A DNA stretch of 64,000 bases, from positions 32,001 through 96,000 of the forward strand of contig JBDLIE010000002.1 of assembly GCA_039715015.1 (NCBI GenBank), read 5' to 3'. The translations under genes were made by a program, and so were the position numbers. The notes under the pieces were generated by a model that was not told the DNA's origin, searched no databases, and saw only the letters and a list, made by a program, of their open reading frames with translations. This document shows, in pieces, positions 1 to 64,000 of the stretch. This DNA is from Thermodesulfobacteriota bacterium. GTDB taxonomy: Bacteria > Desulfobacterota > Desulfobulbia > Desulfobulbales > SURF-16. How positions within the stretch are numbered: the stretch's first letter is position 1; every line of letters starts with the position of its first letter.

Positions 1-37
1 AAAAATCGTGGCGGACCTTTGCAGCGTGTTCAACCAT
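1..37 (-). CDS. 5' end of probable 2-oxoacid:ferredoxin oxidoreductase beta subunit (runs off the window edge)
   Basis: ATG at 37 preceded by GAGGA, reads MVEHAAKVRHDF, directly downstream of the alpha subunit. Identity is inferred from operon position only. Confidence 0.45.
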   Translation of the reverse strand, partial: MVEHAAKVRHDF

Positions 38-54
38 GGGTAATCCTCGCCAAG

Positions 55-1197
55 CTACATGTTTAATAATTTTTCAAAAATCTGATCAGGGGTAATCAGC
101 AGGCCGTCAAAACGATTGAGCTGTTTTAAGGTGGCGCTCTTATTTACAGCCCGTACTTCGCGAACAATCTGGCCCATATTCATCTCTGGGACAAGCACAG
201 CCCGGCATTGCCTGAGCACAGAGTCCACCGCCATTTTAGGAAAGGGGAAAAGGGTGACAAGCTGCAAAAAGCCGGCCTTAATGCCACGTGCCCTGGCCAT
301 TTTCACGGCCCGAATGGCGGAGCGGGACACCGCCCCAAAGGTGATGATAGCCAGCTCGGCATCATCAAGCATATAGCCCTTGGTCATCTGGATGTCATTG
401 GCACCGTTAGCGAGTTTGCGGGCCATCCTTTTATGGAAGGCCTTTACAACATCGGGCCGAAAACAGGGAAACCCCTTGGTGTCGTGCATAAGGCCGGTGA
501 CATGATGCCGATAGCCGGAACCCATGGCAGCCATGGGCGGCACCCCACGGCTATTGTCTTCGTATGGTTCATACCATTCCGGTGGCACGCTGGGTTTGAT
601 CCGGTTGAATACTTCCATGGGGTTATTGGGAGGTAAAGTCACAGCCTCGCGGGTATGGCCGACGATCTCATCTGCCAGGAGTATCACCGGCACTCGGTAT
701 TTTTCAGAAAGGTTGAAGGCGTGAACCGTAATTTCATAGGAATCACCCACCGAAGAAACTGCCATGACGATAATGGCGTGGTCACCATGGGTGCCCCACC
801 GGGCCTGCATGACATCAGCCTGGGCTGGTGAGGTGGGCATACCAGTGGATGGCCCTCCGCGCATGACATTAACCACCACAACCGGCACCTCTGTCATACA
901 GGCAAAACCAAGATTTTCCTGCATTAATGAAAAACCTGGACCAGAGGTTGCGGTCATTGATTTCGTGCCAGCCAAAGAGGCCCCTATAATAGCGCCCATG
1001 GAAGCCAACTCATCCTCCATCTGGATGAAGGTGCCACCTATGGAAGGAAGGCGGCGGCTCATCTCCTCAGCAATCTCAGAGGATGGAGTAATGGGGTATC
1101 CCGCATAAAAACGGCACCCCGCAGCTAAGGCCCCCTCAACAATGGCTTCGTTACCTTGCAGCAGGTGTTTTTTATCCTTTTCTAAGCTGTCATCCAT
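55..1197 (-). CDS. korA: 2-oxoacid:ferredoxin oxidoreductase alpha subunit
   Basis: Motifs GNEA, YPITP, QMEDE, TATSGPG and RGGPSTG. Confidence 0.92.
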   Translation of the reverse strand: MDDSLEKDKKHLLQGNEAIVEGALAAGCRFYAGYPITPSSEIAEEMSRRLPSIGGTFIQMEDELASMGAIIGASLAGTKSMTATSGPGFSLMQENLGFACMTEVPVVVVNVMRGGPSTGMPTSPAQADVMQARWGTHGDHAIIVMAVSSVGDSYEITVHAFNLSEKYRVPVILLADEIVGHTREAVTLPPNNPMEVFNRIKPSVPPEWYEPYEDNSRGVPPMAAMGSGYRHHVTGLMHDTKGFPCFRPDVVKAFHKRMARKLANGANDIQMTKGYMLDDAELAIITFGAVSRSAIRAVKMARARGIKAGFLQLVTLFPFPKMAVDSVLRQCRAVLVPEMNMGQIVREVRAVNKSATLKQLNRFDGLLITPDQIFEKLLNM

Positions 1198-1238
1198 ATT
1201 CTTGGCACCGGCACTTTAGTTAATGAGACATTTGAACG

Positions 1239-1571
1239 TCAACCATCCCGCCGCCCTACTCGCCGGTCAGGATAGCGCTCCGTTATAGAAATGGCAAAAT
1301 CAGGACAATGGACCTCGCAAATCCGGCAGCCTATACAATCGTCAGCTCGCGCCACAATAGGCCCGCCCAAGTCGTTTTTATCGTAGACATGTTTTGGGCA
1401 GAGGGCGATGCAGATACCGCATGACTTGCACCAGTTGCTGTATACCGTCTGGGTGAAGAGTTTGATTCCCTTTTTGTCGAGATCAAGCTTCTTCTGCCAA
1501 TAATCATCAGGTCCTTTATCTTCAGCGGTTGCTCTCTTTTTTTTTGCCTTTGCGTTTTTTGCGGAAACCAT
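1239..1571 (-). CDS. 2x[4Fe-4S] ferredoxin-like delta subunit of the oxidoreductase
   Basis: CKSCGICIALCP and CIGCRICEVHCP motifs, directly upstream of korA. Start placed at ATG 1571; the ORF track start at 1610 is an alternative. Confidence 0.85.
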   Translation of the reverse strand: MVSAKNAKAKKKRATAEDKGPDDYWQKKLDLDKKGIKLFTQTVYSNWCKSCGICIALCPKHVYDKNDLGGPIVARADDCIGCRICEVHCPDFAISITERYPDRRVGRRDG

Positions 1572-1783
1572 CTCAGGACTCACTGTTTTTTCATGAATGG
1601 GATGTAACAATTTAATGATACACTTATTTTCACGTAAAGGAGGGAAAAAACCTCTTTTCCTGAGATTTTTTCGCTAATTAAGAGTAGATTGGCAAATATT
1701 TTACAAAGAAAATCATTTTCCCGGGGCTTGCTGAGGATTTTTCCTCTCAAAGCCACGGACAATTTCCTAAGGAGATAGACGTA

Positions 1784-2209
1784 ATGACAATTGAAGCAGG
1801 TAATCAGGTCAGTGTCCACTACACTGGCACCTTTGAAGATGGCGAGGTTTTTGACTCTTCCCAGGGCCGCGAGCCCCTCTCTTTTGAAGTGGGTGCCGGA
1901 CAGATGATCCAAGGTTTTGACCATGCCGTAGTAGGTATGAAAGAGGGGGAAAGCAAGAAGATCACCCTTGCCCCTGAAGAGGCTTATGGCCCCAGAAACG
2001 AAGAGCTTCTCGTGGATATTCCCAGCGCAAACTTCCCTGAGGACATGAAGCTCGAAGTAGGGATGATGCTCCAACTCACAAACCAGCAAGGCCAGCCAGT
2101 TCCAGCCACTGTTGCAGAAATTAATGACGAAAGTGTCAAAATGGATGTCAATCATCCCATGGCAGGCAAAACCCTGAATTTTGATATCGAAATCGTTGAA
2201 GTGAAATAA
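1784..2209 (+). CDS. FKBP-type peptidyl-prolyl isomerase (SlyD/FkpB-like, with IF domain, no His-rich tail)
   Basis: VHYTG, FDSS, PEEAYG and DVNHPMAGKTLNF motifs; RBS AAGGAG. Confidence 0.92.
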   Translation: MTIEAGNQVSVHYTGTFEDGEVFDSSQGREPLSFEVGAGQMIQGFDHAVVGMKEGESKKITLAPEEAYGPRNEELLVDIPSANFPEDMKLEVGMMLQLTNQQGQPVPATVAEINDESVKMDVNHPMAGKTLNFDIEIVEVK

Positions 2210-2221
2210 ATCAGCCTATTT

Positions 2222-2265
2222 TGGGATAACAGCGTGCCAATAATATTGGGGCCGCTGTTATCCCA
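2222..2265 (+). terminator. Probable intrinsic terminator after the PPIase gene
   Basis: 13-bp perfect inverted repeat tgggataacagcg/cgctgttatccca, followed by ttgtttt. Confidence 0.7.
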
Positions 2266-2588
2266 TTGTTTTCCGATCAGCAAGTACACGCCTGGATCAA
2301 TAAGTAGAATCTTTTCTCTCGGCCAGCGCCTCTTCCCTTCCCAATCAAGTTTCTCATATTTTCCTCAGGAAAACCGAGAGCTTGTCATATCTTGATCATA
2401 TCATAAGCATTTTCAATGAACGTCACCCTCAATTGACGCCTGGCTATTTAGCTAATTTAGCTTGATATTTCGTCTAAAAATCCTCAAAATAACCTTATGT
2501 ACCAGCTATAAACACGTTTATTTTTTTCATATTAAAAGTTTAACAACTGAGGTTTAGCTCGCCTCAACCTGTACGGAAAAGAAATCTT

Positions 2589-4568
2589 ATGAACTGGAAA
2601 AACATGACCATTGGTAAAAAAATTATTTTTGGTTACAGCATCATTCTTATCTTGCTCGTCGGCATTACCGCCATCAGTTATTTCGGGGTGGGTACAATCA
2701 TCTATGATGCTGAAGAGGTCATTAGCGGCAAAGAGCTTGATTCTATCCTGGCTCAACGGGAAGGGGACCATCTCAAGTGGGCCCAGCAGGTCAACAGACT
2801 GCTCACCGATGACGCCGTCACCACCCTTAAGGTCCAAACCGACCATCGAGAGTGTGCCCTGGGAAAATGGCTTTTTGGCCAAGGGCGTCAAGAGGCCGAG
2901 CATCTCCTGCCAGGCCTCAAGCCGCTGCTCAAAGCACTTGAAGAACCCCATGAGCATATGCACAAGTCTGCCATTGCCATCAAAGCGGCGTACAAGCATG
3001 CAGATGTGACCCTGCCAATACGCCTTGTCGAGATTGATGCCGCCCACCGAAGCTGGGCCATGCGCCTGTTCACCGCCATTCTTAACAGGGATAGTGTGGT
3101 GAGAGGCGTTTCCACAGACCCCAAAACCTGTAAGCTCGGCACATTCATGGTATCTGATCAGGGTAAGGCCGCCTATGCCAACGGCAGCGCCGACTTCAAG
3201 GAGATGTGGGACAGTCTCCATGGAAGTCATAATGCCATGCATGCCACTGCTGGCAGAGTCAAGGAACTCCTGGCCCAAAAGAAATTTGATGCCGCTGCTA
3301 AAATTATGCAGAAGGAGATCTTGATCAATCTCAACGCCACCCTCTCTGTCTTGGATGAATTACGCTACGATGCGGAAGAAAATCTCCTCGGCATGAAAAA
3401 GGCCAACGAAATTTATAGCTCCACCACCCTGCCCCACATGAAAGAAACTTTGGAGGCTATTGGGGCAATCAGAAATTTTGTTGGCGAAAACATTATGACC
3501 GACAAGACCATGCTGGCGGCCGGCAAGAATACAAAAAACGCGGTCACAATTCTCAGCTTGGCGACGATTATCTTTGGCTGTTTCATCGCCTTTTTTACTG
3601 CAAAGAATGTTATCAATCTTCTCTCTGGCGCCGTTAATGCAATGGCTGAGGCCTCTCGCCAAATCACTGCTGTCTCCGGTCACATAGCCTCCTCCAGCCA
3701 AACCATGGCGGCCGGGGCTTCCGATCAGGCAGTGAGCCTGGAGAACACCTCTGCTTCACTGGAAGAAATCAACTCCTTAACCAGACAGAATGCTGATAAT
3801 ACCCAGCAGGCCGACACCACCATGAAAGGGGTTCAAGACAATATGTTGTCTGCAGATGGATCCATGGTCAAACTCACTGATTCTATGACTGAAATTTCCA
3901 AAGCCAGTGAGGACACCCAGCGCATTGTCAAAACTATTGACGAAATTGCCTTCCAGACCAATCTGCTTGCCTTGAATGCTGCGGTGGAGGCGGCCAGGGC
4001 CGGTGAGGCAGGTGCTGGTTTTGCCGTGGTTGCTGATGAGGTTCGCAACCTTGCTATGCGTGCTGCAGAGTCGGCCGGTGAAACCTCAACCCTTATCGAT
4101 TCCACGGTTGACAAGATCAAAACCGGCTCACAGCTTGCCCAAGAAACCAATGAGATGTTTAGTGTTGCCAATGAAGCATCTGATCGCATCTCAACATTGA
4201 TCACGGAGATATCCACGGCTTCAGGTGAACAGGCCAAGGGGGTTGATGTTATTAACTCCTCAATTACCCAGATTGAAACTGTCACCCAGGACAATGCAGC
4301 AACAGCAGAAGAGACGGCTTCCGCCGCTGAAGAGCTGGCCTCTCAGGTCATGGCCATGGACCAGACAATCCGTGAACTTCAGACCATGGTGGGTGGCAGT
4401 AATGGCGATAAACCTGCTGCAACGGCGACTCCCAGCCCCGCCGCACCTGCTAAACAAATTTCAGCCGTGCCAAAAGCGCAACAGCTTAGTATGCCATCCA
4501 AAAGCGCTGCCAAAAAAAAGGCTGAAGAAGTCATCCCCTTTGACGATGATGATTTCGAGGATTTCTAG
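2589..4568 (+). CDS. Methyl-accepting chemotaxis protein with two CZB-like zinc-binding domains
   Basis: Two TM segments; HLKW..CALGKW..HEHMH and HRSW..CKLG..HNAMH; signalling tip [31 protein letters not shown]-terminal DFEDF pentapeptide. Confidence 0.93.
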
Positions 4569-4596
4569 AAACTGCTTCACAAAAGTCGCAACATTC

Positions 4597-4644
4597 ACAC
4601 ACCAAAAAGGCCTGCTGGAAAACCAGCAGGCCTTTTTGGTGTGT
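4597..4644. terminator. Bidirectional intrinsic terminator between convergent genes
   Basis: 22-bp perfect inverted repeat acacaccaaaaaggcctgctgg-aaaa-ccagcaggcctttttggtgtgt. Confidence 0.85.
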
Positions 4645-4720
4645 AAGAACCATTAATCTTCACTGTCAGTAGAGCTCGAAGATCAAGAACTCATGTTCTT
4701 TGCCGATCAGGTGAAAGAAA

Positions 4721-5848
4721 CTAGAAGTTGCCCAACGCGGACCAGAGCACACCAGCAGCAATGGCAGATCCGATCACTCCAGAGACATTGGGCGCCATGG
4801 CGTGCATGAGCAGAAAATTAGAAGGGTCCTCCTTCTGGCCAACAGCCTGAACAACACGGGCCGAATCAGGTACAGCAGAAACTCCGGCAGCGCCAATAAG
4901 AGGGTTAATCTTCTCTTTTAAGAAGAGATTCATAAGTTTGGCAAACAGCAGGCCGCCGCCAGTGGCCACCACAAAGGACAATGCGCCGAGGACAAAGATA
5001 AAAATGGACTGGGGGTTTAAAAAGATCTGGGCCTGGGTGGAGGCACCAACCGTGAATCCAAGAAGAATGGTAACAATGTCAATGAGGGCGTTGCGGGCCG
5101 AGTTTGCCAAGCGGTCGGTCACCGTTGACTCTTTGAGAAGATTGCCGAAAAAGAGCATCCCCAGCAGGGTCATGGAACCAGGGGCAAGGAGAGCACATAT
5201 CAAGAAGGCCACTATGGGAAAGATAATGCGCTCGCGCCGCGAGACATGACGTGGCGGCTTCATATGAATCCGGCGTTCCTCCTTTGTGGTGAGCAGGTAC
5301 ATAACAGGAGGTTGGATAACCGGGACCAAGGCCATATAGGAATAGGCAGCAATGGCAATGGGTCCAAGAAGCTCTGGGGCTATCATTGAAGAAAGAAAGA
5401 TGGCGGTGGGACCATCCGCCCCGCCGATAATTCCAATGGCGCCAGCCTGCTGAACAGAAAAACCAAGAACAATAGCGCCGGCAAAGGTCAGGAAAACGCC
5501 GATCTGGGCTGCGGCCCCCAGCAGAATAAGCTTGGGGTTGGACAGCATGGTGGAAAAATCGGTCATGGCGCCGATACCCAGAAAAATCAGGGGGGGATAG
5601 ATACCCTTGGTCACACCGGCGTAAAGATATTTAAGAACGCTGCCGTCATCATAGACACTGAGCGGCATATTGGCGATGGGGGGAATATTACCGATTAAGA
5701 TGCCAAAGCCAATGGGCACCAGAAGTAACGGCTCGTAATCCTTGGTGATGGCCAGGACAATGAACACCAGGCCGATGACGATCATAATGGCATTGCCCCA
5801 CGTCATGTGGGCAAAGCCGGAATTTGTAAAAAAACTTGAGATTTCCAC
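4721..5848 (-). CDS. mmdB: Na+-translocating decarboxylase beta subunit (OadB/MmdB family)
   Basis: EPLLLVPIGFG, GIGAMTDF, IGGADGPT and GVSAVP motifs. Confidence 0.92.
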   Translation of the reverse strand: MEISSFFTNSGFAHMTWGNAIMIVIGLVFIVLAITKDYEPLLLVPIGFGILIGNIPPIANMPLSVYDDGSVLKYLYAGVTKGIYPPLIFLGIGAMTDFSTMLSNPKLILLGAAAQIGVFLTFAGAIVLGFSVQQAGAIGIIGGADGPTAIFLSSMIAPELLGPIAIAAYSYMALVPVIQPPVMYLLTTKEERRIHMKPPRHVSRRERIIFPIVAFLICALLAPGSMTLLGMLFFGNLLKESTVTDRLANSARNALIDIVTILLGFTVGASTQAQIFLNPQSIFIFVLGALSFVVATGGGLLFAKLMNLFLKEKINPLIGAAGVSAVPDSARVVQAVGQKEDPSNFLLMHAMAPNVSGVIGSAIAAGVLWSALGNF

Positions 5849-5859
5849 AGATTACCCGC

Positions 5860-6303
5860 CTAGTCTATTTCAACCATACCCTGGCCGTGGGTCACTGCAT
5901 CGCCCTGTCTCACCAGTATTTCTTTAATCACTCCGGAACGATGAGCCGTGATGATGTTCTCCAGTTTCATGGCCTCAAGCACCAAGAGTTTCTGGCCTTC
6001 AAGAACCTTCTCGCCGACACTGATGCAAATCTCAAGAATATGACCGGGGATCGGGGAAGAGATAAGACCAGTTCCGGCCGCAGCTACACGGGGGGAAGTG
6101 GCTGCCGGCTGGACCAGGGTAACCGGAGAGACAGGCTGAGTCTCGCCAACTGGCAAACTGGCAGTAGGAGTAAGATTTTTGATCTCATTAATGGCCACGG
6201 TATGCTCGACGCCATTGACCTTGGCAACCACCTCTTCATCGGTGACTTTGAGCACAGATACCGTATAAGGTTGACCGGATATGGAAAGATTATATTCTCG
6301 CAT
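5860..6303 (-). CDS. mmdC: Biotin carboxyl carrier subunit
   Basis: SPIPG and EAMKL biotinylation motif; Pro/Ala-rich linker. Confidence 0.88.
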   Translation of the reverse strand: MREYNLSISGQPYTVSVLKVTDEEVVAKVNGVEHTVAINEIKNLTPTASLPVGETQPVSPVTLVQPAATSPRVAAAGTGLISSPIPGHILEICISVGEKVLEGQKLLVLEAMKLENIITAHRSGVIKEILVRQGDAVTHGQGMVEID

Positions 6304-6337
6304 AAATTAAATAGGGGATGACGACGGGTTAGATTTT

Positions 6338-6757
6338 TTATCTACCTGACAAGGCGCTACGGCCGGCATGGGAACGGACGGACAGGCCATGGACCCGGCC
6401 GGAAATCTTCCAGGGTGAATCCAAATCACCATGGCTCTTCCAGGTTATCTTTTCATTCTCCTCAGGAAAATCTTGCTGAAGATGAAGAGCAACGGCAATG
6501 GCAAGGAGAATATCCTTTTCCACTGGTTCACTCTCTTCTTTATTTTTAACAGCCCTCTTTTTCAACCTTGACGGCAAAGCGAGGAGCTTGGGGAGAACGG
6601 CTATGTAGATGCTGATCACAAAAAGACCGGCAAAAACCATGATCATCCCGAAGATGCTGAAAAAAACAGCATTAAACTCAGGGGTAATCAAATTATCGAA
6701 ACTAATCTCGGCAAGGGAAAAATTCATTCTAATTTCATCCTCGGCAATGCAAAACAC
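6338..6757 (-). CDS. OadG/MmdD-family membrane anchor subunit
   Basis: One N-terminal TM (GMIMVFAGL), ILLAIAVAL and SPWKISGR; lies between the alpha and biotin subunits. Confidence 0.78.
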   Translation of the reverse strand: MFCIAEDEIRMNFSLAEISFDNLITPEFNAVFFSIFGMIMVFAGLFVISIYIAVLPKLLALPSRLKKRAVKNKEESEPVEKDILLAIAVALHLQQDFPEENEKITWKSHGDLDSPWKISGRVHGLSVRSHAGRSALSGR

Positions 6758-6771
6758 GCCATCAACTCTGG

Positions 6772-8325
6772 CTACAGAGGGATATTACCATGTTTTTTCA
6801 TGGGATTAGAATCCCGTTTATTTTTCAGCATCTCAAGGGCTTTGATGATCCGAAAACGGGTGCGGGCCGGTTCAATAATATCATCGATATAGCCGCGCTG
6901 TGCCGCAACATATGGATTTGCCATGGTGTCGCTATACTCTTGCTCCTTTTCGGCCAGAAAGGCGGCGGGATCATCAGAACCTTGCGCCTCGCGGGAATAA
7001 AGCACCTCCACCGCTCCCTTGCCGCCCATGACGGCAATTTCTGCGGAAGGCCAGGCATAGTTAATATCACCACGCAGATGTTTTGAACTCATCACGCAAT
7101 AAGCACCGCCATAGGCCTTTCTAGTCACCACCGTGACTTTAGGGATGGTGGCCTCGGCATAGGCATAGAGAATTTTGGCGCCGTTGCGGATCACCCCGTT
7201 ATACTCCTGGTTCGTGCCTGGCAAAAAGCCGGGGACATCCACCAGGGTCACCACCGGAATATTAAAACAGTCACAAAATCGCACGAAACGAGCCGCCTTC
7301 ACCGATGCATTAATATCAAGCACGCCGGACAGATGCATGGGCTGGTTGGCGACGATACCGACACTATGGCCGTTATATCTGGCAAATCCGGTAATAATAT
7401 TAGGAGCGAATTTCTCCTTAATCTCAAAAAAATCGCCGCCATCAACGGTGCCAACGATCACTTCCTTCATGTCGTACGCTTCGTTGGGATTTTCCGGGAT
7501 CAAGATATTAAGGGCTTCGTTACGCCGGTCAGGGCTGTCGTCGCTCATCACCAGAGGCGCACTTTCCATATTGTTCTGGGGCACAAAGGAAAGCAGCCTT
7601 TTTACATACTCAACAGCGTCTATCCCGCTCTCTGCCGCATAATCGGCAACGCCACTCTGGGAGGCATGCATATCAGCGCCGCCCAGTTCCTCAACAGTGA
7701 CATCCTCATGGGTCACTGACTTGACGACCTTGGGACCGGTGAGAAACATATAGCTATTGGTCTTGACCATGACGACAAAATCCGTGAGGGCTGGAGAGTA
7801 AACAGCGCCACCGGCACAGGGACCGAAAATAGCAGAAATCTGGGGAACCACACCGCTTGCCATCACATTGCGCTGGAAGATTTCCGAATAGCCGGCCAAG
7901 GCTTCGATTCCTTCCTGAATCCGGGCACCACCCGAGTCATTAAGGCCAATGACAGGCGCGCCATTTTTCACAGCCAGGTCCATCACCTTACATATCTTTT
8001 CCGCCAGAGTCTCAGAAAGGGAGCCGCCCAGCACGGTAAAATCCTGGGCATAGACATAGACCAGTCGTCCACCAACAGTGCCGTAACCAGTGACCACGCC
8101 ATCACCGAGAAAGACCTTGTCTTCCATACCAAAATTTTGGCAGCGATGGGTCTTGAACATGTCAAACTCTTCAAAAGAACCGTCGTCGAGGAGGAGGTTG
8201 ATCCGTTCACGGGCAGTAAGGCGTCCCTTGGCATGGAGGGTATCTATACGCTCCTGACCTCCGCCGAGACGGGCTTTCGCCCTTTTCTGCATAAGCTCAT
8301 CAAGTTTCTTTTGCATTAATGACAT
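6772..8325 (-). CDS. mmdA: Methylmalonyl-CoA decarboxylase alpha subunit / propionyl-CoA carboxyltransferase
   Basis: [32 protein letters not shown] and KKHGNIPL motifs. Confidence 0.9.
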
Positions 8326-8368
8326 AGTCTATTTAGTTCTGGTCGGGATGATTCTTTAGGAGAGGAGA

Positions 8369-8773
8369 CTATTTCTTCGAACAGCAAAACTCGGTGAGAA
8401 CACCAAAGCTGGACTTAGGATGAAGAAAGGCAACTTCCTTGCCGCCGGCCCCCTGTATCGGTTTTTTATGGATCAAGGCACATCCTTGATCTGCAGCCTG
8501 CTTTAACTGGCCGTCAATATCATCGCTCCGGTAGGCGATATGATGAATGCCCTCGCCTTTCTTCTCTAAAAAAATAGCAATGGGACTGTCATCATGGGTG
8601 GGTTCGAGCAATTCGATATGCACTTCACCCACCGCAAAAAAAGCTGTTTTCACCTTCTGTGACGCCACCGTTTCTTCGCCTTCACAGACAAGGCCCAAGG
8701 CCTGCTCGTAAAATTTCCGGGCCTCATCAATGGAACGCACGGCTATACCAATATGATCAATTTTACTTAGCAT
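8369..8773 (-). CDS. mce: Methylmalonyl-CoA epimerase
   Basis: IDHIGIAV, IELLEP, GIHHIA and FLHPKS..GVLTE motifs. Confidence 0.93.
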   Translation of the reverse strand: MLSKIDHIGIAVRSIDEARKFYEQALGLVCEGEETVASQKVKTAFFAVGEVHIELLEPTHDDSPIAIFLEKKGEGIHHIAYRSDDIDGQLKQAADQGCALIHKKPIQGAGGKEVAFLHPKSSFGVLTEFCCSKK

Positions 8774-8815
8774 TTAATGGTCATCCTTATATACGATTTT
8801 GTATGAAGAGGCAAA

Positions 8816-10462
8816 TTATTGTCTGTCTCGATATTCACCGAATACCTGGCGCAGGACATCGCAAATCTCCCCCAAGGTGGCGTATTGGCGGACGCAGTTC
8901 AAAACAGGCTCCATGAGTTGCTGATCATTTTCTGCGGCATTCTTGAGGTTGCCTAAGCATTTTTCCACCTCGTTATTATTACGGTCCGCCTTTAGCTTCT
9001 GCAACCTGAGCACTTGTTCAGCCTCAACCTCTGGTTTAACACGCAGCAAGGGGGGCTTTAATTCCTCATCCACTTGGAATTTGTTGACACCGACAATAAC
9101 GCGCTGCCCAGATTCGATCTCCTTTTGATACTCGTAGGCAGAGTGTTCAATCTGGCGTTGGATGAAACCGTCCTCAATGCAGTCCACCACACCGCCGGCC
9201 TCCTCGATTTTGGCCATTAACTCCTCGGCTTCATCCTCGATACGATCAGTGAGTTCTTCAATAAAATAGGAACCGCCTAAAGGATCAATGGTACTAGCCA
9301 CCCCAGACTCATGGGCGATGATCTGCTGGGTACGCAGGGCTGTGCGCACCGATTCTTCGGTGGGCAGAGAAAGGGCCTCGTCCCGGGAGTTGGTATGCAA
9401 TGACTGGGTGCCGCCCAACACAGCAGAAAGGGCCTGAAGAGTGACCCGGACAATATTATTATCTATCTGCTGGGCCGTTAGGGTATTTCCTGCAGTCTGG
9501 GTATGGAAACGTAACATCCAACTGCTTGGTTTCTTGGCGCCAAGCCCCTTCATGGTTTTGGCCCACAACCTGCGGGCAGCCCGGAATTTAGCAACCTCCT
9601 CAAGCAGATCGGAAGAGGCATTAAAGAAAAAGGCCAGGCGTCTGGCAAAATGATCAAGCTCAAGACCTGCCCCAAGGGCGGTTTTCACATAGGTAACACC
9701 ATGTGCCAGGGTAAAGGCCACCTCCTGCACTGCTGTGGAACCAGCCTCGCGGATATGGTAGCCGGAGATGGAAATGGTATTAAAGAGCGGCGTATTCTTG
9801 CCGCACCACCGGAAGATATCAGTAATAAGGCGCAAACTGGGCTTAGGGGGATAGATATAGGTGCCGCGAGCCACATACTCCTTCAAAATATCGTTTTGGA
9901 TAGTTCCCTTGAGCTTATCTGCCGCCACCCCCTGCTTCTCGGCAACAACCACGTACATGGCAAGGAGAACAATGGCCGGGGAATTGATAGTCATGGAGGT
10001 GGAAACCTTATCGAGTGGGATATCTGCAAAAAGGCTTTCCATATCGGCCAAAGAGTCTATGGCAACGCCCACCTTGCCCACCTCGCCCATGGCCATGGCA
10101 TGGTCCGAATCGTAGCCAATCTGAGTTGGCAGATCAAAGGCAACAGACAGTCCTGTAGTGCCGTGCTCCAGGAGATAGCGATACCGTTTATTGGATTCAG
10201 CGGCGGTTGAAAAGCCAGCATACTGACGCATGGTCCACAGCCGGCCCCGATACATGGTGGGCTGTACTCCGCGGGTATAGGGGTAGCGTCCTGGGAAGCC
10301 TATTTCTTCCTCATAATTTTCATCAATGGTTGTTGGCAGTGAGAGCCTTGGGATCTCGGCGCCACCATGATTATAAAAGGTCTTATAGCGTTCCGGAAAC
10401 CGGCCCAGGGAGGCCGCCAACTCCTCTTCTTGCCATGATGTATAGGAAGGATGATCTGTCAT
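8816..10462 (-). CDS. Methylmalonyl-CoA mutase, catalytic (large) subunit
   Basis: [22 protein letters not shown] and [11 protein letters not shown] motifs. Confidence 0.93.
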
Positions 10463-10478
10463 TTGTCTTCTTTGGTTT

Positions 10479-11420
10479 TCAATTATTGCTACGTATCCCT
10501 AACCCTGCAAGGAGATCCTTGGCAAGCAGCATGGGATCGCCATGAAACTCTTCATCTTTATTGATGCAGGCCTCTATCTGGGGGCGAATCAACTCCACCG
10601 CCCAATCAATAACCTCATAGCGCCTGGCCTGGAGGCGGCGCTGGGATATTTCGCCGTTCTCCTCAAAGACCTTATGCACCTCATTGACACGCTGAATAAG
10701 GGCAGCCACCCCTTCACCTTGACTGGCAATGGTGCTGCAGACCTTGGTGGCACGCCCCAGCCTCTCCTGGCGTTGGCGGGCCACACTTTCCATATCGAGG
10801 ACCAAGGCATCGGCACCGCGCAGATCAGACTTATTGATTACCAGAATGTCGGCGACCTCAAGAAGGCCGGCCTTCATGGCCTGAATATCATCACCCAGCC
10901 CAGGGGCCAGAACCATGGCAGTGAGATCGGCCATGCGAACAATGTCCATCTCCGACTGGCCTACTCCCACAGTCTCGATAAGTACCACTTCACAACCGCT
11001 CTGAGCCATGATCCGCACGGCAGCGCCGGCAGAACCACAGACACCTCCAAGGCGCCCCCGGGTTGCCATGGAGCGCACGACAACGTCTTTGTCCAAGGCA
11101 TGACCCATCATCCGCACCCGGTCACCAAGCAAAGCCCCACCGGAGAGCGGGGACGATGGATCCACGGCAACAACACCAATTCGCTTCTTGAGGCGGCGAT
11201 ACTCCTTGATCAGTTGGCTGGTCAGCGTCGACTTTCCTGCCCCTGGGGGGCCGGTTATGCCAACAACAAGACAAGCCTCAATTTTTTCCGGATCAAGGCT
11301 GGCAAGTATGGCATGGGCTGCCGGTTCATGGTTTTCAACAATGGAGATAGCCCGGCCAATGGAGCGAGGATCGCCGTGACTCACCCCGCTTATAATTTTG
11401 GCGACTTCGGGCATAAACAA
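10479..11420 (-). CDS. meaB: MeaB/ArgK-family GTPase chaperone of the mutase
   Basis: [36 protein letters not shown] and NKSD motifs. Confidence 0.92.
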
Positions 11421-11499
11421 AAAGTCCGTTGCTAGTTTGCAGGAGTCAGTAACAAAAAAATCAGCAGATCAATCCAAACAATGAACTGACCACTGATTT

Positions 11500-11904
11500 C
11501 TACCTGCTATTTTTTTGGCAGGCGTCCCGAAAGGCGTTCATCACCTCTTCCAGAGTTGCCCCCGGGGTGAAGATCTCACGGACACCGGCCTCTTTTAAAG
11601 CTTCGATGTCCTCCTCAGGAATGACACCACCGCCCACCACAGCTATATCGCTGGCCCCGGCCTTGGCAAGTTCCTCAACAACAGCGGGAAAGAGACGAAG
11701 ATGGGCACCGGAGAGTGATGAAAGACCGACTGCAGCAACGTCCTCCTGGACAGCGGCCGCGGCAATTTCTGCCGGCGAACGACGAATTCCTGTGTAAATC
11801 ACTTCAAAACCCTGATCGCGCAGGGCCTGGGCAATAACTTTGGCCCCCCGGTCATGGCCATCAAGGCCCGGTTTGCCAATTAAAACGCGATATTTTTTAC
11901 TCAT
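11500..11904 (-). CDS. Methylmalonyl-CoA mutase cobalamin-binding (small) subunit
   Basis: KPGLDGHDRGAK, SSLSG and GGGVIP motifs. Confidence 0.93.
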   Translation of the reverse strand: MSKKYRVLIGKPGLDGHDRGAKVIAQALRDQGFEVIYTGIRRSPAEIAAAAVQEDVAAVGLSSLSGAHLRLFPAVVEELAKAGASDIAVVGGGVIPEEDIEALKEAGVREIFTPGATLEEVMNAFRDACQKNSR

Positions 11905-12032
11905 AAGATATCCTTAATCCGGCTAAGATGGTCTTCTTTCAGCCGCACTTGAAGGGGTAAGACCCTCTCATCCCAAAGCTGGCAAGAGGTTCCAGTTGAC
12001 CTCTTCATCCATCTTCTCTATTTCCCCACATA

Positions 12033-12917
12033 TTACTTAATAGAGGCCCTAAATACCTGCGCGCAAAACTGTCCTAATGTTCCCAAATTGTCACAGACCT
12101 GAACGCCTCCGGCTTTCATGGCGGCAATCTTCGCGGCTGCTGTGCCTGCAGAGCCACTAATAATGGCACCAGCATGGCCCATGCGCCTTCCTGGGGGGGC
12201 TGTCAAACCAGCGATAAAGCCCACCACCGGTTTGCTCATCTTTTCTTTAATAAATCTTGAGGCTTCTTCTTCAGCTGAGCCGCCGATCTCGCCAACCATG
12301 ACCACGCCCCTGGTTTCATCATCCGCCTCAAAGGCAGCCAGGCAATCGATGAAGCTGGTGCCATTGACAGGATCTCCGCCAATGCCAAGGCAGGTGGTTT
12401 GACCGATTCCTTGTTTGGTAAGCTGATCCACCACCTCGTAGGTCAGGGTGCCGGAGCGGGAAACCACACCAATGGGCCCAGCAGCCTTATGGATAGCACC
12501 CGGCATGATTCCCACCTTGGCATGGCCGGGAGTTATGATCCCTGGACAGTTAGGACCAATGAGACGGCTCTTTTTATTGGCAAGAAAGGTTTTCACCTTG
12601 AGCATATCCATCACCGGGATGCCTTCTGTGATACAAACAATAAGCTCAAGACCGGCATCGGCAGCCTCCATGATCGCGTCTCCAGCAAAGGCAGGCGGCA
12701 CAAAAATCATGGATGTATTGGCGCCGGTTCTGGTAACCGCCTCATGAACCGTATTAAAAACAGGCACTCCATCTAAAATCTGACCGCCTTTGCCCGGAGT
12801 GACACCTGCCACAACCTGGGTGCCGTACTCCCGGCATTGGGAGGTGTGGAATTGCCCCTCACGGCCAGTAATACCCTGGACAAGGAGCTGGGTCTGTCCA
12901 TCAACAAAAATCGCCAT
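12033..12917 (-). CDS. sucD: Succinyl-CoA synthetase alpha subunit
   Basis: [20 protein letters not shown] and MGHAGA (phospho-His) motifs. Confidence 0.96.
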
Positions 12918-12922
12918 ATTTC

Positions 12923-14083
12923 TTATCCTGCAATGGCTGCCACCTTGGCAGCGGCATCAGCCAAGTCAAGGGCTGTGATCAGATTGAGTTTGGAAGCGGC
13001 CAGAATCTCCCGGCCCTTTTCAACATTGGTTCCTTCCATGCGGATGACCACCGGCACGTTGATGTCAACCACCCGGGCCGCCTGGACAATACCCTCGGCC
13101 AGCACATCACAACGGAGAATACCGCCGAAGATATTAATCAAAATCCCTTTAACCCGTTCATCACGAAGGATGAGGCGGAAGCCCTGCTCAACCATCTCAG
13201 CCGAAGCACCGCCGCCCACGTCAAGAAAATTGGCCGGAGAAGCCCCGGCTTGTTTGATGATATCCATGGTGGCCATGGCAAGACCAGCGCCATTAACCAT
13301 ATTGCCGATGGTGCCATCGAGATTGATGTAGTTGAGGTTATGCCTTGAGGCCTCGACCTCCAAAGGATCTTCCTCACTCTCATCACGCATGGCAACAATC
13401 TCAGGATGGCGATAGAGGCTGTTTGCGTCCACATCCATCTTGGCATCCAGGGCAACCACCTGCTGGTCTTCGGTGACCACTAAGGGATTGATCTCTACCA
13501 TGGAGCAATCTTTCGAGATCATCAAATTGTAAAGATTATCAAGGAGACTCATAAAAGATTTGGCTGCCGGCCCGGAGAGCCCCAGACCAAAGGCCACCTG
13601 TCGGCAATGATAGGCCTGAAGGCCGACAAGAGGATTAACCCGCACCTTGATGATCTTTTCCGGGGTGGCAGCTGCCACCTCTTCGATATCCATGCCTCCT
13701 TCGGAACTGGCCATGATCATGATGGTGGCACTGTCACGGTCCGGCAGGATGGCAAGATAGAACTCCCGGCTGATGGCAAGGCCCTCTTCCACCAGGACCT
13801 TCTCCACCAATTTGCCCTGGGCACCGGTCTGGCGGGTAACGAGATTCATGCCCAGGATTTCACCGGCAATAGTCGCGACCTCGTTCTTATCATGGCCGAG
13901 CTTAACACCGCCGCCCTTACCGCGGCCGCCGGCATGGATCTGGGCCTTAACAACCACAGGGTATCCAGGGAGTTCAGCCGCTGCCTGACAAGCCTCGGCA
14001 ATGTTTGTCGCCTTGGCACCCTTTGGTACAGCTACCCCTGCCTGGGCAAAAAGCTCTTTGGCCTGATATTCATGAATTTTCAT
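12923..14083 (-). CDS. sucC: Succinyl-CoA synthetase beta subunit
   Basis: [29 protein letters not shown] and NIFGGI motifs. Confidence 0.96.
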
Positions 14084-14090
14084 CTCTATA

Positions 14091-15980
14091 CTAACCAGGG
14101 AATCCTAAGCCCGTGAGGACATCGGTTATCTCATCCAGAATGAGAGGATCATCAATGGTGGAAGGCATACGGTATTCCTTGCCATTGGCAATAGAACGCA
14201 TGGTGCCGCGCAGAATTTTTCCAGAACGGGTTTTCGGCAGTCTGTCCACCACTGCTGTTGTCCGATAGCAGGCAATAGGGCCGATCTTGTCGCGAACCAT
14301 CTGGGCAAGTTCACCGGCAAGCTCGTCGGCATCCCGTGTACGGCCAGCCTTCAAGACAACAAGTCCCACCGGCAGCTGGCCTTTGAGCTGATCTTCAGTG
14401 CCAAAGACCGCGCATTCGGCCACATCAGGATGGGTGGCAATAACTTCCTCCATGGCGCCGGTGGAGAGGCGATGACCGGCGATATTGATAACATCATCCA
14501 TGCGCCCCATGATATAGACATAGCCGTCTTCATCGATGAAACCGCCATCGCTGGTTTCATAGTAGCCTGGAAAGGTGGTCATATACGATTTTTTAAATTT
14601 TTCCTCATCACGCCACAAGGAGGCCAGGGTGCCGGGGGGAAGGGGCAGCTTAACAACCACATTGCCCTCTTGGTTAGGGCCAACAACCTTGCCGCCATCA
14701 TCAAGGATCTGGACATCATAACCAGGCACCGGCTTAGTGGCAGAGCCAGCCTTTACTGGAAATTCCTCGATGCCTCGACAGTTGGCAACAATGGCCCAAC
14801 CAGTCTCAGTCTGCCACCAATGATCAATCACCGGCACCTTAAGAAGTTCCGAAGCCCAATGATAGGTGTCGGGATCAAGGCGTTCACCTGCAAGGTAGAG
14901 CGCTTCAAAGCAGTCCAAGTCATACCTGCGGCATAACTCCCCTTGGGGATCTTCCTTTTTAATGGCCCGAAAAGCGGTGGGAGCAGTAAACAGGGCCTTG
15001 ACTCCATGTTCGGAAATTACTCGCCAAAAGGCACCGGCATCAGGTGTGCCAATGGGTTTTCCTTCATAGAAGACAGTGGTACAGCCGGCAAGAAGAGGCC
15101 CGTAAACAATGTATGAGTGGCCCACCACCCAGCCTACGTCTGAGGCCGACCAAAACACATCGCCCGGCTCTATATTATAGACATTTTTCATGGACCAGTT
15201 AAGGGCCACAGCATGGCCGCCATTATCCCGTATAACCCCTTTGGGCATGCCGGTGGTACCAGAAGTATATAGGATATAGAGAGGAGATGTCGCCTCAACA
15301 GGTACGCAGTCAACCGGCTGGGCATCAGCCATAAGATCCTGCCAGGAATAATCGCGTCCAGCCTGCAGGTCGGCATCAACAAATTCACGCCTATAAACGA
15401 TAACTGAGTCCACAGGGTGGCTGGCAATGGCCAGGGCCTCATCAACCAAAGGCTTATAGGCCAGGGTTTTCTTGCCTTCTATGGCACCACTTGCCGTAAT
15501 GAGCAGCTTGGGTCGGGCATGATCAATACGCAGGGCAAGCTCGCTGGGGGCAAAACCGCCGAAAACCACAGAGTGAATGGCGCCAAGACGGGCACAGGCC
15601 AGCATGGCAAAAGCGGCCTCAGGAATCATGGGCATATAGATAATAACCGTATCACCCTTAGCAACCCCCTTTTCCTGCAAAGCACCGGCAAATCGCGCCA
15701 CCTGATCCTGGAGTTCAGCGTAGGTTATCTTGCGGACAGTATCAGTAACCGGGCTGTCAAAAATGATAGCGACCTGGTCGCCCCGGCCATTTTCCACATG
15801 GCGATCAACGGCGTTATAGCAGGTGTTGAGTTCACCGCCTTTAAACCAGCGATAGAAAGGAGGATTGCTATCGTCCAGAATGACATCCGGTTTTTTATGC
15901 CAATCTAATGCTTTACCGGCCTCTGCCCAGAAAATCTCTGGATCGGAGATACTCAGTGCAAAGATGTCATCATATTTCAT
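14091..15980 (-). CDS. prpE: Propionyl-CoA synthetase (AMP-forming)
   Basis: YTSGTTGMPKG, DHWWQTETGW and PKTRSGKILR motifs; first gene of the methylmalonyl-CoA operon. Confidence 0.85.
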   Translation of the reverse strand: MKYDDIFALSISDPEIFWAEAGKALDWHKKPDVILDDSNPPFYRWFKGGELNTCYNAVDRHVENGRGDQVAIIFDSPVTDTVRKITYAELQDQVARFAGALQEKGVAKGDTVIIYMPMIPEAAFAMLACARLGAIHSVVFGGFAPSELALRIDHARPKLLITASGAIEGKKTLAYKPLVDEALAIASHPVDSVIVYRREFVDADLQAGRDYSWQDLMADAQPVDCVPVEATSPLYILYTSGTTGMPKGVIRDNGGHAVALNWSMKNVYNIEPGDVFWSASDVGWVVGHSYIVYGPLLAGCTTVFYEGKPIGTPDAGAFWRVISEHGVKALFTAPTAFRAIKKEDPQGELCRRYDLDCFEALYLAGERLDPDTYHWASELLKVPVIDHWWQTETGWAIVANCRGIEEFPVKAGSATKPVPGYDVQILDDGGKVVGPNQEGNVVVKLPLPPGTLASLWRDEEKFKKSYMTTFPGYYETSDGGFIDEDGYVYIMGRMDDVINIAGHRLSTGAMEEVIATHPDVAECAVFGTEDQLKGQLPVGLVVLKAGRTRDADELAGELAQMVRDKIGPIACYRTTAVVDRLPKTRSGKILRGTMRSIANGKEYRMPSTIDDPLILDEITDVLTGLGFPG

Positions 15981-16055
15981 TCCATAGCCCCGTGTGTAAT
16001 TGCTGAATCTGCACCAGGTAGAACCACCCAGGTAATTATACGTACCGACAAAAAA

Positions 16056-16084
16056 TCATTAGCATTCATCATGTTCTTTGTCAA
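16056..16084 (-). promoter_or_regulatory. Candidate sigma70 promoter of the prpE operon
   Basis: Minus strand TTGACA-17 nt-TAATGA with an extended -10 TG, about 75 nt upstream of prpE. Confidence 0.45.
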
Positions 16085-16194
16085 TCTTAGGAGGGTCGCC
16101 ATCACCTCAGTCTTGCCAAGGATGGAATTTACCCATAATGTATTGTTTGCCGTACATCAATTTACCTAAGCCCCTTGTTTAATATTGGAGATTA

Positions 16195-16629
16195 TTGACA
16201 AAAATGTTTTCTGAAATGATTGAAGATTTACAGTCAGGGCTTGAACCCACCCTTCCCCTTCTGCGCCAACGCCTGCAGGCTGCCATGGTTAAAAAAATGG
16301 CAATGATGCGTCTCCATAAAGAATTTCACCATAATGACAGTAAAATTAATCCCAATACCGACCATATGATGTGGGCGGCTATCTTGCTGGAGGATCATGA
16401 TGCCATGGAAACTCTGGCCACTATTTTATTAACCGAAGCCCATGATCGCTATGAGGCGCAACGGGGCGCCATGGATGCACCTCGTTCTCCTCCTGAGCTT
16501 TCCGGAGTTTTAACCCTGAGCGTGCGAAAATTGCTTGCAGTCAGCGCCAGCAACAAGCTCTCCCACCTCCTTAATGAAAAATTTAAAAAGGCAACTATTT
16601 TCAAAGAGTTAACAGGGATATTACGTTGA
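16195..16629 (+). CDS. Hypothetical protein
   Basis: 144-aa ORF preceded by GGAG; no recognised motif. Confidence 0.6.
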   Translation: MTKMFSEMIEDLQSGLEPTLPLLRQRLQAAMVKKMAMMRLHKEFHHNDSKINPNTDHMMWAAILLEDHDAMETLATILLTEAHDRYEAQRGAMDAPRSPPELSGVLTLSVRKLLAVSASNKLSHLLNEKFKKATIFKELTGILR

Positions 16630-16874
16630 CTTTTCCACCTGGAACGATATTATATTTTTTCCTTACTATTCTTTAAGGCAGTTAAAATTTCCTTGTAGAA
16701 AGTTTCACGGAACAGCAACCGCCATCAAGTAAGAGACAAACGCAGCTGTCTATATTTTTTTTCGGAGCATCCTGCCTATTTTTTCTCCCTAAAATAGGCC
16801 CATAAGGATGGTTCACGTTTCATCCAGCTCAGTTTTCAAACTGCTGCCGGGCAACTTTTTTTTGAGTATTTTTT

Positions 16875-18923
16875 ATGTTTCATGTTTTCCGTCACATCCT
16901 ATTTTTCTTTTTTCTGTTGGCAGCCCTTGTTTCTGTAAGTTTTGCTGACCAGCACAACCTTTCCCATGAGGATGAGGAGGAACTCTCCCATCTTCTCGAC
17001 GTCCTTGACAAGCATACTGCGATTGCAACCAAAACCAAGATGAACGCCGACTATATTCCCGGTATGGTCACTGTTCTCCACGGCAAGGACCTTGAGGCCC
17101 GCGGCAAGAGAAATATCATGGAGGCCCTCACCCTGGTCCCTGGTCTTGATATTACCCTCAGCGCAAACGGCACACCTGCCTTAGTGAGCCGCGGCATAGG
17201 CAGCCCGTATATCTCGGCAACGTCCATGATTCTCCTTAATGGAACACCGCTCAACACCACTCTCTTCGGTTTTGGCACTGGCGTTTGCAACATGCCCATT
17301 GAACAGATTGACCGTATAGAGGTTATCCGCGGCCCTGGTGCAGCGGTGCATGGTGAATTTGCTTACAGCGGAGTGATCAATATCATCACCCGCCTGGATG
17401 ACAACCGCCTCTTTGCCACCTATGGAAAAAACAAATCCTACGCCGGCGGTGCCATGGCTTATTTTCGTGACAGCGCCAACAATTTCCAAATCTCCATCAA
17501 CGGTTCATTGTCAGACAGTGAAGGGCAATCCCACTTTGCCGGTCCAGATATCTTCGGCGCTTTTGGAAACAGCAACGAGTTACGTGAGAGCAGTAATGCC
17601 TTTCTGACAGTGAAGTACAAAGATTTCACCCTCCTTGCCAATAATGTCGAGGAAAGGGTCGGAGATTATTACGGAGTGCAGCCCCTTGACGACAATCATG
17701 TTGCCCAAACCCATTTATATGAAAATATTGAAGCGCAACAACGCATCCGCCCCTCTGCGGATCTTGACATCCAGCTCAAGGTCGGTTGGCAGAATTATAG
17801 CTTCGACGTTAACAAAGCAAACATCATCCCCCCCAGCAGTCTCCCCTCTTTTACGGGTTTCACCTACACGGACGGCGTGCAGGTGTCGATTTACAGTTTA
17901 GAGGAGAAATTTTTCACCTGCCTGGAGGCCTCCTGGCAGGGCATTGCCGATCACCAGATCCTGGCCGGTTTCTCCTACAACCATGTTGAACTGCGTGATG
18001 TCTGGCAGAAGACAAATATTGATCTCGTCACTTACGCGCCAACATACTGGCAGGAAGTCACTGGCAATAGCCTCTTTGTAGATGATGACAGCAGACGAGA
18101 CATATACAGTGTCATCCTTCAGGATGTTTGGCAAATGGCCCCCACCATAACCCTGACCACCGGTATGCGGGCCGATCACTACAGTGATGTCGGCGATAGC
18201 TTTACCCCGCGTCTCTCAGCAGTATGGCAACCTTCTGAACATCATATTTTCAAAGTTCAGGCAGCCCGGGCCTTCCGCCCCCCGACATTCATGGAACTCT
18301 ACGGTTCCGAGATACCTTTGCAGGGAAATCCCAATATAGAGCCTGAAACCATTGACACCTATGAAGTTGGCTATATTCACCGTAAAAACAAACATACAGC
18401 CAAGCTCACCATTTTCTACTCACGCCTGTACGACCTTATCGTCACGGTCCCCAAGGGCATCATGGCTCGATATACCAATAGTGATGGCGCTAAACAGATG
18501 GGCTTTGAAATCGAACTGGAACAACAAATCCTGTCCAATCTGAAGTTTGACGGCAATATATCCTATGCCCATACCAAGGACATTGATAGTGAAGAGGAGG
18601 TCTTGGGGGCTATGAAATGGCAGGCCAATGCCGCCCTCATCTACCAACCTGTTTCCTGGGCCTCCTTTGCCTGCCAATATCGTTTTGTTGATGAACGGGC
18701 CAGAGATGCAAATGACCCTCGTGATGATCTGGAGAGTTATGACAAGGTTGACCTTACCCTTTCCTATTTCCCCTCAGAGTTTGAGGGGTTAACCCTTCGG
18801 GCCGGGGTGCAAAATGTTTTCAACAAAGAAATCCTTAATCCTTCACCATCAGCACTTAGCTTCCCGGATGATTTTGAAACACAGGATAGATACTGGTGGC
18901 TTCAATGCTCCTATGAGTTCTAG
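16875..18923 (+). CDS. TonB-dependent receptor (type associated with signalling genes)
   Basis: Signal peptide, plug motif IDRIEVIRGPG..GVINIIT, beta-barrel and C-terminal Phe. Confidence 0.92.
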   Translation: MFHVFRHILFFFFLLAALVSVSFADQHNLSHEDEEELSHLLDVLDKHTAIATKTKMNADYIPGMVTVLHGKDLEARGKRNIMEALTLVPGLDITLSANGTPALVSRGIGSPYISATSMILLNGTPLNTTLFGFGTGVCNMPIEQIDRIEVIRGPGAAVHGEFAYSGVINIITRLDDNRLFATYGKNKSYAGGAMAYFRDSANNFQISINGSLSDSEGQSHFAGPDIFGAFGNSNELRESSNAFLTVKYKDFTLLANNVEERVGDYYGVQPLDDNHVAQTHLYENIEAQQRIRPSADLDIQLKVGWQNYSFDVNKANIIPPSSLPSFTGFTYTDGVQVSIYSLEEKFFTCLEASWQGIADHQILAGFSYNHVELRDVWQKTNIDLVTYAPTYWQEVTGNSLFVDDDSRRDIYSVILQDVWQMAPTITLTTGMRADHYSDVGDSFTPRLSAVWQPSEHHIFKVQAARAFRPPTFMELYGSEIPLQGNPNIEPETIDTYEVGYIHRKNKHTAKLTIFYSRLYDLIVTVPKGIMARYTNSDGAKQMGFEIELEQQILSNLKFDGNISYAHTKDIDSEEEVLGAMKWQANAALIYQPVSWASFACQYRFVDERARDANDPRDDLESYDKVDLTLSYFPSEFEGLTLRAGVQNVFNKEILNPSPSALSFPDDFETQDRYWWLQCSYEF

Positions 18924-19014
18924 GTAGATTTATAAAAGTTGCTAAGGAAGCAGCAAGAAAGACTAAACAACAAACAAGTAAACAGAGAACAAGAATCCGG
19001 GCTTATTAGAAATC

Positions 19015-19623
19015 GTGACACATCGTTTAAGGAAAATAGACGCCTTCAAGACATCGAGCTGCCTTTTTTTATGCGGCATACTCCTGCTTTGTCTTGTAAA
19101 GGCTTCCCTTGCGGCCCAGGACCAAGACAGCCATATTGCCCGGCGTCTCAGGGCTGGGCTGGATCTCTTTCCGAGTTTCCTTGCTGCAGATCTCCACATC
19201 AAAGACAAGCTTGATAAAAAAGGCTATCTGATTCTCTATGTCGTCCATCATAACGATAAACGGACCGCCCAGAAAATCGCTTCGAAGCTCCTGGATATCA
19301 AGGCAATAAAAGGTGCGCCCCTCAAAGTCATCATCGTCCGTGATGATTATGATGACCTGCAAAGTTATGAGCCAGCAGCAATATTCATCGCCCAGCCTCA
19401 ACTTCCCCACCTGCCTGCCATTGTCAATTACGGCAAGCAAAAAAGCATTATTACCTTCTCTCCCTTTGTCGGCGATGTCAATCTCGGCGTTACAGGGTCA
19501 ATCTCCGTTACAGCGCGCATTCTTCCGCAGGTGAACATGACCACACTTGGTGATTCCAAGTTGAATTTAAAACCATTTTTCCTTCGTATTGCCTCACGCT
19601 ACCCTGAAGTTGAAATAAATTGA
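19015..19623 (+). CDS. YfiR/DUF4154-like periplasmic protein
   Basis: Signal peptide; C-terminal VNMTTL..SKLNLKPFFLRIA resembles the YfiR-family terminus; sits between the receptor and a kinase. Confidence 0.65.
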   Translation: MTHRLRKIDAFKTSSCLFLCGILLLCLVKASLAAQDQDSHIARRLRAGLDLFPSFLAADLHIKDKLDKKGYLILYVVHHNDKRTAQKIASKLLDIKAIKGAPLKVIIVRDDYDDLQSYEPAAIFIAQPQLPHLPAIVNYGKQKSIITFSPFVGDVNLGVTGSISVTARILPQVNMTTLGDSKLNLKPFFLRIASRYPEVEIN

Positions 19624-21344
19624 ATTTCCTGGGCTCATTTTTTAACAGAACCGATTCTTACCATGGTCGCATCACCTTGGTTTTTATCCTGCTCGCAGCT
19701 ATATTGGAAGGAGCCCTGGCCAGTTACTGGCTCTTTGCCCTTGAACCACGTCTTCGTTCCGAGGCATCTGCATACTCTCAGGCCTTATCCACAGCCCAGG
19801 CCCAGATTCTTGCATTTGAAATCTCCGGGAAAGGAGATGGCCAGCGTGAGGAAAAGCTGAGCCTTGCCATGGACAAGATTCTCCTTTTCCGCGTCCCGCA
19901 ATCACAAAAACCCTTTACAAAGAAAATTAGACTGGAACTTGATTACGATGTAGTCAAAGCCCCTCCAGGCTCACTTGACTTCAGCTTTGGAGCCAGAGAA
20001 CCAAGCAACTGCGTCACGGTCTCCATCGCCCTTTTTTCGCCAATATCCAGGGAACTGCTCGGCATTGCCCATTTCAGCAACAACCGGGCTGTTATCGAAG
20101 ACCTGGAAAGGGAGGTCCGTACTAAACTTACCCTGGCTTCGGCATTAATCATCCTTCTGCTCATTGTCGTTTGGCTTACCATTTCCAGTCTCAATGCGCG
20201 TCTCAGCAACTATGCCGAAGACCTGGCAAGGGCCAGGGAGATTTCTGAAAAGACCATTGCCTCGCTGCAGGATTCGCGCATAGCCTTAAATCCGGAGGGG
20301 AATATTACCGAAATCAATCCCTACTCGGCAAACCTTCTTGGATATGATGAAAAAGAAATGATTGGCCGGCACATCAGTGAGTTCCTCAAAGAGTCGCACC
20401 TCTTCAGGGGGACACATCTGCAGCAATTTATCGAGGAAACAACCTTTGCCAACACAGAGCTTCATTTTATCAATAAAGATGAAACCATCACTGATATGAT
20501 GTTTTCTGCGGCCATGGTACATGACCCAGAGGGAAATTTTAACGGCATTATCTGTATCGGAAAAGATGTCACCGCCCTCAACGAAGCCAAGCGGGAGATA
20601 GAGGAAAAACAAACCCAGATGATCCACGCCGGCCGCCTCAGCGCCCTGGGAGAAATGGCGACAGGTATAGCCCACGAGCTTAATCAACCGCTGTATATTA
20701 TCCGCCTTGCTGCTGATTGTCTCCGCGATTATTTTAAACGTAACGCTGCAGAAGCTATTGAGGCAACAGATGTCGACAAGATCATCAGTCAGGTGGAACG
20801 CTCCACAACAATCATTAATAGTATGCGCTCTTTTGGTCGGGCTGAAACAGGTGAAATGCGCCCTGTTAATATTGCTAAGCCGCTGAATCTGGCCCTCTCC
20901 TTCTTCCATCAACAATTTAGAAAAAACAACCTTGTTCTCAGGGAAGAAATCGACGGGGACCTTCCACAGGTCCAAGCTAATGCCCAAAAATTCGAGCAGA
21001 TAGTTATTAATTTTCTCTCTAATGCTCGCTACGCCGTCACCAAACAGCTGGAAAAAGAAAATGGCGAATATACCCCTGAGGTCCTTATCCGTCTTTACCA
21101 GGATGAAAAAGATGATCGTCTCATTTTTGAAGTAGAGGATAATGGCACGGGTATGAACACAGATGAGCTTGACCGGTGCCTGGAACCCTTTTTCACCTCT
21201 AAGGAAGTTGGCCAGGGCACTGGCCTGGGCCTCTCCATTGTTCATGGTCTTGTTAATGAAATGGGTATGGAGCTTGTGGTGGGCAGCACTGAGGGAAAAG
21301 GCAGTATATTTCGAATTTTTATGATACCCGCAGACAACAATTAA
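19620..21344 (+). CDS. Membrane PAS-domain sensor histidine kinase
   Basis: Two TMs, PAS domain, H-box AHELNQP, and N, G1, F, G2 boxes (DNGTG, PFFTSK, GTGLGL). Confidence 0.93.
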   Translation: MNFLGSFFNRTDSYHGRITLVFILLAAILEGALASYWLFALEPRLRSEASAYSQALSTAQAQILAFEISGKGDGQREEKLSLAMDKILLFRVPQSQKPFTKKIRLELDYDVVKAPPGSLDFSFGAREPSNCVTVSIALFSPISRELLGIAHFSNNRAVIEDLEREVRTKLTLASALIILLLIVVWLTISSLNARLSNYAEDLARAREISEKTIASLQDSRIALNPEGNITEINPYSANLLGYDEKEMIGRHISEFLKESHLFRGTHLQQFIEETTFANTELHFINKDETITDMMFSAAMVHDPEGNFNGIICIGKDVTALNEAKREIEEKQTQMIHAGRLSALGEMATGIAHELNQPLYIIRLAADCLRDYFKRNAAEAIEATDVDKIISQVERSTTIINSMRSFGRAETGEMRPVNIAKPLNLALSFFHQQFRKNNLVLREEIDGDLPQVQANAQKFEQIVINFLSNARYAVTKQLEKENGEYTPEVLIRLYQDEKDDRLIFEVEDNGTGMNTDELDRCLEPFFTSKEVGQGTGLGLSIVHGLVNEMGMELVVGSTEGKGSIFRIFMIPADNN

Positions 21345-21401
21345 GGTACAATTCCCATCTAAAATTTTTAAACTATACCTTCGCATCCACGAACTTCAAT
21401 T

Positions 21402-23081
21402 ATGAGTTTGCCATCAAAAAATAATATAGGCACCATCCTACTGGTTGATGATGAACCGGAAATTCTTGAGCTTCTTCAACGCCAGCTTGAAGTAAGAAAT
21501 TTCTCCATCTTCACTGCCCAATCAGGTAATGAAGCCCAGGTCATACTGCAGGACAACAGTATTGATATACTAGTTACGGATGTCCGAATGCCTGGGATGG
21601 ACGGCATTAGCCTTCTGGAAAAGGCTTTGGAGAAGCAACCTGATCTTCAGTCAGTGGTTATAACCGGCCATGGCGACCTCGATACAGCCCTACGCGCCAT
21701 GCGCTTGGGTGCCTATAATTTCCTCTTAAAACCAGTTGGCGTTTCAGAACTGGAAATCACCTTAAAAAACTGTCTGGAGAAAATTTACCTCAAAAGAAAA
21801 ATAACCCTTCAACAGGAAGCGTTGCAAAAAGCCCATGATGAGCTTGAGGTCCGCGTAGCGCAGAGAACCAAAGAGCTTACCCACGTTAATCGATCACTCT
21901 CGGCGGAGATTGATCTTAATGCCCGGGTCTTTGAGGATTTACAGAAGAAAGATCAACAGCTTCGCCATTCTCAGAAAATGGAGGCCTTAGGGTCGCTGGC
22001 CGGCGGCATTGCCCATGACTTCAATAATCTGCTCATGGGTATCCAGGGTCACGTTTCCCTGCTCATATCCCATTACGATTCCTCTAAGCCGGAATTTTCC
22101 CATCTCGTGAGCGTAGAAAACCTCGTGGAGAGCGGTGGGCGCCTTACCCGCCAACTCCTTGGTTATGCCAGGCAAGGCCAATACGATGTCCAGCTTCTTA
22201 ATTTACATGACCTCATCCATGCCCTTATGGAGACCTTTTCAAGGACGCGTAAAGAAATTTCTGTTCATAGCGACCTGACAGCAGAGACTCTCATCATTAA
22301 TGCTGACCAAGGCCAGATTGAACAGGTTCTCTTCAACCTCTTTATTAATGCTGCTGATGCCATGCCTGACGGCGGTAGCCTTACCATAACGAGTAAACGT
22401 GTTCCTTACAAAAACATTAAAGACAAACTGGTTGAGGGCATTCGGGGCGACTACATACATCTGGCAGTTACAGATACAGGAACTGGAATACCTGATGACA
22501 TCAAGCTTCAGATCTTTGAACCCTTTTTCACCACCAAAGATATCTCCCGTGGCACGGGTCTGGGCCTGGCCTCTACATACGGCATTGTTGCTGCCTATGG
22601 TGGACATATTGAGTTAGATTCCACCATGGGTGAAGGTTCGACATTCCATATCTACCTCCCTGCCTCGGCGGAGAGCCCTGCCGTATCTGGCCGGACCTCG
22701 GCGCTCAGCAGTCAAACACCGGAAGGAACCATCTTGCTGGTCGATGACGATGAGTCCATCCGGGAAACTGCTCAGGAGCTTCTTGAGGCAAGGGGATTCC
22801 AGGTGATAACGGCGGAAGATGGTTATTATGCCGTGGAGATTTATCGAGAAAAAGGAGAGCAGATCAGTCTTGTTGTTCTTGATATGATCATGCCCCGGAT
22901 GGGAGGGAGTGAGACCTTCGATAAATTGCGCGAGATGGATCCAGACATCAAGGTGCTGCTCTCTACCGGCTACAGTATTGAAGGGCAAGCCAATGAAATT
23001 GTCAGCCGAGGCTGCGCCGGTTTTATCCAAAAGCCCTTTAACATGGCTGATCTCACCAAGAAAGTTATGGAGATCATTTAG
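21402..23081 (+). CDS. Cytoplasmic hybrid kinase REC-HisKA-HATPase-REC
   Basis: LLVDDE..DVRMPG, AHDFNN, GTGLGL, and a second receiver LLVDDD..DMIMP. Confidence 0.93.
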   Translation: MSLPSKNNIGTILLVDDEPEILELLQRQLEVRNFSIFTAQSGNEAQVILQDNSIDILVTDVRMPGMDGISLLEKALEKQPDLQSVVITGHGDLDTALRAMRLGAYNFLLKPVGVSELEITLKNCLEKIYLKRKITLQQEALQKAHDELEVRVAQRTKELTHVNRSLSAEIDLNARVFEDLQKKDQQLRHSQKMEALGSLAGGIAHDFNNLLMGIQGHVSLLISHYDSSKPEFSHLVSVENLVESGGRLTRQLLGYARQGQYDVQLLNLHDLIHALMETFSRTRKEISVHSDLTAETLIINADQGQIEQVLFNLFINAADAMPDGGSLTITSKRVPYKNIKDKLVEGIRGDYIHLAVTDTGTGIPDDIKLQIFEPFFTTKDISRGTGLGLASTYGIVAAYGGHIELDSTMGEGSTFHIYLPASAESPAVSGRTSALSSQTPEGTILLVDDDESIRETAQELLEARGFQVITAEDGYYAVEIYREKGEQISLVVLDMIMPRMGGSETFDKLREMDPDIKVLLSTGYSIEGQANEIVSRGCAGFIQKPFNMADLTKKVMEII

Positions 23082-23108
23082 TTTAGCGAGAAATTAGAAT
23101 CTTACTTT

Positions 23109-23807
23109 TCAGTTGGACGCTGTTCTCGCTTTTTTCACGGCTGCCATGATCTTTTTCACTGTAATGGGGAAAAGGCCAAGAATAATAAAAGAAACCAGCA
23201 GCCCCGGGGAAAGAATCCCTGCCAACGAATCAATCTGACCAAGCTCTTTACCGGCGTTGACATAGACAATGGTGCCCGGCAACATACCGAGCTGCGAAAT
23301 CCAATAAAATTTCCAAAGAGAGAGCCTGGTCACTCCCATTACCAAGTTAATAACAAAAAAGGGAAAGACAGGGACAAGACGCAGGCTGAAAAGGTAAAAA
23401 CCTCCCTCTTCGGCAATGCCCTTGTTAATGGCCTCAAGACGATCTCCAAATCGGCTTTGAACCCAGTCCTGCAGAATAAAACGGGCCACGAAACAGGCTA
23501 CAGTTGCCCCTATTGTCGAAGCAAAAGAGACAATCACAGAGCCGGCAGTCACTCCAAACAGGGCTCCACCGGCTAAGGTCATGATGGCCGCCCCCGGCAG
23601 GGAGAGAGCGGTGACCATAATATAGATTGCCATATAAGTGGCAACGACAAGAAAGGTCTTTTCAGCATAAAGTTCCTGAAACCGGGCCTGGGAGCCCTTA
23701 ATATATTCCAGGCTGAGATACTGCCCCAGGTCGAAATAAAAAAAGAGGCCCACTGCCACAGCTCCAGCAGCGACCACAATCAGTTTTTTTGCTATTTCCG
23801 GTTTCAT
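23109..23807 (-). CDS. TVP38/TMEM64 (VTT/DedA) family membrane protein
   Basis: LSLPGA..LAGGALFG, LRLVPVFPF and SQLGMLPGT motifs. Confidence 0.88.
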   Translation of the reverse strand: MKPEIAKKLIVVAAGAVAVGLFFYFDLGQYLSLEYIKGSQARFQELYAEKTFLVVATYMAIYIMVTALSLPGAAIMTLAGGALFGVTAGSVIVSFASTIGATVACFVARFILQDWVQSRFGDRLEAINKGIAEEGGFYLFSLRLVPVFPFFVINLVMGVTRLSLWKFYWISQLGMLPGTIVYVNAGKELGQIDSLAGILSPGLLVSFIILGLFPITVKKIMAAVKKARTASN

Positions 23808-24799
23808 ATTAAAAAAATTCTCCGTCCCGCCGCATAGGCACCAAGTAAGGCGGTGCGGGGATGGTTGATTATATTAATAGAGAAGGACTCGACCAAAGAA
23901 CTCATTTGGCCGCGATCAACAAAACGGTCAACAAAACGCTGAGAATCCATGAGAGGGGCAACGTGTAAAAGCATACCTCCCCCTAGGTAAATACCACCTT
24001 CAGGTAACAAGGTGACCGCAAGATTGCCGCAAAACTCGGCCAGTAAATCAAAAAATATTTCATAGGTCCGGGTGCTGATTGGGCAATCAATCCCTTTATT
24101 GACAACCCGGGCCGATAATATCGCCCCAAGATGGTGCGAACTTTCCAGCTGGGTCTCCAGCTCATCAGAAACAGCCATTCCGCTCTTCTGCAGGAAGGAA
24201 AAAATATTCCCTAGTCCTGTTCCAGAACAGACCATCTCAACAGAGACATGTCCATACTGATCATGCAGGAAAGAGTATAGTTTGCTCTCAACTTCGTTAC
24301 GTGGGGCAAAACTGAGGTGTCCTGCTTCAGTGGCCTGCACAGGGAAACCTGTTTTGCCGCTGGCTCCGAATGCTGCCCCCAGCCCCGTACCAGGAGCCAC
24401 TGCCAACCGGGTCCCAAGGGGCAGAATATTTCCTTGTTTGACTAATGCCAAATCGTCGCTATCAAGAAGGCCTACTCCCTCAGCGAGGGCAGCCAAGTCA
24501 TTCAGCAACAAAACGCCCTTGAGGCTGAAATTCTTCTTCAGGGCTGTTGCTTCTGTCTGCCATGGCAGATTGGTAAAAGAAACTTGTTGGTCTTGAACCG
24601 GACCAGCAACTGCCAGACTAAGAAAATCAACCTGACCATCAAAATAGTCGAGGCAGGCGCTTACTGCGGCCACACAGGAATCATAGTCCTTGCTTGCAAA
24701 GACGCCTTCGACCACTGGTGAGAAAACAGGGTCAGCGGTATCAATAACGGCAAAGTCAATTTTTGTCCCGCCTATATCAGCAACAAGAAGTTTTGACAT
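23804..24799 (-). CDS. glk: Glucokinase
   Basis: ADIGGT, AGPV, LLND, PGTGLG and TEAGH motifs. Confidence 0.88.
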   Translation of the reverse strand: MSKLLVADIGGTKIDFAVIDTADPVFSPVVEGVFASKDYDSCVAAVSACLDYFDGQVDFLSLAVAGPVQDQQVSFTNLPWQTEATALKKNFSLKGVLLLNDLAALAEGVGLLDSDDLALVKQGNILPLGTRLAVAPGTGLGAAFGASGKTGFPVQATEAGHLSFAPRNEVESKLYSFLHDQYGHVSVEMVCSGTGLGNIFSFLQKSGMAVSDELETQLESSHHLGAILSARVVNKGIDCPISTRTYEIFFDLLAEFCGNLAVTLLPEGGIYLGGGMLLHVAPLMDSQRFVDRFVDRGQMSSLVESFSINIINHPRTALLGAYAAGRRIFLI

Positions 24800-24859
24800 T
24801 GAGAGTACGCAAATCCCTGGACTGCCCCGCCCAGCGGCAGGGTGGACGGGGTTAACGAA

Positions 24860-25267
24860 TTATATTTCTTCCACCGGGAACTTGGCCTTGAACCACTGAC
24901 GCCAGCCCCCCTGCAAAGCATAAACATTTGTATAACCTGCATTTAAAAGCTTCTGCGCCAAACTGGCGCTGGTAAACTCATTAGCTCAGGCGCAGTAGAG
25001 AACCAGGGTCGTCTCCTTGGCATAAGAAGAAGCCCATTGAAGGATTTCCCCTTCACGCCGCACGGCTCCCTTAATCTTGAACCCGCTGGACTTCCAATCT
25101 CGGCCGGCACGAACATCAACCACAACAAGGTTGTCTTTCCCTAATTTATCCCGAAGTTCTTCCTTGCTCATTCGTTTAACATTTTGACCAAAGGCAAGGG
25201 TTGTCGCCAGACAGAAAAATAGAGCCGACACAACTATCAAAGCACGGCTCATCCGTTGACACATCAT
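24860..25267 (-). CDS. Exported rhodanese-domain selenoprotein (in-frame UGA at 24986-24988, YCA-U)
   Basis: The frame continues past TGA as ANEFTSASLAQKLLNAGYTNVYALQGGWRQWFKAKFPVEEI to a TAA, completing the rhodanese fold. Signal peptide; RBS AAGGAGG; hairpin downstream of the UGA. Confidence 0.85.
24955..24969 (-). promoter_or_regulatory. Candidate bacterial SECIS hairpin
   Basis: mRNA GCGCCA-GUU-UGGCGC, stem starting 16 nt after the UGA, G first in the loop. Confidence 0.65.
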
Positions 25268-25691
25268 TGTCATCCTCCTTGGATTAGTACTTGTTCACGT
25301 CTAATGATTAAACTGAGAGTCCCGTGGACAGGACCATCATAGCAAAACTTTTTAAAAAGACTAAGGGCTCCGAGTCAGTCCAGTCGAGGGTCATGGCAGC
25401 CATGATCAAAATGCTTCCAGCAAAAAGATGGGGCCATTTTCGTCCAACTGTAGCCCGAGCCACCGCAAAATGGCTAAGGCTGCAGGGTAAGGATGTGAAA
25501 AGTTACAACCAGAACAATACTCAAAAGAAAAAGCCAATCAACCATGGCCATGCCATTACCCAGCAAGACCTCAGTCTCAGACGAGACAAGGAGCGTCATC
25601 AACAGGGGTGTAGGTGCACGATGGCTTGTCATGGGACCTTTTTTCGTATCAGGTCAATTTTGAGACGCCCTGAGAAATTGCCTTGACCACC

Positions 25692-26201
25692 TTAATATTT
25701 TCTCTCCAAAGGCCAATATTTCTCTGTGGGCCCTAAGCGTTCAAACAACCTGTCGGGCCATCCCAGACAATAAAAGGCTTCTGCATGTCCTTCCATTGCT
25801 GTTACGCTTTTTTCCCAGTCATTGCCGGCATTACGCTTCTCACAGTGGATCAGATTACCATCTATATGACCTCGTATAAGGGCACGTTTTGCATCATACT
25901 GATGGGAGCAACAGCCGCCCCCAACAACTGTTTGACCGACAAAACTGTTGCCATCTTGGATAATTGAAACGGCTTCGGCATAACCAAGCCATACCTCCCA
26001 GTGCCCGTTGAGATCATAAACAACCTTCTCCTCACCCGTGTTGGGATCCATATAAACCGTAGTATTAGGGTCACTTTGGGTGGGATAGTAATCAGGTGTC
26101 AAATCAGTGCGATTCGGCGGGGAATTTAAAGAAACACAACCCGTGAGCAGGAACAGGGTCATTAAGACTGTTGGGTAAAGAGGATGCAAAAATAATTTCA
26201 T
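25692..26201 (-). CDS. Hypothetical lipoprotein
   Basis: Lipobox LTGC after a hydrophobic stretch; RBS AAGGAG. Confidence 0.7.
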   Translation of the reverse strand: MKLFLHPLYPTVLMTLFLLTGCVSLNSPPNRTDLTPDYYPTQSDPNTTVYMDPNTGEEKVVYDLNGHWEVWLGYAEAVSIIQDGNSFVGQTVVGGGCCSHQYDAKRALIRGHIDGNLIHCEKRNAGNDWEKSVTAMEGHAEAFYCLGWPDRLFERLGPTEKYWPLERKY

Positions 26202-26211
26202 AGAGAACTCC

Positions 26212-26706
26212 TTAATCCGATCCCTCTACCAGCCTGTCTAAAATCAGGCCATAAAAGGAAGATTTACCAGCTGCTTCATAAAACCAGCCCAAATGTGTCT
26301 TGCAGGAACGACAAAGGGCAAAACACCAAGCATGGGGAGGAAACCAACTGTATTTCTCCGTGGCCCTGCCCTGCCGAGCACAACCAGGAGCCAAGGAAAA
26401 ACAACCTATCTCAAAAACAATGCCCTCCGGATTAGGAAATGAGTGGTAGTGTTTAGCCAGCACCCTGACGCGTTCCTCTTTGCTGGTCACCGGTTCATTG
26501 CACTGCCTGCAATATAAAATTTCTGCTCCGCCATTGGCATATTCTTTGTCCTTGCCTTCCACCACCGGAGCCTGTCCTTGATCATATTCACGAAAAAAAC
26601 AGGGCTGAGTGGCTGGCAACCAGAACTTACCATGTCTACCGCTCATCATCATGGCTGGTTTAAAAAACCTTAAAATAGTGAGAAGATTCTGAAGGAAATA
26701 TTCCAA
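26212..26706 (-). CDS. Cereblon-family (CULT domain) protein; true start probably downstream of 26706
   Basis: CRQC and CRSC zinc pairs, NPEG.VF, SWFPPHAW and HLGWFY. Confidence 0.85.
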   Translation of the reverse strand: MEYFLQNLLTILRFFKPAMMMSGRHGKFWLPATQPCFFREYDQGQAPVVEGKDKEYANGGAEILYCRQCNEPVTSKEERVRVLAKHYHSFPNPEGIVFEIGCFSLAPGCARQGRATEKYSWFPPHAWCFALCRSCKTHLGWFYEAAGKSSFYGLILDRLVEGSD

Positions 26707-26726
26707 AAAAAATCACAGGAGGTATT

Positions 26727-26933
26727 TCAGCCAATGAACGCCGGTCTCTCTGTATCGCCGGTATAATAACAAAAACGGCTCCAGATGAACTCCCTGCCGC
26801 TCATGGGACAACGCAAGGTTATATTCTTTTCGTCAATGGCGACAACCCGCCAGTCCCCTTTACGCTTACCGCCATCGATATAGATCATTTCGCCCACGGT
26901 AAACTCGTAGGGTGAAAACCGCCGTACCTTCAT
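26727..26933 (-). CDS. Small hypothetical protein
   Basis: ATG at 26933 preceded by AAGGAGG; 68 aa, beta-rich. Confidence 0.65.
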   Translation of the reverse strand: MKVRRFSPYEFTVGEMIYIDGGKRKGDWRVVAIDEKNITLRCPMSGREFIWSRFCYYTGDTERPAFIG

Positions 26934-27058
26934 GGGGACCTCCTTGTATGTTAAGGGCAATTATCAAATAACCCCTTAATTCCATTGACAGAATGAAAGA
27001 TTGCTCATTACCATGGTTAGTAATCTTTATATCATACTGGCAAAAAAGGAGAAATTCT

Positions 27059-27400
27059 ATGAGTATTGACTGGGCCTATATGCGCAAGGGATGAGTTTCC
27101 TGCAAAAAAGCTTGGGGGGCTCTCAAGCAAAGCAAGACAAGTATCAGTGAAGAAGTAGATGCCAAGAAAGAAACCCTGGCAGGTGAAGCGGTCTGGAAGG
27201 CCGTAAAAGACGCTAAACTGATCTATGTTGCCAGTGGCAAGAAAACACTGAAATTTTCCCCAAGCACGGATAGTAAAGATGAAATCATGAAGAAAATAGT
27301 GGGGCGCACCGGCAATCTGCGCGCACCAACACTTCGTTGCGGAGCCACATTTTTCATCGGCTACAACAGCGACCTATACCAGCAGTTTACCGACTCATAG
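27059..27400 (+). CDS. ArsC/Spx-fold selenoprotein with UxxC (in-frame UGA at 27092-27094)
   Basis: MSIDWAYMRKG-U-VSCKKA...GRTGNLRAPTLR..FFIGYN, 113 aa to TAG. RBS AAGGAG; absent from the ORF track. Confidence 0.85.
27110..27128 (+). promoter_or_regulatory. Candidate bacterial SECIS hairpin
   Basis: GCUUGGGG-GGC-UCUCAAGC, stem starting 15 nt after the UGA, G-initiated loop. Confidence 0.65.
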
Positions 27401-27502
27401 AAAATACACCTGAAGACAGCAGCGCAAAGCCTCTTTTAGCATTTTATACCTCTGCCTGAAACGCTGTCTTTTTCCTCTCCATCACAAACATCTTATCAAA
27501 AC

Positions 27503-29026
27503 ATGCTAGCAAAAATTCATACCATAGCCCTGTGCGGGGTTGACGGTCTTGCCGTGGAAGTCGAGGTGGATATCGCCAATGGCCTCCCCACCTTTTCAAC
27601 TGTAGGGCTTGCTGAAGGCGCTGTACGGGAAAGCAAAGATCGAGTCAAGGCTGCCATCAAAAATAGCGGCTACAATTTCCCTAACCGTCGTATCACGGTA
27701 AACCTTGCCCCGGCCGATGTCAAAAAGGCCGGCACCAGTTATGACCTGCCCATTGCCATAGGCATCTTGGCCTCAAATGATTGCTTCAATCAGGACAAGC
27801 TTGGCTCCATGGCCCTTGCCGGGGAACTTTCACTAGATGGTCAGCTACGTGCAGTTCAAGGAATCCTGCCCATGGTTACAGCGGCTCGGGAACAGGGTAA
27901 AAAAGCTATTCTGGTGCCTAAAGCCAATTGCCAGGAGGCTGCTATGGTTGCAGGCATTGATGTCTATGGCCTTGGTTCCCTTGATCAGGCCGTTGAATTT
28001 CTTGCTGACCGCCTTGAACTTACTACAAGCGAGGCAGACCGTGCTCCCGGCGCCACTCTAGCAAACGATCTTGATTTTCTCGATGTCAAAGGTCAGGATC
28101 ACGTCAAACGGGCCATGGAGGTTGCTGCGGCAGGCAGCCATAATATCCTTCTTAACGGCAGTCCAGGCAGTGGCAAAACCATGCTTGCCAAACGCTTTGC
28201 CACCATCTTGCCCGATCCTACTTTTGAGGAGTCCCTTGAGACAACTAAGGTGTATTCAATCATGGGCCTCCTTGCGCCTGATCAGGGCTTGGTAACCCAA
28301 CGCCCCTTCAGAGCACCCCACCATACAATATCTGATGCAGGCCTCATCGGTGGCGGTAATCAGCCACGGCCCGGCGAGGTTTCCTTAGCCCATAACGGGG
28401 TGCTCTTCTTGGATGAATTTCCTGAGTACAAGAAACATGTCCTTGAAGTGCTGCGTCAACCCATGGAGGATGGTTCTGTGACCATCTCCCGGGCATCAAG
28501 CTCTCTTCAATTTCCGGCCCGTTTCATGCTGGTGGCGGCGATGAACCCCTGTCCTTGTGGCCACCTAGGTGATCATCTGCACGGCTGCAACTGCACCCCC
28601 CTCCAGATTAAACGTTATAACGACAAACTTTCCGGCCCACTTCTTGACCGTATTGACATCCACCTTGAGGTGCCGGCAGTACCGTTTAAGGAGATGACCC
28701 ATGGTCTTGAGGGAGAAAGCTCGGCAACCATCAGAACAAGGGTAATTGCTGCCCGAGCTCGCCAGACCGCGCGTTTCCATAGACATAAAAGGACCTATGC
28801 TAATAGTCAGATGTCCAGCCGCGATCTGAAAAAATATTGTGAACTTAACCAGCCAAGCCTTAGTCTATTAGAACAAGGAATGGAGCGTCTTGGTCTTTCG
28901 GCTCGCGCCTACAACCGTATTTTAAAGATATCCCGCACCATTGCCGACCTCGCCGACAAAGATCAGATTAGCCCGGGCCATATTGCCGAGGCTCTTCAAT
29001 ATCGGCGTATTGACCGGAGAACTTAA
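27503..29026 (+). CDS. comM: YifB/ComM Mg-chelatase-like AAA+ ATPase
   Basis: RITVNLAPAD, GSPGSGKT, PFRAPHH, LFLDE, NPCPCG and SGPLLDRID motifs. Confidence 0.93.
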   Translation: MLAKIHTIALCGVDGLAVEVEVDIANGLPTFSTVGLAEGAVRESKDRVKAAIKNSGYNFPNRRITVNLAPADVKKAGTSYDLPIAIGILASNDCFNQDKLGSMALAGELSLDGQLRAVQGILPMVTAAREQGKKAILVPKANCQEAAMVAGIDVYGLGSLDQAVEFLADRLELTTSEADRAPGATLANDLDFLDVKGQDHVKRAMEVAAAGSHNILLNGSPGSGKTMLAKRFATILPDPTFEESLETTKVYSIMGLLAPDQGLVTQRPFRAPHHTISDAGLIGGGNQPRPGEVSLAHNGVLFLDEFPEYKKHVLEVLRQPMEDGSVTISRASSSLQFPARFMLVAAMNPCPCGHLGDHLHGCNCTPLQIKRYNDKLSGPLLDRIDIHLEVPAVPFKEMTHGLEGESSATIRTRVIAARARQTARFHRHKRTYANSQMSSRDLKKYCELNQPSLSLLEQGMERLGLSARAYNRILKISRTIADLADKDQISPGHIAEALQYRRIDRRT

Positions 29027-29045
29027 CACCTAGAGGATACCACCA

Positions 29046-29861
29046 ATGGCATCTTCCATACGCCCCCCTCGCTGGGCGGGCAGCTTCTACCCAGGTAATC
29101 CCGACAGCCTGCGTTCTCAAATTCAAGATCTCCACACACAGGCTGTGGCTGACAAGATCGACCTTGGAAATGATAAGCTCCGTGCCCTTGTTCTGCCCCA
29201 TGCCGGCTATATTTATTCCGGCTTCACTGCAGCACATGGCACAATCCAGTTACAAGAGCACCAGTTCCAAACCGTCTTCCTGCTTGGCCCGGCACACCAT
29301 GTGGGCGTAGTCGGCTCTGCTGTAAGTTCTGTTACGAGCTATCGCACCCCCCTGGGAGATATCCCCCTCTCTGCCATGGGAGAGAGGCTGCAAGAAAGTC
29401 ATCCCGACCTTTTTCAGGAAAACCTCTCTTCGGAACAAGCCGAACATTCCCTTGAGGTTATCCTTCCTTTTCTCCAAGAATCCTTAGGTGATTTCAGCCT
29501 CATGCCGCTGGTGGTCGGCCAGACCGACACCGAGAAAACTGCCCAGGCTCTTGCCCCTTTGCTCACCGAAGATGCCTTGGTGGTTATTTCAAGTGATCTT
29601 TCCCATTTCCTCGACTATGACGTTGCCGTAAAAAAGGATAAAGAGACCCTGGACGCCATCCTTGCTATGGATATGGCTTCCCTGCTTTATAACGATAACA
29701 AGGCCTGTGGCATGGTGGGCATCCAGATCCTCCTGGGCCTGGCCCGGTTAAAAAACTGGCAGCCCCGGCTTCTTCATTACAGCAATAGCGGCGATACATC
29801 TGGTGACCGCAGCAGGGTGGTGGGCTATGGTGCCATTGCCTTTACGGAGAACGTACAATGA
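29046..29861 (+). CDS. amrB: AmmeMemoRadiSam system protein B (MEMO1 family)
   Basis: AGSFYP, PHAGY, GPAHH, EHSLE, SSDLSH and RVVGY motifs. Confidence 0.9.
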   Translation: MASSIRPPRWAGSFYPGNPDSLRSQIQDLHTQAVADKIDLGNDKLRALVLPHAGYIYSGFTAAHGTIQLQEHQFQTVFLLGPAHHVGVVGSAVSSVTSYRTPLGDIPLSAMGERLQESHPDLFQENLSSEQAEHSLEVILPFLQESLGDFSLMPLVVGQTDTEKTAQALAPLLTEDALVVISSDLSHFLDYDVAVKKDKETLDAILAMDMASLLYNDNKACGMVGIQILLGLARLKNWQPRLLHYSNSGDTSGDRSRVVGYGAIAFTENVQ

Positions 29862-30436
29862 GTGAGCTATCAGACCAACAAGGCGCAATACTTGTCAGGC
29901 TGGCCAGAGAAACTCTCATCAGCCTGCTGGGAGAAACGCATGAAGATACGTTTGACCAAAAGGTGTTGACTGATCCTATCTTCCAAGAAAAACGAGGCAT
30001 CTTTGTTACCTTGAAAAAAGGAGGCCAGTTAAGGGGTTGCATCGGTTCTCTCACCGCCTGCCAAACTCTTACTGAGGGTATTCGCAATCAGGCGGAAAAT
30101 GCTGCTTTCTACGACACGCGTTTTAACAGAGTGCAACGCCATGAACTTGCTGATATTAATCTAGAAATTTCCATCCTCAGCGAACCACAACCTCTTTTTT
30201 TTAGCGATCCGGAAGATCTGATCTGCAAACTAAGACCACATGTCGATGGGGTTATCCTCACCTGCGCCACATGCCACTCTACCTTTCTCCCCCAAGTCTG
30301 GGAACAGCTTCCTGATGTTGAAGATTTTCTCGCCCACCTATCCATGAAAGCTGGTCTCCCCAGGGAAGGCTGGAAAAATGACGGGGTTGAAATCGCCACC
30401 TACCAGGTCCAGCATTTTGATGAGCAAACATCGTAA
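29858..30436 (+). CDS. amrA: AmmeMemoRadiSam system protein A (AMMECR1 family)
   Basis: FVTL..LRGCIG, D.RF, EISILS, TFLPQV and KAG motifs. Confidence 0.9.
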   Translation: MSELSDQQGAILVRLARETLISLLGETHEDTFDQKVLTDPIFQEKRGIFVTLKKGGQLRGCIGSLTACQTLTEGIRNQAENAAFYDTRFNRVQRHELADINLEISILSEPQPLFFSDPEDLICKLRPHVDGVILTCATCHSTFLPQVWEQLPDVEDFLAHLSMKAGLPREGWKNDGVEIATYQVQHFDEQTS

Positions 30437-30670
30437 ATATCGAACTCACCAAGAATTCTCAGCGGCATCCATTTAAAAACTTCTCTCACCGACGAAAACA
30501 ATTCACCAAAGAACTCTTAAGAGGCCGGACTTCATCTTGTGGTATCAAGGCGAACAACACTCTTCTGCGAAAATCACAACCCACCGAGCGCTTTCTTGAC
30601 AGGGCAGCCATTTTCTCCCTAAACTATTACCAATGCCCTTTACTCATCCCTTTTTTTCGGAGTTCTTTTC

Positions 30671-32179
30671 ATGAATTCATTGCGATTCACCATTAAGTTA
30701 AAAAGTCTTATTTTTACCGTTTTTCTCAGTATCATTATTCTCGTAACCATTTTTTTTGTGAGCCGCTCCATGCAACAGGTCGAACTGATCTGGACTAATT
30801 ACAACCAGCAATCCGTGGCCAAACTATCCTTGCTCAGTGAAATAAAATCTCAATTTGGCTATGGCGGCTTTATCCACAATTTCAAAAACTATGTACTCCG
30901 GGGCCAATCCAAATACATTGACCGCTTCAAAAACAATAGCTCTGTCATGGAAAAGGCCATTCAGCAGCTCAAAAAAATCAGCCCCAGTGACCATGAACAG
31001 CAGGCTATCAGAAAAATAGAGAGGGTTGCCAAGGCCTATAGCGACAATATGAAGATTGCTGCCTCCTTGGTGGCGCAGGGCAAGACTGCGACAGAAATTG
31101 ATAAGACCGTTAAGATTGATGATTCACCCGCCTTTGAGGGATTTAAGACCATCACCACCTCGATAGTGGCCGGCGAGACAAACAACTCAGCAGCCATGCA
31201 AAAGACCCTATCTTCCCTGCGCATCACAGCAACGATTGCCATTGCAATCCTCATTATTGCCATTGCCGCCTATCTTATCATGGTGCGCAGTGTGACCCTA
31301 CGCCTTCTACAGGTCACCTCTTTTACTAAAATACTGGGCCGGGGAGATTTTTCCAATGAGCTTACCGTCAAGGGTGACGATGAGTTACATGAAATGTCTG
31401 ACAGCCTTAACTCAGCTATTAACAGCCTTAACGATTCCATCAAGACAAATACCGCCATTTCTCAGGGACTTTCTGATGCGGCCAGCGGCCAGGCAGCAGC
31501 CCTGGAAGAAACCTCCTCCTCCCTGGAAGAGGTCAACGCCATGACCAAACAAAACTCCGAAAACACTGGTACCGCCCATCTAATGGTCAAACAGACGGGA
31601 CAGGGGGTTTCCCGTGCTGCAGACTCAATGGACAAAATCACCCGGGCCATGGATGGAATTTCAACTTCGAGTCAGGAGACATCCAAAATTATCAGGACCA
31701 TTGATGAAATTGCCTTCCAGACCAACCTGCTGGCCTTAAATGCAGCAGTAGAAGCAGCCCGGGCCGGTGAGGCAGGAGCAGGTTTTGCGGTTGTGGCAGA
31801 GGAGGTACGGAATCTGGCCATGCGCTCAGCTGAGGCGGCCAAGAGTACTGCTGAACTTCTGGAGGACACCATCAGCAAGGTTGGTGACGGCTCTAAACTT
31901 GTTACAGAAGCCCAGGAAGAATTCAGCGCCGTTGCCGCAGATATGGACAAAGTCTCCAATATTATAGATGAAATTACCACTGCCTCCGACGAACAGGCCC
32001 TCGGTGTTGAACAGATCAACCGGGCCATTCATGAACTGGATAGCGGCATACAGGACACAGCTGAAAATGCCAGAAATCTGGCAACCTCCATGTCTCAATT
32101 CAAAGTCAGTGGTATCGACCAAGGGGACAACTCATGGCAGCCAGGAGCCCCTGAATACGAGACCATGCTCCTGCAATAA
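30671..32179 (+). CDS. Methyl-accepting chemotaxis protein
   Basis: Two TMs, periplasmic domain containing GYGGFIHNFKNYVLRG, HAMP and the MCP signalling tip. Confidence 0.92.
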   Translation: MNSLRFTIKLKSLIFTVFLSIIILVTIFFVSRSMQQVELIWTNYNQQSVAKLSLLSEIKSQFGYGGFIHNFKNYVLRGQSKYIDRFKNNSSVMEKAIQQLKKISPSDHEQQAIRKIERVAKAYSDNMKIAASLVAQGKTATEIDKTVKIDDSPAFEGFKTITTSIVAGETNNSAAMQKTLSSLRITATIAIAILIIAIAAYLIMVRSVTLRLLQVTSFTKILGRGDFSNELTVKGDDELHEMSDSLNSAINSLNDSIKTNTAISQGLSDAASGQAAALEETSSSLEEVNAMTKQNSENTGTAHLMVKQTGQGVSRAADSMDKITRAMDGISTSSQETSKIIRTIDEIAFQTNLLALNAAVEAARAGEAGAGFAVVAEEVRNLAMRSAEAAKSTAELLEDTISKVGDGSKLVTEAQEEFSAVAADMDKVSNIIDEITTASDEQALGVEQINRAIHELDSGIQDTAENARNLATSMSQFKVSGIDQGDNSWQPGAPEYETMLLQ

Positions 32180-32261
32180 CCTTGCAAGGTCCGCTCCCTG
32201 GACATTCCAATAGGGACCTGACGCAATCAACTACGATATTGAATTTCTCTTGTCTGAAAGG

Positions 32262-34883
32262 TTACAGAATTTTCTGCAAAGCCTGATAGTCTGTCTTACC
32301 TGTGCCAAGGACAGGAATCTCCTCAACTTCGACAAGACGGCGGATATTATGAAGGGCTGAAAGCCCGGCTTTGCGGATGGCCTTATTGGCCTGATCCCTT
32401 GTTATGCCGAAGGTAACAAAGAGAACCACCTCAGGCTGCTCCTCATCCGGGGTTGCCTCCACGGCCAGGGGAACACCTTCATCATTATCAGTATCGAGTG
32501 TGGCCAATAGGGCTGCTTCGATGGCAGGCAGGGAAATCATCTCACCTCCCAGCTTGATAAAACGTTTGAGGCGGCCACGAAAACTGAGAACACCCGCACC
32601 ATCCTCTGAAACCAGGTCACCTGTTTCATACCACTCTTTGCCGTCATGCTCCACAAAGGGCTGCTTGCCGTCATGATTGAGGTAACCCTTAAAAACATTA
32701 GGACCTCTCACCAGGAGCATACCCTGTTCTCCTAAACTTACGGGTTTGCGGCCATCCACATCGACAATAACATGCTCCATGGAGGGCAACATAGGCCCGA
32801 TGGTGCCAGGCACTGGATTGTCCGGATTATTGAGGCTAACGCCAGGGGCGCACTCCGTAACACCGTAGGCCTCACACATCACAACCTGGGGACAATCCTT
32901 GGCCATAGATTGATAGACATGCTCAGGGCATTTTTCTGCCCCGGTAAAGACCAGGCGAAGAGTGTCGAGCTGCCCTGGCTCAGCGGCGCGCAGAATACCG
33001 TTTAAAAAGGTAGGAGTGCCAATCAAAACGGTGTTCTTGTACACCTCAGTAATTCTAGCAAGGACACCAGCCTCGGTAGGGTTAGCATGATAAACCGTTT
33101 TCATGCCCATACACACAGGGAGGAGAAGTGTTCCGGTGAGCCCCAATGAGTGGAAAGGCGGCAGCATACCCAGCAGGCTATCATCACCATGAAATTTCAA
33201 AACCTGGGCAACATCCTGAAGGTTAGCAAGAAAGTTTCCGTGGCTTAGGGGCACGGCCTTAGGTCTGGCCTCGGAACCGGAGGTAAAAAGAATAGCTGCA
33301 ATGTCAGTAGCGGATCCATGACGAGAAAGCAGAGACCAGCTCCCATAACTTTTCATCTTTGCAGAAATTTTCCGCGGCAGGGAAAAGGTCTTAGCCAAGT
33401 CTTCAAGATGGAGCCAATCCGCCTTGAGGCCGTCAAGCTTAATCCCCTGCCCTGCCAGACGACCTACCAGGGCTTTTGCAGAAACCACCGTTTTCACCCC
33501 AACCTTCTCAAGGCAATAGGCCATATTGCCCTCACCAACGGTCCAGTTCACCATCACCGGTGTTTTCCCGGCAAAAAGCAAGGCAAGATAGCCAATGGTA
33601 CAGCCCACGCCAGCCGGCAGCATGAGTCCGACATTATCGCCGGGGATCTTGGCAAATTCCGGCACCAAAAGATGAAGGGCCGTTACAATATCGCGATTGC
33701 TGCGAGCACCACTGCGTAAATCAGCAACGATGGTTTTAGAGGGATTATTTATGGCTTGCTGCAGAAAAAGCTCTGTGATGGTCTCCCCTTTACCCAGGGT
33801 CAAAAGATCGGTGTTCTTATTGGTAAACCATTTTGCAGGAGGAGCGGAGACCTGATCATTTTTGCGGCTGATGATCTGACCAGAAGCAGCCAAGAGAAGA
33901 TCCTCGGCTGTATTAAGCGCTTCTAAATCATCAATGGTATAGCCAAACTCCTGTTCAATCCAGGCGGCAATCTCTGCCAGCCCCAGGGAGTCTACCCCCA
34001 GTTCACTGGCAAGCTTGTCCTTTTTGAGAATATTTTCGGCGCCGCTTATCTCTGTTATCTTGGCAAAAACCTGTTTTATCACCGCGTCGCTTACCGCTCC
34101 GGAATCTCCAGTGATTTTCTTTCGGCCAGGTTCCGGCATAATGCGCGGCCTGCTTCCCTTCCACCAAAAGTGGGGGACAAAGGTATTTGCAGCGGCCTTG
34201 CTATTATAGAAATCTTCTAAATATCGATTTAACACCAGCCTCTCGCCTGAATGGGGGATATCCTCAGGTTCTTCAAATTCGATAACAACCTGCCGTTTGG
34301 GCATAAAAAAAATAGCGTTCATCAGGAAGTAAAAGAAATGCTTGATGATATCGGCAAGAAGTGTGGGCGTTTTGCCGCTGGCCTTCGAAAAGGAGGAACC
34401 CCAAAGGCCTGTGGTTCGGACAAGCACAACGCGAATGTCCGGGGCCTGTTTTAGGATGGCAGCAACACCACCATTCCCCCGGATGGATTCATTTTGACTG
34501 CGATAGATACGCCCGGATGGGTAGAGCAGAACATTATCACCATGGTGCAAACTTTCGGTGATCTCGCCCATGGCTTGTAAAACCTCATCGCGGCTATGGC
34601 GGCCCTTGGTGGCGATATCCGGGATCGTTACACAGCGCACCATCTTCATTACCTGGCGGACAACCGGGATATCGACCTGGCTCTCGTCCGCCAGAGGACG
34701 GGGCCTAAAACGCTTATGCAAGGAGACATACATGATCAAGGGATCAACAAGAGCTGGATGGTTGGGCAGAAACAGGATGCCCTGCTGGGGGCCTGTTGGT
34801 TTGAGCCGGTCCAATCCCTTAAGAGTAATACGATAGCGCAAGCGCAAAAGAGTGCGCATAATGAAAACGATTATATTCAGCAT
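32262..34883 (-). CDS. Aas-like acyltransferase/ACP/acyl-ACP synthetase fusion
   Basis: PlsC motifs NHPALVD and YPSG, ACP motif LGVDSL, AMP-binding motifs FTSGSEARPK and GTGKTDY. Confidence 0.87.
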   Translation of the reverse strand: MLNIIVFIMRTLLRLRYRITLKGLDRLKPTGPQQGILFLPNHPALVDPLIMYVSLHKRFRPRPLADESQVDIPVVRQVMKMVRCVTIPDIATKGRHSRDEVLQAMGEITESLHHGDNVLLYPSGRIYRSQNESIRGNGGVAAILKQAPDIRVVLVRTTGLWGSSFSKASGKTPTLLADIIKHFFYFLMNAIFFMPKRQVVIEFEEPEDIPHSGERLVLNRYLEDFYNSKAAANTFVPHFWWKGSRPRIMPEPGRKKITGDSGAVSDAVIKQVFAKITEISGAENILKKDKLASELGVDSLGLAEIAAWIEQEFGYTIDDLEALNTAEDLLLAASGQIISRKNDQVSAPPAKWFTNKNTDLLTLGKGETITELFLQQAINNPSKTIVADLRSGARSNRDIVTALHLLVPEFAKIPGDNVGLMLPAGVGCTIGYLALLFAGKTPVMVNWTVGEGNMAYCLEKVGVKTVVSAKALVGRLAGQGIKLDGLKADWLHLEDLAKTFSLPRKISAKMKSYGSWSLLSRHGSATDIAAILFTSGSEARPKAVPLSHGNFLANLQDVAQVLKFHGDDSLLGMLPPFHSLGLTGTLLLPVCMGMKTVYHANPTEAGVLARITEVYKNTVLIGTPTFLNGILRAAEPGQLDTLRLVFTGAEKCPEHVYQSMAKDCPQVVMCEAYGVTECAPGVSLNNPDNPVPGTIGPMLPSMEHVIVDVDGRKPVSLGEQGMLLVRGPNVFKGYLNHDGKQPFVEHDGKEWYETGDLVSEDGAGVLSFRGRLKRFIKLGGEMISLPAIEAALLATLDTDNDEGVPLAVEATPDEEQPEVVLFVTFGITRDQANKAIRKAGLSALHNIRRLVEVEEIPVLGTGKTDYQALQKIL

Positions 34884-36148
34884 GGAGAATCCTTCTTACC
34901 ATAACGTTGAAAAGCAAAACTAAAACAAAAGGCAGCAACTGCTGTTGTAGAACCAAGGATCAGCATGGCAGTGCTGGGAGAGAGATTTCTATTCAATATC
35001 TCAAAGCAGGTGCCGGATAAGAAAATACCGCTGAAGGCGGAAAAATTTGACACCGCTATAATCTTGCCCTTTTGGTCCTTCCGGGGGCGAAGTTGAATAA
35101 AACTGGCCAGTGGTATGAGAAAAAGTCCTCCACCACACCCAGCAATGACAAGGGCCAAGATGAGCAAAGGCAGTTGAAGGCTCCCTCCGGTGAAATGGAT
35201 AGCCCCGAAGCTCGCCACAAGACCACACCCCATAACCAATACCGCCGGCCCCATAACCTTATGCCATCCCGGACCACTGGCAATCTTGGCAGCGAGGAAA
35301 GATCCGGCACAGACGCCAACCATGAGAGAAACCACGAGAAGGCTGGTCATGGTTTGCGACAGACCAAGCTCGGTTAAGCCCATAACATTTATCACTAAAA
35401 CGACAATGGAGGATATGAAATAAAAAAAAGCATCTCCACCAATGGCAGTAAGCAGAAGGCGGTCAGTCCGTACTTTGTAGAGATCAATAAGGGAGTGGAG
35501 AGGGCCAAGCCACGGAAAACTCTCACGTGCTCCTGCAGCCGGTCGTTTAACCACGCCAAAGCTCACCAACACACCAATGACAGAAACCAAGAGAACAAAA
35601 ATCGCCACTAACACCCTGCCAAAGGGGACAGCTGTGGCATACCAGCTCTGATCCAAGGCCACTCCTGCTAAACCGATACCGGCAAGGATAGCCAGGGTAG
35701 TGACAAGCTTGATCACGGCATTGGCCGTGGTCACATATTCTTTAGGGTAGAGTTCTGGGATGGAGCCATTAATGGCAGGCCCAAAAAGAGTGGACTGAGC
35801 CGCCATAATAAAGACCATGGCCAGGATACAAGGCCAATTCAGGGTCATTATTCCATAGGCCCCCACCAACATGGCGCCAAGCTCTAAGATCTTGGCGCCC
35901 ACCACAACATTTTTCTTAGAAAACCTGTCGGCAAGCCACCCAGCATGAGCTGAAAAGAGAATAAAAGGCAGCGAAAAAAGCATGGTAGCTGTGCCCTGTA
36001 GACCGCTTAAACCAGCGCTTACGGCAAGAAGCATGGCCGCCTGTTTAAAGAAATTATCGTTAAAAGCGCCCATAAAATAGGTAATGGCCATAGCAATAAA
36101 ACGAGAACGGCCTTTTTTAATCTGCGCTTCTATTTCAGGGGAATACAT
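34877..36148 (-). CDS. LplT-like MFS lysophospholipid transporter
   Basis: GAFNDNFFK, LPFILFS..AGWLADRFSK and QSTLFGP motifs; overlaps the aas-like gene. Confidence 0.85.
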   Translation of the reverse strand: MYSPEIEAQIKKGRSRFIAMAITYFMGAFNDNFFKQAAMLLAVSAGLSGLQGTATMLFSLPFILFSAHAGWLADRFSKKNVVVGAKILELGAMLVGAYGIMTLNWPCILAMVFIMAAQSTLFGPAINGSIPELYPKEYVTTANAVIKLVTTLAILAGIGLAGVALDQSWYATAVPFGRVLVAIFVLLVSVIGVLVSFGVVKRPAAGARESFPWLGPLHSLIDLYKVRTDRLLLTAIGGDAFFYFISSIVVLVINVMGLTELGLSQTMTSLLVVSLMVGVCAGSFLAAKIASGPGWHKVMGPAVLVMGCGLVASFGAIHFTGGSLQLPLLILALVIAGCGGGLFLIPLASFIQLRPRKDQKGKIIAVSNFSAFSGIFLSGTCFEILNRNLSPSTAMLILGSTTAVAAFCFSFAFQRYGKKDSPC

Positions 36149-36178
36149 TTTGTCCTTGTAAAAATATTGTGTCTGCTT

Positions 36179-36680
36179 CTAAAAAAGCAAAGTGGAGCTA
36201 ATGGCAATACTGGTAAGATCCCCAGCAAGATGGCTCACATAACAATCAACAAGGGACCAGCCCTGCAGACGTTTGCCGGCCAGCTCCACAAGGCACCAAC
36301 CACCATGGTGGCAAAGGTAAAAATCAGGACCAAATTTAACTGAAAATAAGGCAACAAGGTAAAATAATGATGGAACCCCAAAAAAGTCCATTAAGCCCTA
36401 TAATAACCGCTGGATGTTTACCACGAATTCGCGATTCAGCCAGCAAAAAACCACGCCAAAACCACTCTTCAAGGGCTGAGTTGATGGTCAGGCCCCAAAA
36501 GGCCGCCAACAAACAATAGCTGTTTATGCCTACTTGTGACGGCTACCTTTCCCATCAAGATCAGGAAAAAAGCAAGGGAAAGACCTTGAGATAAAAAGAA
36601 CTCCAGGTTGTGAAGGCCGGCAACAGGCCCATGAGTAGGAGAAGGACTAACGGTAGAGGGGAATGAGGACGTCTCGACAT
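36179..36680 (-). pseudogene. Frameshifted CPBP (Abi/CAAX) intramembrane protease pseudogene
   Basis: Motifs EEWFWRGFL, GFHH and SHLAGD occur in order but in three different frames; internal stops follow the ATG at 36680. Confidence 0.72.
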
Positions 36681-36925
36681 TTACTGAGGGTTAAATCATC
36701 TATTGGCTTAGAATTTCACGAACAACGCTTGATTCATTATAAACATAAAGATGATTCCTCTCCCCCACTTTTAACAGTATAATCTTCTCAACGTAGAAGA
36801 TTAAAAAAATCTGTATATCACTCATCTTCAGCAATAAGCTGTTCATGCTCCATGAGGCATGGCTATCTATTACCGGCTGAAGCAAGATAGTAATCAAAAA
36901 ATTGTAGGGAAAATAGATAACAACT

Positions 36926-37282
36926 ATGCAAAACCAGATACTTCTTCTACTCTTTGGCATCCTGGTTGGAATGGCGGCCTCCTTCTCAGGGCTTGGCGGC
37001 GGATTTCTTATGGTGCCGCTCCTCATCTTGCTGGGCTATACAGCCCAAAAGGCGGTGGGCACCTCATTTGTGGCTATTCTGGCCATTGCTATTTCCGCTC
37101 TTGTCGCCCATAACAAACTGGCCCATATCGATTACCGGGCTGGATTGCTTCTTGGTGCAGGTGGTGTTCTTGGCGCCCAGGTTGGTGCCCGTCTTATCGA
37201 TCAGGTCAGCACCGCTAATTTTAAAAAAATCTTTGCCATTATCCTTCTCGGCCTGGCCGGTTATCTCTTTTGGCATAAATGA
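36926..37282 (+). CDS. Half-size TauE/SafE family membrane protein
   Basis: SGLGGGFLMVP, AVGTS and GAQVGA motifs; 118 aa, one repeat only. Confidence 0.82.
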   Translation: MQNQILLLLFGILVGMAASFSGLGGGFLMVPLLILLGYTAQKAVGTSFVAILAIAISALVAHNKLAHIDYRAGLLLGAGGVLGAQVGARLIDQVSTANFKKIFAIILLGLAGYLFWHK

Positions 37283-37353
37283 CGTAACAGGTAGAAACCC
37301 CTTTCAGGAAAATTGCCAAGCCTCCTGCCACTATATTATTTTGTAGAAAAACT

Positions 37354-37836
37354 ATGACAACAACCCTCTTTCTCCATGGTCTTGACTCTTCTAGCCAGGG
37401 AACTAAAGGCCGTTATTTCAACACCCATTTCCCAGATGTCCTCAGTCCTGATTTCAATGGTGACCTTGAGCAACGTTTAATTCAGCTTGAAAAGGTCTGC
37501 TGTGACTTTGAAAAAGTTATTCTCATCGGCTCAAGTTTTGGTGGGCTCATGGCCACATGTTTTGCCATTCTCCACCCATCGCGTGTGGTAAAGCTTATTC
37601 TTCTTGCCCCGGCATTAAATTTCGAAGATTATCATCCCCCTGCAACCATGATTGCTTCCCCTACCCTTCTTGTTATGGGCGCACAAGATAGTGTCTGCCC
37701 GCCTGAGATAGTCGTGCCATTAGCAGATGCAACGTTTAGCAACCTGAAGACCCAGATCTTTGCTGATGATCATCTTTTAAGAAAGGTATTTCCTGAGATG
37801 GACTGGCACAAACTGCTTGGCGGCGCGGGGAACTGA
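37354..37836 (+). CDS. Small alpha/beta hydrolase (YqiA/YcfP-like)
   Basis: LHGLDS, nucleophile elbow GSSFGG, and Asp/His in GAQD and DDH. Confidence 0.85.
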   Translation: MTTTLFLHGLDSSSQGTKGRYFNTHFPDVLSPDFNGDLEQRLIQLEKVCCDFEKVILIGSSFGGLMATCFAILHPSRVVKLILLAPALNFEDYHPPATMIASPTLLVMGAQDSVCPPEIVVPLADATFSNLKTQIFADDHLLRKVFPEMDWHKLLGGAGN

Positions 37837-37854
37837 AAGTAGCGAGGGAAACTC

Positions 37855-39156
37855 TTACTCTGATTCGCCATAGCGATACTTGATATCCTGCAGAATAAAA
37901 TTCTCCAGGGTGTTATCAAAGGAACCTTTCAAACAATCCACTTTTTCCATATTGCCGTCTCTGACCAAAGCCAGATAACGGCACCCCCCAAAACAAAGGG
38001 GCAGATATTGGCATGAGCGGCATTTATTCTCATATTGCCAGTTATCGGTATGATACATAGAAATTTCTTTAACACCATTCCAGATATCACCTATCTCATA
38101 GTCGGGACGGCCAATAAGAACCGGACATTTACACAATGTGCCATCATAATTAATGGTCAAACTGTCATGACGCAGCACCTTGCACGGATTAGGCTTTTCC
38201 TCAGGGTAATAGTAGCCGGCTGCAAGTATTTTCTCTCTTAGCATTGACTGTGCCTGGACAAGCCACGTCTCTGTTAAAGTCTCACACCCTTGGCGATAGC
38301 TGCTCTCGGCAACATCATCCGTCTGCTGCATAACCGATGCAAAACGCACCTGATGAAGATGGTCCGGGCCAAGGTCTTTCTCTGCCAGGATATCCAGTAA
38401 CTCGGGAAATCGGTTATAGATGTGTTCAGTGAAATTCCCACCAAGGGATAGGGTGATCAGATCAGCACAGGATCGAAGATTTTCCAGAATAACAGCAAAG
38501 CTTGGTTTCCCAGAGATATAGGGGCGAGAATTATTGTGAAGATCAGGTGGGCCGTCCAGGGTTATCTTGGCTCCCACAAGTCCGTATGGGATAAGGCTTT
38601 TTACTGTTTCAGAGGTCAACAGTGAGCCATTAGTGATAAGGGAAAATTCAAACTCTCTCTCTCTCTGGGCCGTCATTTCCTGAAAGCCCTGACAAAGTTG
38701 CCGTATCAACGGCACATAGAGAAGGGGTTCACCGCCATAAAAGGTGATACTGAGCTTATCCCTGTCTTCAAACTGGCCCTCAACATACTTCAGCAGTTGA
38801 GCAGCAGTGTCAGCAGACATTGAAGACTTATCAGCTTTCAAACTCCCCTCATAGCAATAGGAACAGGCAAAATTACAAGCCATCCCTAGAATGATATCGA
38901 GATATAGACCTGAGCATCTTTTATTTATCTGATCAACAAAGGAGAAAACCTCTTGCTGTTCCGCCTCCAGGTCGTCCACAACAAAACCAAGCTCCGCAAG
39001 TTGTGGAACTATTTCGCCATCAAAACTACCTGATTTGAGGGCAACGAAATCAGCATCTTCCACAACAACAAGAGCTCCATTTTTGGTGGAATATAAAACA
39101 GTGAGACCTGATGAAGTATCCAATGGGAAATTTTTCAGGTAATGGGAAAGATGCAT
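37855..39156 (-). CDS. Radical SAM/SPASM peptide maturase (geopeptide-maturase-like)
   Basis: CNFACSYC, FYGGEPL, ITNG and TLDG; SPASM C..DGTLCKC..CRSCQYLPLCFGGC..C; N-terminal extension; small peptide ORF upstream. Confidence 0.9.
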   Translation of the reverse strand: MHLSHYLKNFPLDTSSGLTVLYSTKNGALVVVEDADFVALKSGSFDGEIVPQLAELGFVVDDLEAEQQEVFSFVDQINKRCSGLYLDIILGMACNFACSYCYEGSLKADKSSMSADTAAQLLKYVEGQFEDRDKLSITFYGGEPLLYVPLIRQLCQGFQEMTAQREREFEFSLITNGSLLTSETVKSLIPYGLVGAKITLDGPPDLHNNSRPYISGKPSFAVILENLRSCADLITLSLGGNFTEHIYNRFPELLDILAEKDLGPDHLHQVRFASVMQQTDDVAESSYRQGCETLTETWLVQAQSMLREKILAAGYYYPEEKPNPCKVLRHDSLTINYDGTLCKCPVLIGRPDYEIGDIWNGVKEISMYHTDNWQYENKCRSCQYLPLCFGGCRYLALVRDGNMEKVDCLKGSFDNTLENFILQDIKYRYGESE

Positions 39157-39196
39157 AAAGCGAAGAAGGTATCAGTAAAAACATGGTCATCAAACA

Positions 39197-39228
39197 AAAC
39201 GAGGAGACCTTAAAAGGTCTCCTCGTTT
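39197..39228 (-). terminator. Strong hairpin / leaky terminator between precursor and maturase
   Basis: 15-bp inverted repeat aaacgaggagacctt-aa-aaggtctcctcgttt; on the minus strand the arm ends in a U-rich run (ttttgttt). Confidence 0.75.
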
Positions 39229-39256
39229 CACATAAACTTTTCTAGGATTTCCTGGA

Positions 39257-39352
39257 TCAACCGCTTGGAGCACCGGGAGGGCAGAAAGCTTTAGATTTTG
39301 CAATAACCTCTGCCGTTGTTCCTTGATTTAAAACTATGACCTTCTTTTTCAT
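39257..39352 (-). CDS. Putative RiPP precursor peptide MKKKVIVLNQGTTAEVIAKSKAFCPPGAPSG (31 aa)
   Basis: Strong RBS GGAGGT 7 nt before the ATG. Lies between the TonB receptor and the rSAM/SPASM gene. Leader-like N-terminus and Cys/Pro/Gly core. Confidence 0.8.
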   Translation of the reverse strand: MKKKVIVLNQGTTAEVIAKSKAFCPPGAPSG

Positions 39353-39437
39353 TCTATCAACCTCCGCGCTAAATTACCTAATCAATGAGTGGATCATTTT
39401 CAAATAAACCTATCACACCGTTACCTAAAAAACAAAT

Positions 39438-41411
39438 TTAAAAATTTAACTTTAAACCCACCTCAGCATGTCTAGGAGAATTCTCAAAACGTTCTTGTAC
39501 GTACTGGCTTGAATTAAATAGATTTCGTACTACACCAAAAAGGGCTGCCCGGAATTTTTCTGTACTAAAAATTTCTTTATTCAAGCTGATATCCCAGAGA
39601 AAATTGTTCGTTTCCAGTGGTTCAGGAAGCTCGGTGAGAAGTTCGCCCCACTTCACATAATGTCCGGAAATCTCTGCCGTGAGAATGTCAGGATGATCAT
39701 AAATGAAAATAATATTTGCCGTACTTGAATGATCAGCTTGATCCTCTGGCCAGTCAGTATAAGTATAGGTAAAATTAGCCTGGAGGGAAAGGTGATAAAA
39801 AGCCTCAGTGCGCACTTCAAATTCAAATCCCTGACGTTGGCTACGATCACCATTCATCTTCCAAATGCTGTAATCAGGGGCAGTTACCCAGGTATTCTCG
39901 ACGTCATGATGAAACAAGGTTGTTTTGACGTGAAGATAGGGAATGTCCTTACTCTCTAAACCAATTTGGTAGGTCCAATTTTTTTCTGCGTCCAAATCAG
40001 GATTAACCACGGTAGGGCTGTATAAGGCATCACCCTCAAGATACCAGACCGGTGGTTTGCGAAAGCCTCGGGAAACGGACGCCCTCAGCAAACTAGCATC
40101 ACTAAGCTGGTATGTAACACCGAGTGAAGGGCTTATTAACTCATCGGAGACTGTGGAAATATGATCAAGGCGAACGCCTGGAGTAATTGTCCAATCATCA
40201 AATACAAAGGTTCCGTTTAGATAGTAGCCTGACACATCCTCAGCGAGGAGATCCATTTCGTAATAATCACCCATGGGGGCAAGGTGTGGATAAAAGAAAT
40301 CCCAGATGCTGCTATCTCTATACTTCCAAGTCATCTGAACCTCATTACGTTGATAGTCAATACCGGCTACCAAGGCATGTTTTCCCAAAAGATAGTCGAA
40401 TCGAAGAGCACCACCTGTACTCTCTTGATCATTAAAAAAATCCTCAATTAGAGTGATGGGTCGATGGGTGGTTTTTTGAAAAGCCCTATAGTCATTATCA
40501 AAACGAAAGATCTCAGCATGAAAATTAAGTCCTTCGGCAATGAGGGCGTCAAAACGAGCACTCATAAATGTATTTTTATCATGAAGTTCCTGGCTATAAC
40601 CCATGGGCGGGTTAACTGAGTAAGCCGTAAGCCACTTAACGTGCAAAAATTCCGGTTGTGAATAAAACCCTGAAACATCAAGGGTCATATCGGAGGCGAA
40701 GTCAAAATGAAACTTGCCGTAACCAGTTGTATTCTTGAAAAATCTATCCTCAAGGAGGCCGTCAGACTCCTGGTTTCCAGCATAGACATAATAACTTAGA
40801 GAAGAAACCTTTCCGGCCACTTCGGCAGTGATATCGTGGGTGTCTTTTTCTCCAAAGGAGGTCACCAAGTCAACCTGCGGAGTTTTTGACTTCCCTGGAT
40901 CCTTAGTAATAATATTAATAACTCCACCCAAAGCTGATCCCCAAGTGGATGAGGCAGCGCCCTTAATCACTTCAATTCTTTTGATAATCCGGACGGGAAC
41001 CATATTTACCCAGGCGACTTCTACAGAACTCTTATTCACCCTTACTCCGTCAAGAAGAACCGTCACATGTTCCCAGTCAGATCCCTGAATATAGATATAA
41101 GATGCTGTGTTGAAATCAAGCCCTCCGTAATCCACATAGACCCCGGCCACCCGGTTAAGAACATCGTCAACATTATGGGCGTTCATCCGCTCGATTTCTT
41201 CTGCGGTAATGATGGTGACATTCTCTGCCACCTGATTGATAGGTTTCCTGATGCGAGTGGCAGCTTCAACAACTTGCGACTCGTCAAAATAAAGATCGAG
41301 AAACTCGTCATCACCAGCCATCTCCGCTGCTTCCCCGGCAAGGACGGAATTTGGCACAATGAATAAACACGGTACTATTAAGATGAGCCCCAAAAACAAA
41401 AACTTGTGCAT
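39438..41411 (-). CDS. TonB-dependent receptor
   Basis: Signal peptide, plug motif IKRIEVIKGA..GGVINIIT and C-terminal Phe; start at ATG 41411 after GGGGA. Confidence 0.92.
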   Translation of the reverse strand: MHKFLFLGLILIVPCLFIVPNSVLAGEAAEMAGDDEFLDLYFDESQVVEAATRIRKPINQVAENVTIITAEEIERMNAHNVDDVLNRVAGVYVDYGGLDFNTASYIYIQGSDWEHVTVLLDGVRVNKSSVEVAWVNMVPVRIIKRIEVIKGAASSTWGSALGGVINIITKDPGKSKTPQVDLVTSFGEKDTHDITAEVAGKVSSLSYYVYAGNQESDGLLEDRFFKNTTGYGKFHFDFASDMTLDVSGFYSQPEFLHVKWLTAYSVNPPMGYSQELHDKNTFMSARFDALIAEGLNFHAEIFRFDNDYRAFQKTTHRPITLIEDFFNDQESTGGALRFDYLLGKHALVAGIDYQRNEVQMTWKYRDSSIWDFFYPHLAPMGDYYEMDLLAEDVSGYYLNGTFVFDDWTITPGVRLDHISTVSDELISPSLGVTYQLSDASLLRASVSRGFRKPPVWYLEGDALYSPTVVNPDLDAEKNWTYQIGLESKDIPYLHVKTTLFHHDVENTWVTAPDYSIWKMNGDRSQRQGFEFEVRTEAFYHLSLQANFTYTYTDWPEDQADHSSTANIIFIYDHPDILTAEISGHYVKWGELLTELPEPLETNNFLWDISLNKEIFSTEKFRAALFGVVRNLFNSSQYVQERFENSPRHAEVGLKLNF

Positions 41412-41825
41412 TACATCCCCCGACAATGCTTTAAAAAAAAATAGCCGCTCTCCTAAAAAAGGAAATTATGGCTCAAAAAACATTTAATTTTTTTAAAAAT
41501 GTTGCCCTGCAAAAAGGACTTCCGAAAAACTTTTTCCAAAATATTATATAAAACTTTAGAATCTTTTACCAATTCATTATTGAAACATCTAGTTTTGGAC
41601 AATCACTCTCTTTTGCAGTTAGGACACATATTTCATCTCTCAGATTTAAATGAATGAAAGCAACCATTCTTCCTGACAACAAATTGCAATTATTAATGTA
41701 AATATTCTTTGAATATACTAAGGTTAAAAGTATTGGTTTTCCTCTGATTATCAGGAAATCCTCTGAAAAGATTAATTTTTCGTATATTTTTTTGCGGCAT
41801 CTCTTTTTTAAAACAAGCAAACTAC

Positions 41826-42734
41826 ATGCTTAAACACTTCGTCCTGTCTATTTTCCTTATATTCTCGACGGCCTCCTATTCCTATGGCTTCGAGGTGGTT
41901 GCTGTGAAGTCCAGCACAGCCGAACCCTATAGCCTCGCTTTTGAATCCTTCAGCCGCACTTTCACCAGTGCCGTACCTACCCGTGGGCCTAAATCGATAA
42001 CACAGAACGCGATAATTACCCGCACCATTAATCAGGATGACACCCCTGACAGACTTGTGCGTCAAATCCGCAAAGAGAATCCTGACCTTCTAATTGCCTT
42101 TGGTTCAAAAGCATTACGATTTACTGCTTCCATCAAAGACATCCCTATTATTTACCTGCTGGTTCCGTCCCCAGACAAAATCATTAGAGATAGGAGCAAT
42201 GTCACAGGTGTTCTTCTTCAACCTGTGGCTGGCCTCGAATTTCGGGCCCTTCGCAAGATAGCCCCCGCTTTAAAAAGAATCGGCGTAGTCTACAACCCTG
42301 CCAAAAGCAAGGATCTCGTCAGGGAGACGATCAGCAACAATAAAGATCTCCATTACATGCTGCGTCCGGTTCAACAGCCTCAAGAGGTGGCCAAACAACT
42401 TGACACTCTAGCCTCGGAGGTCGATCTGGTTTGGATGCCACCCGACAGTACTGTTCTCACGCCTCACACTGAGCAGAGTTTTTACCTTTTTTCTCTGCAA
42501 AACGAGGTTCCTCTCCTTGCTTTTTCAGAGAAATATCTCAAAAAAGGGGCCAGTTTTGCTGTAAGTCTCGACCTCTCCAGCATGGGAGATATGGCGGCAG
42601 ACCTTGCCCTGCTCATAAAAAATGGCGCCAAGGCCGTCAACATCCCACCCATCCGGCCCCAACAGGTAAAACTTAAACAAAACAGCATTATCCTCAACAA
42701 GCTTGGTTTCCATATCCAGGAGGTCGGCCAATGA
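41826..42734 (+). CDS. Periplasmic ABC-type substrate-binding-like sensor protein
   Basis: Signal peptide, PDLLIAFG, RIGVVYNP and WMPPDSTV; no permease or ATPase nearby; overlaps the kinase gene. Confidence 0.8.
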   Translation: MLKHFVLSIFLIFSTASYSYGFEVVAVKSSTAEPYSLAFESFSRTFTSAVPTRGPKSITQNAIITRTINQDDTPDRLVRQIRKENPDLLIAFGSKALRFTASIKDIPIIYLLVPSPDKIIRDRSNVTGVLLQPVAGLEFRALRKIAPALKRIGVVYNPAKSKDLVRETISNNKDLHYMLRPVQQPQEVAKQLDTLASEVDLVWMPPDSTVLTPHTEQSFYLFSLQNEVPLLAFSEKYLKKGASFAVSLDLSSMGDMAADLALLIKNGAKAVNIPPIRPQQVKLKQNSIILNKLGFHIQEVGQ

Positions 42735-44494
42735 TCTTTGCAAAATTTATCAAACAGGTTCAGGCAAGCTATTCAGCCAAACTCATTTTGATTTTTATTG
42801 CCTCTATATGCCTGATGGGTACCATTCTTAACTTCACCTTTATCCGTATGCAGCAAGACTCCTACGCGACATACACACGCAACAGTGGTCTTTCCATGTC
42901 TCGACTGCTGGCCAAGTCTGTCCAGATCGACGTTTTCACCGAAAACAAAGAACAGTTAGCCATCCCTATGGACGCCCTTTTAAGCCAGGAAAATATTCTT
43001 AAGGTTGAAATATTTACCGACAAAGGTGAGTTGCTGGTTTCTCGAGCTTCAAGTGAGAGCTGTGAGATTCCTGACTTAAAAAAAACACTGGGCGATTTGC
43101 CGCAAAGCAAATCGTCCTTTAATGAGTGGCCCAATTGTTTTTCCTTCATATGGCCTGTTCTGACACTCCCTCAATATAAAAGCGAAGACTCCCTCTACTT
43201 TGATGAAGCCAGCGAACTCACTCCTGTGGACAATCATCCCCTGGGATACGTTTCCATCATCATGTCGAAACGTCAGTATCAGCAGGACATTCAGCAAATT
43301 TTTCTTAAAACCGGCCTCACTATTCTTTTCATTTTAGTACTCTTGGTCACCGGCATTCTTCTGCTTTTCAGAAAAATGACTCTGCCGTTAAAGAATCTGA
43401 TAGGGAAGATACAAAGAGAACGAAACATTGGCGAGGTACATGATGACATTGGCCTTCTTGACACCACAGTTACCAGCCTAGTTGACGAACTTGACCGTTC
43501 TTTTCAAACCATTAACGATCTAACCACAGGCCTGGAGGACAAGGTAACAGAACGCACCAAACAGCTTGCCATGGCCAATACTGAATTGACCAACCGTCAG
43601 GAGTATCTTGAAGAGTCAAACCTAAAACTTGAAAAGGCGATGAAGGAGCTTAAGGAAACAGAAGGCCAACTGATCCAGTCTGAAAAAATGGCGGCATTAG
43701 GTCAAGTTGTGGCAGGCGTTGCCCATGAGATCAACAACAATATCAACTTTATATCCGGGGCACTACCATCGCTGACCCGCGCCCTAAGTGACATTCAAAA
43801 ACTGACAAAAAAATTTGACGAGGCCTTTGTCCAGGCGTCCGGGGATGATGCTGAAAAAAAACAGCAGGAAGCAATCGCCCTAAAAAAAGAGCTTGAAGAG
43901 GATAATCTCTTCAACTCTCTGGATCAACTCATGGCAAACATTCGTGAAGGCGTCAACCGGACAACGAGCATCGTTTCTGAACTGCGTACTTTTTCTCGCT
44001 CTGACGAGCAGGGCTTCAAAAAGGTCGATCTCCACGATTCCATTAATTCAACCATCACCTTTCTGAACAAGAAATATCTTACAGATGTTGATATCCACAA
44101 AGATTATGGCACTATTCCGCCGGTAAGTTGCCGACCGGGCCGGATAAATCAGGTTTTTCTCAACATTATGAATAACGCCATACAGGCCATGGGGAAAAAG
44201 GGAGGCATCCTGACAATTAGCACTTTTCTTAATGGCGACGACGTACATATCCGTTTTACCGACACAGGGGCCGGAATAAACCAAGATACCCTTCCTAAAA
44301 TTTTCGACCCCTTTTTTACGAATAAAGACACAGGTGAAGGATCAGGCATTGGCCTTGCTGTGAGTTACAAAATTATCCAAGAGCACCAAGGCCGGATCGA
44401 CGTGCAGAGTAAAGAGGATAAAGGCAGCACCTTTGAAATCGTTCTACCGATGGAACACGTCGATGAGACGATCTCTGAGTCTAAGAACAGTTAA
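42731..44494 (+). CDS. Membrane sensor histidine kinase
   Basis: Two TMs, HAMP-like coiled coil, AHEINN, DTGAG, FDPFFT and GSGIGL. Confidence 0.93.
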   Translation: MIFAKFIKQVQASYSAKLILIFIASICLMGTILNFTFIRMQQDSYATYTRNSGLSMSRLLAKSVQIDVFTENKEQLAIPMDALLSQENILKVEIFTDKGELLVSRASSESCEIPDLKKTLGDLPQSKSSFNEWPNCFSFIWPVLTLPQYKSEDSLYFDEASELTPVDNHPLGYVSIIMSKRQYQQDIQQIFLKTGLTILFILVLLVTGILLLFRKMTLPLKNLIGKIQRERNIGEVHDDIGLLDTTVTSLVDELDRSFQTINDLTTGLEDKVTERTKQLAMANTELTNRQEYLEESNLKLEKAMKELKETEGQLIQSEKMAALGQVVAGVAHEINNNINFISGALPSLTRALSDIQKLTKKFDEAFVQASGDDAEKKQQEAIALKKELEEDNLFNSLDQLMANIREGVNRTTSIVSELRTFSRSDEQGFKKVDLHDSINSTITFLNKKYLTDVDIHKDYGTIPPVSCRPGRINQVFLNIMNNAIQAMGKKGGILTISTFLNGDDVHIRFTDTGAGINQDTLPKIFDPFFTNKDTGEGSGIGLAVSYKIIQEHQGRIDVQSKEDKGSTFEIVLPMEHVDETISESKNS

Positions 44495-44559
44495 AAAATA
44501 TTTTTTTACTTTAATGAGAGGTGAAGCACACCTCATTAAACATGTTGCGGGGTAAACTT

Positions 44560-46395
44560 ATGGATAAGCTGAAACTCCTTTATGTAGATGATGAAGAGGT
44601 GAATCTTTCCAATTTCAAAATGGCCATGAAACGCCATTTTTCGATTATCACAGCACTATCTGCCAAAGAGGCGCTCGACAGCTTTGCCGAACATGACGAC
44701 ATTGCTCTTGTGGTTGCCGACCAGAGAATGCCCGGAAAGACCGGTACCGAGCTCCTGGGAGAAATTCGTGAGCTCAATTCTGATACGGTTCGCATTATGC
44801 TCACAGCCTATAGCGATCCTGCAGATATCATGGAGGCCATTAACACCGGTGAGGTATACCATTATCTAACAAAACCATGGAAGGAAGAGATCCTTCTCGA
44901 CATCCTCAGCAAGGGCTCTGAAAAATATCGCCTGACCAAGGAAAACAAATCATTAGTTGAGCAACTGACTGTAAAGAATGAAGAACTTAAGCAAGAGTTG
45001 CAAACCAGTCGTCTCTTAAAAGACTCTCTTGTCAGACGTGATCTCATCCTGGCAGCTGTAAATGAGACGTCGCAAAAAATCATCAGCAGCTCCTATTGGC
45101 GCAAATTCACAGAACCTCTTATTGGGCGCCTAGGGCTTGTTATGGCGGTTTCCCGCGTTCACATATACAGCTTCCAAAAAGATTCTTTTGAGAAGCTTAC
45201 TGCCAATCAGGAATTTGAATGGAGCTCTGAGACAGCAGGCGCAGATAATGTTCCGCCTGTGCCCGAAATTTTCTCCTTCCCTGATGCTCAATTGGATCGC
45301 TGGCTCTCTCTACTCCAAAAAGGCGAATCTGTGGTGGACAACACTACGGACCTTCCCTCGCCTGAGACCTCCTTGCTCAATTCTCTAGGAATTATTTCAA
45401 TAGTCTGCACGCCCATTATGGTGGAGGACTCTTGCTGGGGCTTTCTCAGTCTTGAAGACTGCAGCACAGAACGGACCTGGCCGGAGCTTGAGGTTGCAGC
45501 TATAAAAAGCGCTGCAAGCCTCATTGGCGAAGCGGTTCACCGGCAAGAAATGAACATCGAACTTTCCGCCAAACAGGACCAGCTGGCCCATGCTGGAAGA
45601 CTCACCGCCATTGGCGAAATGGCAAAGGGTATGGCCCATGAAATCAACCTTCCAATGAGCCTAATCAGTCTTGGGGCAGACGAGCTGCATCAATATCTAA
45701 CCAAGAACATACCAGAATCCCCCTATATAAAAACAACCAAAGACATAAGCGGCCAGGTTTCAAAGGTGATGCGCATAATCGAACATATGCGTGTATTCTC
45801 AACACTGTCCAAAGAAAACATCACTGACATCAACCTTTTCTGGACAGTGAACAGCGCTCTCACCTTTTTCCGTGAGCAGTTCAGGGTTTCTCTCATCAAA
45901 CTACACGAGGAAACCACTGAGGCTGTATCGTATATCTCAACTGACAACCAGAAGGTTGAGCAGATACTGGTCAACCTTCTGGCCAATGCCCGTTATGCGG
46001 TGATAAAAAAATCTGAAGAAATTAAAAATTTCCCCATGGAGGTATGGGTCAGACTCTATCAACAAGAACTCACTGATGACATTCTAGAAAAAATTTCTGC
46101 TCAAGACAGAAAGGACGATCTCACAGCCGTTCTTGTTTTAGAAGTGGAAGATAATGGTATCGGTATGTCTGAAGAAACCATAAAACATTGCACAGAACCT
46201 TTTTTCTCCTCTAAAACTGTGGGTGAAGGTACTGGCCTGGGCCTCTCTGTCTCCAATTCCTTAATCAAGGAGCTCGGATTTCATCTTGAGATAGAATCTG
46301 CCTTGGGTGAGGGTTCTCTTTTCCGGCTCACAATCCCAGCCTACGAAGAATACCCAATGCTTCTCGACAACAACCAGGTTCAGTTTAAGGGATAA
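44560..46395 (+). CDS. Cytoplasmic REC-GAF-histidine kinase
   Basis: Receiver LLYVDDE..DQRMPG, GAF (SIVCTPI..WGFL), AHEINLP and GTGLGL. Confidence 0.92.
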   Translation: MDKLKLLYVDDEEVNLSNFKMAMKRHFSIITALSAKEALDSFAEHDDIALVVADQRMPGKTGTELLGEIRELNSDTVRIMLTAYSDPADIMEAINTGEVYHYLTKPWKEEILLDILSKGSEKYRLTKENKSLVEQLTVKNEELKQELQTSRLLKDSLVRRDLILAAVNETSQKIISSSYWRKFTEPLIGRLGLVMAVSRVHIYSFQKDSFEKLTANQEFEWSSETAGADNVPPVPEIFSFPDAQLDRWLSLLQKGESVVDNTTDLPSPETSLLNSLGIISIVCTPIMVEDSCWGFLSLEDCSTERTWPELEVAAIKSAASLIGEAVHRQEMNIELSAKQDQLAHAGRLTAIGEMAKGMAHEINLPMSLISLGADELHQYLTKNIPESPYIKTTKDISGQVSKVMRIIEHMRVFSTLSKENITDINLFWTVNSALTFFREQFRVSLIKLHEETTEAVSYISTDNQKVEQILVNLLANARYAVIKKSEEIKNFPMEVWVRLYQQELTDDILEKISAQDRKDDLTAVLVLEVEDNGIGMSEETIKHCTEPFFSSKTVGEGTGLGLSVSNSLIKELGFHLEIESALGEGSLFRLTIPAYEEYPMLLDNNQVQFKG

Positions 46396-46504
46396 AGCTT
46401 GGAAAAAATAGCCGGCAAGAGAAAAAAAACCTCGCGCTCTCTAACAAACTCTATTAGCATCTTATCATAGGTGCACACTACTCAACTGTAAGGAGCCGCC
46501 GCCC

Positions 46505-46888
46505 TTGATTTCAGCAAGAAACAATAAAGTCTTGATTGTTGATGACCAGCCACTTAACAGGCTTTTTCTTGCCGACCTTCTCAAGATGCATGAGATCAAT
46601 CCCACCGAAGCCACCAATGGCAACGAGGCTGTCCAGCAGTGGCTTAAAAATGATTATGCAGTCATTCTGATGGATATCAAAATGCCAGACCTAAATGGCA
46701 TTGATGCCACACGGATCATCCGACAGAAAGAAATGGAACAGGGTTTAGCCAAAACACCGATTATAGCTGTTACCGCTTACGGGACCAAAGAAACCCAGAA
46801 TGATTGCCGGAATGCCGGCATGGATGGCTATATCCCCAAGCCGGTTAATGTATCAGATCTCCTCGAAATGATAGAAAACCTTCATTGA
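46505..46888 (+). CDS. Single-domain response regulator
   Basis: LIVDD, LMDIKMP, AVTA and KP receiver motifs. Confidence 0.9.
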   Translation: MISARNNKVLIVDDQPLNRLFLADLLKMHEINPTEATNGNEAVQQWLKNDYAVILMDIKMPDLNGIDATRIIRQKEMEQGLAKTPIIAVTAYGTKETQNDCRNAGMDGYIPKPVNVSDLLEMIENLH

Positions 46889-47024
46889 TTTCTTTCTTCA
46901 TTTCTTCTTTCCCCCTCCTTTTTTTGACTCAGCCCATCGTTTCTTGAGCTCTCTCTACATTGAGCCCCAAACAAACAAGGCGCGATTTTTCACAAATTAC
47001 CACCTAGGCCGGAAGTTAATAATT

Positions 47025-47987
47025 TCAGTCGTTAGCTGGAAAATTTTCCGTCACTATACGCACCATATTGCTGCGAGGAAATTCCTTTTTCAAAAGAGAC
47101 TTCAAGTTCTTTTTAAGTTTCCCAACCCCAACCTCAAACTCATCCACCGAGAAACCCTTTTCCTTGATTAAAACCCGTTGCTGATCAAGCTTGACCAAGG
47201 TCAGAGAGCGGTCACGTTTATAGGTCAACAAAACAAGTGATCCTCCCTCATTAAGTTGAGACATTTTCTGGATTACAACAGGCACCACATTAGCAATATC
47301 CACCATTATTTCTTCACTCACACTGGTTAATGAATCACGCTCCAAAAGCGCTTGTTCTTCCATCTCAAAATCTGCTGCCATGCTCATTTGCTTTGAAGCT
47401 GCATCTTTACGTTTTCTTGGAGCTACAGACCTTACCTCTGGAGAAGCGGGCATTTCATTTTTCTTTGCCTCTTGCTGAAAGACAAGTGCCGGGGCCGGCA
47501 TTGGCTCTTCTTCAGTCACCAAACTTTTCCCTTGCTGCGGCGCTTCAACGATTGCATCTTCACTAGACATAGGCAACTGTGGGGTGTCCTCGGTAATTAT
47601 AGGAGAAGTTGCCTTATGCTCCACCGGAGGTGGCGGCGCAAGATTGATGTAGAGGAGAATACTAGCTGCCGCTGCAAGCAACGAACCTGCAGTGGCAAAA
47701 CTAAGTGCTCGCTTTGCAAGCCATGGGCCTTTAATGACCTTTCCTGAACCAGCAAAATTTTCCATACTTAAAAGACGCCACTCATCATAGCAGGATTGAC
47801 ATTCTGCCAAATGGGCAAGACAATGCTGTCTCTCCACCTCTGAGAGAGAGCCATCAACCAGCAATGCCATCTTGTCAGAAGTCAGACAGTTACCACTTTT
47901 AACGTCCTTGCTGGCTGCAAGCGCCGTCAGGGCTGTGGCCTTATTTGATTCTGTAAAAAGGTTGTCTTGCTTACTCACCAATCCCAC
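47025..47987 (-). CDS. Membrane-anchored zinc-binding (zf-HC2) anti-sigma factor
   Basis: HLAECQSC (HxxxCxxC) followed by one TM; downstream of the sigma-like gene. Confidence 0.75.
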   Translation of the reverse strand: MGLVSKQDNLFTESNKATALTALAASKDVKSGNCLTSDKMALLVDGSLSEVERQHCLAHLAECQSCYDEWRLLSMENFAGSGKVIKGPWLAKRALSFATAGSLLAAAASILLYINLAPPPPVEHKATSPIITEDTPQLPMSSEDAIVEAPQQGKSLVTEEEPMPAPALVFQQEAKKNEMPASPEVRSVAPRKRKDAASKQMSMAADFEMEEQALLERDSLTSVSEEIMVDIANVVPVVIQKMSQLNEGGSLVLLTYKRDRSLTLVKLDQQRVLIKEKGFSVDEFEVGVGKLKKNLKSLLKKEFPRSNMVRIVTENFPAND

Positions 47988-48041
47988 CTATATTTTTCAA
48001 TAATCCCATACTGCCATAGACGGACATATCAAACATCTTTG

Positions 48042-48899
48042 TCAACATTCTTGGTTTAATAACAACAGTAGTTCTTCCGCCAGCCCTGCATCAGTAAATG
48101 TTTTTTTGAGTCGTAATAAGAGGCGGCGCATCTTACCGTGGGCCTGATGAACTGTCAGTTTAAGGAGCTTGGCGGCCTGGGAAACAGAAAGCTCATCTTG
48201 AAAACAGAGCTTCAACAGCAACCTCTCCTCAGCGCTCATAGATATCGAAATATCCATTACTCCGCGAAAAGAGTCATTCATGGAAGGGGTAACAGGTTGG
48301 TCCTGGAGAAGGTTTTGGAAGATGATGGCAAAAAGAATACCCCGCTCCTTTTTTTCCAAGTCTGCCACTTGGCTTTCCTGACCCGGAGAAGGTTCACAGT
48401 CCATATCGCCATCGCTGGTAAGATCTTCCTTACCGCTATATTTCCCGCAGTCGGTTATTTCAGACAGGATACGCGAGGCTGCCTCTTCAGCATCAAAATG
48501 GACGTCGGGACCACACGTTTCCAGGCGGTTTAAAGCATCGGGCAAGGATTGGCGCTCTAGACACAAGAAACGATAGAGAACAAGCCACCAGCCTCCAAGC
48601 TTTGTGAGCCAAGAGGGAGGTCGCAATCGCCCAAATCGACTCCGACTGAAATCCTCAAAGAGGCGGCAGGTCACCGAACCGAGATAGCTCGAAAATCGGG
48701 CCCGGCCGGAAAACCCGGCAAGACGTTTACCATCGCCATCCTGCAATTTCTCCAGGGCATAGACCACAGCCTCCTCAGCCAGGCCAGGATCGTTAAAACG
48801 CCTGGCTGCCAAGCGATCAAGCAAGGCGAGATGGTCATGGATTTTCTCTACAAGTTTTTTCGACACAGACACATATCCAAGCCACAGGGCAACCTTCAT
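48042..48899 (-). CDS. Atypical ECF-type sigma-70 family factor
   Basis: Region 2-like AEEA..FSSYL..RLFEDF; region 4-like MSAEERLLLKL..LSVSQAAKLL; long linker between them. Confidence 0.72.
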   Translation of the reverse strand: MKVALWLGYVSVSKKLVEKIHDHLALLDRLAARRFNDPGLAEEAVVYALEKLQDGDGKRLAGFSGRARFSSYLGSVTCRLFEDFSRSRFGRLRPPSWLTKLGGWWLVLYRFLCLERQSLPDALNRLETCGPDVHFDAEEAASRILSEITDCGKYSGKEDLTSDGDMDCEPSPGQESQVADLEKKERGILFAIIFQNLLQDQPVTPSMNDSFRGVMDISISMSAEERLLLKLCFQDELSVSQAAKLLKLTVHQAHGKMRRLLLRLKKTFTDAGLAEELLLLLNQEC

Positions 48900-49045
48900 T
48901 CACAAACCAGAAACTCTCAAAACTTTACTCATTTGCTCGCAAAAACTCCAAGGCTGTTTTTTTCACGACAAAAGAGAATCAGCTGTCCGTCCCCTAAGAC
49001 AGATGATGTGGAAACTGACGTTAATTTCAACAAAAGGAGATTCAA

Positions 49046-50746
49046 ATGAAAACAAGAAAATATCTGGCCATTCTCTTTCTTCCTCTTGCCTTGGCAGCCT
49101 GCCAGTCCGAAAAAACCGCCCGGCAAGACCTTGTCCAACCCGAGGAGGAAAGAGTAATGCTTGCCCCTGTCCGCACCCCTCATCCCCAGATCCCCGCCCC
49201 TGTAGAAATGAAAAAAAACAAAGAACACCTGCTCAGTGCGGATATGGCAATGCCTGCCTCCACCATGGCTGCACCAGGAAAGACCGCGCATTACGAGATG
49301 GGCCGCCAAAAGGCACGGCACGAATGGAACAGAGAATCCTACAGCTATAATGAGGAACAAGGTTTTCAGAACGTCCACAACGATCCGCTCTCCACCTTTT
49401 CCATCGATGTTGACACAGCAGCCTACAGTAATATCAGGCGTTTCATTAATCAGGGAAGTATGCCGCCTGTGGGGGCCGTCCGCATCGAAGAGATGCTTAA
49501 TTATTTCAGCTACAACTACCCCCAGCCTAGCAAAGGGCCTTTTTCGGTAACCACAGAGGTAGGTCCCTGTCTTTGGGAAACAGATCATAAATTGGTTCGT
49601 ATCGGCCTTAAGGGCAAGGATATTGAAAAGGGCAATCTGCCCCCTTCAAATCTGGTCTTTCTTATAGATGTCTCAGGCTCCATGCAGGCCGCCAACAAAC
49701 TGCCTCTGCTCAAAAAATCCATGCAGATGCTGGTGAACCAGCTCGGCGAAAAAGATCGGGTGGCAATTGTTGTCTATGCAGGTTGTGACCGGGTGGTGTT
49801 GCCACCCACGAGTGGCAATGACAAAAAAACCATCATAAAGGCCATTGATAATCTTACGGCAGGGGGATCCACCAATGGTGCTAGTGGTATTATTACCGCC
49901 TATAATCTTGCCGAGCGTGTTTTAATGCCATCCGGCAATAACCGCATCATCCTTGCTTCGGACGGCGACTTTAATGTTGGCGTTACCAGCCGTGGCGAAC
50001 TTCAAAAGCTTGTGGAGAAAAAGAGCAAATCAGGGATTTACCTCACCGTCCTAGGATTCGGCATGGGGAACTACCATGATGACACCATGGAGATTCTTGC
50101 CGACAAGGGCAATGGCAACTATGCCTATATCGATAATCTGATGGAAGCCAAAAAGGTCCTTGTTAAAGAGATGACCGGCACCATGTTCGCCATTGCCAAG
50201 GATGTTAAAATCCAGGTGGAGTTTAACCCGGCTCAGGTGGCGGCATATCGTCTGGTTGGCTACGAAAATAGAATGCTTGCTGATGAAGATTTCAATAACG
50301 ACAAGAAAGATGCCGGCGAGATCGGCGCCGGCCATACCGTGACTGCGCTCTATGAGTTGATCATGGCCGGAGGCAAAGACCTCCCGGCCATCGACCCCTT
50401 GAAATACCAACGACCAAGCAGTGCAAAAATTGCCGCCGCCAATGATTATGGCGATGAACTTCTCACCGTGAAGATACGTTACAAAAAACCAAATAAAAAG
50501 ACCAGTAACCTGATGAGTGTTGTGGTCAAGAAAAGTTCAGAGCGTCTGGCTGACACCTCCGGCGACTTCCATTTTGCCTCAGCCGTGGCAGGGTTTGGCA
50601 TGGTGCTTACTGATTCGGCCCATAAGAAGAAGCTGTCCTACGAAACTATCATTGCCTCAGCCCAACATGGTCGAGGCAGAGATATGAACGGCTACCGGGC
50701 AGAGTTCGTCCGCCTTGTGGAAAACAGTGAACTGCTGAACCAATAG
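49046..50746 (+). CDS. YfbK-like von Willebrand factor A lipoprotein
   Basis: Lipobox LAAC, PLSTFSIDVDTA, MIDAS DVSGS, SDGDFN and YRLVGYENR motifs. Confidence 0.9.
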   Translation: MKTRKYLAILFLPLALAACQSEKTARQDLVQPEEERVMLAPVRTPHPQIPAPVEMKKNKEHLLSADMAMPASTMAAPGKTAHYEMGRQKARHEWNRESYSYNEEQGFQNVHNDPLSTFSIDVDTAAYSNIRRFINQGSMPPVGAVRIEEMLNYFSYNYPQPSKGPFSVTTEVGPCLWETDHKLVRIGLKGKDIEKGNLPPSNLVFLIDVSGSMQAANKLPLLKKSMQMLVNQLGEKDRVAIVVYAGCDRVVLPPTSGNDKKTIIKAIDNLTAGGSTNGASGIITAYNLAERVLMPSGNNRIILASDGDFNVGVTSRGELQKLVEKKSKSGIYLTVLGFGMGNYHDDTMEILADKGNGNYAYIDNLMEAKKVLVKEMTGTMFAIAKDVKIQVEFNPAQVAAYRLVGYENRMLADEDFNNDKKDAGEIGAGHTVTALYELIMAGGKDLPAIDPLKYQRPSSAKIAAANDYGDELLTVKIRYKKPNKKTSNLMSVVVKKSSERLADTSGDFHFASAVAGFGMVLTDSAHKKKLSYETIIASAQHGRGRDMNGYRAEFVRLVENSELLNQ

Positions 50747-50753
50747 AACTCTC

Positions 50754-50778
50754 GGGGACAGAATTTAATTCTGTCCCC
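50754..50778. repeat. Palindrome ggggacagaat-tta-attctgtcccc between convergent genes
   Basis: Perfect 11-bp inverted repeat; a related TCTGACCCC occurs at 51889-51897. Confidence 0.6.
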
Positions 50779-50783
50779 TTCTC

Positions 50784-50981
50784 CTAATTCTCCACGGTCT
50801 CGCCACGCTCCCGCTGATATTTGTCAAACCTTTCCCGCTCGTCACAATTATCATCCAAACGATCATCGCAACGCTGAACCTTGATGCTCTGCAGGGTCTC
50901 AAACGCCGCCCGTTTCGCCTCTTCCTTAGTACACGAGCAGCAACATAACGCAAGGAACACACAGCACAGAAGAAATCGCAT
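50784..50981 (-). CDS. Small putative lipoprotein
   Basis: Hydrophobic leader ending CSC; RBS GAGG; mature part has a Cys pair. Confidence 0.6.
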   Translation of the reverse strand: MRFLLCCVFLALCCCSCTKEEAKRAAFETLQSIKVQRCDDRLDDNCDERERFDKYQRERGETVEN

Positions 50982-51086
50982 ACCACGCTACCTCATTGTT
51001 TTTTTCTCTTGGCATCCTTTTTCGCCCCAGTATCAAAAGTCTCATTCAATTCAGCCCCATAGCTGCTGATATGGTATGTTTACAAT

Positions 51087-51860
51087 ATGAAAGTGCTTCT
51101 TACCAACGATGACGGGCCAAACTCTCCCCTCTTGGCATGTGCCTTAGAGACGCTTACAGAACTGAAGGGAATCGATACTCTCAAAACAGCAATCCCTGAT
51201 TCTGAGCAAAGCTGGAAAAGTCACGCCATGAGCGGTCATGGCTCCATCAATCCCCGTGAAACTAAAATCGGTGCTGCCCATGTCACCCTGGTGGACGGAA
51301 CCCCTGCCGATTGCGTGGACTGGGCCATGCACAATCTCTTTTCCAACGATGAGTGGCCTGATCTTGTCATCTCGGGAGTGAATTGTGGCAAGAATACCGG
51401 CTTAGGATTTGTTTTAAGCTCTGCGACGATTGGCGCCTGTCTTCACGCAAATGTAGCAGATCCTCCACGCCCAGGATTAGCCTTATCACAAGACTTTCAA
51501 GACCTTGCTTACGGTGCTGCTGTTAAGGCAGGAGAAGTATCGTCGCAAAAACTAGATGCATTACAGAGGCAGGTTGCCAAACACATAAAAAAAATCTGGG
51601 CATATCTCAGCGCTGACGGAAAATCCCTGCAGCGCCCTGTAACCTGGAACGTTAATCTCCCCGAGATATCTGCCGCCGATTTACAGATAGTTGAAACACC
51701 AATCGGCGATAGTCGCCTGGAGCAATGTTTTCGTGAAAAAGGCGGACGGTACGAGCACTCCCTGGCACGATACAACGAAGACCCCAACCCCCTCTCAGAT
51801 GGGGCTGTTCTCGCGCAAGGCCATATCACCCTTAGTCAGATCGACATAAGGCGATTATGA
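51087..51860 (+). CDS. surE: SurE-family 5'/3'-nucleotidase (divergent)
   Basis: LLTNDDG, GTPADCV, DLVISGVN.G.N and NVNLP motifs. Confidence 0.85.
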   Translation: MKVLLTNDDGPNSPLLACALETLTELKGIDTLKTAIPDSEQSWKSHAMSGHGSINPRETKIGAAHVTLVDGTPADCVDWAMHNLFSNDEWPDLVISGVNCGKNTGLGFVLSSATIGACLHANVADPPRPGLALSQDFQDLAYGAAVKAGEVSSQKLDALQRQVAKHIKKIWAYLSADGKSLQRPVTWNVNLPEISAADLQIVETPIGDSRLEQCFREKGGRYEHSLARYNEDPNPLSDGAVLAQGHITLSQIDIRRL

Positions 51861-51903
51861 CCATGGGGTGAAGACACCGCGGCCAGAATCTGACCCCTAT
51901 CCC

Positions 51904-52104
51904 CTACTCCTGATTTTCTCCAGAGTCCTTATATTTTTCCTCTGCCAATTTCTGAACATCCTTCGCCTTATCAAGGGACTGCTGGATATAATCCGTGGCC
52001 TTGTCGGCCTTTTTCTCGTTGAACTTATCAATTTTCTCCTGTTGATTATCGCTACAGGCGGCAAGGCCCAAAACCAGAAAAAAACAAAGGCTAATGATCT
52101 TCAT
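51904..52104 (-). CDS. Small lipoprotein
   Basis: Lipobox LAAC; RBS AAGGAG. Confidence 0.7.
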   Translation of the reverse strand: MKIISLCFFLVLGLAACSDNQQEKIDKFNEKKADKATDYIQQSLDKAKDVQKLAEEKYKDSGENQE

Positions 52105-52326
52105 GTCGACTCCTTTCTATAAATGTCGTTAAAACTCATGCGCTTGAAGATGAGTTTAAGAAACCTGTAAACAAAATGTATAGCCATTACCAAGGGATCC
52201 TCAAGCAACTTCCTTAATTGACCTGATTGACATAAAAAGGGGCTGTTCAGATAATTTCCACTATGTCAACAGCCCCAATTAGGCCAGCATATAAACAACG
52301 TTGTGCTGTAATTCTTTGCCAAACTA

Positions 52327-53799
52327 CTAAATAATAGGTTTCATAGCACTCATATAAGAGCGAAGCTCTTCGCCGACAGCCTCAACACCGGTATAACGAA
52401 TTGCCTCGTTGGCACGGATGAGCTCAACATTGTCCACACCGTTGTCCTTAACGGTGAGGCCTTTGCCGATCACGTCGGTGTCGATCTTCTTCATGAAGTC
52501 CTGCAAAAGGGGCAGGCAGGCATGGTTGAAGAGGTAGCAGCCGTATTCAGCGGTATCGGAGATAACAACATTCATCTCATAAAGCTTCTTACGGGCGATG
52601 GTGTTGGCAATCAGTGGTACCTCGTGCAAAGACTCATAATAGGCAGACTCTTCTTTGATGCCGGCGGAAACCATAGTGTCAAAGGCAAGCTCGACACCAG
52701 CCTTGACCATGGCAACCATGAGGATGGCGTTGTCAAAATATTCCTGCTCAGTGATATCCATATCACCGGACACTGACTTCTCAAAAGCAGTCTCACCGGT
52801 CTCAGCGCGCCAGCCAAGAAGATTCTTATCGTCGTTTGCCCAGTCTTCCATCATGGTGCTGGAGAAGTGGCCGCTCATGATGTCGTCCATGTGTTTATGG
52901 AAGAGAGGCTCCATGATCTCCTTTAACTCCTCAGCCAGATTGAAAGCTTTGATCTTGGCAGGGTTGGAAAGACGATCCATCATATTGGTGATACCGCCGT
53001 GCTTAAGGGCCTCGGTAATGGTCTCCCAACCGTACTGAATGAGCTTAGAGGCGTAGCCCGCGTCAATGCCCTTTTCCTTCATCTTGTCGTAGCAAAGAAG
53101 CGAGCCGGTCTGTAGCATACCGCAGAGGATGGTCTGCTCGCCCATGAGATCAGATTTAACCTCGGCCACGAAGGAGGATTGCAGACAACCAGCCCGGTCG
53201 CCGCCGGTGCCAGCAGCATAGGCCTTGGCCAGATCCCAGCCTTTGCCTTTGGGATCATTCTCACGATGCACAGCAATAAGGGTGGGAACGCCAAAGCCGC
53301 GCTTGTACTCCTCGCGCACCTCAGTGCCAGGGGACTTAGGGGCCACCATGATAACGGTGAGATCTTCGCGGATCTGCATACCCTCTTCAACGATGTTAAA
53401 ACCGTGGGAGTAAGAAAGGCAGGCATCCTGCTTCATCAACGGCATAACAGCGGCAACAACGTTGCTGTGCTGCTTGTCCGGGGTGAGGTTGATAACAACA
53501 TCGGCGCTGGGGATCAGCTCCTCATAGGGACCGACGGTGAAACCGTTTTCAGAGGCGTTTTTCCAGCTTTGACGTTTCTCGTCAATGGCTGCCTGACGCA
53601 GGGTGTAGGATACGTCAAGACCACTGTCACGCAGATTCAAGCCCTGGTGAAGGCCCTGGGCACCGCAACCAACGATAACGATTTTCTTGCCTTTCAGCGC
53701 TTCAACGCCGTTGAACTCGGAAGAATCCATAAAGCGGCACTGACCAAGCTCCTCAAGCTGCAGCCGAAGCGGCAGGGTATTAAAATAATTCTGTCCCAT
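52327..53799 (-). CDS. ilvC: Ketol-acid reductoisomerase, long (class II) form
   Basis: [24 protein letters not shown] and duplicated C-terminal domain; start MGQNYF at 53799 after AGGAG. Confidence 0.96.
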
Positions 53800-53939
53800 T
53801 GTCTTTCTCCTAATCGTAGTTTTTACAGGTATCCTGCCCATAAACGAACTTTTTGGGCAGAACACCTTTATGTCTTTGGAATACCGACCACAGTAAACTT
53901 TTTTATCATTGCGTCAAGTGAATTATATGGCATACTGTT

Positions 53940-53954
53940 TTGCGAAAAATGCAA
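53940..53954. promoter_or_regulatory. IlvY (LysR) operator
   Basis: TTGC-GAAAAAT-GCAA dyad containing T-N11-A, in the divergent ilvC/ilvY gap. Confidence 0.65.
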
Positions 53955-53990
53955 CACAAACTTGCCCACTGAAATCACAATTTAAAGATA

Positions 53991-54875
53991 ATGAATATCA
54001 GAGAAATACAACTTTTTCAGCATTTAAGCGACACACTCCACTTTGGCCGCACAAGCAGGGCCTGCAACATAACGCCCTCAGCCCTTACCCGCACTGTCCA
54101 ACGCCTTGAAGCAGAGGTGGGCGAGCAGCTTTTTATCCGCGATAACCGCAGTGTTTCATTGACCCCGGCAGGAGAACTTTTCAAAAAATACGCTGAGGAA
54201 ACATCAGCAAAATGGCAAGACTTACAGAACCAACTGGCTGGTGACAATCTGCTCGGCGGAGAGATTTCCCTCTACTGTTCAGTAACAGCCGCCTACGGCA
54301 TTTTGCCGAGCATTCTCGGAATATTCCGAAAGGCATACCCTTCTGTGCATATCAATCTCCAAACAGGTGATGCTGCCCAAGCCTTAACAAAACTACTTAA
54401 TGGTGAGGTGGATGTGACTATTGCCGCTCTGCCCAAAAAACAGCCCAAAGGAATTTCATGTCAACGGATAATTGACACACCCTTAGTCTTCATTGCTCCC
54501 TCAAATTTTCCAGAGACTGTTGTCATGAAAGGCGAAGATATTGATTGGTCCGAGACTCCTATCATTATGGCTGAACAAGGCCTAAGCCGTGATCGCATTG
54601 AGCGCTGGTTTGTTGAAAAGAAAATCCAACCTAATATCTACGCCCAGGTGGCAGGTAACGAGGCCATCATCGCCATGGTCAGCCTAGGTTGTGGCGTGGG
54701 CGTGGTTCCCCAACTCGTCATTGAAAAGAGCCCTATGCAGGATCAAATACTGATACTTGATGTAACACCCCTATTAACTCCCTTTACCATAGGTATCTGC
54801 ACAGCAAAAAAGAACATGGCCCACCCTAAAATTCAGGCTTTTTGGGAGATTGTTGAAAAGGAAACAGGGAGATAG
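53991..54875 (+). CDS. ilvY: LysR-family regulator IlvY
   Basis: LHFGRTS HTH, RDNRSV, CSVTAAY and IYAQVAGNEAIIAMV; divergent from ilvC. Confidence 0.92.
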   Translation: MNIREIQLFQHLSDTLHFGRTSRACNITPSALTRTVQRLEAEVGEQLFIRDNRSVSLTPAGELFKKYAEETSAKWQDLQNQLAGDNLLGGEISLYCSVTAAYGILPSILGIFRKAYPSVHINLQTGDAAQALTKLLNGEVDVTIAALPKKQPKGISCQRIIDTPLVFIAPSNFPETVVMKGEDIDWSETPIIMAEQGLSRDRIERWFVEKKIQPNIYAQVAGNEAIIAMVSLGCGVGVVPQLVIEKSPMQDQILILDVTPLLTPFTIGICTAKKNMAHPKIQAFWEIVEKETGR

Positions 54876-54908
54876 TCGGAGAAAAGCTCAGAAGCTAAGC
54901 CATGGTTC

Positions 54909-55241
54909 TTATTGTCGCCAGCTAAGCGCCCCCAAATATTTCACCAGCACCATTGCCAGTCTGCAGGAGGTTATACCAAACGAGGCTTCGTCGTGGAGCT
55001 GTTCAAGAATTTCCTCCTTGAAATCATAAAGATCCTCTGGCCCTAAATGTAATTCATTAAGGCTCTGGCTGTGGATTTCAGCCCATTCATCAATGACCCA
55101 TTCTCCCTCAATGATGCGATCCATCTTACCGATGGAGTAGCCGTAGAGAGTGGCTACGTAATCGGCCGCTTGAATAACAGATAAGGGCTTAACTGGCAGG
55201 TTTTTTTGTAGTTTTGCCGGGGAGGCGTGATAAGGATGCAA
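54909..55241 (-). pseudogene. Probable 3' remnant of an HDOD-like gene
   Basis: Begins YHASP..VIQAADYVA, like the C-terminal HDOD helices. No RBS; begins just after the tRNA terminator. Confidence 0.35.
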
Positions 55242-55251
55242 AACCGCCGCT

Positions 55252-55289
55252 AAAAAGAAAACCCCGAAAGCCTTGAGCTATCGGGGTTT
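55252..55289 (-). terminator. Intrinsic terminator of tRNA-Leu
   Basis: Minus strand aaaccccga..tcggggttt followed by tcttttt. Confidence 0.75.
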
Positions 55290-55323
55290 ACCTGACATTC
55301 TCGGACGAGAATGGGTTTAGCAA

Positions 55324-55411
55324 TGGTGCCTGGAGCGAGAATCGAACTCGCACGGGCGCAAGGCCCACGAGATTTTAAGTCTCGGGTGTCTACCAATTCC
55401 ACCATCCAGGC
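55324..55411 (-). tRNA. tRNA-Leu(TAA)
   Basis: GCCTGGA/TCCAGGC acceptor stem with encoded CCA, anticodon arm CGAGA-CTTAAAA-TCTCG, long variable arm and GTTCGA T-loop. Confidence 0.97.
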
Positions 55412-55420
55412 AACAGGTGG

Positions 55421-55449
55421 TTTTTAGCATATTGCTGTTTTCATATCAA
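55421..55449 (-). promoter_or_regulatory. Candidate tRNA promoter
   Basis: Minus strand TTGATA-17 nt-TAAAAA with extended TG, 10 nt upstream of the tRNA. Confidence 0.45.
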
Positions 55450-55554
55450 GAAACAAAACCCCACCCGAGTCGTCAACCACTTCTTCTTTCTTTCAAACTG
55501 TTGTCTGGCCCCTTGGCCATCAGCCTCCCCCTCCGGCAAACCGCGTTCATACTC

Positions 55555-57384
55555 CTAGCGGATTTTAATGGCCGCCGTCTTTTCACTGATGCCACGTTTA
55601 AGAACCTCGCGGTTATAGGCAGCGATGACGTCGCGCCTTTTGAGCATCCCAACCACCCACATCTCCTCTTTTGATTCCACCACCGGAATCTCTTCAATAC
55701 CTTTGACTACGAACTGGGTCATGGCATCGTACAGATTATCACTTGGGGTAAGGGTCACAAGTTTGCGGGCGCAGATATGACCAACGGTGGCACTGAGTCG
55801 AAGCTCTTCATCGTGCAGAATTGCCTTCACATCCTGGAGAGAGATGATGCCCACCATCCGTCCGGCTTTGGCTCCGGTCTCGGCCAGTACCGGGAAGTAG
55901 AAGCTGTCATCGGCCATGGAGAATATCTTTAGAAGCTGGTTAACATTGGCACGTTCACTGACAAAATCAACATCCTCACTCATGGCAATTCCCACCGGCA
56001 GCGACTTCATGATCGCGGCCTCGCGGCCCTCGTGGATATCAATGCCCTCGCGGCTAAAATCAACCGTATCAATGGAGTCGTGATAAAGGTGTTTGGCAAC
56101 AACCGTGCCGATGATACTGGCCAGCATAACCGGAATAATAATCTGATAGTTGCCGGTCATCTCAAAGAGAAGAAAGATGGCGGTAAGGGGGGAATGAGTA
56201 GTGGCACCGAGGAAGGCACCAATACCAACCGCGGCATAGGCTCCAGGCCCAGCGACGAGATCAGGAAAGAGAAGATGACAGATGCCGCCAAAGGCGCCGC
56301 CGATCATTGCGCCGACAAAAAGGGCTGGCGCGAAAACACCGCCAGCTCCGCCTGTACCCAGAGTAATGGCTGTGGCGCCGATCTTCATAAATACCAGGGC
56401 GACCATCACCCAGAGAACCCCGTCACCATGGAGGACCTTTTCAATGTAAAAATAGCCGTCGCCCATGATCTGAGGAAAGAAAATGCCAAAGGTGCCAACA
56501 ATGGCAGCACCAATGATCGGTTTTACAAAGGGGTTTATGTTGATTTCCTGACAACGGTCCCGCACCTTGTAGAAAATCTGGATATGAATTACGGCAATAA
56601 TGCCGACGATAATTCCCATCATTACATAGAGAGGAATCTCCATCAGGGGATTAACGATCTGATAATCAGGGATAGGAAAGGCTGGGGTCTCACCATAGGT
56701 GGCACGGGCAATAACCGTGGCAATGGCCGAGGAAATAACCAGGGCCGAGAAGGAAGACATCTCGTAGGTGCCGAGCAGGACGATTTCCGAGGCAAAGAAA
56801 ACACCTGCCATGGGCGCATTAAACATGGCGCCAATGCCACCGGCACAGCCGGCAGCAATATAGACCTTCATACGGTCGCCGGAAACCCGGAAGAACTGGC
56901 CGACCTGGGAGCCAACAGCGCCGCCAACCTGGGCAATTGGTCCCTCAACCCCGGCTGAACCGCCGGTACCAATGGTAAGAGAGGTAGAAAAGGTCTTAAG
57001 CAGAATGGTACGGAACTTAATACGCCCGCCTTGCAGGTTCACCTTGCGCAAAAACTTGGTAAAGCCATAGCCGTTTACCTCGCCGGGGTAAAAATAGGCC
57101 AGCGGGATGAGCAACACCATGCCGATAATGGGAATAAGGGGCAGAAGAAGAACAGCAAAGCCAAAACCTTTAAAGAGAAAGACATCGCCGGAATGAAAGG
57201 CCTTAATACCTTCCTCACCAAAAATCTTTGTCAAACCTCCATCAAAAATTACATGGCGGACAAACTCCTCGGTCGAACGAAAGAGAATATTGGCAAAGCC
57301 GGCAGCGAGGCCTATAAAAGAGGCTATCACCACCATCAGGGTGCCCTCGCCGGGCACATATTTCTGAAGTTTGAACAAATTCAT
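55555..57384 (-). CDS. ClC-family anion transport protein with CBS pair
   Basis: GVEGP, FNAP, GGVFAP and FEMT motifs plus C-terminal CBS domains. Start taken at the ATGA overlap with the upstream gene (ORF track: 57405). Confidence 0.92.
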   Translation of the reverse strand: MNLFKLQKYVPGEGTLMVVIASFIGLAAGFANILFRSTEEFVRHVIFDGGLTKIFGEEGIKAFHSGDVFLFKGFGFAVLLLPLIPIIGMVLLIPLAYFYPGEVNGYGFTKFLRKVNLQGGRIKFRTILLKTFSTSLTIGTGGSAGVEGPIAQVGGAVGSQVGQFFRVSGDRMKVYIAAGCAGGIGAMFNAPMAGVFFASEIVLLGTYEMSSFSALVISSAIATVIARATYGETPAFPIPDYQIVNPLMEIPLYVMMGIIVGIIAVIHIQIFYKVRDRCQEININPFVKPIIGAAIVGTFGIFFPQIMGDGYFYIEKVLHGDGVLWVMVALVFMKIGATAITLGTGGAGGVFAPALFVGAMIGGAFGGICHLLFPDLVAGPGAYAAVGIGAFLGATTHSPLTAIFLLFEMTGNYQIIIPVMLASIIGTVVAKHLYHDSIDTVDFSREGIDIHEGREAAIMKSLPVGIAMSEDVDFVSERANVNQLLKIFSMADDSFYFPVLAETGAKAGRMVGIISLQDVKAILHDEELRLSATVGHICARKLVTLTPSDNLYDAMTQFVVKGIEEIPVVESKEEMWVVGMLKRRDVIAAYNREVLKRGISEKTAAIKIR

Positions 57385-58547
57385 ATAATCTTTGGGATCT
57401 GGCATCCGATCAGGCTGGCTTCACGAAGGAAATAGTCATCCGTCATGCCGGCAATAAAATCCACGGCAATGGTTGCAGGTGGCGTATCGTGCATATAGCC
57501 TTTATCCATAAATTTCATCAGCCGGGTGTAGACAACCGATCCATGGTCTTCTCTGTTGATCTCATCAACGTACTTATTAAACAATGAGGTAAAACAATCC
57601 TTCATCTTTGTTGTATCGGGCTTAATGGCCTTATTCAAATAAATAAATTTGTAATTAAATGCCTTTAGCTCTTGAAGGGCCTCAGAGACCTGCTCGGAAA
57701 AACCAATCTCGCCTTGGCATCCATTGCCGATGAGGTCAGCAACCAGGCGGTGAACAATGGTACCGTTTGTCCGCCCCAGCACCTTTTGACAATGTTCAGG
57801 AATGTCATGACGGCTAATCAGTTTAAGCTCAATGGCATCTTCAATATCTCTGCCGATATAACTTAAGGTATCAGCAAGCCGAACCAGGCAGCCTTCAATG
57901 GTCATGGGCCGTAATTTGGCAGCTTTGTCGTTGCTTTTTGTTGTTATTTTTCGGTCGAACTCCGCAAAGGACACCTCTCCCTTGGGACTTATCTTACGGT
58001 TATGAACCTCGCCGTCATGGCAAAGGATACCGTCTAAGACTTGGACCGTCAGGTTACAGCCACGGCCATGGTTCTCAAGATGTTCAAGAAAGCGAATGGA
58101 CTGAAGATTATGCTGGAAAGAGACAAGGCCAAAATCACGGCTTAGGTCGTCTAGAATTGCCTCACCATCATGGCCAAAAGGTGGATGACCGATATCATGG
58201 CCCAGGGCAATGGCTTCGGCAAGATCCTCATTAAGGGCAAAGACACGGGCCAGGGTTCTGGCAATTTTGGAGACAAGCTGAACATGAAGAACCCGGTGGG
58301 TGATATGATCATTTTCCACGAGGTAAAAGACCTGGGTCTTATCTATATAACGGGTATAAGCCCGGGAGTGGAGAACCCTGTCTGTATCAACCGCAAAGGA
58401 GGTGCGGTGTCCCTCTCTGCTTTCGGAATGGCGGCGGATACCTGTGCTGCTCAGGGTGGCATGGGAAGAAAAAAATCTTTCCTCTCTCTCCTCAAGACCC
58501 TTTTTGATAGCAACAAGCTGCTCTTCGACCATAATCCCCACCCACAC
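57381..58547 (-). CDS. dGTP triphosphohydrolase-family HD protein
   Basis: DRVLHS, KTQV, HDIGHPPFGH.GE, AD..Y..DIED and AGMTD motifs. Confidence 0.88.
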   Translation of the reverse strand: MWVGIMVEEQLVAIKKGLEEREERFFSSHATLSSTGIRRHSESREGHRTSFAVDTDRVLHSRAYTRYIDKTQVFYLVENDHITHRVLHVQLVSKIARTLARVFALNEDLAEAIALGHDIGHPPFGHDGEAILDDLSRDFGLVSFQHNLQSIRFLEHLENHGRGCNLTVQVLDGILCHDGEVHNRKISPKGEVSFAEFDRKITTKSNDKAAKLRPMTIEGCLVRLADTLSYIGRDIEDAIELKLISRHDIPEHCQKVLGRTNGTIVHRLVADLIGNGCQGEIGFSEQVSEALQELKAFNYKFIYLNKAIKPDTTKMKDCFTSLFNKYVDEINREDHGSVVYTRLMKFMDKGYMHDTPPATIAVDFIAGMTDDYFLREASLIGCQIPKII

Positions 58548-58824
58548 ATATTACAAAAAAGTACTTGTACCATAAGGCACTTTGGAGAAAAAGGCTTTTA
58601 TGCAAGAGGCCAAAGGGCTAGCAACCACGCAGAAACCCGAAAGTTTTTTACTGACGGACAGATCAATTTTATTGTACTATTTTTTTTCCAGGCATTTTTT
58701 GGGAAAGGAAGCTTTCTTCGCTTTTTTTGTTTATTATAATCAGTATTTTAAAGCATATTTAGCTACCCGTTTTCTATTTCTTGCCACGGGTCGGCAATTG
58801 ATATTCCTAACACGGAGAGACATT

Positions 58825-60105
58825 ATGGCATCAAGCACCGATTTTGACAAAGCCTTAGCCGTTGGCCGGCCACCCAATATCAACAAACTCTTCCCCAACT
58901 CCCGGGCTCTCATTGTCAGTGGTAAATATATCGATCTTGCCTTGCAGGCTAAGGGCAAGGCCATGACCATTGCCGCTAATGGCCGTAATAATTTTATTAT
59001 TCGCGGTGCCTTGATGGCCGCGCAAAGGGCCAATGCCGCTATCATCATTGAGATTGCCCGCTCAGAAGGTGGTGCGAAGGCTTACTGCCCGACCAATTAC
59101 TGGAATATTGCCCGTCAGGTTGATCAGGCCATGAATGAACTTGCCATTACTGTACCCGTGGCTATACATGCTGATCATTACGGCATTAAGAGCGAGGCAG
59201 ATATCCCCTTTGCCAAACAGGAGATCCCTTCACTTTTTGATGCAGGCATCACCTCCATTGCCATTGACGCCTCCCACATGATGGATGACAAGAACCTGCT
59301 TGCCAACTTGGAGCTTAACCAGTTCATCCCTGACTGGGCCGGGCTTGAAACAGAGATTGGCGAGATCAAAGGCTCAGAAGGACTCTCCGCAGCACCGGAG
59401 GCAATTTTCCTCATTGCCGGACTCAATGCCCATAATATTTTCCCCAACTGGATCGCCCTCAACAATGGCACCACCCACGGTATTGAAGCAAGTGGCCAAG
59501 GCATCCAGGTAGAGCTGACTGCTGAAATCCATGAAGCACTTACCTCTTACCATGTCAACGGCGCCCAACATGGCACCTCGGGCAATAGCTCCGAGCGCCT
59601 TCGAGAGATTGCTGAAAAAACCCACACAACAAAGGCAAACGTGGCAACTGCCCTGCAGATGCTTTCTTGGGGACTGGAGGTTAATGATTACGGCAATGCC
59701 ATCTTGAATGACGATGGTAGCTTTAAAAAGGTGAAGGGTGAAGGGGTTGGCGAGGAGATGTGGCAAGAGATGGTCGACTATGCTACAGCCCAGGGTTGGA
59801 GCGGTGGTGGTTTTAAAAACCTTAATCTTGTTTTTGAAAACAGGTTCATGGGACAACCAGCAGATATCCGGGAGCGCATGTGTAAACGGGTGGAAGATTT
59901 TGTCTACAACCTTCTCGCCAACGTCTTTAATGCCCAAGACAGCGCTGATTTCTGCGTAGATGCCATTATCAAGGCAGGATCTTATGATCCTGGACCAAAG
60001 GCAAAGAAGATTGAAGATGCCTCAGACTGGTCTCAAGACAAGATCATTACCAAGGCTGCTCTGCTTGATAGCGATAAAGGACCTGAGGGAGATTTCGACG
60101 ATTAA
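58825..60105 (+). CDS. Class II fructose-bisphosphate aldolase family protein
   Basis: HADH, IDASH, ETEIG, GTTHG, QHGTSG and KANVAT motifs; start MASST after GGAG. Confidence 0.85.
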   Translation: MASSTDFDKALAVGRPPNINKLFPNSRALIVSGKYIDLALQAKGKAMTIAANGRNNFIIRGALMAAQRANAAIIIEIARSEGGAKAYCPTNYWNIARQVDQAMNELAITVPVAIHADHYGIKSEADIPFAKQEIPSLFDAGITSIAIDASHMMDDKNLLANLELNQFIPDWAGLETEIGEIKGSEGLSAAPEAIFLIAGLNAHNIFPNWIALNNGTTHGIEASGQGIQVELTAEIHEALTSYHVNGAQHGTSGNSSERLREIAEKTHTTKANVATALQMLSWGLEVNDYGNAILNDDGSFKKVKGEGVGEEMWQEMVDYATAQGWSGGGFKNLNLVFENRFMGQPADIRERMCKRVEDFVYNLLANVFNAQDSADFCVDAIIKAGSYDPGPKAKKIEDASDWSQDKIITKAALLDSDKGPEGDFDD

Positions 60106-60215
60106 TCAGGTGAGGAGTAGAATTCGAATAATCATTTTAGGCACTATGCCCTCACCCTAACTCTCCGGCGTCTCCCTTAGCTCACTTACCTCCCCAAGGA
60201 GAGAGAACTCTAAAT

Positions 60216-60263
60216 AATAAAAAAAAGGCCCGATGTTTAACAACATCGGGCCTTTTTTTTATT
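60216..60263. terminator. Bidirectional intrinsic terminator
   Basis: aataaaaaaaaggcccgatgtt-taac-aacatcgggccttttttttatt between the convergent aldolase and tatA genes. Confidence 0.88.
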
Positions 60264-60282
60264 TATGTAACAAAGGACAAAG

Positions 60283-60534
60283 TTAAACTTTCAATACATT
60301 GGTAATATTCTTGGCCTTGTCCACCTTATCCTTAAGGGCACTGACCTCTTTCATGCCAGGCACTGCATCTTCAACCAGTTTAGCCTTGGCATCATCCACG
60401 TCAGACACAGATTTCTTAAATGATTTTAATCCCTTGCCAAGACCTTCGCCAATCTCGGGCAATTTCTTGCCGCCGAAAACCAAAAAGGCAATGGCCATGA
60501 TAACTATGAGTTCTGGGGTACCCAGTCCAAACAT
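60283..60534 (-). CDS. tatA: Twin-arginine translocase TatA/E subunit
   Basis: MFGLGTPEL..FGGKKLPEIG.GLGKGLKSFK. Confidence 0.92.
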   Translation of the reverse strand: MFGLGTPELIVIMAIAFLVFGGKKLPEIGEGLGKGLKSFKKSVSDVDDAKAKLVEDAVPGMKEVSALKDKVDKAKNITNVLKV

Positions 60535-60563
60535 CTTATTTCTCCTTTGAGGGACAGATTCCT

Positions 60564-60749
60564 TTAGGCGTCTGGAGTATCGTCCTTGTCATCATCGATC
60601 TTCTTAGGATCTTCATCCTTGGTGGCATTCTTGAAGTTCTTAATGCCCTTTCCTATACCGCTGCCAATCTCAGGCAATTTTCCAGCTCCAAAAATAATCA
60701 CGATAATGACGAGGATTACAATTAGTTCCGGCATTCCGAGTCCAAACAT
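60564..60749 (-). CDS. tatA: Twin-arginine translocase TatA/E subunit (second copy)
   Basis: [29 protein letters not shown]. Confidence 0.93.
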
Positions 60750-60904
60750 CTTTCAGCCTCTCTCTATTTTTTTATCTGCTCTCAACAACAAGCAATGTGA
60801 TACGAAATCATTGATGAGCAAAAACTGCTCACCTGCAATCAAACCAAAAATACCGCACCCCTTGCCGGAGCGCAAAGTATTTTTTGCAGCAGCCCCGCCC
60901 TAAC

Positions 60905-62227
60905 TTAACAGGTACGCCCAGTGAGGGTGTGAGCAAGTTCACGGCAATGGGCCAGGACCTTCTCTTCGTCCAAAGTTTGAAGCCGTCGGTTTTCCATCAC
61001 AACCGTACCATTAATAACAGTGTGAACAACGTCCCCTCCCCTGGCGCCATAAACAAGATGAGACGCCACATTATACATGGGGGTCAAATGAGGCTGGTCA
61101 AGATCAAGGACTATCATATCCGCCCTCTTGCCAACCTCCAGGGAACCGATCAACTGTTCTGCATTCAGCACACGGGCACCGCCCCTGGTGGCCATGTCTA
61201 GGACATCAGGGGCAGGTAAAGCCGTAGGATCTAAGGCGTGGACCTTCTGGAGCTTGGCAGCGCTATCCATTTCAGCGAACATATCAACATCATTATTTGA
61301 AGCGGCACCATCCGTGCCTAATCCGACATCCAAAAGAGCAGAGCGCATCGCGGCAACCGGAGCAACCCCGGAGGCAAGTTTCATGTTACTCTCCGGGCAA
61401 TGGGCAATTTTCGCCCCCCTTTCTGCCAATAAGGCGATCTCTTCAGGACTTACCTCAACACAGTGAGCGGCAAGCACCGAGCTATCCAAAAGACCAAGCC
61501 CCTCAAGATGCTGAACGGGAGACTTGCCGAACTGGTCAACAGCACCCTGCACCTCACTCTTTGTCTCAGAAAGATGGATCACATATCTGCTGCCATGCTC
61601 CACCGCCTTTTCCTTCAAGCGCACCAGGAGATCAGGGGAACAGGTATAAACGGCATGAGGATCAACAGTGACGGTGATAAGGGGATGATTTTCGTACTGG
61701 GCAAACATTTCATCAACGTAGATAAATCCCTGCTCAAGCTCGCCATAATTAGGGGAAGGGAAATCATAAAGAACCTCACCTAGCCAGCCCCGGAGACCGC
61801 TTTGCTCTGCAGCCCGGGCCACATCCTTGGCAAAGAGGTACATGTCGCAAAAACTGGTTGTGCCGCTCTTGATCATTTCCATGGCTGAGAGCAAGGCCCC
61901 CTGATAGACCAGCTCACCGGTGAGCTTGGACTCCACCGGAAAAATATGATCCTGGAGCCAGGTCATAAGGGGCAGGTCATCTGCCAGGCCCCGGAGCAAA
62001 GACATGGAGGCATGGGTATGGACATTGACAAGACCGGGCATGACCAGGCCGCGGCCAACCTCAAGAATTCGGGCACTCCTATACTTTGCGGCAAGATCAT
62101 CTTTGCTGCCCACTTCACAAATGGAATTGCCGGCCACGGCCACGGCGCCGTTATCAATAATGGTCTGTTCATCGTCCATGGTCAGCACTGTACCGCAGAC
62201 CAGGAGCGAGACTTCTGGATGGCTCAT
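60905..62227 (-). CDS. mtaD: MTA/SAH deaminase-like amidohydrolase
   Basis: PGLVNVHTH, IHLSET, AAHCV and GTDGAASNN motifs. Confidence 0.85.
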   Translation of the reverse strand: MSHPEVSLLVCGTVLTMDDEQTIIDNGAVAVAGNSICEVGSKDDLAAKYRSARILEVGRGLVMPGLVNVHTHASMSLLRGLADDLPLMTWLQDHIFPVESKLTGELVYQGALLSAMEMIKSGTTSFCDMYLFAKDVARAAEQSGLRGWLGEVLYDFPSPNYGELEQGFIYVDEMFAQYENHPLITVTVDPHAVYTCSPDLLVRLKEKAVEHGSRYVIHLSETKSEVQGAVDQFGKSPVQHLEGLGLLDSSVLAAHCVEVSPEEIALLAERGAKIAHCPESNMKLASGVAPVAAMRSALLDVGLGTDGAASNNDVDMFAEMDSAAKLQKVHALDPTALPAPDVLDMATRGGARVLNAEQLIGSLEVGKRADMIVLDLDQPHLTPMYNVASHLVYGARGGDVVHTVINGTVVMENRRLQTLDEEKVLAHCRELAHTLTGRTC

Positions 62228-63081
62228 TTTATTCTCCCTACAACTTCTTCCATCAGTCTGACAAAATCACCCTCAGCCTTTTTGGCCTCGGCCAGGATAT
62301 CATCAATTAAAATCGGCTGAAAATTATCAGGGTCATTAACATTGGCCACCATGGCAATGCCTAGAACCCGCAGGCCTGCATGGACGGCGACGATGACCTC
62401 GGGAACCGTTGACATTCCCACCGCCTTGGCTCCACAGTTTTTCAGGTGTCTGGTTTCAGCAGGGGTTTCCAAGCTAGGGCCGGGTATGGCGACATAAGTA
62501 CCTCTGGCCAGCCGTTTAATATTAAGATCTTTGGCACAGCTAAGGGCAATCTCCTGGAGACCCAGATCATAGGCTTGGGAGAGGTCGGGGAAACGCGGCC
62601 CCCACTCTTCAATATTGGCACCGCGAAGGGGATTGTCCGGAATAAAATTAAGATGATCCTCAATCAACATGAGGGTGCCGGGCTTATAGGAAGGCTCCAG
62701 GCCTCCGGCCGCGTTTGAGACCAGAAGAAAACGGGCACCTAATAGTGAAAGCACGCGCAGCGGAAAGGTGATCTGCCGGGTGGAGTAACCCTCGTAATAA
62801 TGAAATCTTCCCTGGAGCACAGCCACCTGTTTCCCAGCCAGTTCACCAAATATAAGCCTGCCGGCATGACTTGTAACAGTGGAACGTGGAAAATGAGGAA
62901 TCTCCTCATAATCCAGGCCCACTGCATTTTCTATGGAGTTGGCAAGGGCCCCAAGACCAGTGCCAAGGATAATGATAATATCAGGAGCGCCGGACAGTTT
63001 CTCTTCAAGAAAACGGACGGTCTCGTTCACCTGTTCACGGTATAAACGTGAGCCAGCAGCCATTTTTTCACCATTTTTCAA
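62224..63081 (-). CDS. punA: Purine-nucleoside phosphorylase (trimeric PNP-I type)
   Basis: LGTGLG, GRFHYYEG, NAAGG, GPSLETPAE and GMSTVPE motifs. Confidence 0.9.
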   Translation of the reverse strand: MKNGEKMAAGSRLYREQVNETVRFLEEKLSGAPDIIIILGTGLGALANSIENAVGLDYEEIPHFPRSTVTSHAGRLIFGELAGKQVAVLQGRFHYYEGYSTRQITFPLRVLSLLGARFLLVSNAAGGLEPSYKPGTLMLIEDHLNFIPDNPLRGANIEEWGPRFPDLSQAYDLGLQEIALSCAKDLNIKRLARGTYVAIPGPSLETPAETRHLKNCGAKAVGMSTVPEVIVAVHAGLRVLGIAMVANVNDPDNFQPILIDDILAEAKKAEGDFVRLMEEVVGRIK

Positions 63082-63331
63082 GATTTTATTGGTAGGATAG
63101 GGCTTTGCGGCCCATCGCCATACCGCGTGACTTGTGCCGAACTGACAATACCCTCAGGCTGGCCCATGCGGACAACAAGAAATTTCAACCTATCCACAAC
63201 AAACTTAATTGACAAAGATTTTTTGTCATTGTCTAGCTTTTTTGATCTGTAAAATAAGGGGGTTAAGTTGCCGGGCAGTCACCCCAAGGAAGTAGAACAC
63301 TCCCATAGAACAAAAGATGAAACCTTGCCCC

Positions 63332-64000
63332 TTAGCCGCTTAACAAAGAGATAAGATCATCAGCCTGTTCAAAGGCTTTCTGGGCATCTTTATAGAGATC
63401 CTTAATGGTTGCCACAGAGAGGGGCAACCCATAGTTTGCAAAAAGTTCAGACAGTGGTGGGTCCAGGAAGGGCAGGCAGAGAGAAGCTCCCTCCTCGCCT
63501 TCCAGGCCAACAACCTCAAGAAGAGCTAGGGTGTCTGCTAAGCACACCACAAGGGGATAGGTTTGGTGCGCTGGAGCGGATCCCGGACTGTGATGGTAGC
63601 CCACTGCCATTTGCAGGGCATCAGGGAAAAGCCAACTTTTCACCAAGAGTCGGCCAAGATCTTCGTGGTTAAGACCTAGGAAGGCAATTTCTTTTTTAGT
63701 GTCATCAAGCTTTTCGCTCTCACCATAGATTTTCACGAGAGATTCGCCTGAAAAGGCAAGAAATATAACCATTTTGCCGATATCATGAATCAGGCCTGCC
63801 ACAAAAAGGCCGCTATCAGCACGGCCCACCTTCTCAGCAATTGTTTTTGCAGCAAGTGCTGTATAAAAGGAGTGTGTCCAAAGTGAATTTACCTTGCCCC
63901 CTTTTTCTCTGAAATCTGAAAAGGTATTAAACATGGCTTTTGCCAGCACCAGGTTACGCACCTCTTCCATACCAAGCACAGCCAAGGCATGGGGTATGGA
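63332..64000 (-). CDS. HDOD domain protein (5' end outside the window)
   Basis: LWTHS, AGLIHDIGK, H..LG..W.FP and YHHSP motifs. Confidence 0.88.
   Translation of the reverse strand, partial: SIPHALAVLGMEEVRNLVLAKAMFNTFSDFREKGGKVNSLWTHSFYTALAAKTIAEKVGRADSGLFVAGLIHDIGKMVIFLAFSGESLVKIYGESEKLDDTKKEIAFLGLNHEDLGRLLVKSWLFPDALQMAVGYHHSPGSAPAHQTYPLVVCLADTLALLEVVGLEGEEGASLCLPFLDPPLSELFANYGLPLSVATIKDLYKDAQKAFEQADDLISLLSG

Follow-up and report, generated by a model that had tools for sequence, protein, structure and literature searches.

A radical SAM peptide maturase, a putative precursor peptide, a TonB-dependent receptor, a periplasmic binding protein and a membrane sensor kinase make up a genuine gene set that is widely conserved in the Desulfobacterota. 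We analyzed this set in a 64,000-nucleotide stretch of DNA (the window) and in related genomes, and this comparison establishes the gene identities and their conserved linkage. Our favored reading, drawn from sequence and held with slightly less than even confidence, is that of a RiPP cassette of the geopeptide type coupled to genes for the uptake and sensing of its product, by which the bacterium would take up and sense its own peptide. Peptide signaling is textbook biology in Gram-positive bacteria; to our knowledge, hardly any cases are known from bacteria with an outer membrane, a barrier that peptides of such size do not pass unaided. A cassette in which a modified peptide goes through a TonB gate and is read by a kinase sensor in the periplasm would, if true, explain how outer-membrane bacteria could employ peptide signals. 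The five-gene cassette is a directly testable system in which a modelled loop contact suggests point mutants, and a single-Cys variant of the precursor narrows which residue the maturase needs.

The locus and its maturase-precursor pair

All genes named in the initial annotation were found where it had placed them, and the order it described was confirmed together with the 31-aa peptide, the hairpin and the divergent AT-rich gap (Table 1). The gap measures 399-414 nt, with 29% G+C at 41400-41799. A Pfam scan of 54 ORFs of the window, 39 of them outside 32-51 kb, returned no ABC permease or ATPase, in agreement with the absence noted in that annotation.

Table 1. Features of the cassette and adjoining signaling genes (window positions)
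Feature	Position	Strand	Description and basis
rSAM/SPASM maturase	37855..39156	-	433 aa; TIGR04280, PF04055
Stem-loop with U-rich tail	39188..39229	-	precursor/maturase spacer; putative terminator or attenuator; folding
Putative precursor peptide	39257..39352	-	31 aa, MKKKVIVLNQGTTAEVIAKSKAFCPPGAPSG; single-Cys geopeptide variant; translation, own profile
TonB-dependent outer-membrane receptor	39438..41411	-	657 aa from ATG; plug + barrel
Conserved block with predicted sigma-70-type promoter	41532..41581	-	receptor-peptide-maturase operon; promoter scan, L143 alignment
Second conserved intergenic block	41671..41720	.	candidate operator/promoter of binding-protein operon; L143 alignment
Periplasmic PF04392 binding protein without transporter	41826..42734	+	302 aa; PF04392, signal peptide
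Membrane sensor histidine kinase HK1	42731..44494	+	sCache_4-like, HisKA, HATPase
REC-GAF histidine kinase HK2	44521..46395	+	Pfam domains
Single-domain response regulator, receiver only	46505..46888	+	PF00072

The maturase matched the NCBIfam model TIGR04280 with 469.5 bits (cut-off 400) over model positions 1-428 of 428 and is the only copy above cut-off in the genome, which bears out its proposed identity as a geopeptide maturase. NCBI labels its relatives 'geopeptide radical SAM maturase', and the status of TIGR04280 in NCBIfam is hypothetical equivalog. The enzyme scored 58 bits against PF04055 and carries the CX3CX2C radical SAM motif as CNFACSYC; its C-terminus is Cys-rich, with cysteines clustered at approximately residues 291-407 and a Pfam SPASM (PF13186) score of 17.8 bits against a cut-off of 21.5. 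The runner-up families TIGR04463, CefB, PapB, QhpD and SCIFF (97-161 bits) are thioether-forming or Cys-peptide maturases, every score being far under the cut-off of its own family, and the closest solved chain was 5wgg (E 3.3e-17). Neither 'geopeptide' nor 'TIGR04280' occurred in the papers covered by a literature search, which also gave no paper on the cassette, consistent with the earlier remark that the geopeptide families are only putative.

The 31-aa ORF has a ribosome-binding site (GGAGG) 8 nt upstream of its ATG and ends 100 nt before the maturase start. Against a precursor profile that we built from 26 relatives it ranked 1 of 1815 window ORFs (E 6.2e-6, 22.7 bits; next best 0.12), so that position and leader similarity support its proposed role as the predicted precursor of the maturase. 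The suggestion that it belongs to TIGR04229 did not hold: there was no match even at E<=10 (cut-off 30 bits), and the Cys-Cys of that family is absent. The model itself is narrow, as none of 29 candidate precursors from relatives reached 30 bits (best 29.6). The core of the window peptide, FCPPGAPSG, has a single Cys, with Cys-Pro where the family has Cys-Cys, and the single-Cys core (FCPPGAPS) is common to the window and one metagenomic relative, L143. Cys-Cys occurs in 26/27, 28/28 and 21/22 precursors in three sets, the last two partly from the same contigs, and only 2 among ~75 precursors, the window peptide included, have neither Cys-Cys nor Cys-x-Cys. This replacement of a near-universal Cys-Cys is newly noticed here.

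The single-Cys core is under purifying selection. Between the window and L143, whose proteins are 75-90% identical, 7 synonymous changes and no non-synonymous ones separate its 13 codons, and 7 of the 17 leader residues have changed. The intergenic elements were also compared between the two loci. The hairpin between precursor and maturase has a perfect 15-bp stem (centroid -26.5 kcal/mol, z -3.18; 3 of 200 shuffles fold equally well) and is kept in L143, where inspection by eye shows a C-G pair replaced by A-T through changes in both arms; a stable fold (z<-2, mononucleotide shuffles) lies at the same place in 17 of 27 loci. The predicted promoter of the minus-strand genes (TTGGTA, 18 nt, TATAAT at 41572-41543; 10/12 matches in a promoter scan) falls in a conserved block of which a 47-nt stretch has 3 differing positions, and a second block is identical at 46 of 50 positions, with indels throughout the gap outside the promoter block. 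A decaying or silent remnant, in which the missing second Cys would be the sign of a defunct precursor and of a cassette that has fallen out of use, would account for the failure against TIGR04229 and for the rarity of such a core, but none of the six protein genes is truncated and their motifs are intact, and the synonymous-only core changes and the conserved promoter block and hairpin speak against it. We consider this reading disfavored and highly improbable.

Conserved gene linkage and the receptor

The cassette is common in metal- and sulfur-cycling anaerobes, as TIGR04280 was detected in 26 of the 401 genomes that we sampled from the phylum, and the binding protein is present in all 26. 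A TonB receptor adjoins every one of 27 maturase genes from other genomes of the phylum and is found at 25 of 26 Desulfobulbales loci, and the binding protein is present at 23/27 modules and 20/26 loci, most misses falling at contig ends. A PF04392 protein with an adjacent sensor kinase is present wherever the contig allows, with three exceptions. The binding protein is missing despite enough flank at loci L063, L083 and L086, which counts against a make-import-sense reading, and at L045 an aconitase, not a kinase, adjoins it. Only four protein families recur across the 27 loci, namely receptor, maturase, binding protein and kinase. Because this combination turns up at dozens of loci in other genomes, its linkage goes far beyond what chance would give, and conserved co-occurrence, which the initial annotation had put forward as a check, proved strongly positive for the receptor, the binding protein and the kinase. 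Where a genome has two maturases, it has two complete sets, with paralogue identities of 49-54% for the maturase, 34-54% for the receptor and 22-48% for the binding protein.

Neither an exporter nor a peptidase nor an ABC permease is conserved among the 27 loci, which extends the earlier observation that the cluster has no exporter or leader peptidase, and secretion is therefore assumed here. Co-variation of peptide cores with their partners had also been put forward as a check. With the cytoplasmic part of the kinase controlled, core divergence gave partial rho 0.26 with the maturase (reached by 1/499 permutations), 0.16 with the binding protein (8/499) and 0.03 with the periplasmic domain of the kinase (175/499) in an exploratory analysis in which effect sizes are small and confounded by shared ancestry; with this control, core divergence still tracks the maturase and the binding protein.

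The receptor has a plug (PF07715, 77.3 bits) and a 22-strand barrel domain (PF00593, 111.9 bits), ends in a C-terminal Phe, and probably starts at the ATG at 41411, which is followed by a signal peptide, although the ORF reaches 41426 from a TTG. All named NCBIfam receptor families scored far under their cut-offs, and no substrate subfamily was assigned. Its nearest solved chain is BtuB (E 8e-19), with CirA, CntO and FoxA also among the nearest, and most TonB receptors in this size class transport cobalamin or chelated metals. These likenesses favor an alternative in which the modified Cys peptide binds a metal or cofactor, is secreted, is loaded outside the cell and is retrieved through the receptor, with a logic like that of methanobactin, whose operons likewise pair a RiPP precursor with genes for a periplasmic binding protein and a TonB receptor. 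The PF04392 protein and the kinase would then report on the molecule that comes back, or on what it carries, and adjust production, and the circuit would be nutritional, not social. In favor of this alternative, Cys-Cys is the only near-invariant feature of the ~75 cores, and the cores are well conserved between close relatives, whereas the pherotypes of classical peptide quorum sensing diversify fast. A chelator dependent on both thiols, however, would fit poorly with the conserved single-Cys variant. The 27 loci have no conserved metal transporter or inner-membrane importer, and no cobalamin or other riboswitch was found. The gap likewise has no Fur-box-like site above background (best 12/19, equalled by 67 window sites), which is a weak test. 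We regard such a carrier as somewhat unlikely; if true, anaerobes would possess a novel type of public good, made of peptide.

The periplasmic sensor and the proposed circuit

The binding protein scored 77.2 bits against PF04392 (cut-off 25.9) and has a signal peptide; no second PF04392-like gene was found in the genome. Its stop overlaps the start of HK1 by 4 nt. HK1 has two membrane segments flanking an sCache_4-like periplasmic domain, followed by HisKA and HATPase, and carries a conserved loop motif, SLYFD, at residues 154-158. In complex models this loop docked on the binding protein with ipSAE values of 0.67, 0.67 and 0.66 (best control 0.00), with a partner pLDDT of 73 and at least 64% of contacts shared between runs. 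This mark was reached by 116/157 solved complexes and 2/215 mismatched pairs, counts that apply only roughly here because the models used our own alignments. The modelled interface joins the invariant binding-protein residues G93, P206 and F233 to the conserved acidic-aromatic loop, and no solved complex of such a pair turned up when the PDB was searched by sequence. Contact between the binding protein and the periplasmic loop of HK1 is thus supported by modelling, which backs the coupling of the two proteins suggested in the initial annotation.

The modelled loop touches both lobes of the binding protein, which counts against the peptide-sensing reading, and the ligands in the solved PF04392 structures listed in PMC10443332, Table 1 (3 proteins), are free Trp, Tyr and Phe, not peptides. 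PF04392/kinase pairs in which the periplasmic domain is homologous and the loop similar also occur without receptor, maturase or precursor (e.g. L109, L111 and L116), so the pair is a general sensor and not by itself a dedicated peptide reader; it may sense something else. These receptor-free pairs and the amino-acid ligands, with the weak partial correlation between core and binding protein, would suit a locus in which the pair responds to an unrelated periplasmic cue, such as an aromatic amino acid, and switches the peptide-receptor operon, the peptide having another role, for example antagonistic or protective. This arrangement leaves unexplained both the constant company of a dedicated TonB receptor and the retention by duplicated cassettes of their own receptor and binding protein, and no bacteriocin-type immunity or export genes are present; we judge it quite unlikely.

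Downstream of HK1, the REC-GAF kinase and lone receiver of the proposed kinase cascade are present, but they are lineage-specific and lie outside the conserved core. HK2 is full length in L143 (90%) and in L038 and L039 (43%), and at other loci HK1 is followed only by a REC-bearing gene. The lone receiver scored 99.2 bits against PF00072, and no output domain was found in it.

For the chemistry, export, import, peptide-binding protein and output of the cassette we infer the following scheme under the favored self-sensing reading. The conserved sigma-70-type promoter would drive transcription of the receptor and precursor genes and, by read-through of a leaky terminator hairpin, of the maturase gene, the hairpin keeping precursor RNA above enzyme RNA. 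The maturase would recognize the conserved leader (..VIVLNQG..) and modify the core around its Cys, most probably by a thioether-type cross-link. The product would leave the cell by a route with no gene at this locus and, being too large for porins, would return to the periplasm through the TonB-dependent receptor. There a two-protein sensor would read it, with the transporter-less PF04392 protein docked on the acidic-aromatic loop of HK1, and phosphate would pass from HK1 to HK2 and the lone receiver. Taken further, this scheme would have diderm anaerobes of the Desulfobacterota use an rSAM-modified peptide as a cell-to-cell signal that a TonB-dependent receptor must pump across the outer membrane before the two-protein periplasmic sensor reads it; the PF04392 protein would grip the conserved aromatic kinase loop, the peptide would alter that grip, and in the single-Cys clade one Cys would suffice for modification and mark a separate signal dialect. 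We hold this full version to be unlikely.

Comparison with known systems

The nearest relative is the NCBIfam geopeptide system (TIGR04229 with TIGR04280), whose maturase model the window enzyme passes end to end and whose leader (..I-V-L-x-x-G..) is found in a precursor directly upstream of the maturase. The window precursor differs in having Cys-Pro for Cys-Cys and no TIGR04229 match, and the NCBIfam names make no mention of a receptor, a binding protein or a kinase. The thioether-forming ranthipeptide and sactipeptide maturases (PapB, CefB, the SCIFF maturase, QhpD and 5wgg) supply the next-best scores and the best solved match and share with the window enzyme the CX3CX2C motif, the Cys-rich C-terminal domain and a Cys-bearing substrate. 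The acceptors of these enzymes are Asp, Glu or Thr, whereas the window core has none of these after its Cys, and the window maturase is far under the cut-offs of these families.

Methanobactin operons encode a RiPP precursor with the TonB receptor MbnT and the periplasmic binding protein MbnE, a logic repeated in the window, where a small Cys-containing putative RiPP is accompanied by its own TonB receptor and by a periplasmic binding protein. The window enzyme is an rSAM protein and not MbnBC, no MbnB/MbnC-type domain appeared among the Pfam matches of the 54 window ORFs scanned, the binding protein belongs to PF04392, and methanobactin signaling uses a sigma/anti-sigma pair where the window cassette has a histidine kinase.

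LuxP-LuxQ, TorT-TorS and ChvE-VirA are binding-protein-dependent sensor kinases, and the window pair resembles them in having a transporter-less periplasmic binding protein beside, and in the model touching, the periplasmic domain of a kinase. It differs in its PF04392 and sCache_4-like domains and in a modelled contact made by one acidic-aromatic loop with both lobes. In the polysaccharide utilization loci of Bacteroidetes, TonB-dependent import precedes periplasmic sensing by a hybrid two-component system. The window has no SusD partner, its proteins are unrelated and its ligand would be a self-made peptide and not a dietary glycan, but both would follow one plan, in which a TonB-dependent transporter imports a molecule too large for porins and a kinase detects it in the periplasm.

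Layout and family membership of the cassette

The cassette is best read, though only tentatively, as a circuit in which the cell would make a modified peptide, export it, re-import it through the TonB gate and sense it in the periplasm; we infer how the peptide is modified, how it leaves the cell, its import and the identity of the peptide-binding protein. The layout described in the initial annotation, with a receptor, peptide, hairpin and radical SAM/SPASM enzyme divergent from a binding protein and kinases, was recovered in full by ORF calls, domain scans and folding. The hairpin had been missed by the terminator scan and was revealed by folding. The reported lack of an ABC permease or ATPase was borne out for the 54 window ORFs scanned against Pfam (15 + 39 ORFs), none of which encodes either, and no paralogue of the PF04392 binding protein was found in the 3.0-Mb genome.

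Elements of the cassette in the window, with extended maturases at comparison loci
Feature	Position	Strand	Remarks
TonB-dependent receptor	39438-41426	minus	Plug and barrel domains; likelier start ATG 41411, then signal peptide
Precursor peptide gene, 31 codons	39257-39352	minus	GGAGG ribosome-binding site
Hairpin, 15-bp perfect stem and U-rich tail	39188-39229		Between precursor and maturase genes; centroid -26.5 kcal/mol, z -3.18
Radical SAM enzyme (maturase), 433 aa	37855-39156	minus	
Intergenic gap, 399-414 nt			29% G+C; separates minus-strand from plus-strand genes
PF04392 binding protein		plus	Signal peptide
Membrane sensor kinase HK1		plus	Start overlaps binding-protein stop; sCache_4-like periplasmic domain
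REC-GAF kinase HK2, then lone receiver		plus	
Extended maturases, other genomes	L052 5019-7100; L053 9620-11800; G211:C821		

The expected assignment to the NCBIfam geopeptide families held for the enzyme and failed for the peptide. The maturase matches TIGR04280 (geopeptide radical SAM maturase) end to end, its 469.5 bits exceeding the cut-off of 400, and carries a CX3CX2C motif and a Cys-rich C-terminal part; its next-best NCBIfam families are Cys-peptide or thioether maturases, all far below their own cut-offs, and Pfam SPASM gives 17.8 bits against a cut-off of 21.5. The peptide does not match TIGR04229 (geopeptide) even at E<=10; this is a narrow model of 22 positions, and all 29 candidate precursors taken from relatives fall short of its 30-bit cut-off (best 29.6). 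With a custom profile made from 26 precursors of other genomes, the window peptide ranks first among 1815 ORFs (E 6.2e-6; runner-up 0.12), and the match spans the leader and ends at the first Cys of the C-terminal core. Judged by sequence identity the window maturase is an outlier, with six database relatives at 55-61% and all others at or below 49%. Geopeptide maturases of three genomes have a C-terminal extension of ~290 aa (693-735 aa overall) with no Pfam match, which might be an additional domain, for tailoring or processing, fused to the enzyme.

Several other gene sets of the window were also recorded. A zf-HC2 anti-sigma factor and an ECF-type sigma factor (47025-48899, minus) run toward the end of the receiver gene from the opposite strand, and because tblastn found no homologues in the related loci searched they are probably not members of the cassette. 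Just downstream of the maturase lies an apparently truncated 160-aa alpha/beta-hydrolase ORF (37354-37836, plus), and at 32262-36148 (minus) an LplT-like MFS lysophospholipid transporter adjoins an Aas-like acyltransferase/acyl-ACP synthetase, separate genes that are both matched by one fused NCBIfam model. The methylmalonyl-CoA pathway operon at 4724-15980 (minus) is ordinary propionate metabolism, and encodes oxaloacetate-decarboxylase-type beta and gamma subunits, a carboxyltransferase, a glyoxalase-fold epimerase-like gene, methylmalonyl-CoA mutase, MeaB, a B12-binding subunit, succinyl-CoA synthetase and acyl-CoA synthetase. A second TonB receptor (682 aa) lies at 16875-23078 (plus) with a 202-aa gene lacking a Pfam match, a PAS histidine kinase and a REC-kinase-REC hybrid, and with neither an rSAM nor a PF04392 gene; this cluster was rejected as a paralogue of the cassette, the 202-aa gene giving an hhalign probability of 0.3% against the binding protein and the receptors being 25% identical.

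Conservation of the neighbourhood and the wider sensor pair

Maturases above the TIGR04280 cut-off occur in 26 of 401 sampled genomes of the phylum. Genomes other than that of the window hold 29 such places, of which 27 were fetched with <=10 kb per flank and two, on contigs of <=4.1 kb, were omitted. The linkage of maturase, receptor and sensor genes proposed from the window alone is widely conserved in this sample: a receptor homologue adjoins 27 of 27 maturases, 23 of 27 loci also hold the binding protein (three of the four misses being contig ends), and a sensor kinase adjoins it in 20 of these 23, with two others cut by contig ends and an aconitase in the kinase's place at L045. Locus L063 has no binding protein within 6 kb, yet the same genome has one on another contig. 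All-against-all clustering returned only four recurrent protein families in the 27 loci, namely receptor, maturase, binding protein and kinase. The earlier remark that no exporter or leader peptidase is visible in the cluster extends to these loci, where neither recurs and only two have an MFS gene after the maturase. The bacteriocin reading was rejected, no immunity or export genes being present at cassette loci.

Among 26 loci of named Desulfobulbales, a precursor matching the profile is found in 26, the receptor in 25 and the binding protein with its kinase in 20. Four of the six loci without this pair have no contig room for it (three contigs end <700 nt from the receptor, and the 5.8 kb of L091 contain no receptor), and L083 and L086 have no pair within about 3 kb. 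Genomes with two maturases hold two complete sets, whose counterpart members are only 22-54% identical. Variants of the cassette include two tandem precursors (L080, of the variant L080/L129), two maturase-precursor pairs with one common receptor, binding protein and kinase (L085, of L085/L133), a tandem pair of receptors (L088, of L088/L137) and a maturase flanked by two binding proteins (L044).

The PF04392 binding protein is more widespread, being encoded in 54 of the 401 genomes, and 20 fetched binding-protein loci away from known maturases yielded no maturase or precursor matches. On the long contigs of L109, L111 and L116 a kinase lies beside the binding protein with no receptor, and L113-L115 likewise hold pairs without receptor, maturase or precursor; the kinases of these receptor-less pairs have a homologous periplasmic domain and a similar acidic-hydrophobic loop. 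Because pairs with the same periplasmic domain exist without receptor or maturase, binding protein and kinase appear to be a general two-protein sensor pair of the phylum, and the geopeptide cassette the subset of such pairs that comes with receptor, peptide and maturase. This generality supports a two-component system that responds to some other cue and does no more than regulate the operon, a reading that we consider distinctly improbable given that the receptor is invariably present and that whole sets are duplicated.

The single-cysteine core, tests of its covariation and candidate regulatory sites

In the precursors of other genomes a Cys-Cys pair is present in 26/27, 28/28 and 21/22 members of three sets (the latter two drawn partly from the same contigs), the L056 precursor being an exception with Cys-Lys-Cys. 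The window peptide, ..KAFCPPGAPSG, aligns gap-free to the CC-x-G-x-P of its relatives with a single Cys. The same core is found on L143, a closely related metagenomic contig (identities to the window of 78% over the first 114 residues of the maturase, 75% for the receptor, 82% for the binding protein, 83% for HK1 and 90% for HK2). Over the 13 codons AKSKAFCPPGAPS the two differ by 7 synonymous and 0 non-synonymous changes; in the leader 7 of 17 residues are changed, and the final residue is G or W. The hairpin is retained in L143 with a change on both arms, as are two intergenic blocks amid indels, at 41532-41581 and 41671-41720, one of which contains a promoter (TTGGTA, 18 nt, TATAAT) oriented toward the receptor. 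The silent divergence of the core and the kept hairpin and blocks indicate that the single-Cys variant is under purifying selection and not in decay, and the shared L143 core with its silent codon changes led us to reject the peptide as a decayed remnant.

The initial annotation had proposed testing whether peptide cores covary with receptor and binding-protein sequence. Partial Mantel coefficients for core divergence, with the cytoplasmic part of HK1 controlled, were 0.26 (1/499) for the maturase, 0.16 (8/499) for the binding protein, 0.14 (36/499) for the receptor and 0.03 (175/499) for the kinase periplasmic domain; plain and partial tests alike are exploratory only because shared ancestry inflates them. 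With ancestry as a confounder, these values suggest that the core tracks maturase and binding protein more than receptor or kinase periplasmic domain. Classical pherotype diversification was not seen among the compared loci because close relatives share cores.

Sigma-54 patterns matched the window 97 times against 81 expected, and a scan of 53 loci revealed no consistent site and none in the window's gap, candidate -24/-12 sites lying upstream of precursors only in L042 and L049. Sigma-54 enhancer-binding response regulators occur in or next to cassettes L039, L041 and L047 by Pfam, and probably L043 (same cluster), and none was found in the window. The main rival reading, that the peptide carries a metal or cofactor and is taken back up by way of the receptor, draws on receptor kinship and the conserved Cys; the single-Cys clade speaks against it, as do a gap with no Fur box above background (a weak test), a riboswitch and known-RNA search that returned three sub-threshold eukaryotic-family matches only, and the lack of a conserved metal transporter, and we regard it as unlikely.

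Modelled sensor contact and relation to known systems

A complex of binding protein residues 22-302 and HK1 periplasmic domain residues 38-195 was modelled with a 25-row alignment for each. The predicted complex scored ipSAE values of 0.67, 0.67 and 0.66 (best control 0.00), with a partner pLDDT of 73 and runs agreeing in at least 64% of contacts; of 157 solved complexes 116 attain this level, as do 2 of 215 mismatched pairs, a calibration that is rough here since our own alignments were used. The model supports binding of the two proteins through a single kinase loop (residues 145-163, L155 and Y156 foremost) predicted to touch both lobes of the binding protein at invariant G93, P206 and F233 and nearly invariant K236, and the loop motif acidic-x-L-(Y/F)-F-acidic is retained in most of 25 kinases. 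Table 1 of PMC10443332 gives Trp, Tyr and Phe as PF04392 family ligands. It is from the both-lobe contact that the loop may be placed in the ligand cleft, a literature search on TrpX structures having yielded no usable list of ligand-contact residues.

A PDB sequence search returned no solved complex of this type, only the lone PF04392 proteins 3lkv, 6hni and 3lft, and no solved structure or study of a PF04392-kinase sensor pair was found. Our literature searches found no paper naming 'geopeptide' or 'TIGR04280' or combining Geobacter, SPASM and TonB, and papers on radical SAM RiPP precursors with TonB-dependent receptors did not, by title or abstract, concern this system. The NCBIfam geopeptide family (TIGR04280) is named only as a hypothetical equivalog, and the cassette therefore belongs to a named but unstudied kind, to which the present analysis adds a single-Cys subclade under purifying selection, a predicted contact of a kinase loop with the binding protein, and the occurrence of the sensor pair also without receptor or peptide.

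Follow-up and report, generated by a model that had tools for sequence, protein, structure and literature searches.

The named family closest to the locus described here is that of the geopeptides, whose two database entries, TIGR04280 (a hypothetical equivalog) and TIGR04229, name an enzyme and a peptide only. In the literature we searched, the family has this name but no product or role: no paper on a geopeptide product or function came up, and term searches of PMC3543383, PMC2996986, PMC3531188, PMC9062424 with two supplements, and PMC13635244 gave nothing on the system. Systems of other kinds resemble parts of the locus. LuxP–LuxQ is a sensor made of a binding protein and a kinase, and the staphylococcal agr specificity groups differ in a hypervariable block that comprises the processing enzyme, the propeptide and the specificity part of the receptor. 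Among maturases, the ranthipeptide enzymes CteB (PDB 5WGG/5WHY), PapB and Tte1186 have the same RRE, radical SAM and SPASM fold as the enzyme of this locus. A regulatory role for a ranthipeptide has a precedent in Clostridium, where a knock-out alters sporulation and agr expression (PMC8102284). We found that the locus represents a RiPP system known by name only, here in a new form with a single Cys, and that a receptor, a binding protein and kinases stand beside it.

A single-Cys precursor precedes a geopeptide maturase

In the window (the whole 64,000-nucleotide stretch of DNA that was analysed), the first-pass annotation had described a GGAGGT-N7-ATG start, a 31-residue ORF and a TGA stop, all of which are as it wrote, on the minus strand, which it left unstated (Table 1). 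A ribosome-binding site and a short ORF alone are not beyond chance: the genome holds 155 cases of GGAGG-N5..10-ATG followed by an ORF of 25–45 residues, 82 of them with a Cys. Because such pairs are common, conservation decides, and it is on this ground that we accept the precursor as real. An orthologue on the metagenome contig L104, where the maturase is 78% identical over the 114 residues compared, is likewise a 31-codon ORF with the same core; it keeps the Shine–Dalgarno site, and most homologues are preceded by a purine-rich ribosome-binding site. The two ORFs differ by 13 synonymous and 8 non-synonymous codon changes (pN 0.108, pS 0.664), none of the latter falling in codons 17–30 (core pN 0, pS 0.677), which indicates that the peptide is under purifying selection relative to the L104 orthologue. 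An HMM built only from precursors with two adjacent Cys residues picked out the 31-residue peptide, with E 6.5e-5, from a set of 28,352 segments translated in six frames. The ORF is almost certainly a real precursor for the adjacent maturase. Its N-terminal β-strand leader would bind the RRE, Ala18 is nearly invariant, and a hydrophobic signal stretch is absent. We found no second precursor in the host genome.

The proposal that this RiPP precursor is the substrate of the maturase that follows it was supported, the enzyme, of radical SAM/SPASM type, being a member of TIGR04280 (Table 1). As in the geopeptide system, a homologous leader and a core Cys lie directly upstream of a maturase that scores above the family cut-off; the difference is one Cys here against Cys-Cys there, and no match to TIGR04229. 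Indeed, no Pfam or NCBIfam model matched the 31-residue peptide, TIGR04229 (cut-off 30 bits) included. This model covers little of the family: only 10 of 58 aligned precursors gave any match to it, the best with E 1.8e-4, and it failed to pick up a further two at E 0.001. The ESM Atlas returned only unnamed matches below 0.9. Calling the peptide unannotated therefore holds for its exact sequence, which is absent from a collection of 15 billion proteins, but not for its family, as four of the seven homologous precursors that we looked up are present.

Conserved small ORFs do stand upstream of maturase homologues, with a precursor no more than 1.2 kb away in 71 of 74 distinct maturase ORFs (a count that leaves out the own-genome loci L027–L035 and requires the CxxxCxYC motif) and the remaining three all at contig ends. 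In this locus, the precursor lies 104 nt from the maturase start. A later set of 17 loci has a precursor in 15; it is absent within 1.5 kb upstream in G423 and G444, whose maturases (L169 and L170) also have no receptor over that distance. Of 301 genomes sampled from the phylum, 22 had a match to TIGR04280 above its cut-off, the named relatives are mostly from Desulfobulbaceae and allied Thermodesulfobacteriota, and NCBI names one maturase of the same clade 'geopeptide radical SAM maturase'. Gene number varies in places: two tandem precursors lie ahead of a single maturase in L003:2612-2931, and a single receptor is followed by two precursor–maturase pairs in L094:4339-8901.

A hairpin follows the precursor stop

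The 15-bp hairpin that had been noted before the maturase is present, one base wider than its quoted start, with 14 Watson–Crick pairs, one terminal G-U pair and a 4-nt loop, and it ends 40 nt before the maturase ATG. Its folding energy is -24.9 kcal/mol (z -6.8), which none of 200 shuffles equalled, and L104 retains the hairpin with a compensatory C-G to A-U pair change. In 55 of 71 loci, the stop codon of the precursor is followed by a strong terminator-like fold (z below -2, with base-shuffled sequences as controls). A simple terminator scan did not list the hairpin of this locus, probably because the U tract is interrupted, and no Rfam family, riboswitches included, reached its gathering score in 36000–48000. 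Whether as a leaky terminator or as a stabilising stem, the hairpin would hold precursor mRNA above maturase mRNA. The 39157–39195 stretch is pyrimidine-rich, with no purine-rich ribosome-binding site before the maturase ATG, as in many homologues; it may lower maturase translation further.

Table 1 Positions of the cassette genes and of sites within them
Feature	Position	Strand	Remarks
Geopeptide radical SAM/SPASM maturase, 433 aa	37855..39156	-	TIGR04280 469.5 bits against a cut-off of 400
Terminator-like hairpin, 15 bp, interrupted U tract	39196..39229	-	between precursor and maturase
31-aa single-Cys geopeptide precursor	39257..39352	-	ATG 39352-39350, 31 codons, TGA 39259-39257
Precursor Cys24	39281-39283	-	invariant in family alignment
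Precursor Phe23	39284-39286	-	replaces first Cys of the usual Cys-Cys
Shine–Dalgarno GGAGGT	39360..39365	-	7 nt upstream of precursor ATG
TonB-dependent receptor	39438..41426	-	co-oriented; ends 73 nt before precursor ribosome-binding site; Pfam plug and barrel only
Receptor Leu45-Tyr46-Phe47 (41294-41286) and inferred TonB box, about residues 50-56	41259..41294	-	
Periplasmic binding protein PF04392, aromatic-amino-acid-binding family	41826..42734	+	no adjacent ABC permease/ATPase
Membrane histidine kinase HK1	42731..44494	+	two transmembrane helices, periplasmic Cache-like domain
HK1 loop Leu155-Tyr156-Phe157	43193-43201	+	in periplasmic Cache-like domain
Cytoplasmic REC-GAF-histidine kinase HK2	44521..46395	+	
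Single-domain response regulator	46505..46888	+	neighbour in close relatives also

A receptor, a binding protein and kinases accompany the precursor

The first-pass annotation had seen the precursor and the maturase; it had missed the family name, the derived single-Cys clade and the cassette of receptor, binding protein and kinase. The locus consists of two divergent gene groups, one with receptor, precursor, hairpin and maturase in the same orientation and one with the binding protein and the kinases. The receptor matches best to transporters of cobalamin, haem and siderophores, with every one of these matches far below cut-off, and the host genome encodes TonB. Receptor, binding protein and kinase were complete in 17 of 20 loci from the family or order and in 14 of 20 from the phylum, in various gene orders. 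The incomplete cassettes are four short or contig-edge loci, L073 and L145, which are without some of the parts, and a distant branch (L158–L160), in which two members carry a binding protein of family 5 and a dCache kinase in place of the usual pair. HK2 is kept in this family, with other outputs in its place elsewhere; it is likely to be the next relay step, and the single-domain response regulator is likely to be the end of the local relay. Beside the cassettes examined there was no conserved exporter, protease or ABC permease, the host genome (99.99% complete) gave no match to a C39 peptidase, and no conserved sigma-54 site was found upstream of the receptors.

The arrangement recalls FecA–FecR–FecI in the route proposed for the signal, inward from the outer membrane by way of the periplasmic N-terminus of the receptor. 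Unlike FecA, however, the receptor here has no N-terminal signalling domain and no conserved anti-sigma/ECF pair; the roles of anti-sigma and sigma factor would fall to a binding protein and a histidine kinase, together with a short linear motif. One difference from ranthipeptide systems is a diderm host with an outer-membrane receptor. Some loci have missing or broken genes. In L163:8594-13681 (G007) there are a receptor, a Cys-Cys precursor, a binding protein and a kinase but no maturase, and this query found none elsewhere in the G007 genome (92% complete). The cassette genes of L166 (G063) are in several frameshifted pieces, and the maturase of L052 (G030) has one internal TGA; decay or assembly error may be the cause in either case.

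The kinase and the receptor share a Leu-Tyr-Phe motif

We predicted the complex of two copies of HK1 periplasmic residues 38–190 with the binding protein, together with three controls. The complex scored 0.61, which may reflect likeness to solved pairs of binding protein and sensor, against 0.06 for the best control; the mark used for this score was reached by 116 of 157 solved pairs and 2 of 215 mismatched ones, counts that are only roughly valid here. The runs agreed in at least 91% of contacts, with a partner pLDDT of at least 84. This model supports docking of the binding protein on the periplasmic domain of HK1, a predicted likeness to LuxP–LuxQ. The tightest predicted contacts join HK1 Leu155 and Tyr156 to binding-protein residues 234, 233, 206, 114, 112 and 131. 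In fold and pocket the binding protein resembles CD0873, VC_1101 and SP1069 (PDB 6HNI, 3LKV and 3LFT), which bind Tyr, Phe or Trp; its Ser234 aligns with CD0873 Glu263 and its Met204-Pro205 with Val235-Pro236, residues that hold the tyrosine ligand of CD0873 (PMC6816091). Thus, the Leu-Tyr-Phe loop of HK1 is predicted to sit in the ancestral tyrosine pocket of the binding protein. LuxP and the aromatic-amino-acid binders hold a free small molecule, whereas the pocket here is predicted to hold a kinase Tyr, with the receptor copy of the motif as its rival.

That copy was found in 66 of 76 receptor N-termini, 62 of them at the same offset, beside the TonB box. The register of the box comes from alignment to BtuB, whose TonB-box position we take as the basis for placing it here; in BtuB the box undocks on ligand binding. 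The motif is also in 30 of 43 kinase loops, against a background of 690 of 18,073 26-residue windows (3.8%). Counted per locus, 29 have it in both receptor and kinase, 7 in the receptor only (by the search pattern used for the kinase), 5 in neither and none in the kinase only. Of the five loci with the motif in neither protein, most belong to a single lineage, and the pocket of their binding proteins is little changed. Leu-Tyr-Phe is absent from the host's other TonB receptor, from the receptor of the family-5 branch and from all 74 of 74 precursors. In that distant branch, L158:5657-12506 and L159:5031-10266 encode maturases below the TIGR04280 cut-off; L158 combines a Cys-Cys precursor with a receptor that lacks the motif, and no precursor was seen upstream in L159.

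Receptor barrel, precursor and maturase change as a block

Receptor trees track the maturase and the peptide type, and the binding protein and kinases track the host. Two close relatives illustrate this, G005 with a Cys-Cys precursor and G006 with a single-Cys one. They are 91, 93, 94 and 95% identical in the binding protein, the two kinases and a flanking gene, and 47% identical in the maturase and 54% in the receptor. Their DNA is 92–96% identical on both flanks, and the break falls within the 5' end of the receptor gene, receptor identity being 96 and 86% over the first 100 columns and 31–74% thereafter. Over 24 loci, in correlations that are descriptive only because kin are not independent, the binding protein and the kinase co-vary (partial r 0.90), receptor residues 35–100 follow the binding protein (partial r 0.59 versus 0.09) and residues 101–662 follow the maturase (0.43–0.54 versus 0.25–0.30). 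These comparisons suggest an agr-like exchange between close relatives, in which the barrel of the receptor moves as a block with precursor and maturase. Both the block swap and the split between receptor N-terminus and barrel would also be expected from physical linkage, which alone could give the receptor gradient because the 5' end of the receptor gene is the part nearest the binding-protein gene. The likeness to staphylococcal agr lies in a hypervariable block of enzyme, propeptide and receptor specificity between conserved flanks; there is no homology, and what varies here is a receptor barrel in the outer membrane, with the kinase constant.

Receptors also occur apart from producers of their type. 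Two Cys-Cys producers, G017 and G002, have an extra single-Cys-type receptor with no precursor behind it. The G017 orphan is sister to the receptor of this locus (99.2/97), and its contig, which has no maturase, also encodes a binding protein and a kinase of its own; the G002 orphan groups with the receptor of G004 (98.5/100), and G002 has a single binding protein for its two receptor types. Both orphan receptors are intact, with pN well below pS. Block swaps together with orphan receptors call to mind agr groups, or the piracy of siderophores. Receptors of other types that lack a producer are also present in L167:4999-14351 (G012) and L080:3547-5589 (G036), in each case beside a binding protein.

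A partner-swap model and its alternatives

We propose that Cys24 is likely to be thioether-cyclised by the adjacent radical SAM/SPASM enzyme, giving a type-specific extracellular signal. The leader would bind the RRE, and Cys24 would bind auxiliary cluster I and become linked to a nearby non-acidic residue. The matured peptide would then bind the co-inherited TonB-dependent receptor. At rest, the HK1 loop is predicted to be held in the tyrosine pocket of the binding protein; ligand binding would undock the receptor TonB box and expose the receptor motif which, being identical to that of the kinase, would draw the binding protein off HK1 and alter kinase output. Because this partner switch would act through the shared motif, only the barrel would have to match the peptide. 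With specificity confined to the barrel, a joint exchange of receptor, precursor and maturase would be possible, and additional receptors could listen to other types.

It is quite probable that the product is read by this receptor and kinase. The combination of a single-Cys geopeptide signal, its receptor and a partner-swap relay is our best explanation, with about an even chance of being right in the main, and for the shared-motif relay across the envelope the chance falls just short of even. The relay is possibly a new signalling mechanism. The broadest claim, of a trans-envelope system in which diderm anaerobes make a peptide pheromone with a radical SAM enzyme and a TonB receptor without a dedicated signalling domain baits a repurposed amino-acid binding protein off a kinase, with swappable groups, the single-Cys type among them, and eavesdropping neighbours, is tentative and leans towards being wrong. 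If the signalling reading is true, sulfur- and metal-cycling anaerobes would have peptide quorum or kin sensing with agr-like groups and eavesdroppers; if the shared-motif relay is true, it would add a route from an outer-membrane receptor to a histidine kinase.

The same cassette and the same predicted complex of binding protein and kinase would also fit import of the signal. The matured peptide would enter the periplasm via the receptor, bind the binding protein and displace the kinase loop, with the receptor motif only tethering the binding protein near the pore. LuxP–LuxQ and the sensing of enterobactin by PfeS are parallels, receptors of this class are importers, TonB is encoded in the genome, and the distant branch has a binding protein of family 5, which includes peptide binders. 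We nevertheless consider this unlikely, since the binding proteins of G005 and G006, at 91% identity, serve very different peptides and the single one of G002 serves two receptor types. Moreover, the pocket is aromatic, yet an aromatic residue is near the Cys in only 7 of 106 cores and the motif is in 0 of 74 precursors.

Alternatively, the product might serve as a carrier of metal or as a cofactor, with methanobactin and PQQ as models. The cognate receptor would take it up, the kinase would regulate supply only, and the orphan receptors would be piracy of a public good; siderophore systems typically have type-specific receptors and extra receptors for foreign types. The matches of the receptor to transporters of cobalamin, haem and siderophores, although far below cut-off, point this way, as do the two adjacent Cys residues of most family members, but in this peptide the single Cys would be consumed by a thioether and the core has no His or Asp. 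There is also no ABC permease/ATPase beside any cassette examined and no riboswitch at gathering score in 36000–48000, and the listener modules retain binding protein and kinase. Taken together, these observations make a carrier or cofactor improbable.

A Cys thioether is the favoured crosslink

The partner-swap model begins with a thioether at Cys24. The 106 distinct cores divide into 100 with Cys-Cys and 6 with a single Cys. Cys24 is the sole invariant column in the aligned precursors (58 of 58), so that it is the second Cys of the dyad that is retained; the first position is Phe in two of the six single-Cys cores, Asn in three and Gly in one, and a seventh single-Cys precursor, cut by a contig end, has Gly there. 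The single-Cys maturases form one clade (support 100/99; 6 of 68 full-length rows) that spans two genera, its breadth being based on genome and contig searches, and 401 genomes of the order gave no new maturase scoring near it. The single-Cys type is a derived clade within the Cys-Cys family. Specific to its maturases are Asp138Thr and Met326Lys, in 6 of 6, and Tyr342Cys, in 5 of 6; positions 138 and 326 vary in Cys-Cys lineages too.

The maturase model (pLDDT 91.6) has an N-terminal RRE-like domain of three strands and three helices, and among solved folds it comes closest to that of CteB, a thioether maturase (E 2e-21, TM 0.68, 18% identity). The sequence carries CxxxCxxC at 94/98/101 and SPASM Cys residues at 325/344/392 and 379/382/388/408, together with an extra conserved Cys291 and the clade-specific Cys342. 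The two SPASM sets align with the two auxiliary clusters of CteB, AC1 corresponding to 325/344/392, and AC1 is where CteB binds its substrate Cys (PMC10177961). Cys291, conserved in 67 of 69 maturases, adjoins a low-confidence loop of the model and could fill the open iron site used by thioether enzymes. The likeness to CteB thus extends to the Cys residues of AC1 and AC2; the differences from CteB, PapB and Tte1186 are the 18–19% identity, the extra Cys291 and the absence of a CX3D or Thr acceptor. An Asp or Glu at +1 to +6 after the Cys is found in 7 of 106 cores, and this peptide has no PapB-type acidic acceptor four residues on. The best NCBIfam runners-up for the maturase are Cys-peptide maturases, and cyclophane-maturase models score far lower.

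We lean towards a Cys24 thioether as the crosslink of the product. Of the two chemistries suggested earlier, a sacti- or ranthipeptide-like Cys thioether is the likeliest because Cys24 is invariant and the closest solved fold is CteB. The other, a Phe-linked crosslink, is unlikely because the Phe position is not conserved: across the cores it is mostly Cys (100 of 106), the six single-Cys ones having Phe, Asn or Gly there. An aromatic-crosslinked (cyclophane) RiPP does not fit either, as there is no conserved core aromatic, Phe being present in 2 of 6 single-Cys cores. With one Cys in 31 residues, this is the simplest substrate of the family, and its crosslink could be read without ambiguity.

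The precursor might still be real and the crosslink something other than a thioether, with Phe23 or another carbon as the radical partner (a cyclophane or other C-C bond) or with a chemistry that has changed in the single-Cys clade. L104 keeps Phe23 through a synonymous change, Asp138Thr, Met326Lys and Tyr342Cys lie near the active site and the SPASM domain, and Cys291 may fully ligate cluster I. However, Asn or Gly replaces Phe in 4 of 6 single-Cys cores while Cys24 does not vary, the variability of positions 138 and 326 extends to Cys-Cys lineages, and the maturase matches Cys-peptide models far better than cyclophane ones, which makes this reading very improbable. There is next to no chance that the TGA encodes selenocysteine in a 36-residue precursor like the SbtA selenopeptide: the frame is open for four codons past it, the host genome encodes tRNA-Sec and a selA that scores above cut-off, and a selenopeptide/radical SAM pair has been reported from Geobacter and relatives (PMC9204691), but we reject read-through because the L104 orthologue has TAA at that exact codon with unrelated sequence beyond, the other four complete single-Cys precursors stop at TAA or TAG, and the first 40 nt past the UGA fold at only -3 kcal/mol with no GGUG motif.

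Neighbouring genes

Beyond the response regulator, the region 47025–50746 encodes a likely zinc-finger anti-sigma protein (47025-47987, minus strand) with no Pfam or NCBIfam match, an ECF-like sigma factor (48042-48899, minus strand) that scores below the TIGR02937 cut-off and, beside this pair, a divergent vWA-domain lipoprotein (49046-50746, plus strand). The ECF-like pair is a conserved neighbour of the cassette in a few same-genus loci only. On the other side of the cassette, 32262-37836 encodes an acyltransferase/acyl-ACP synthetase, an MFS gene, a TauE-family protein and a small α/β hydrolase; these genes are kept only in same-genus loci, and their proximity is probably plain synteny.
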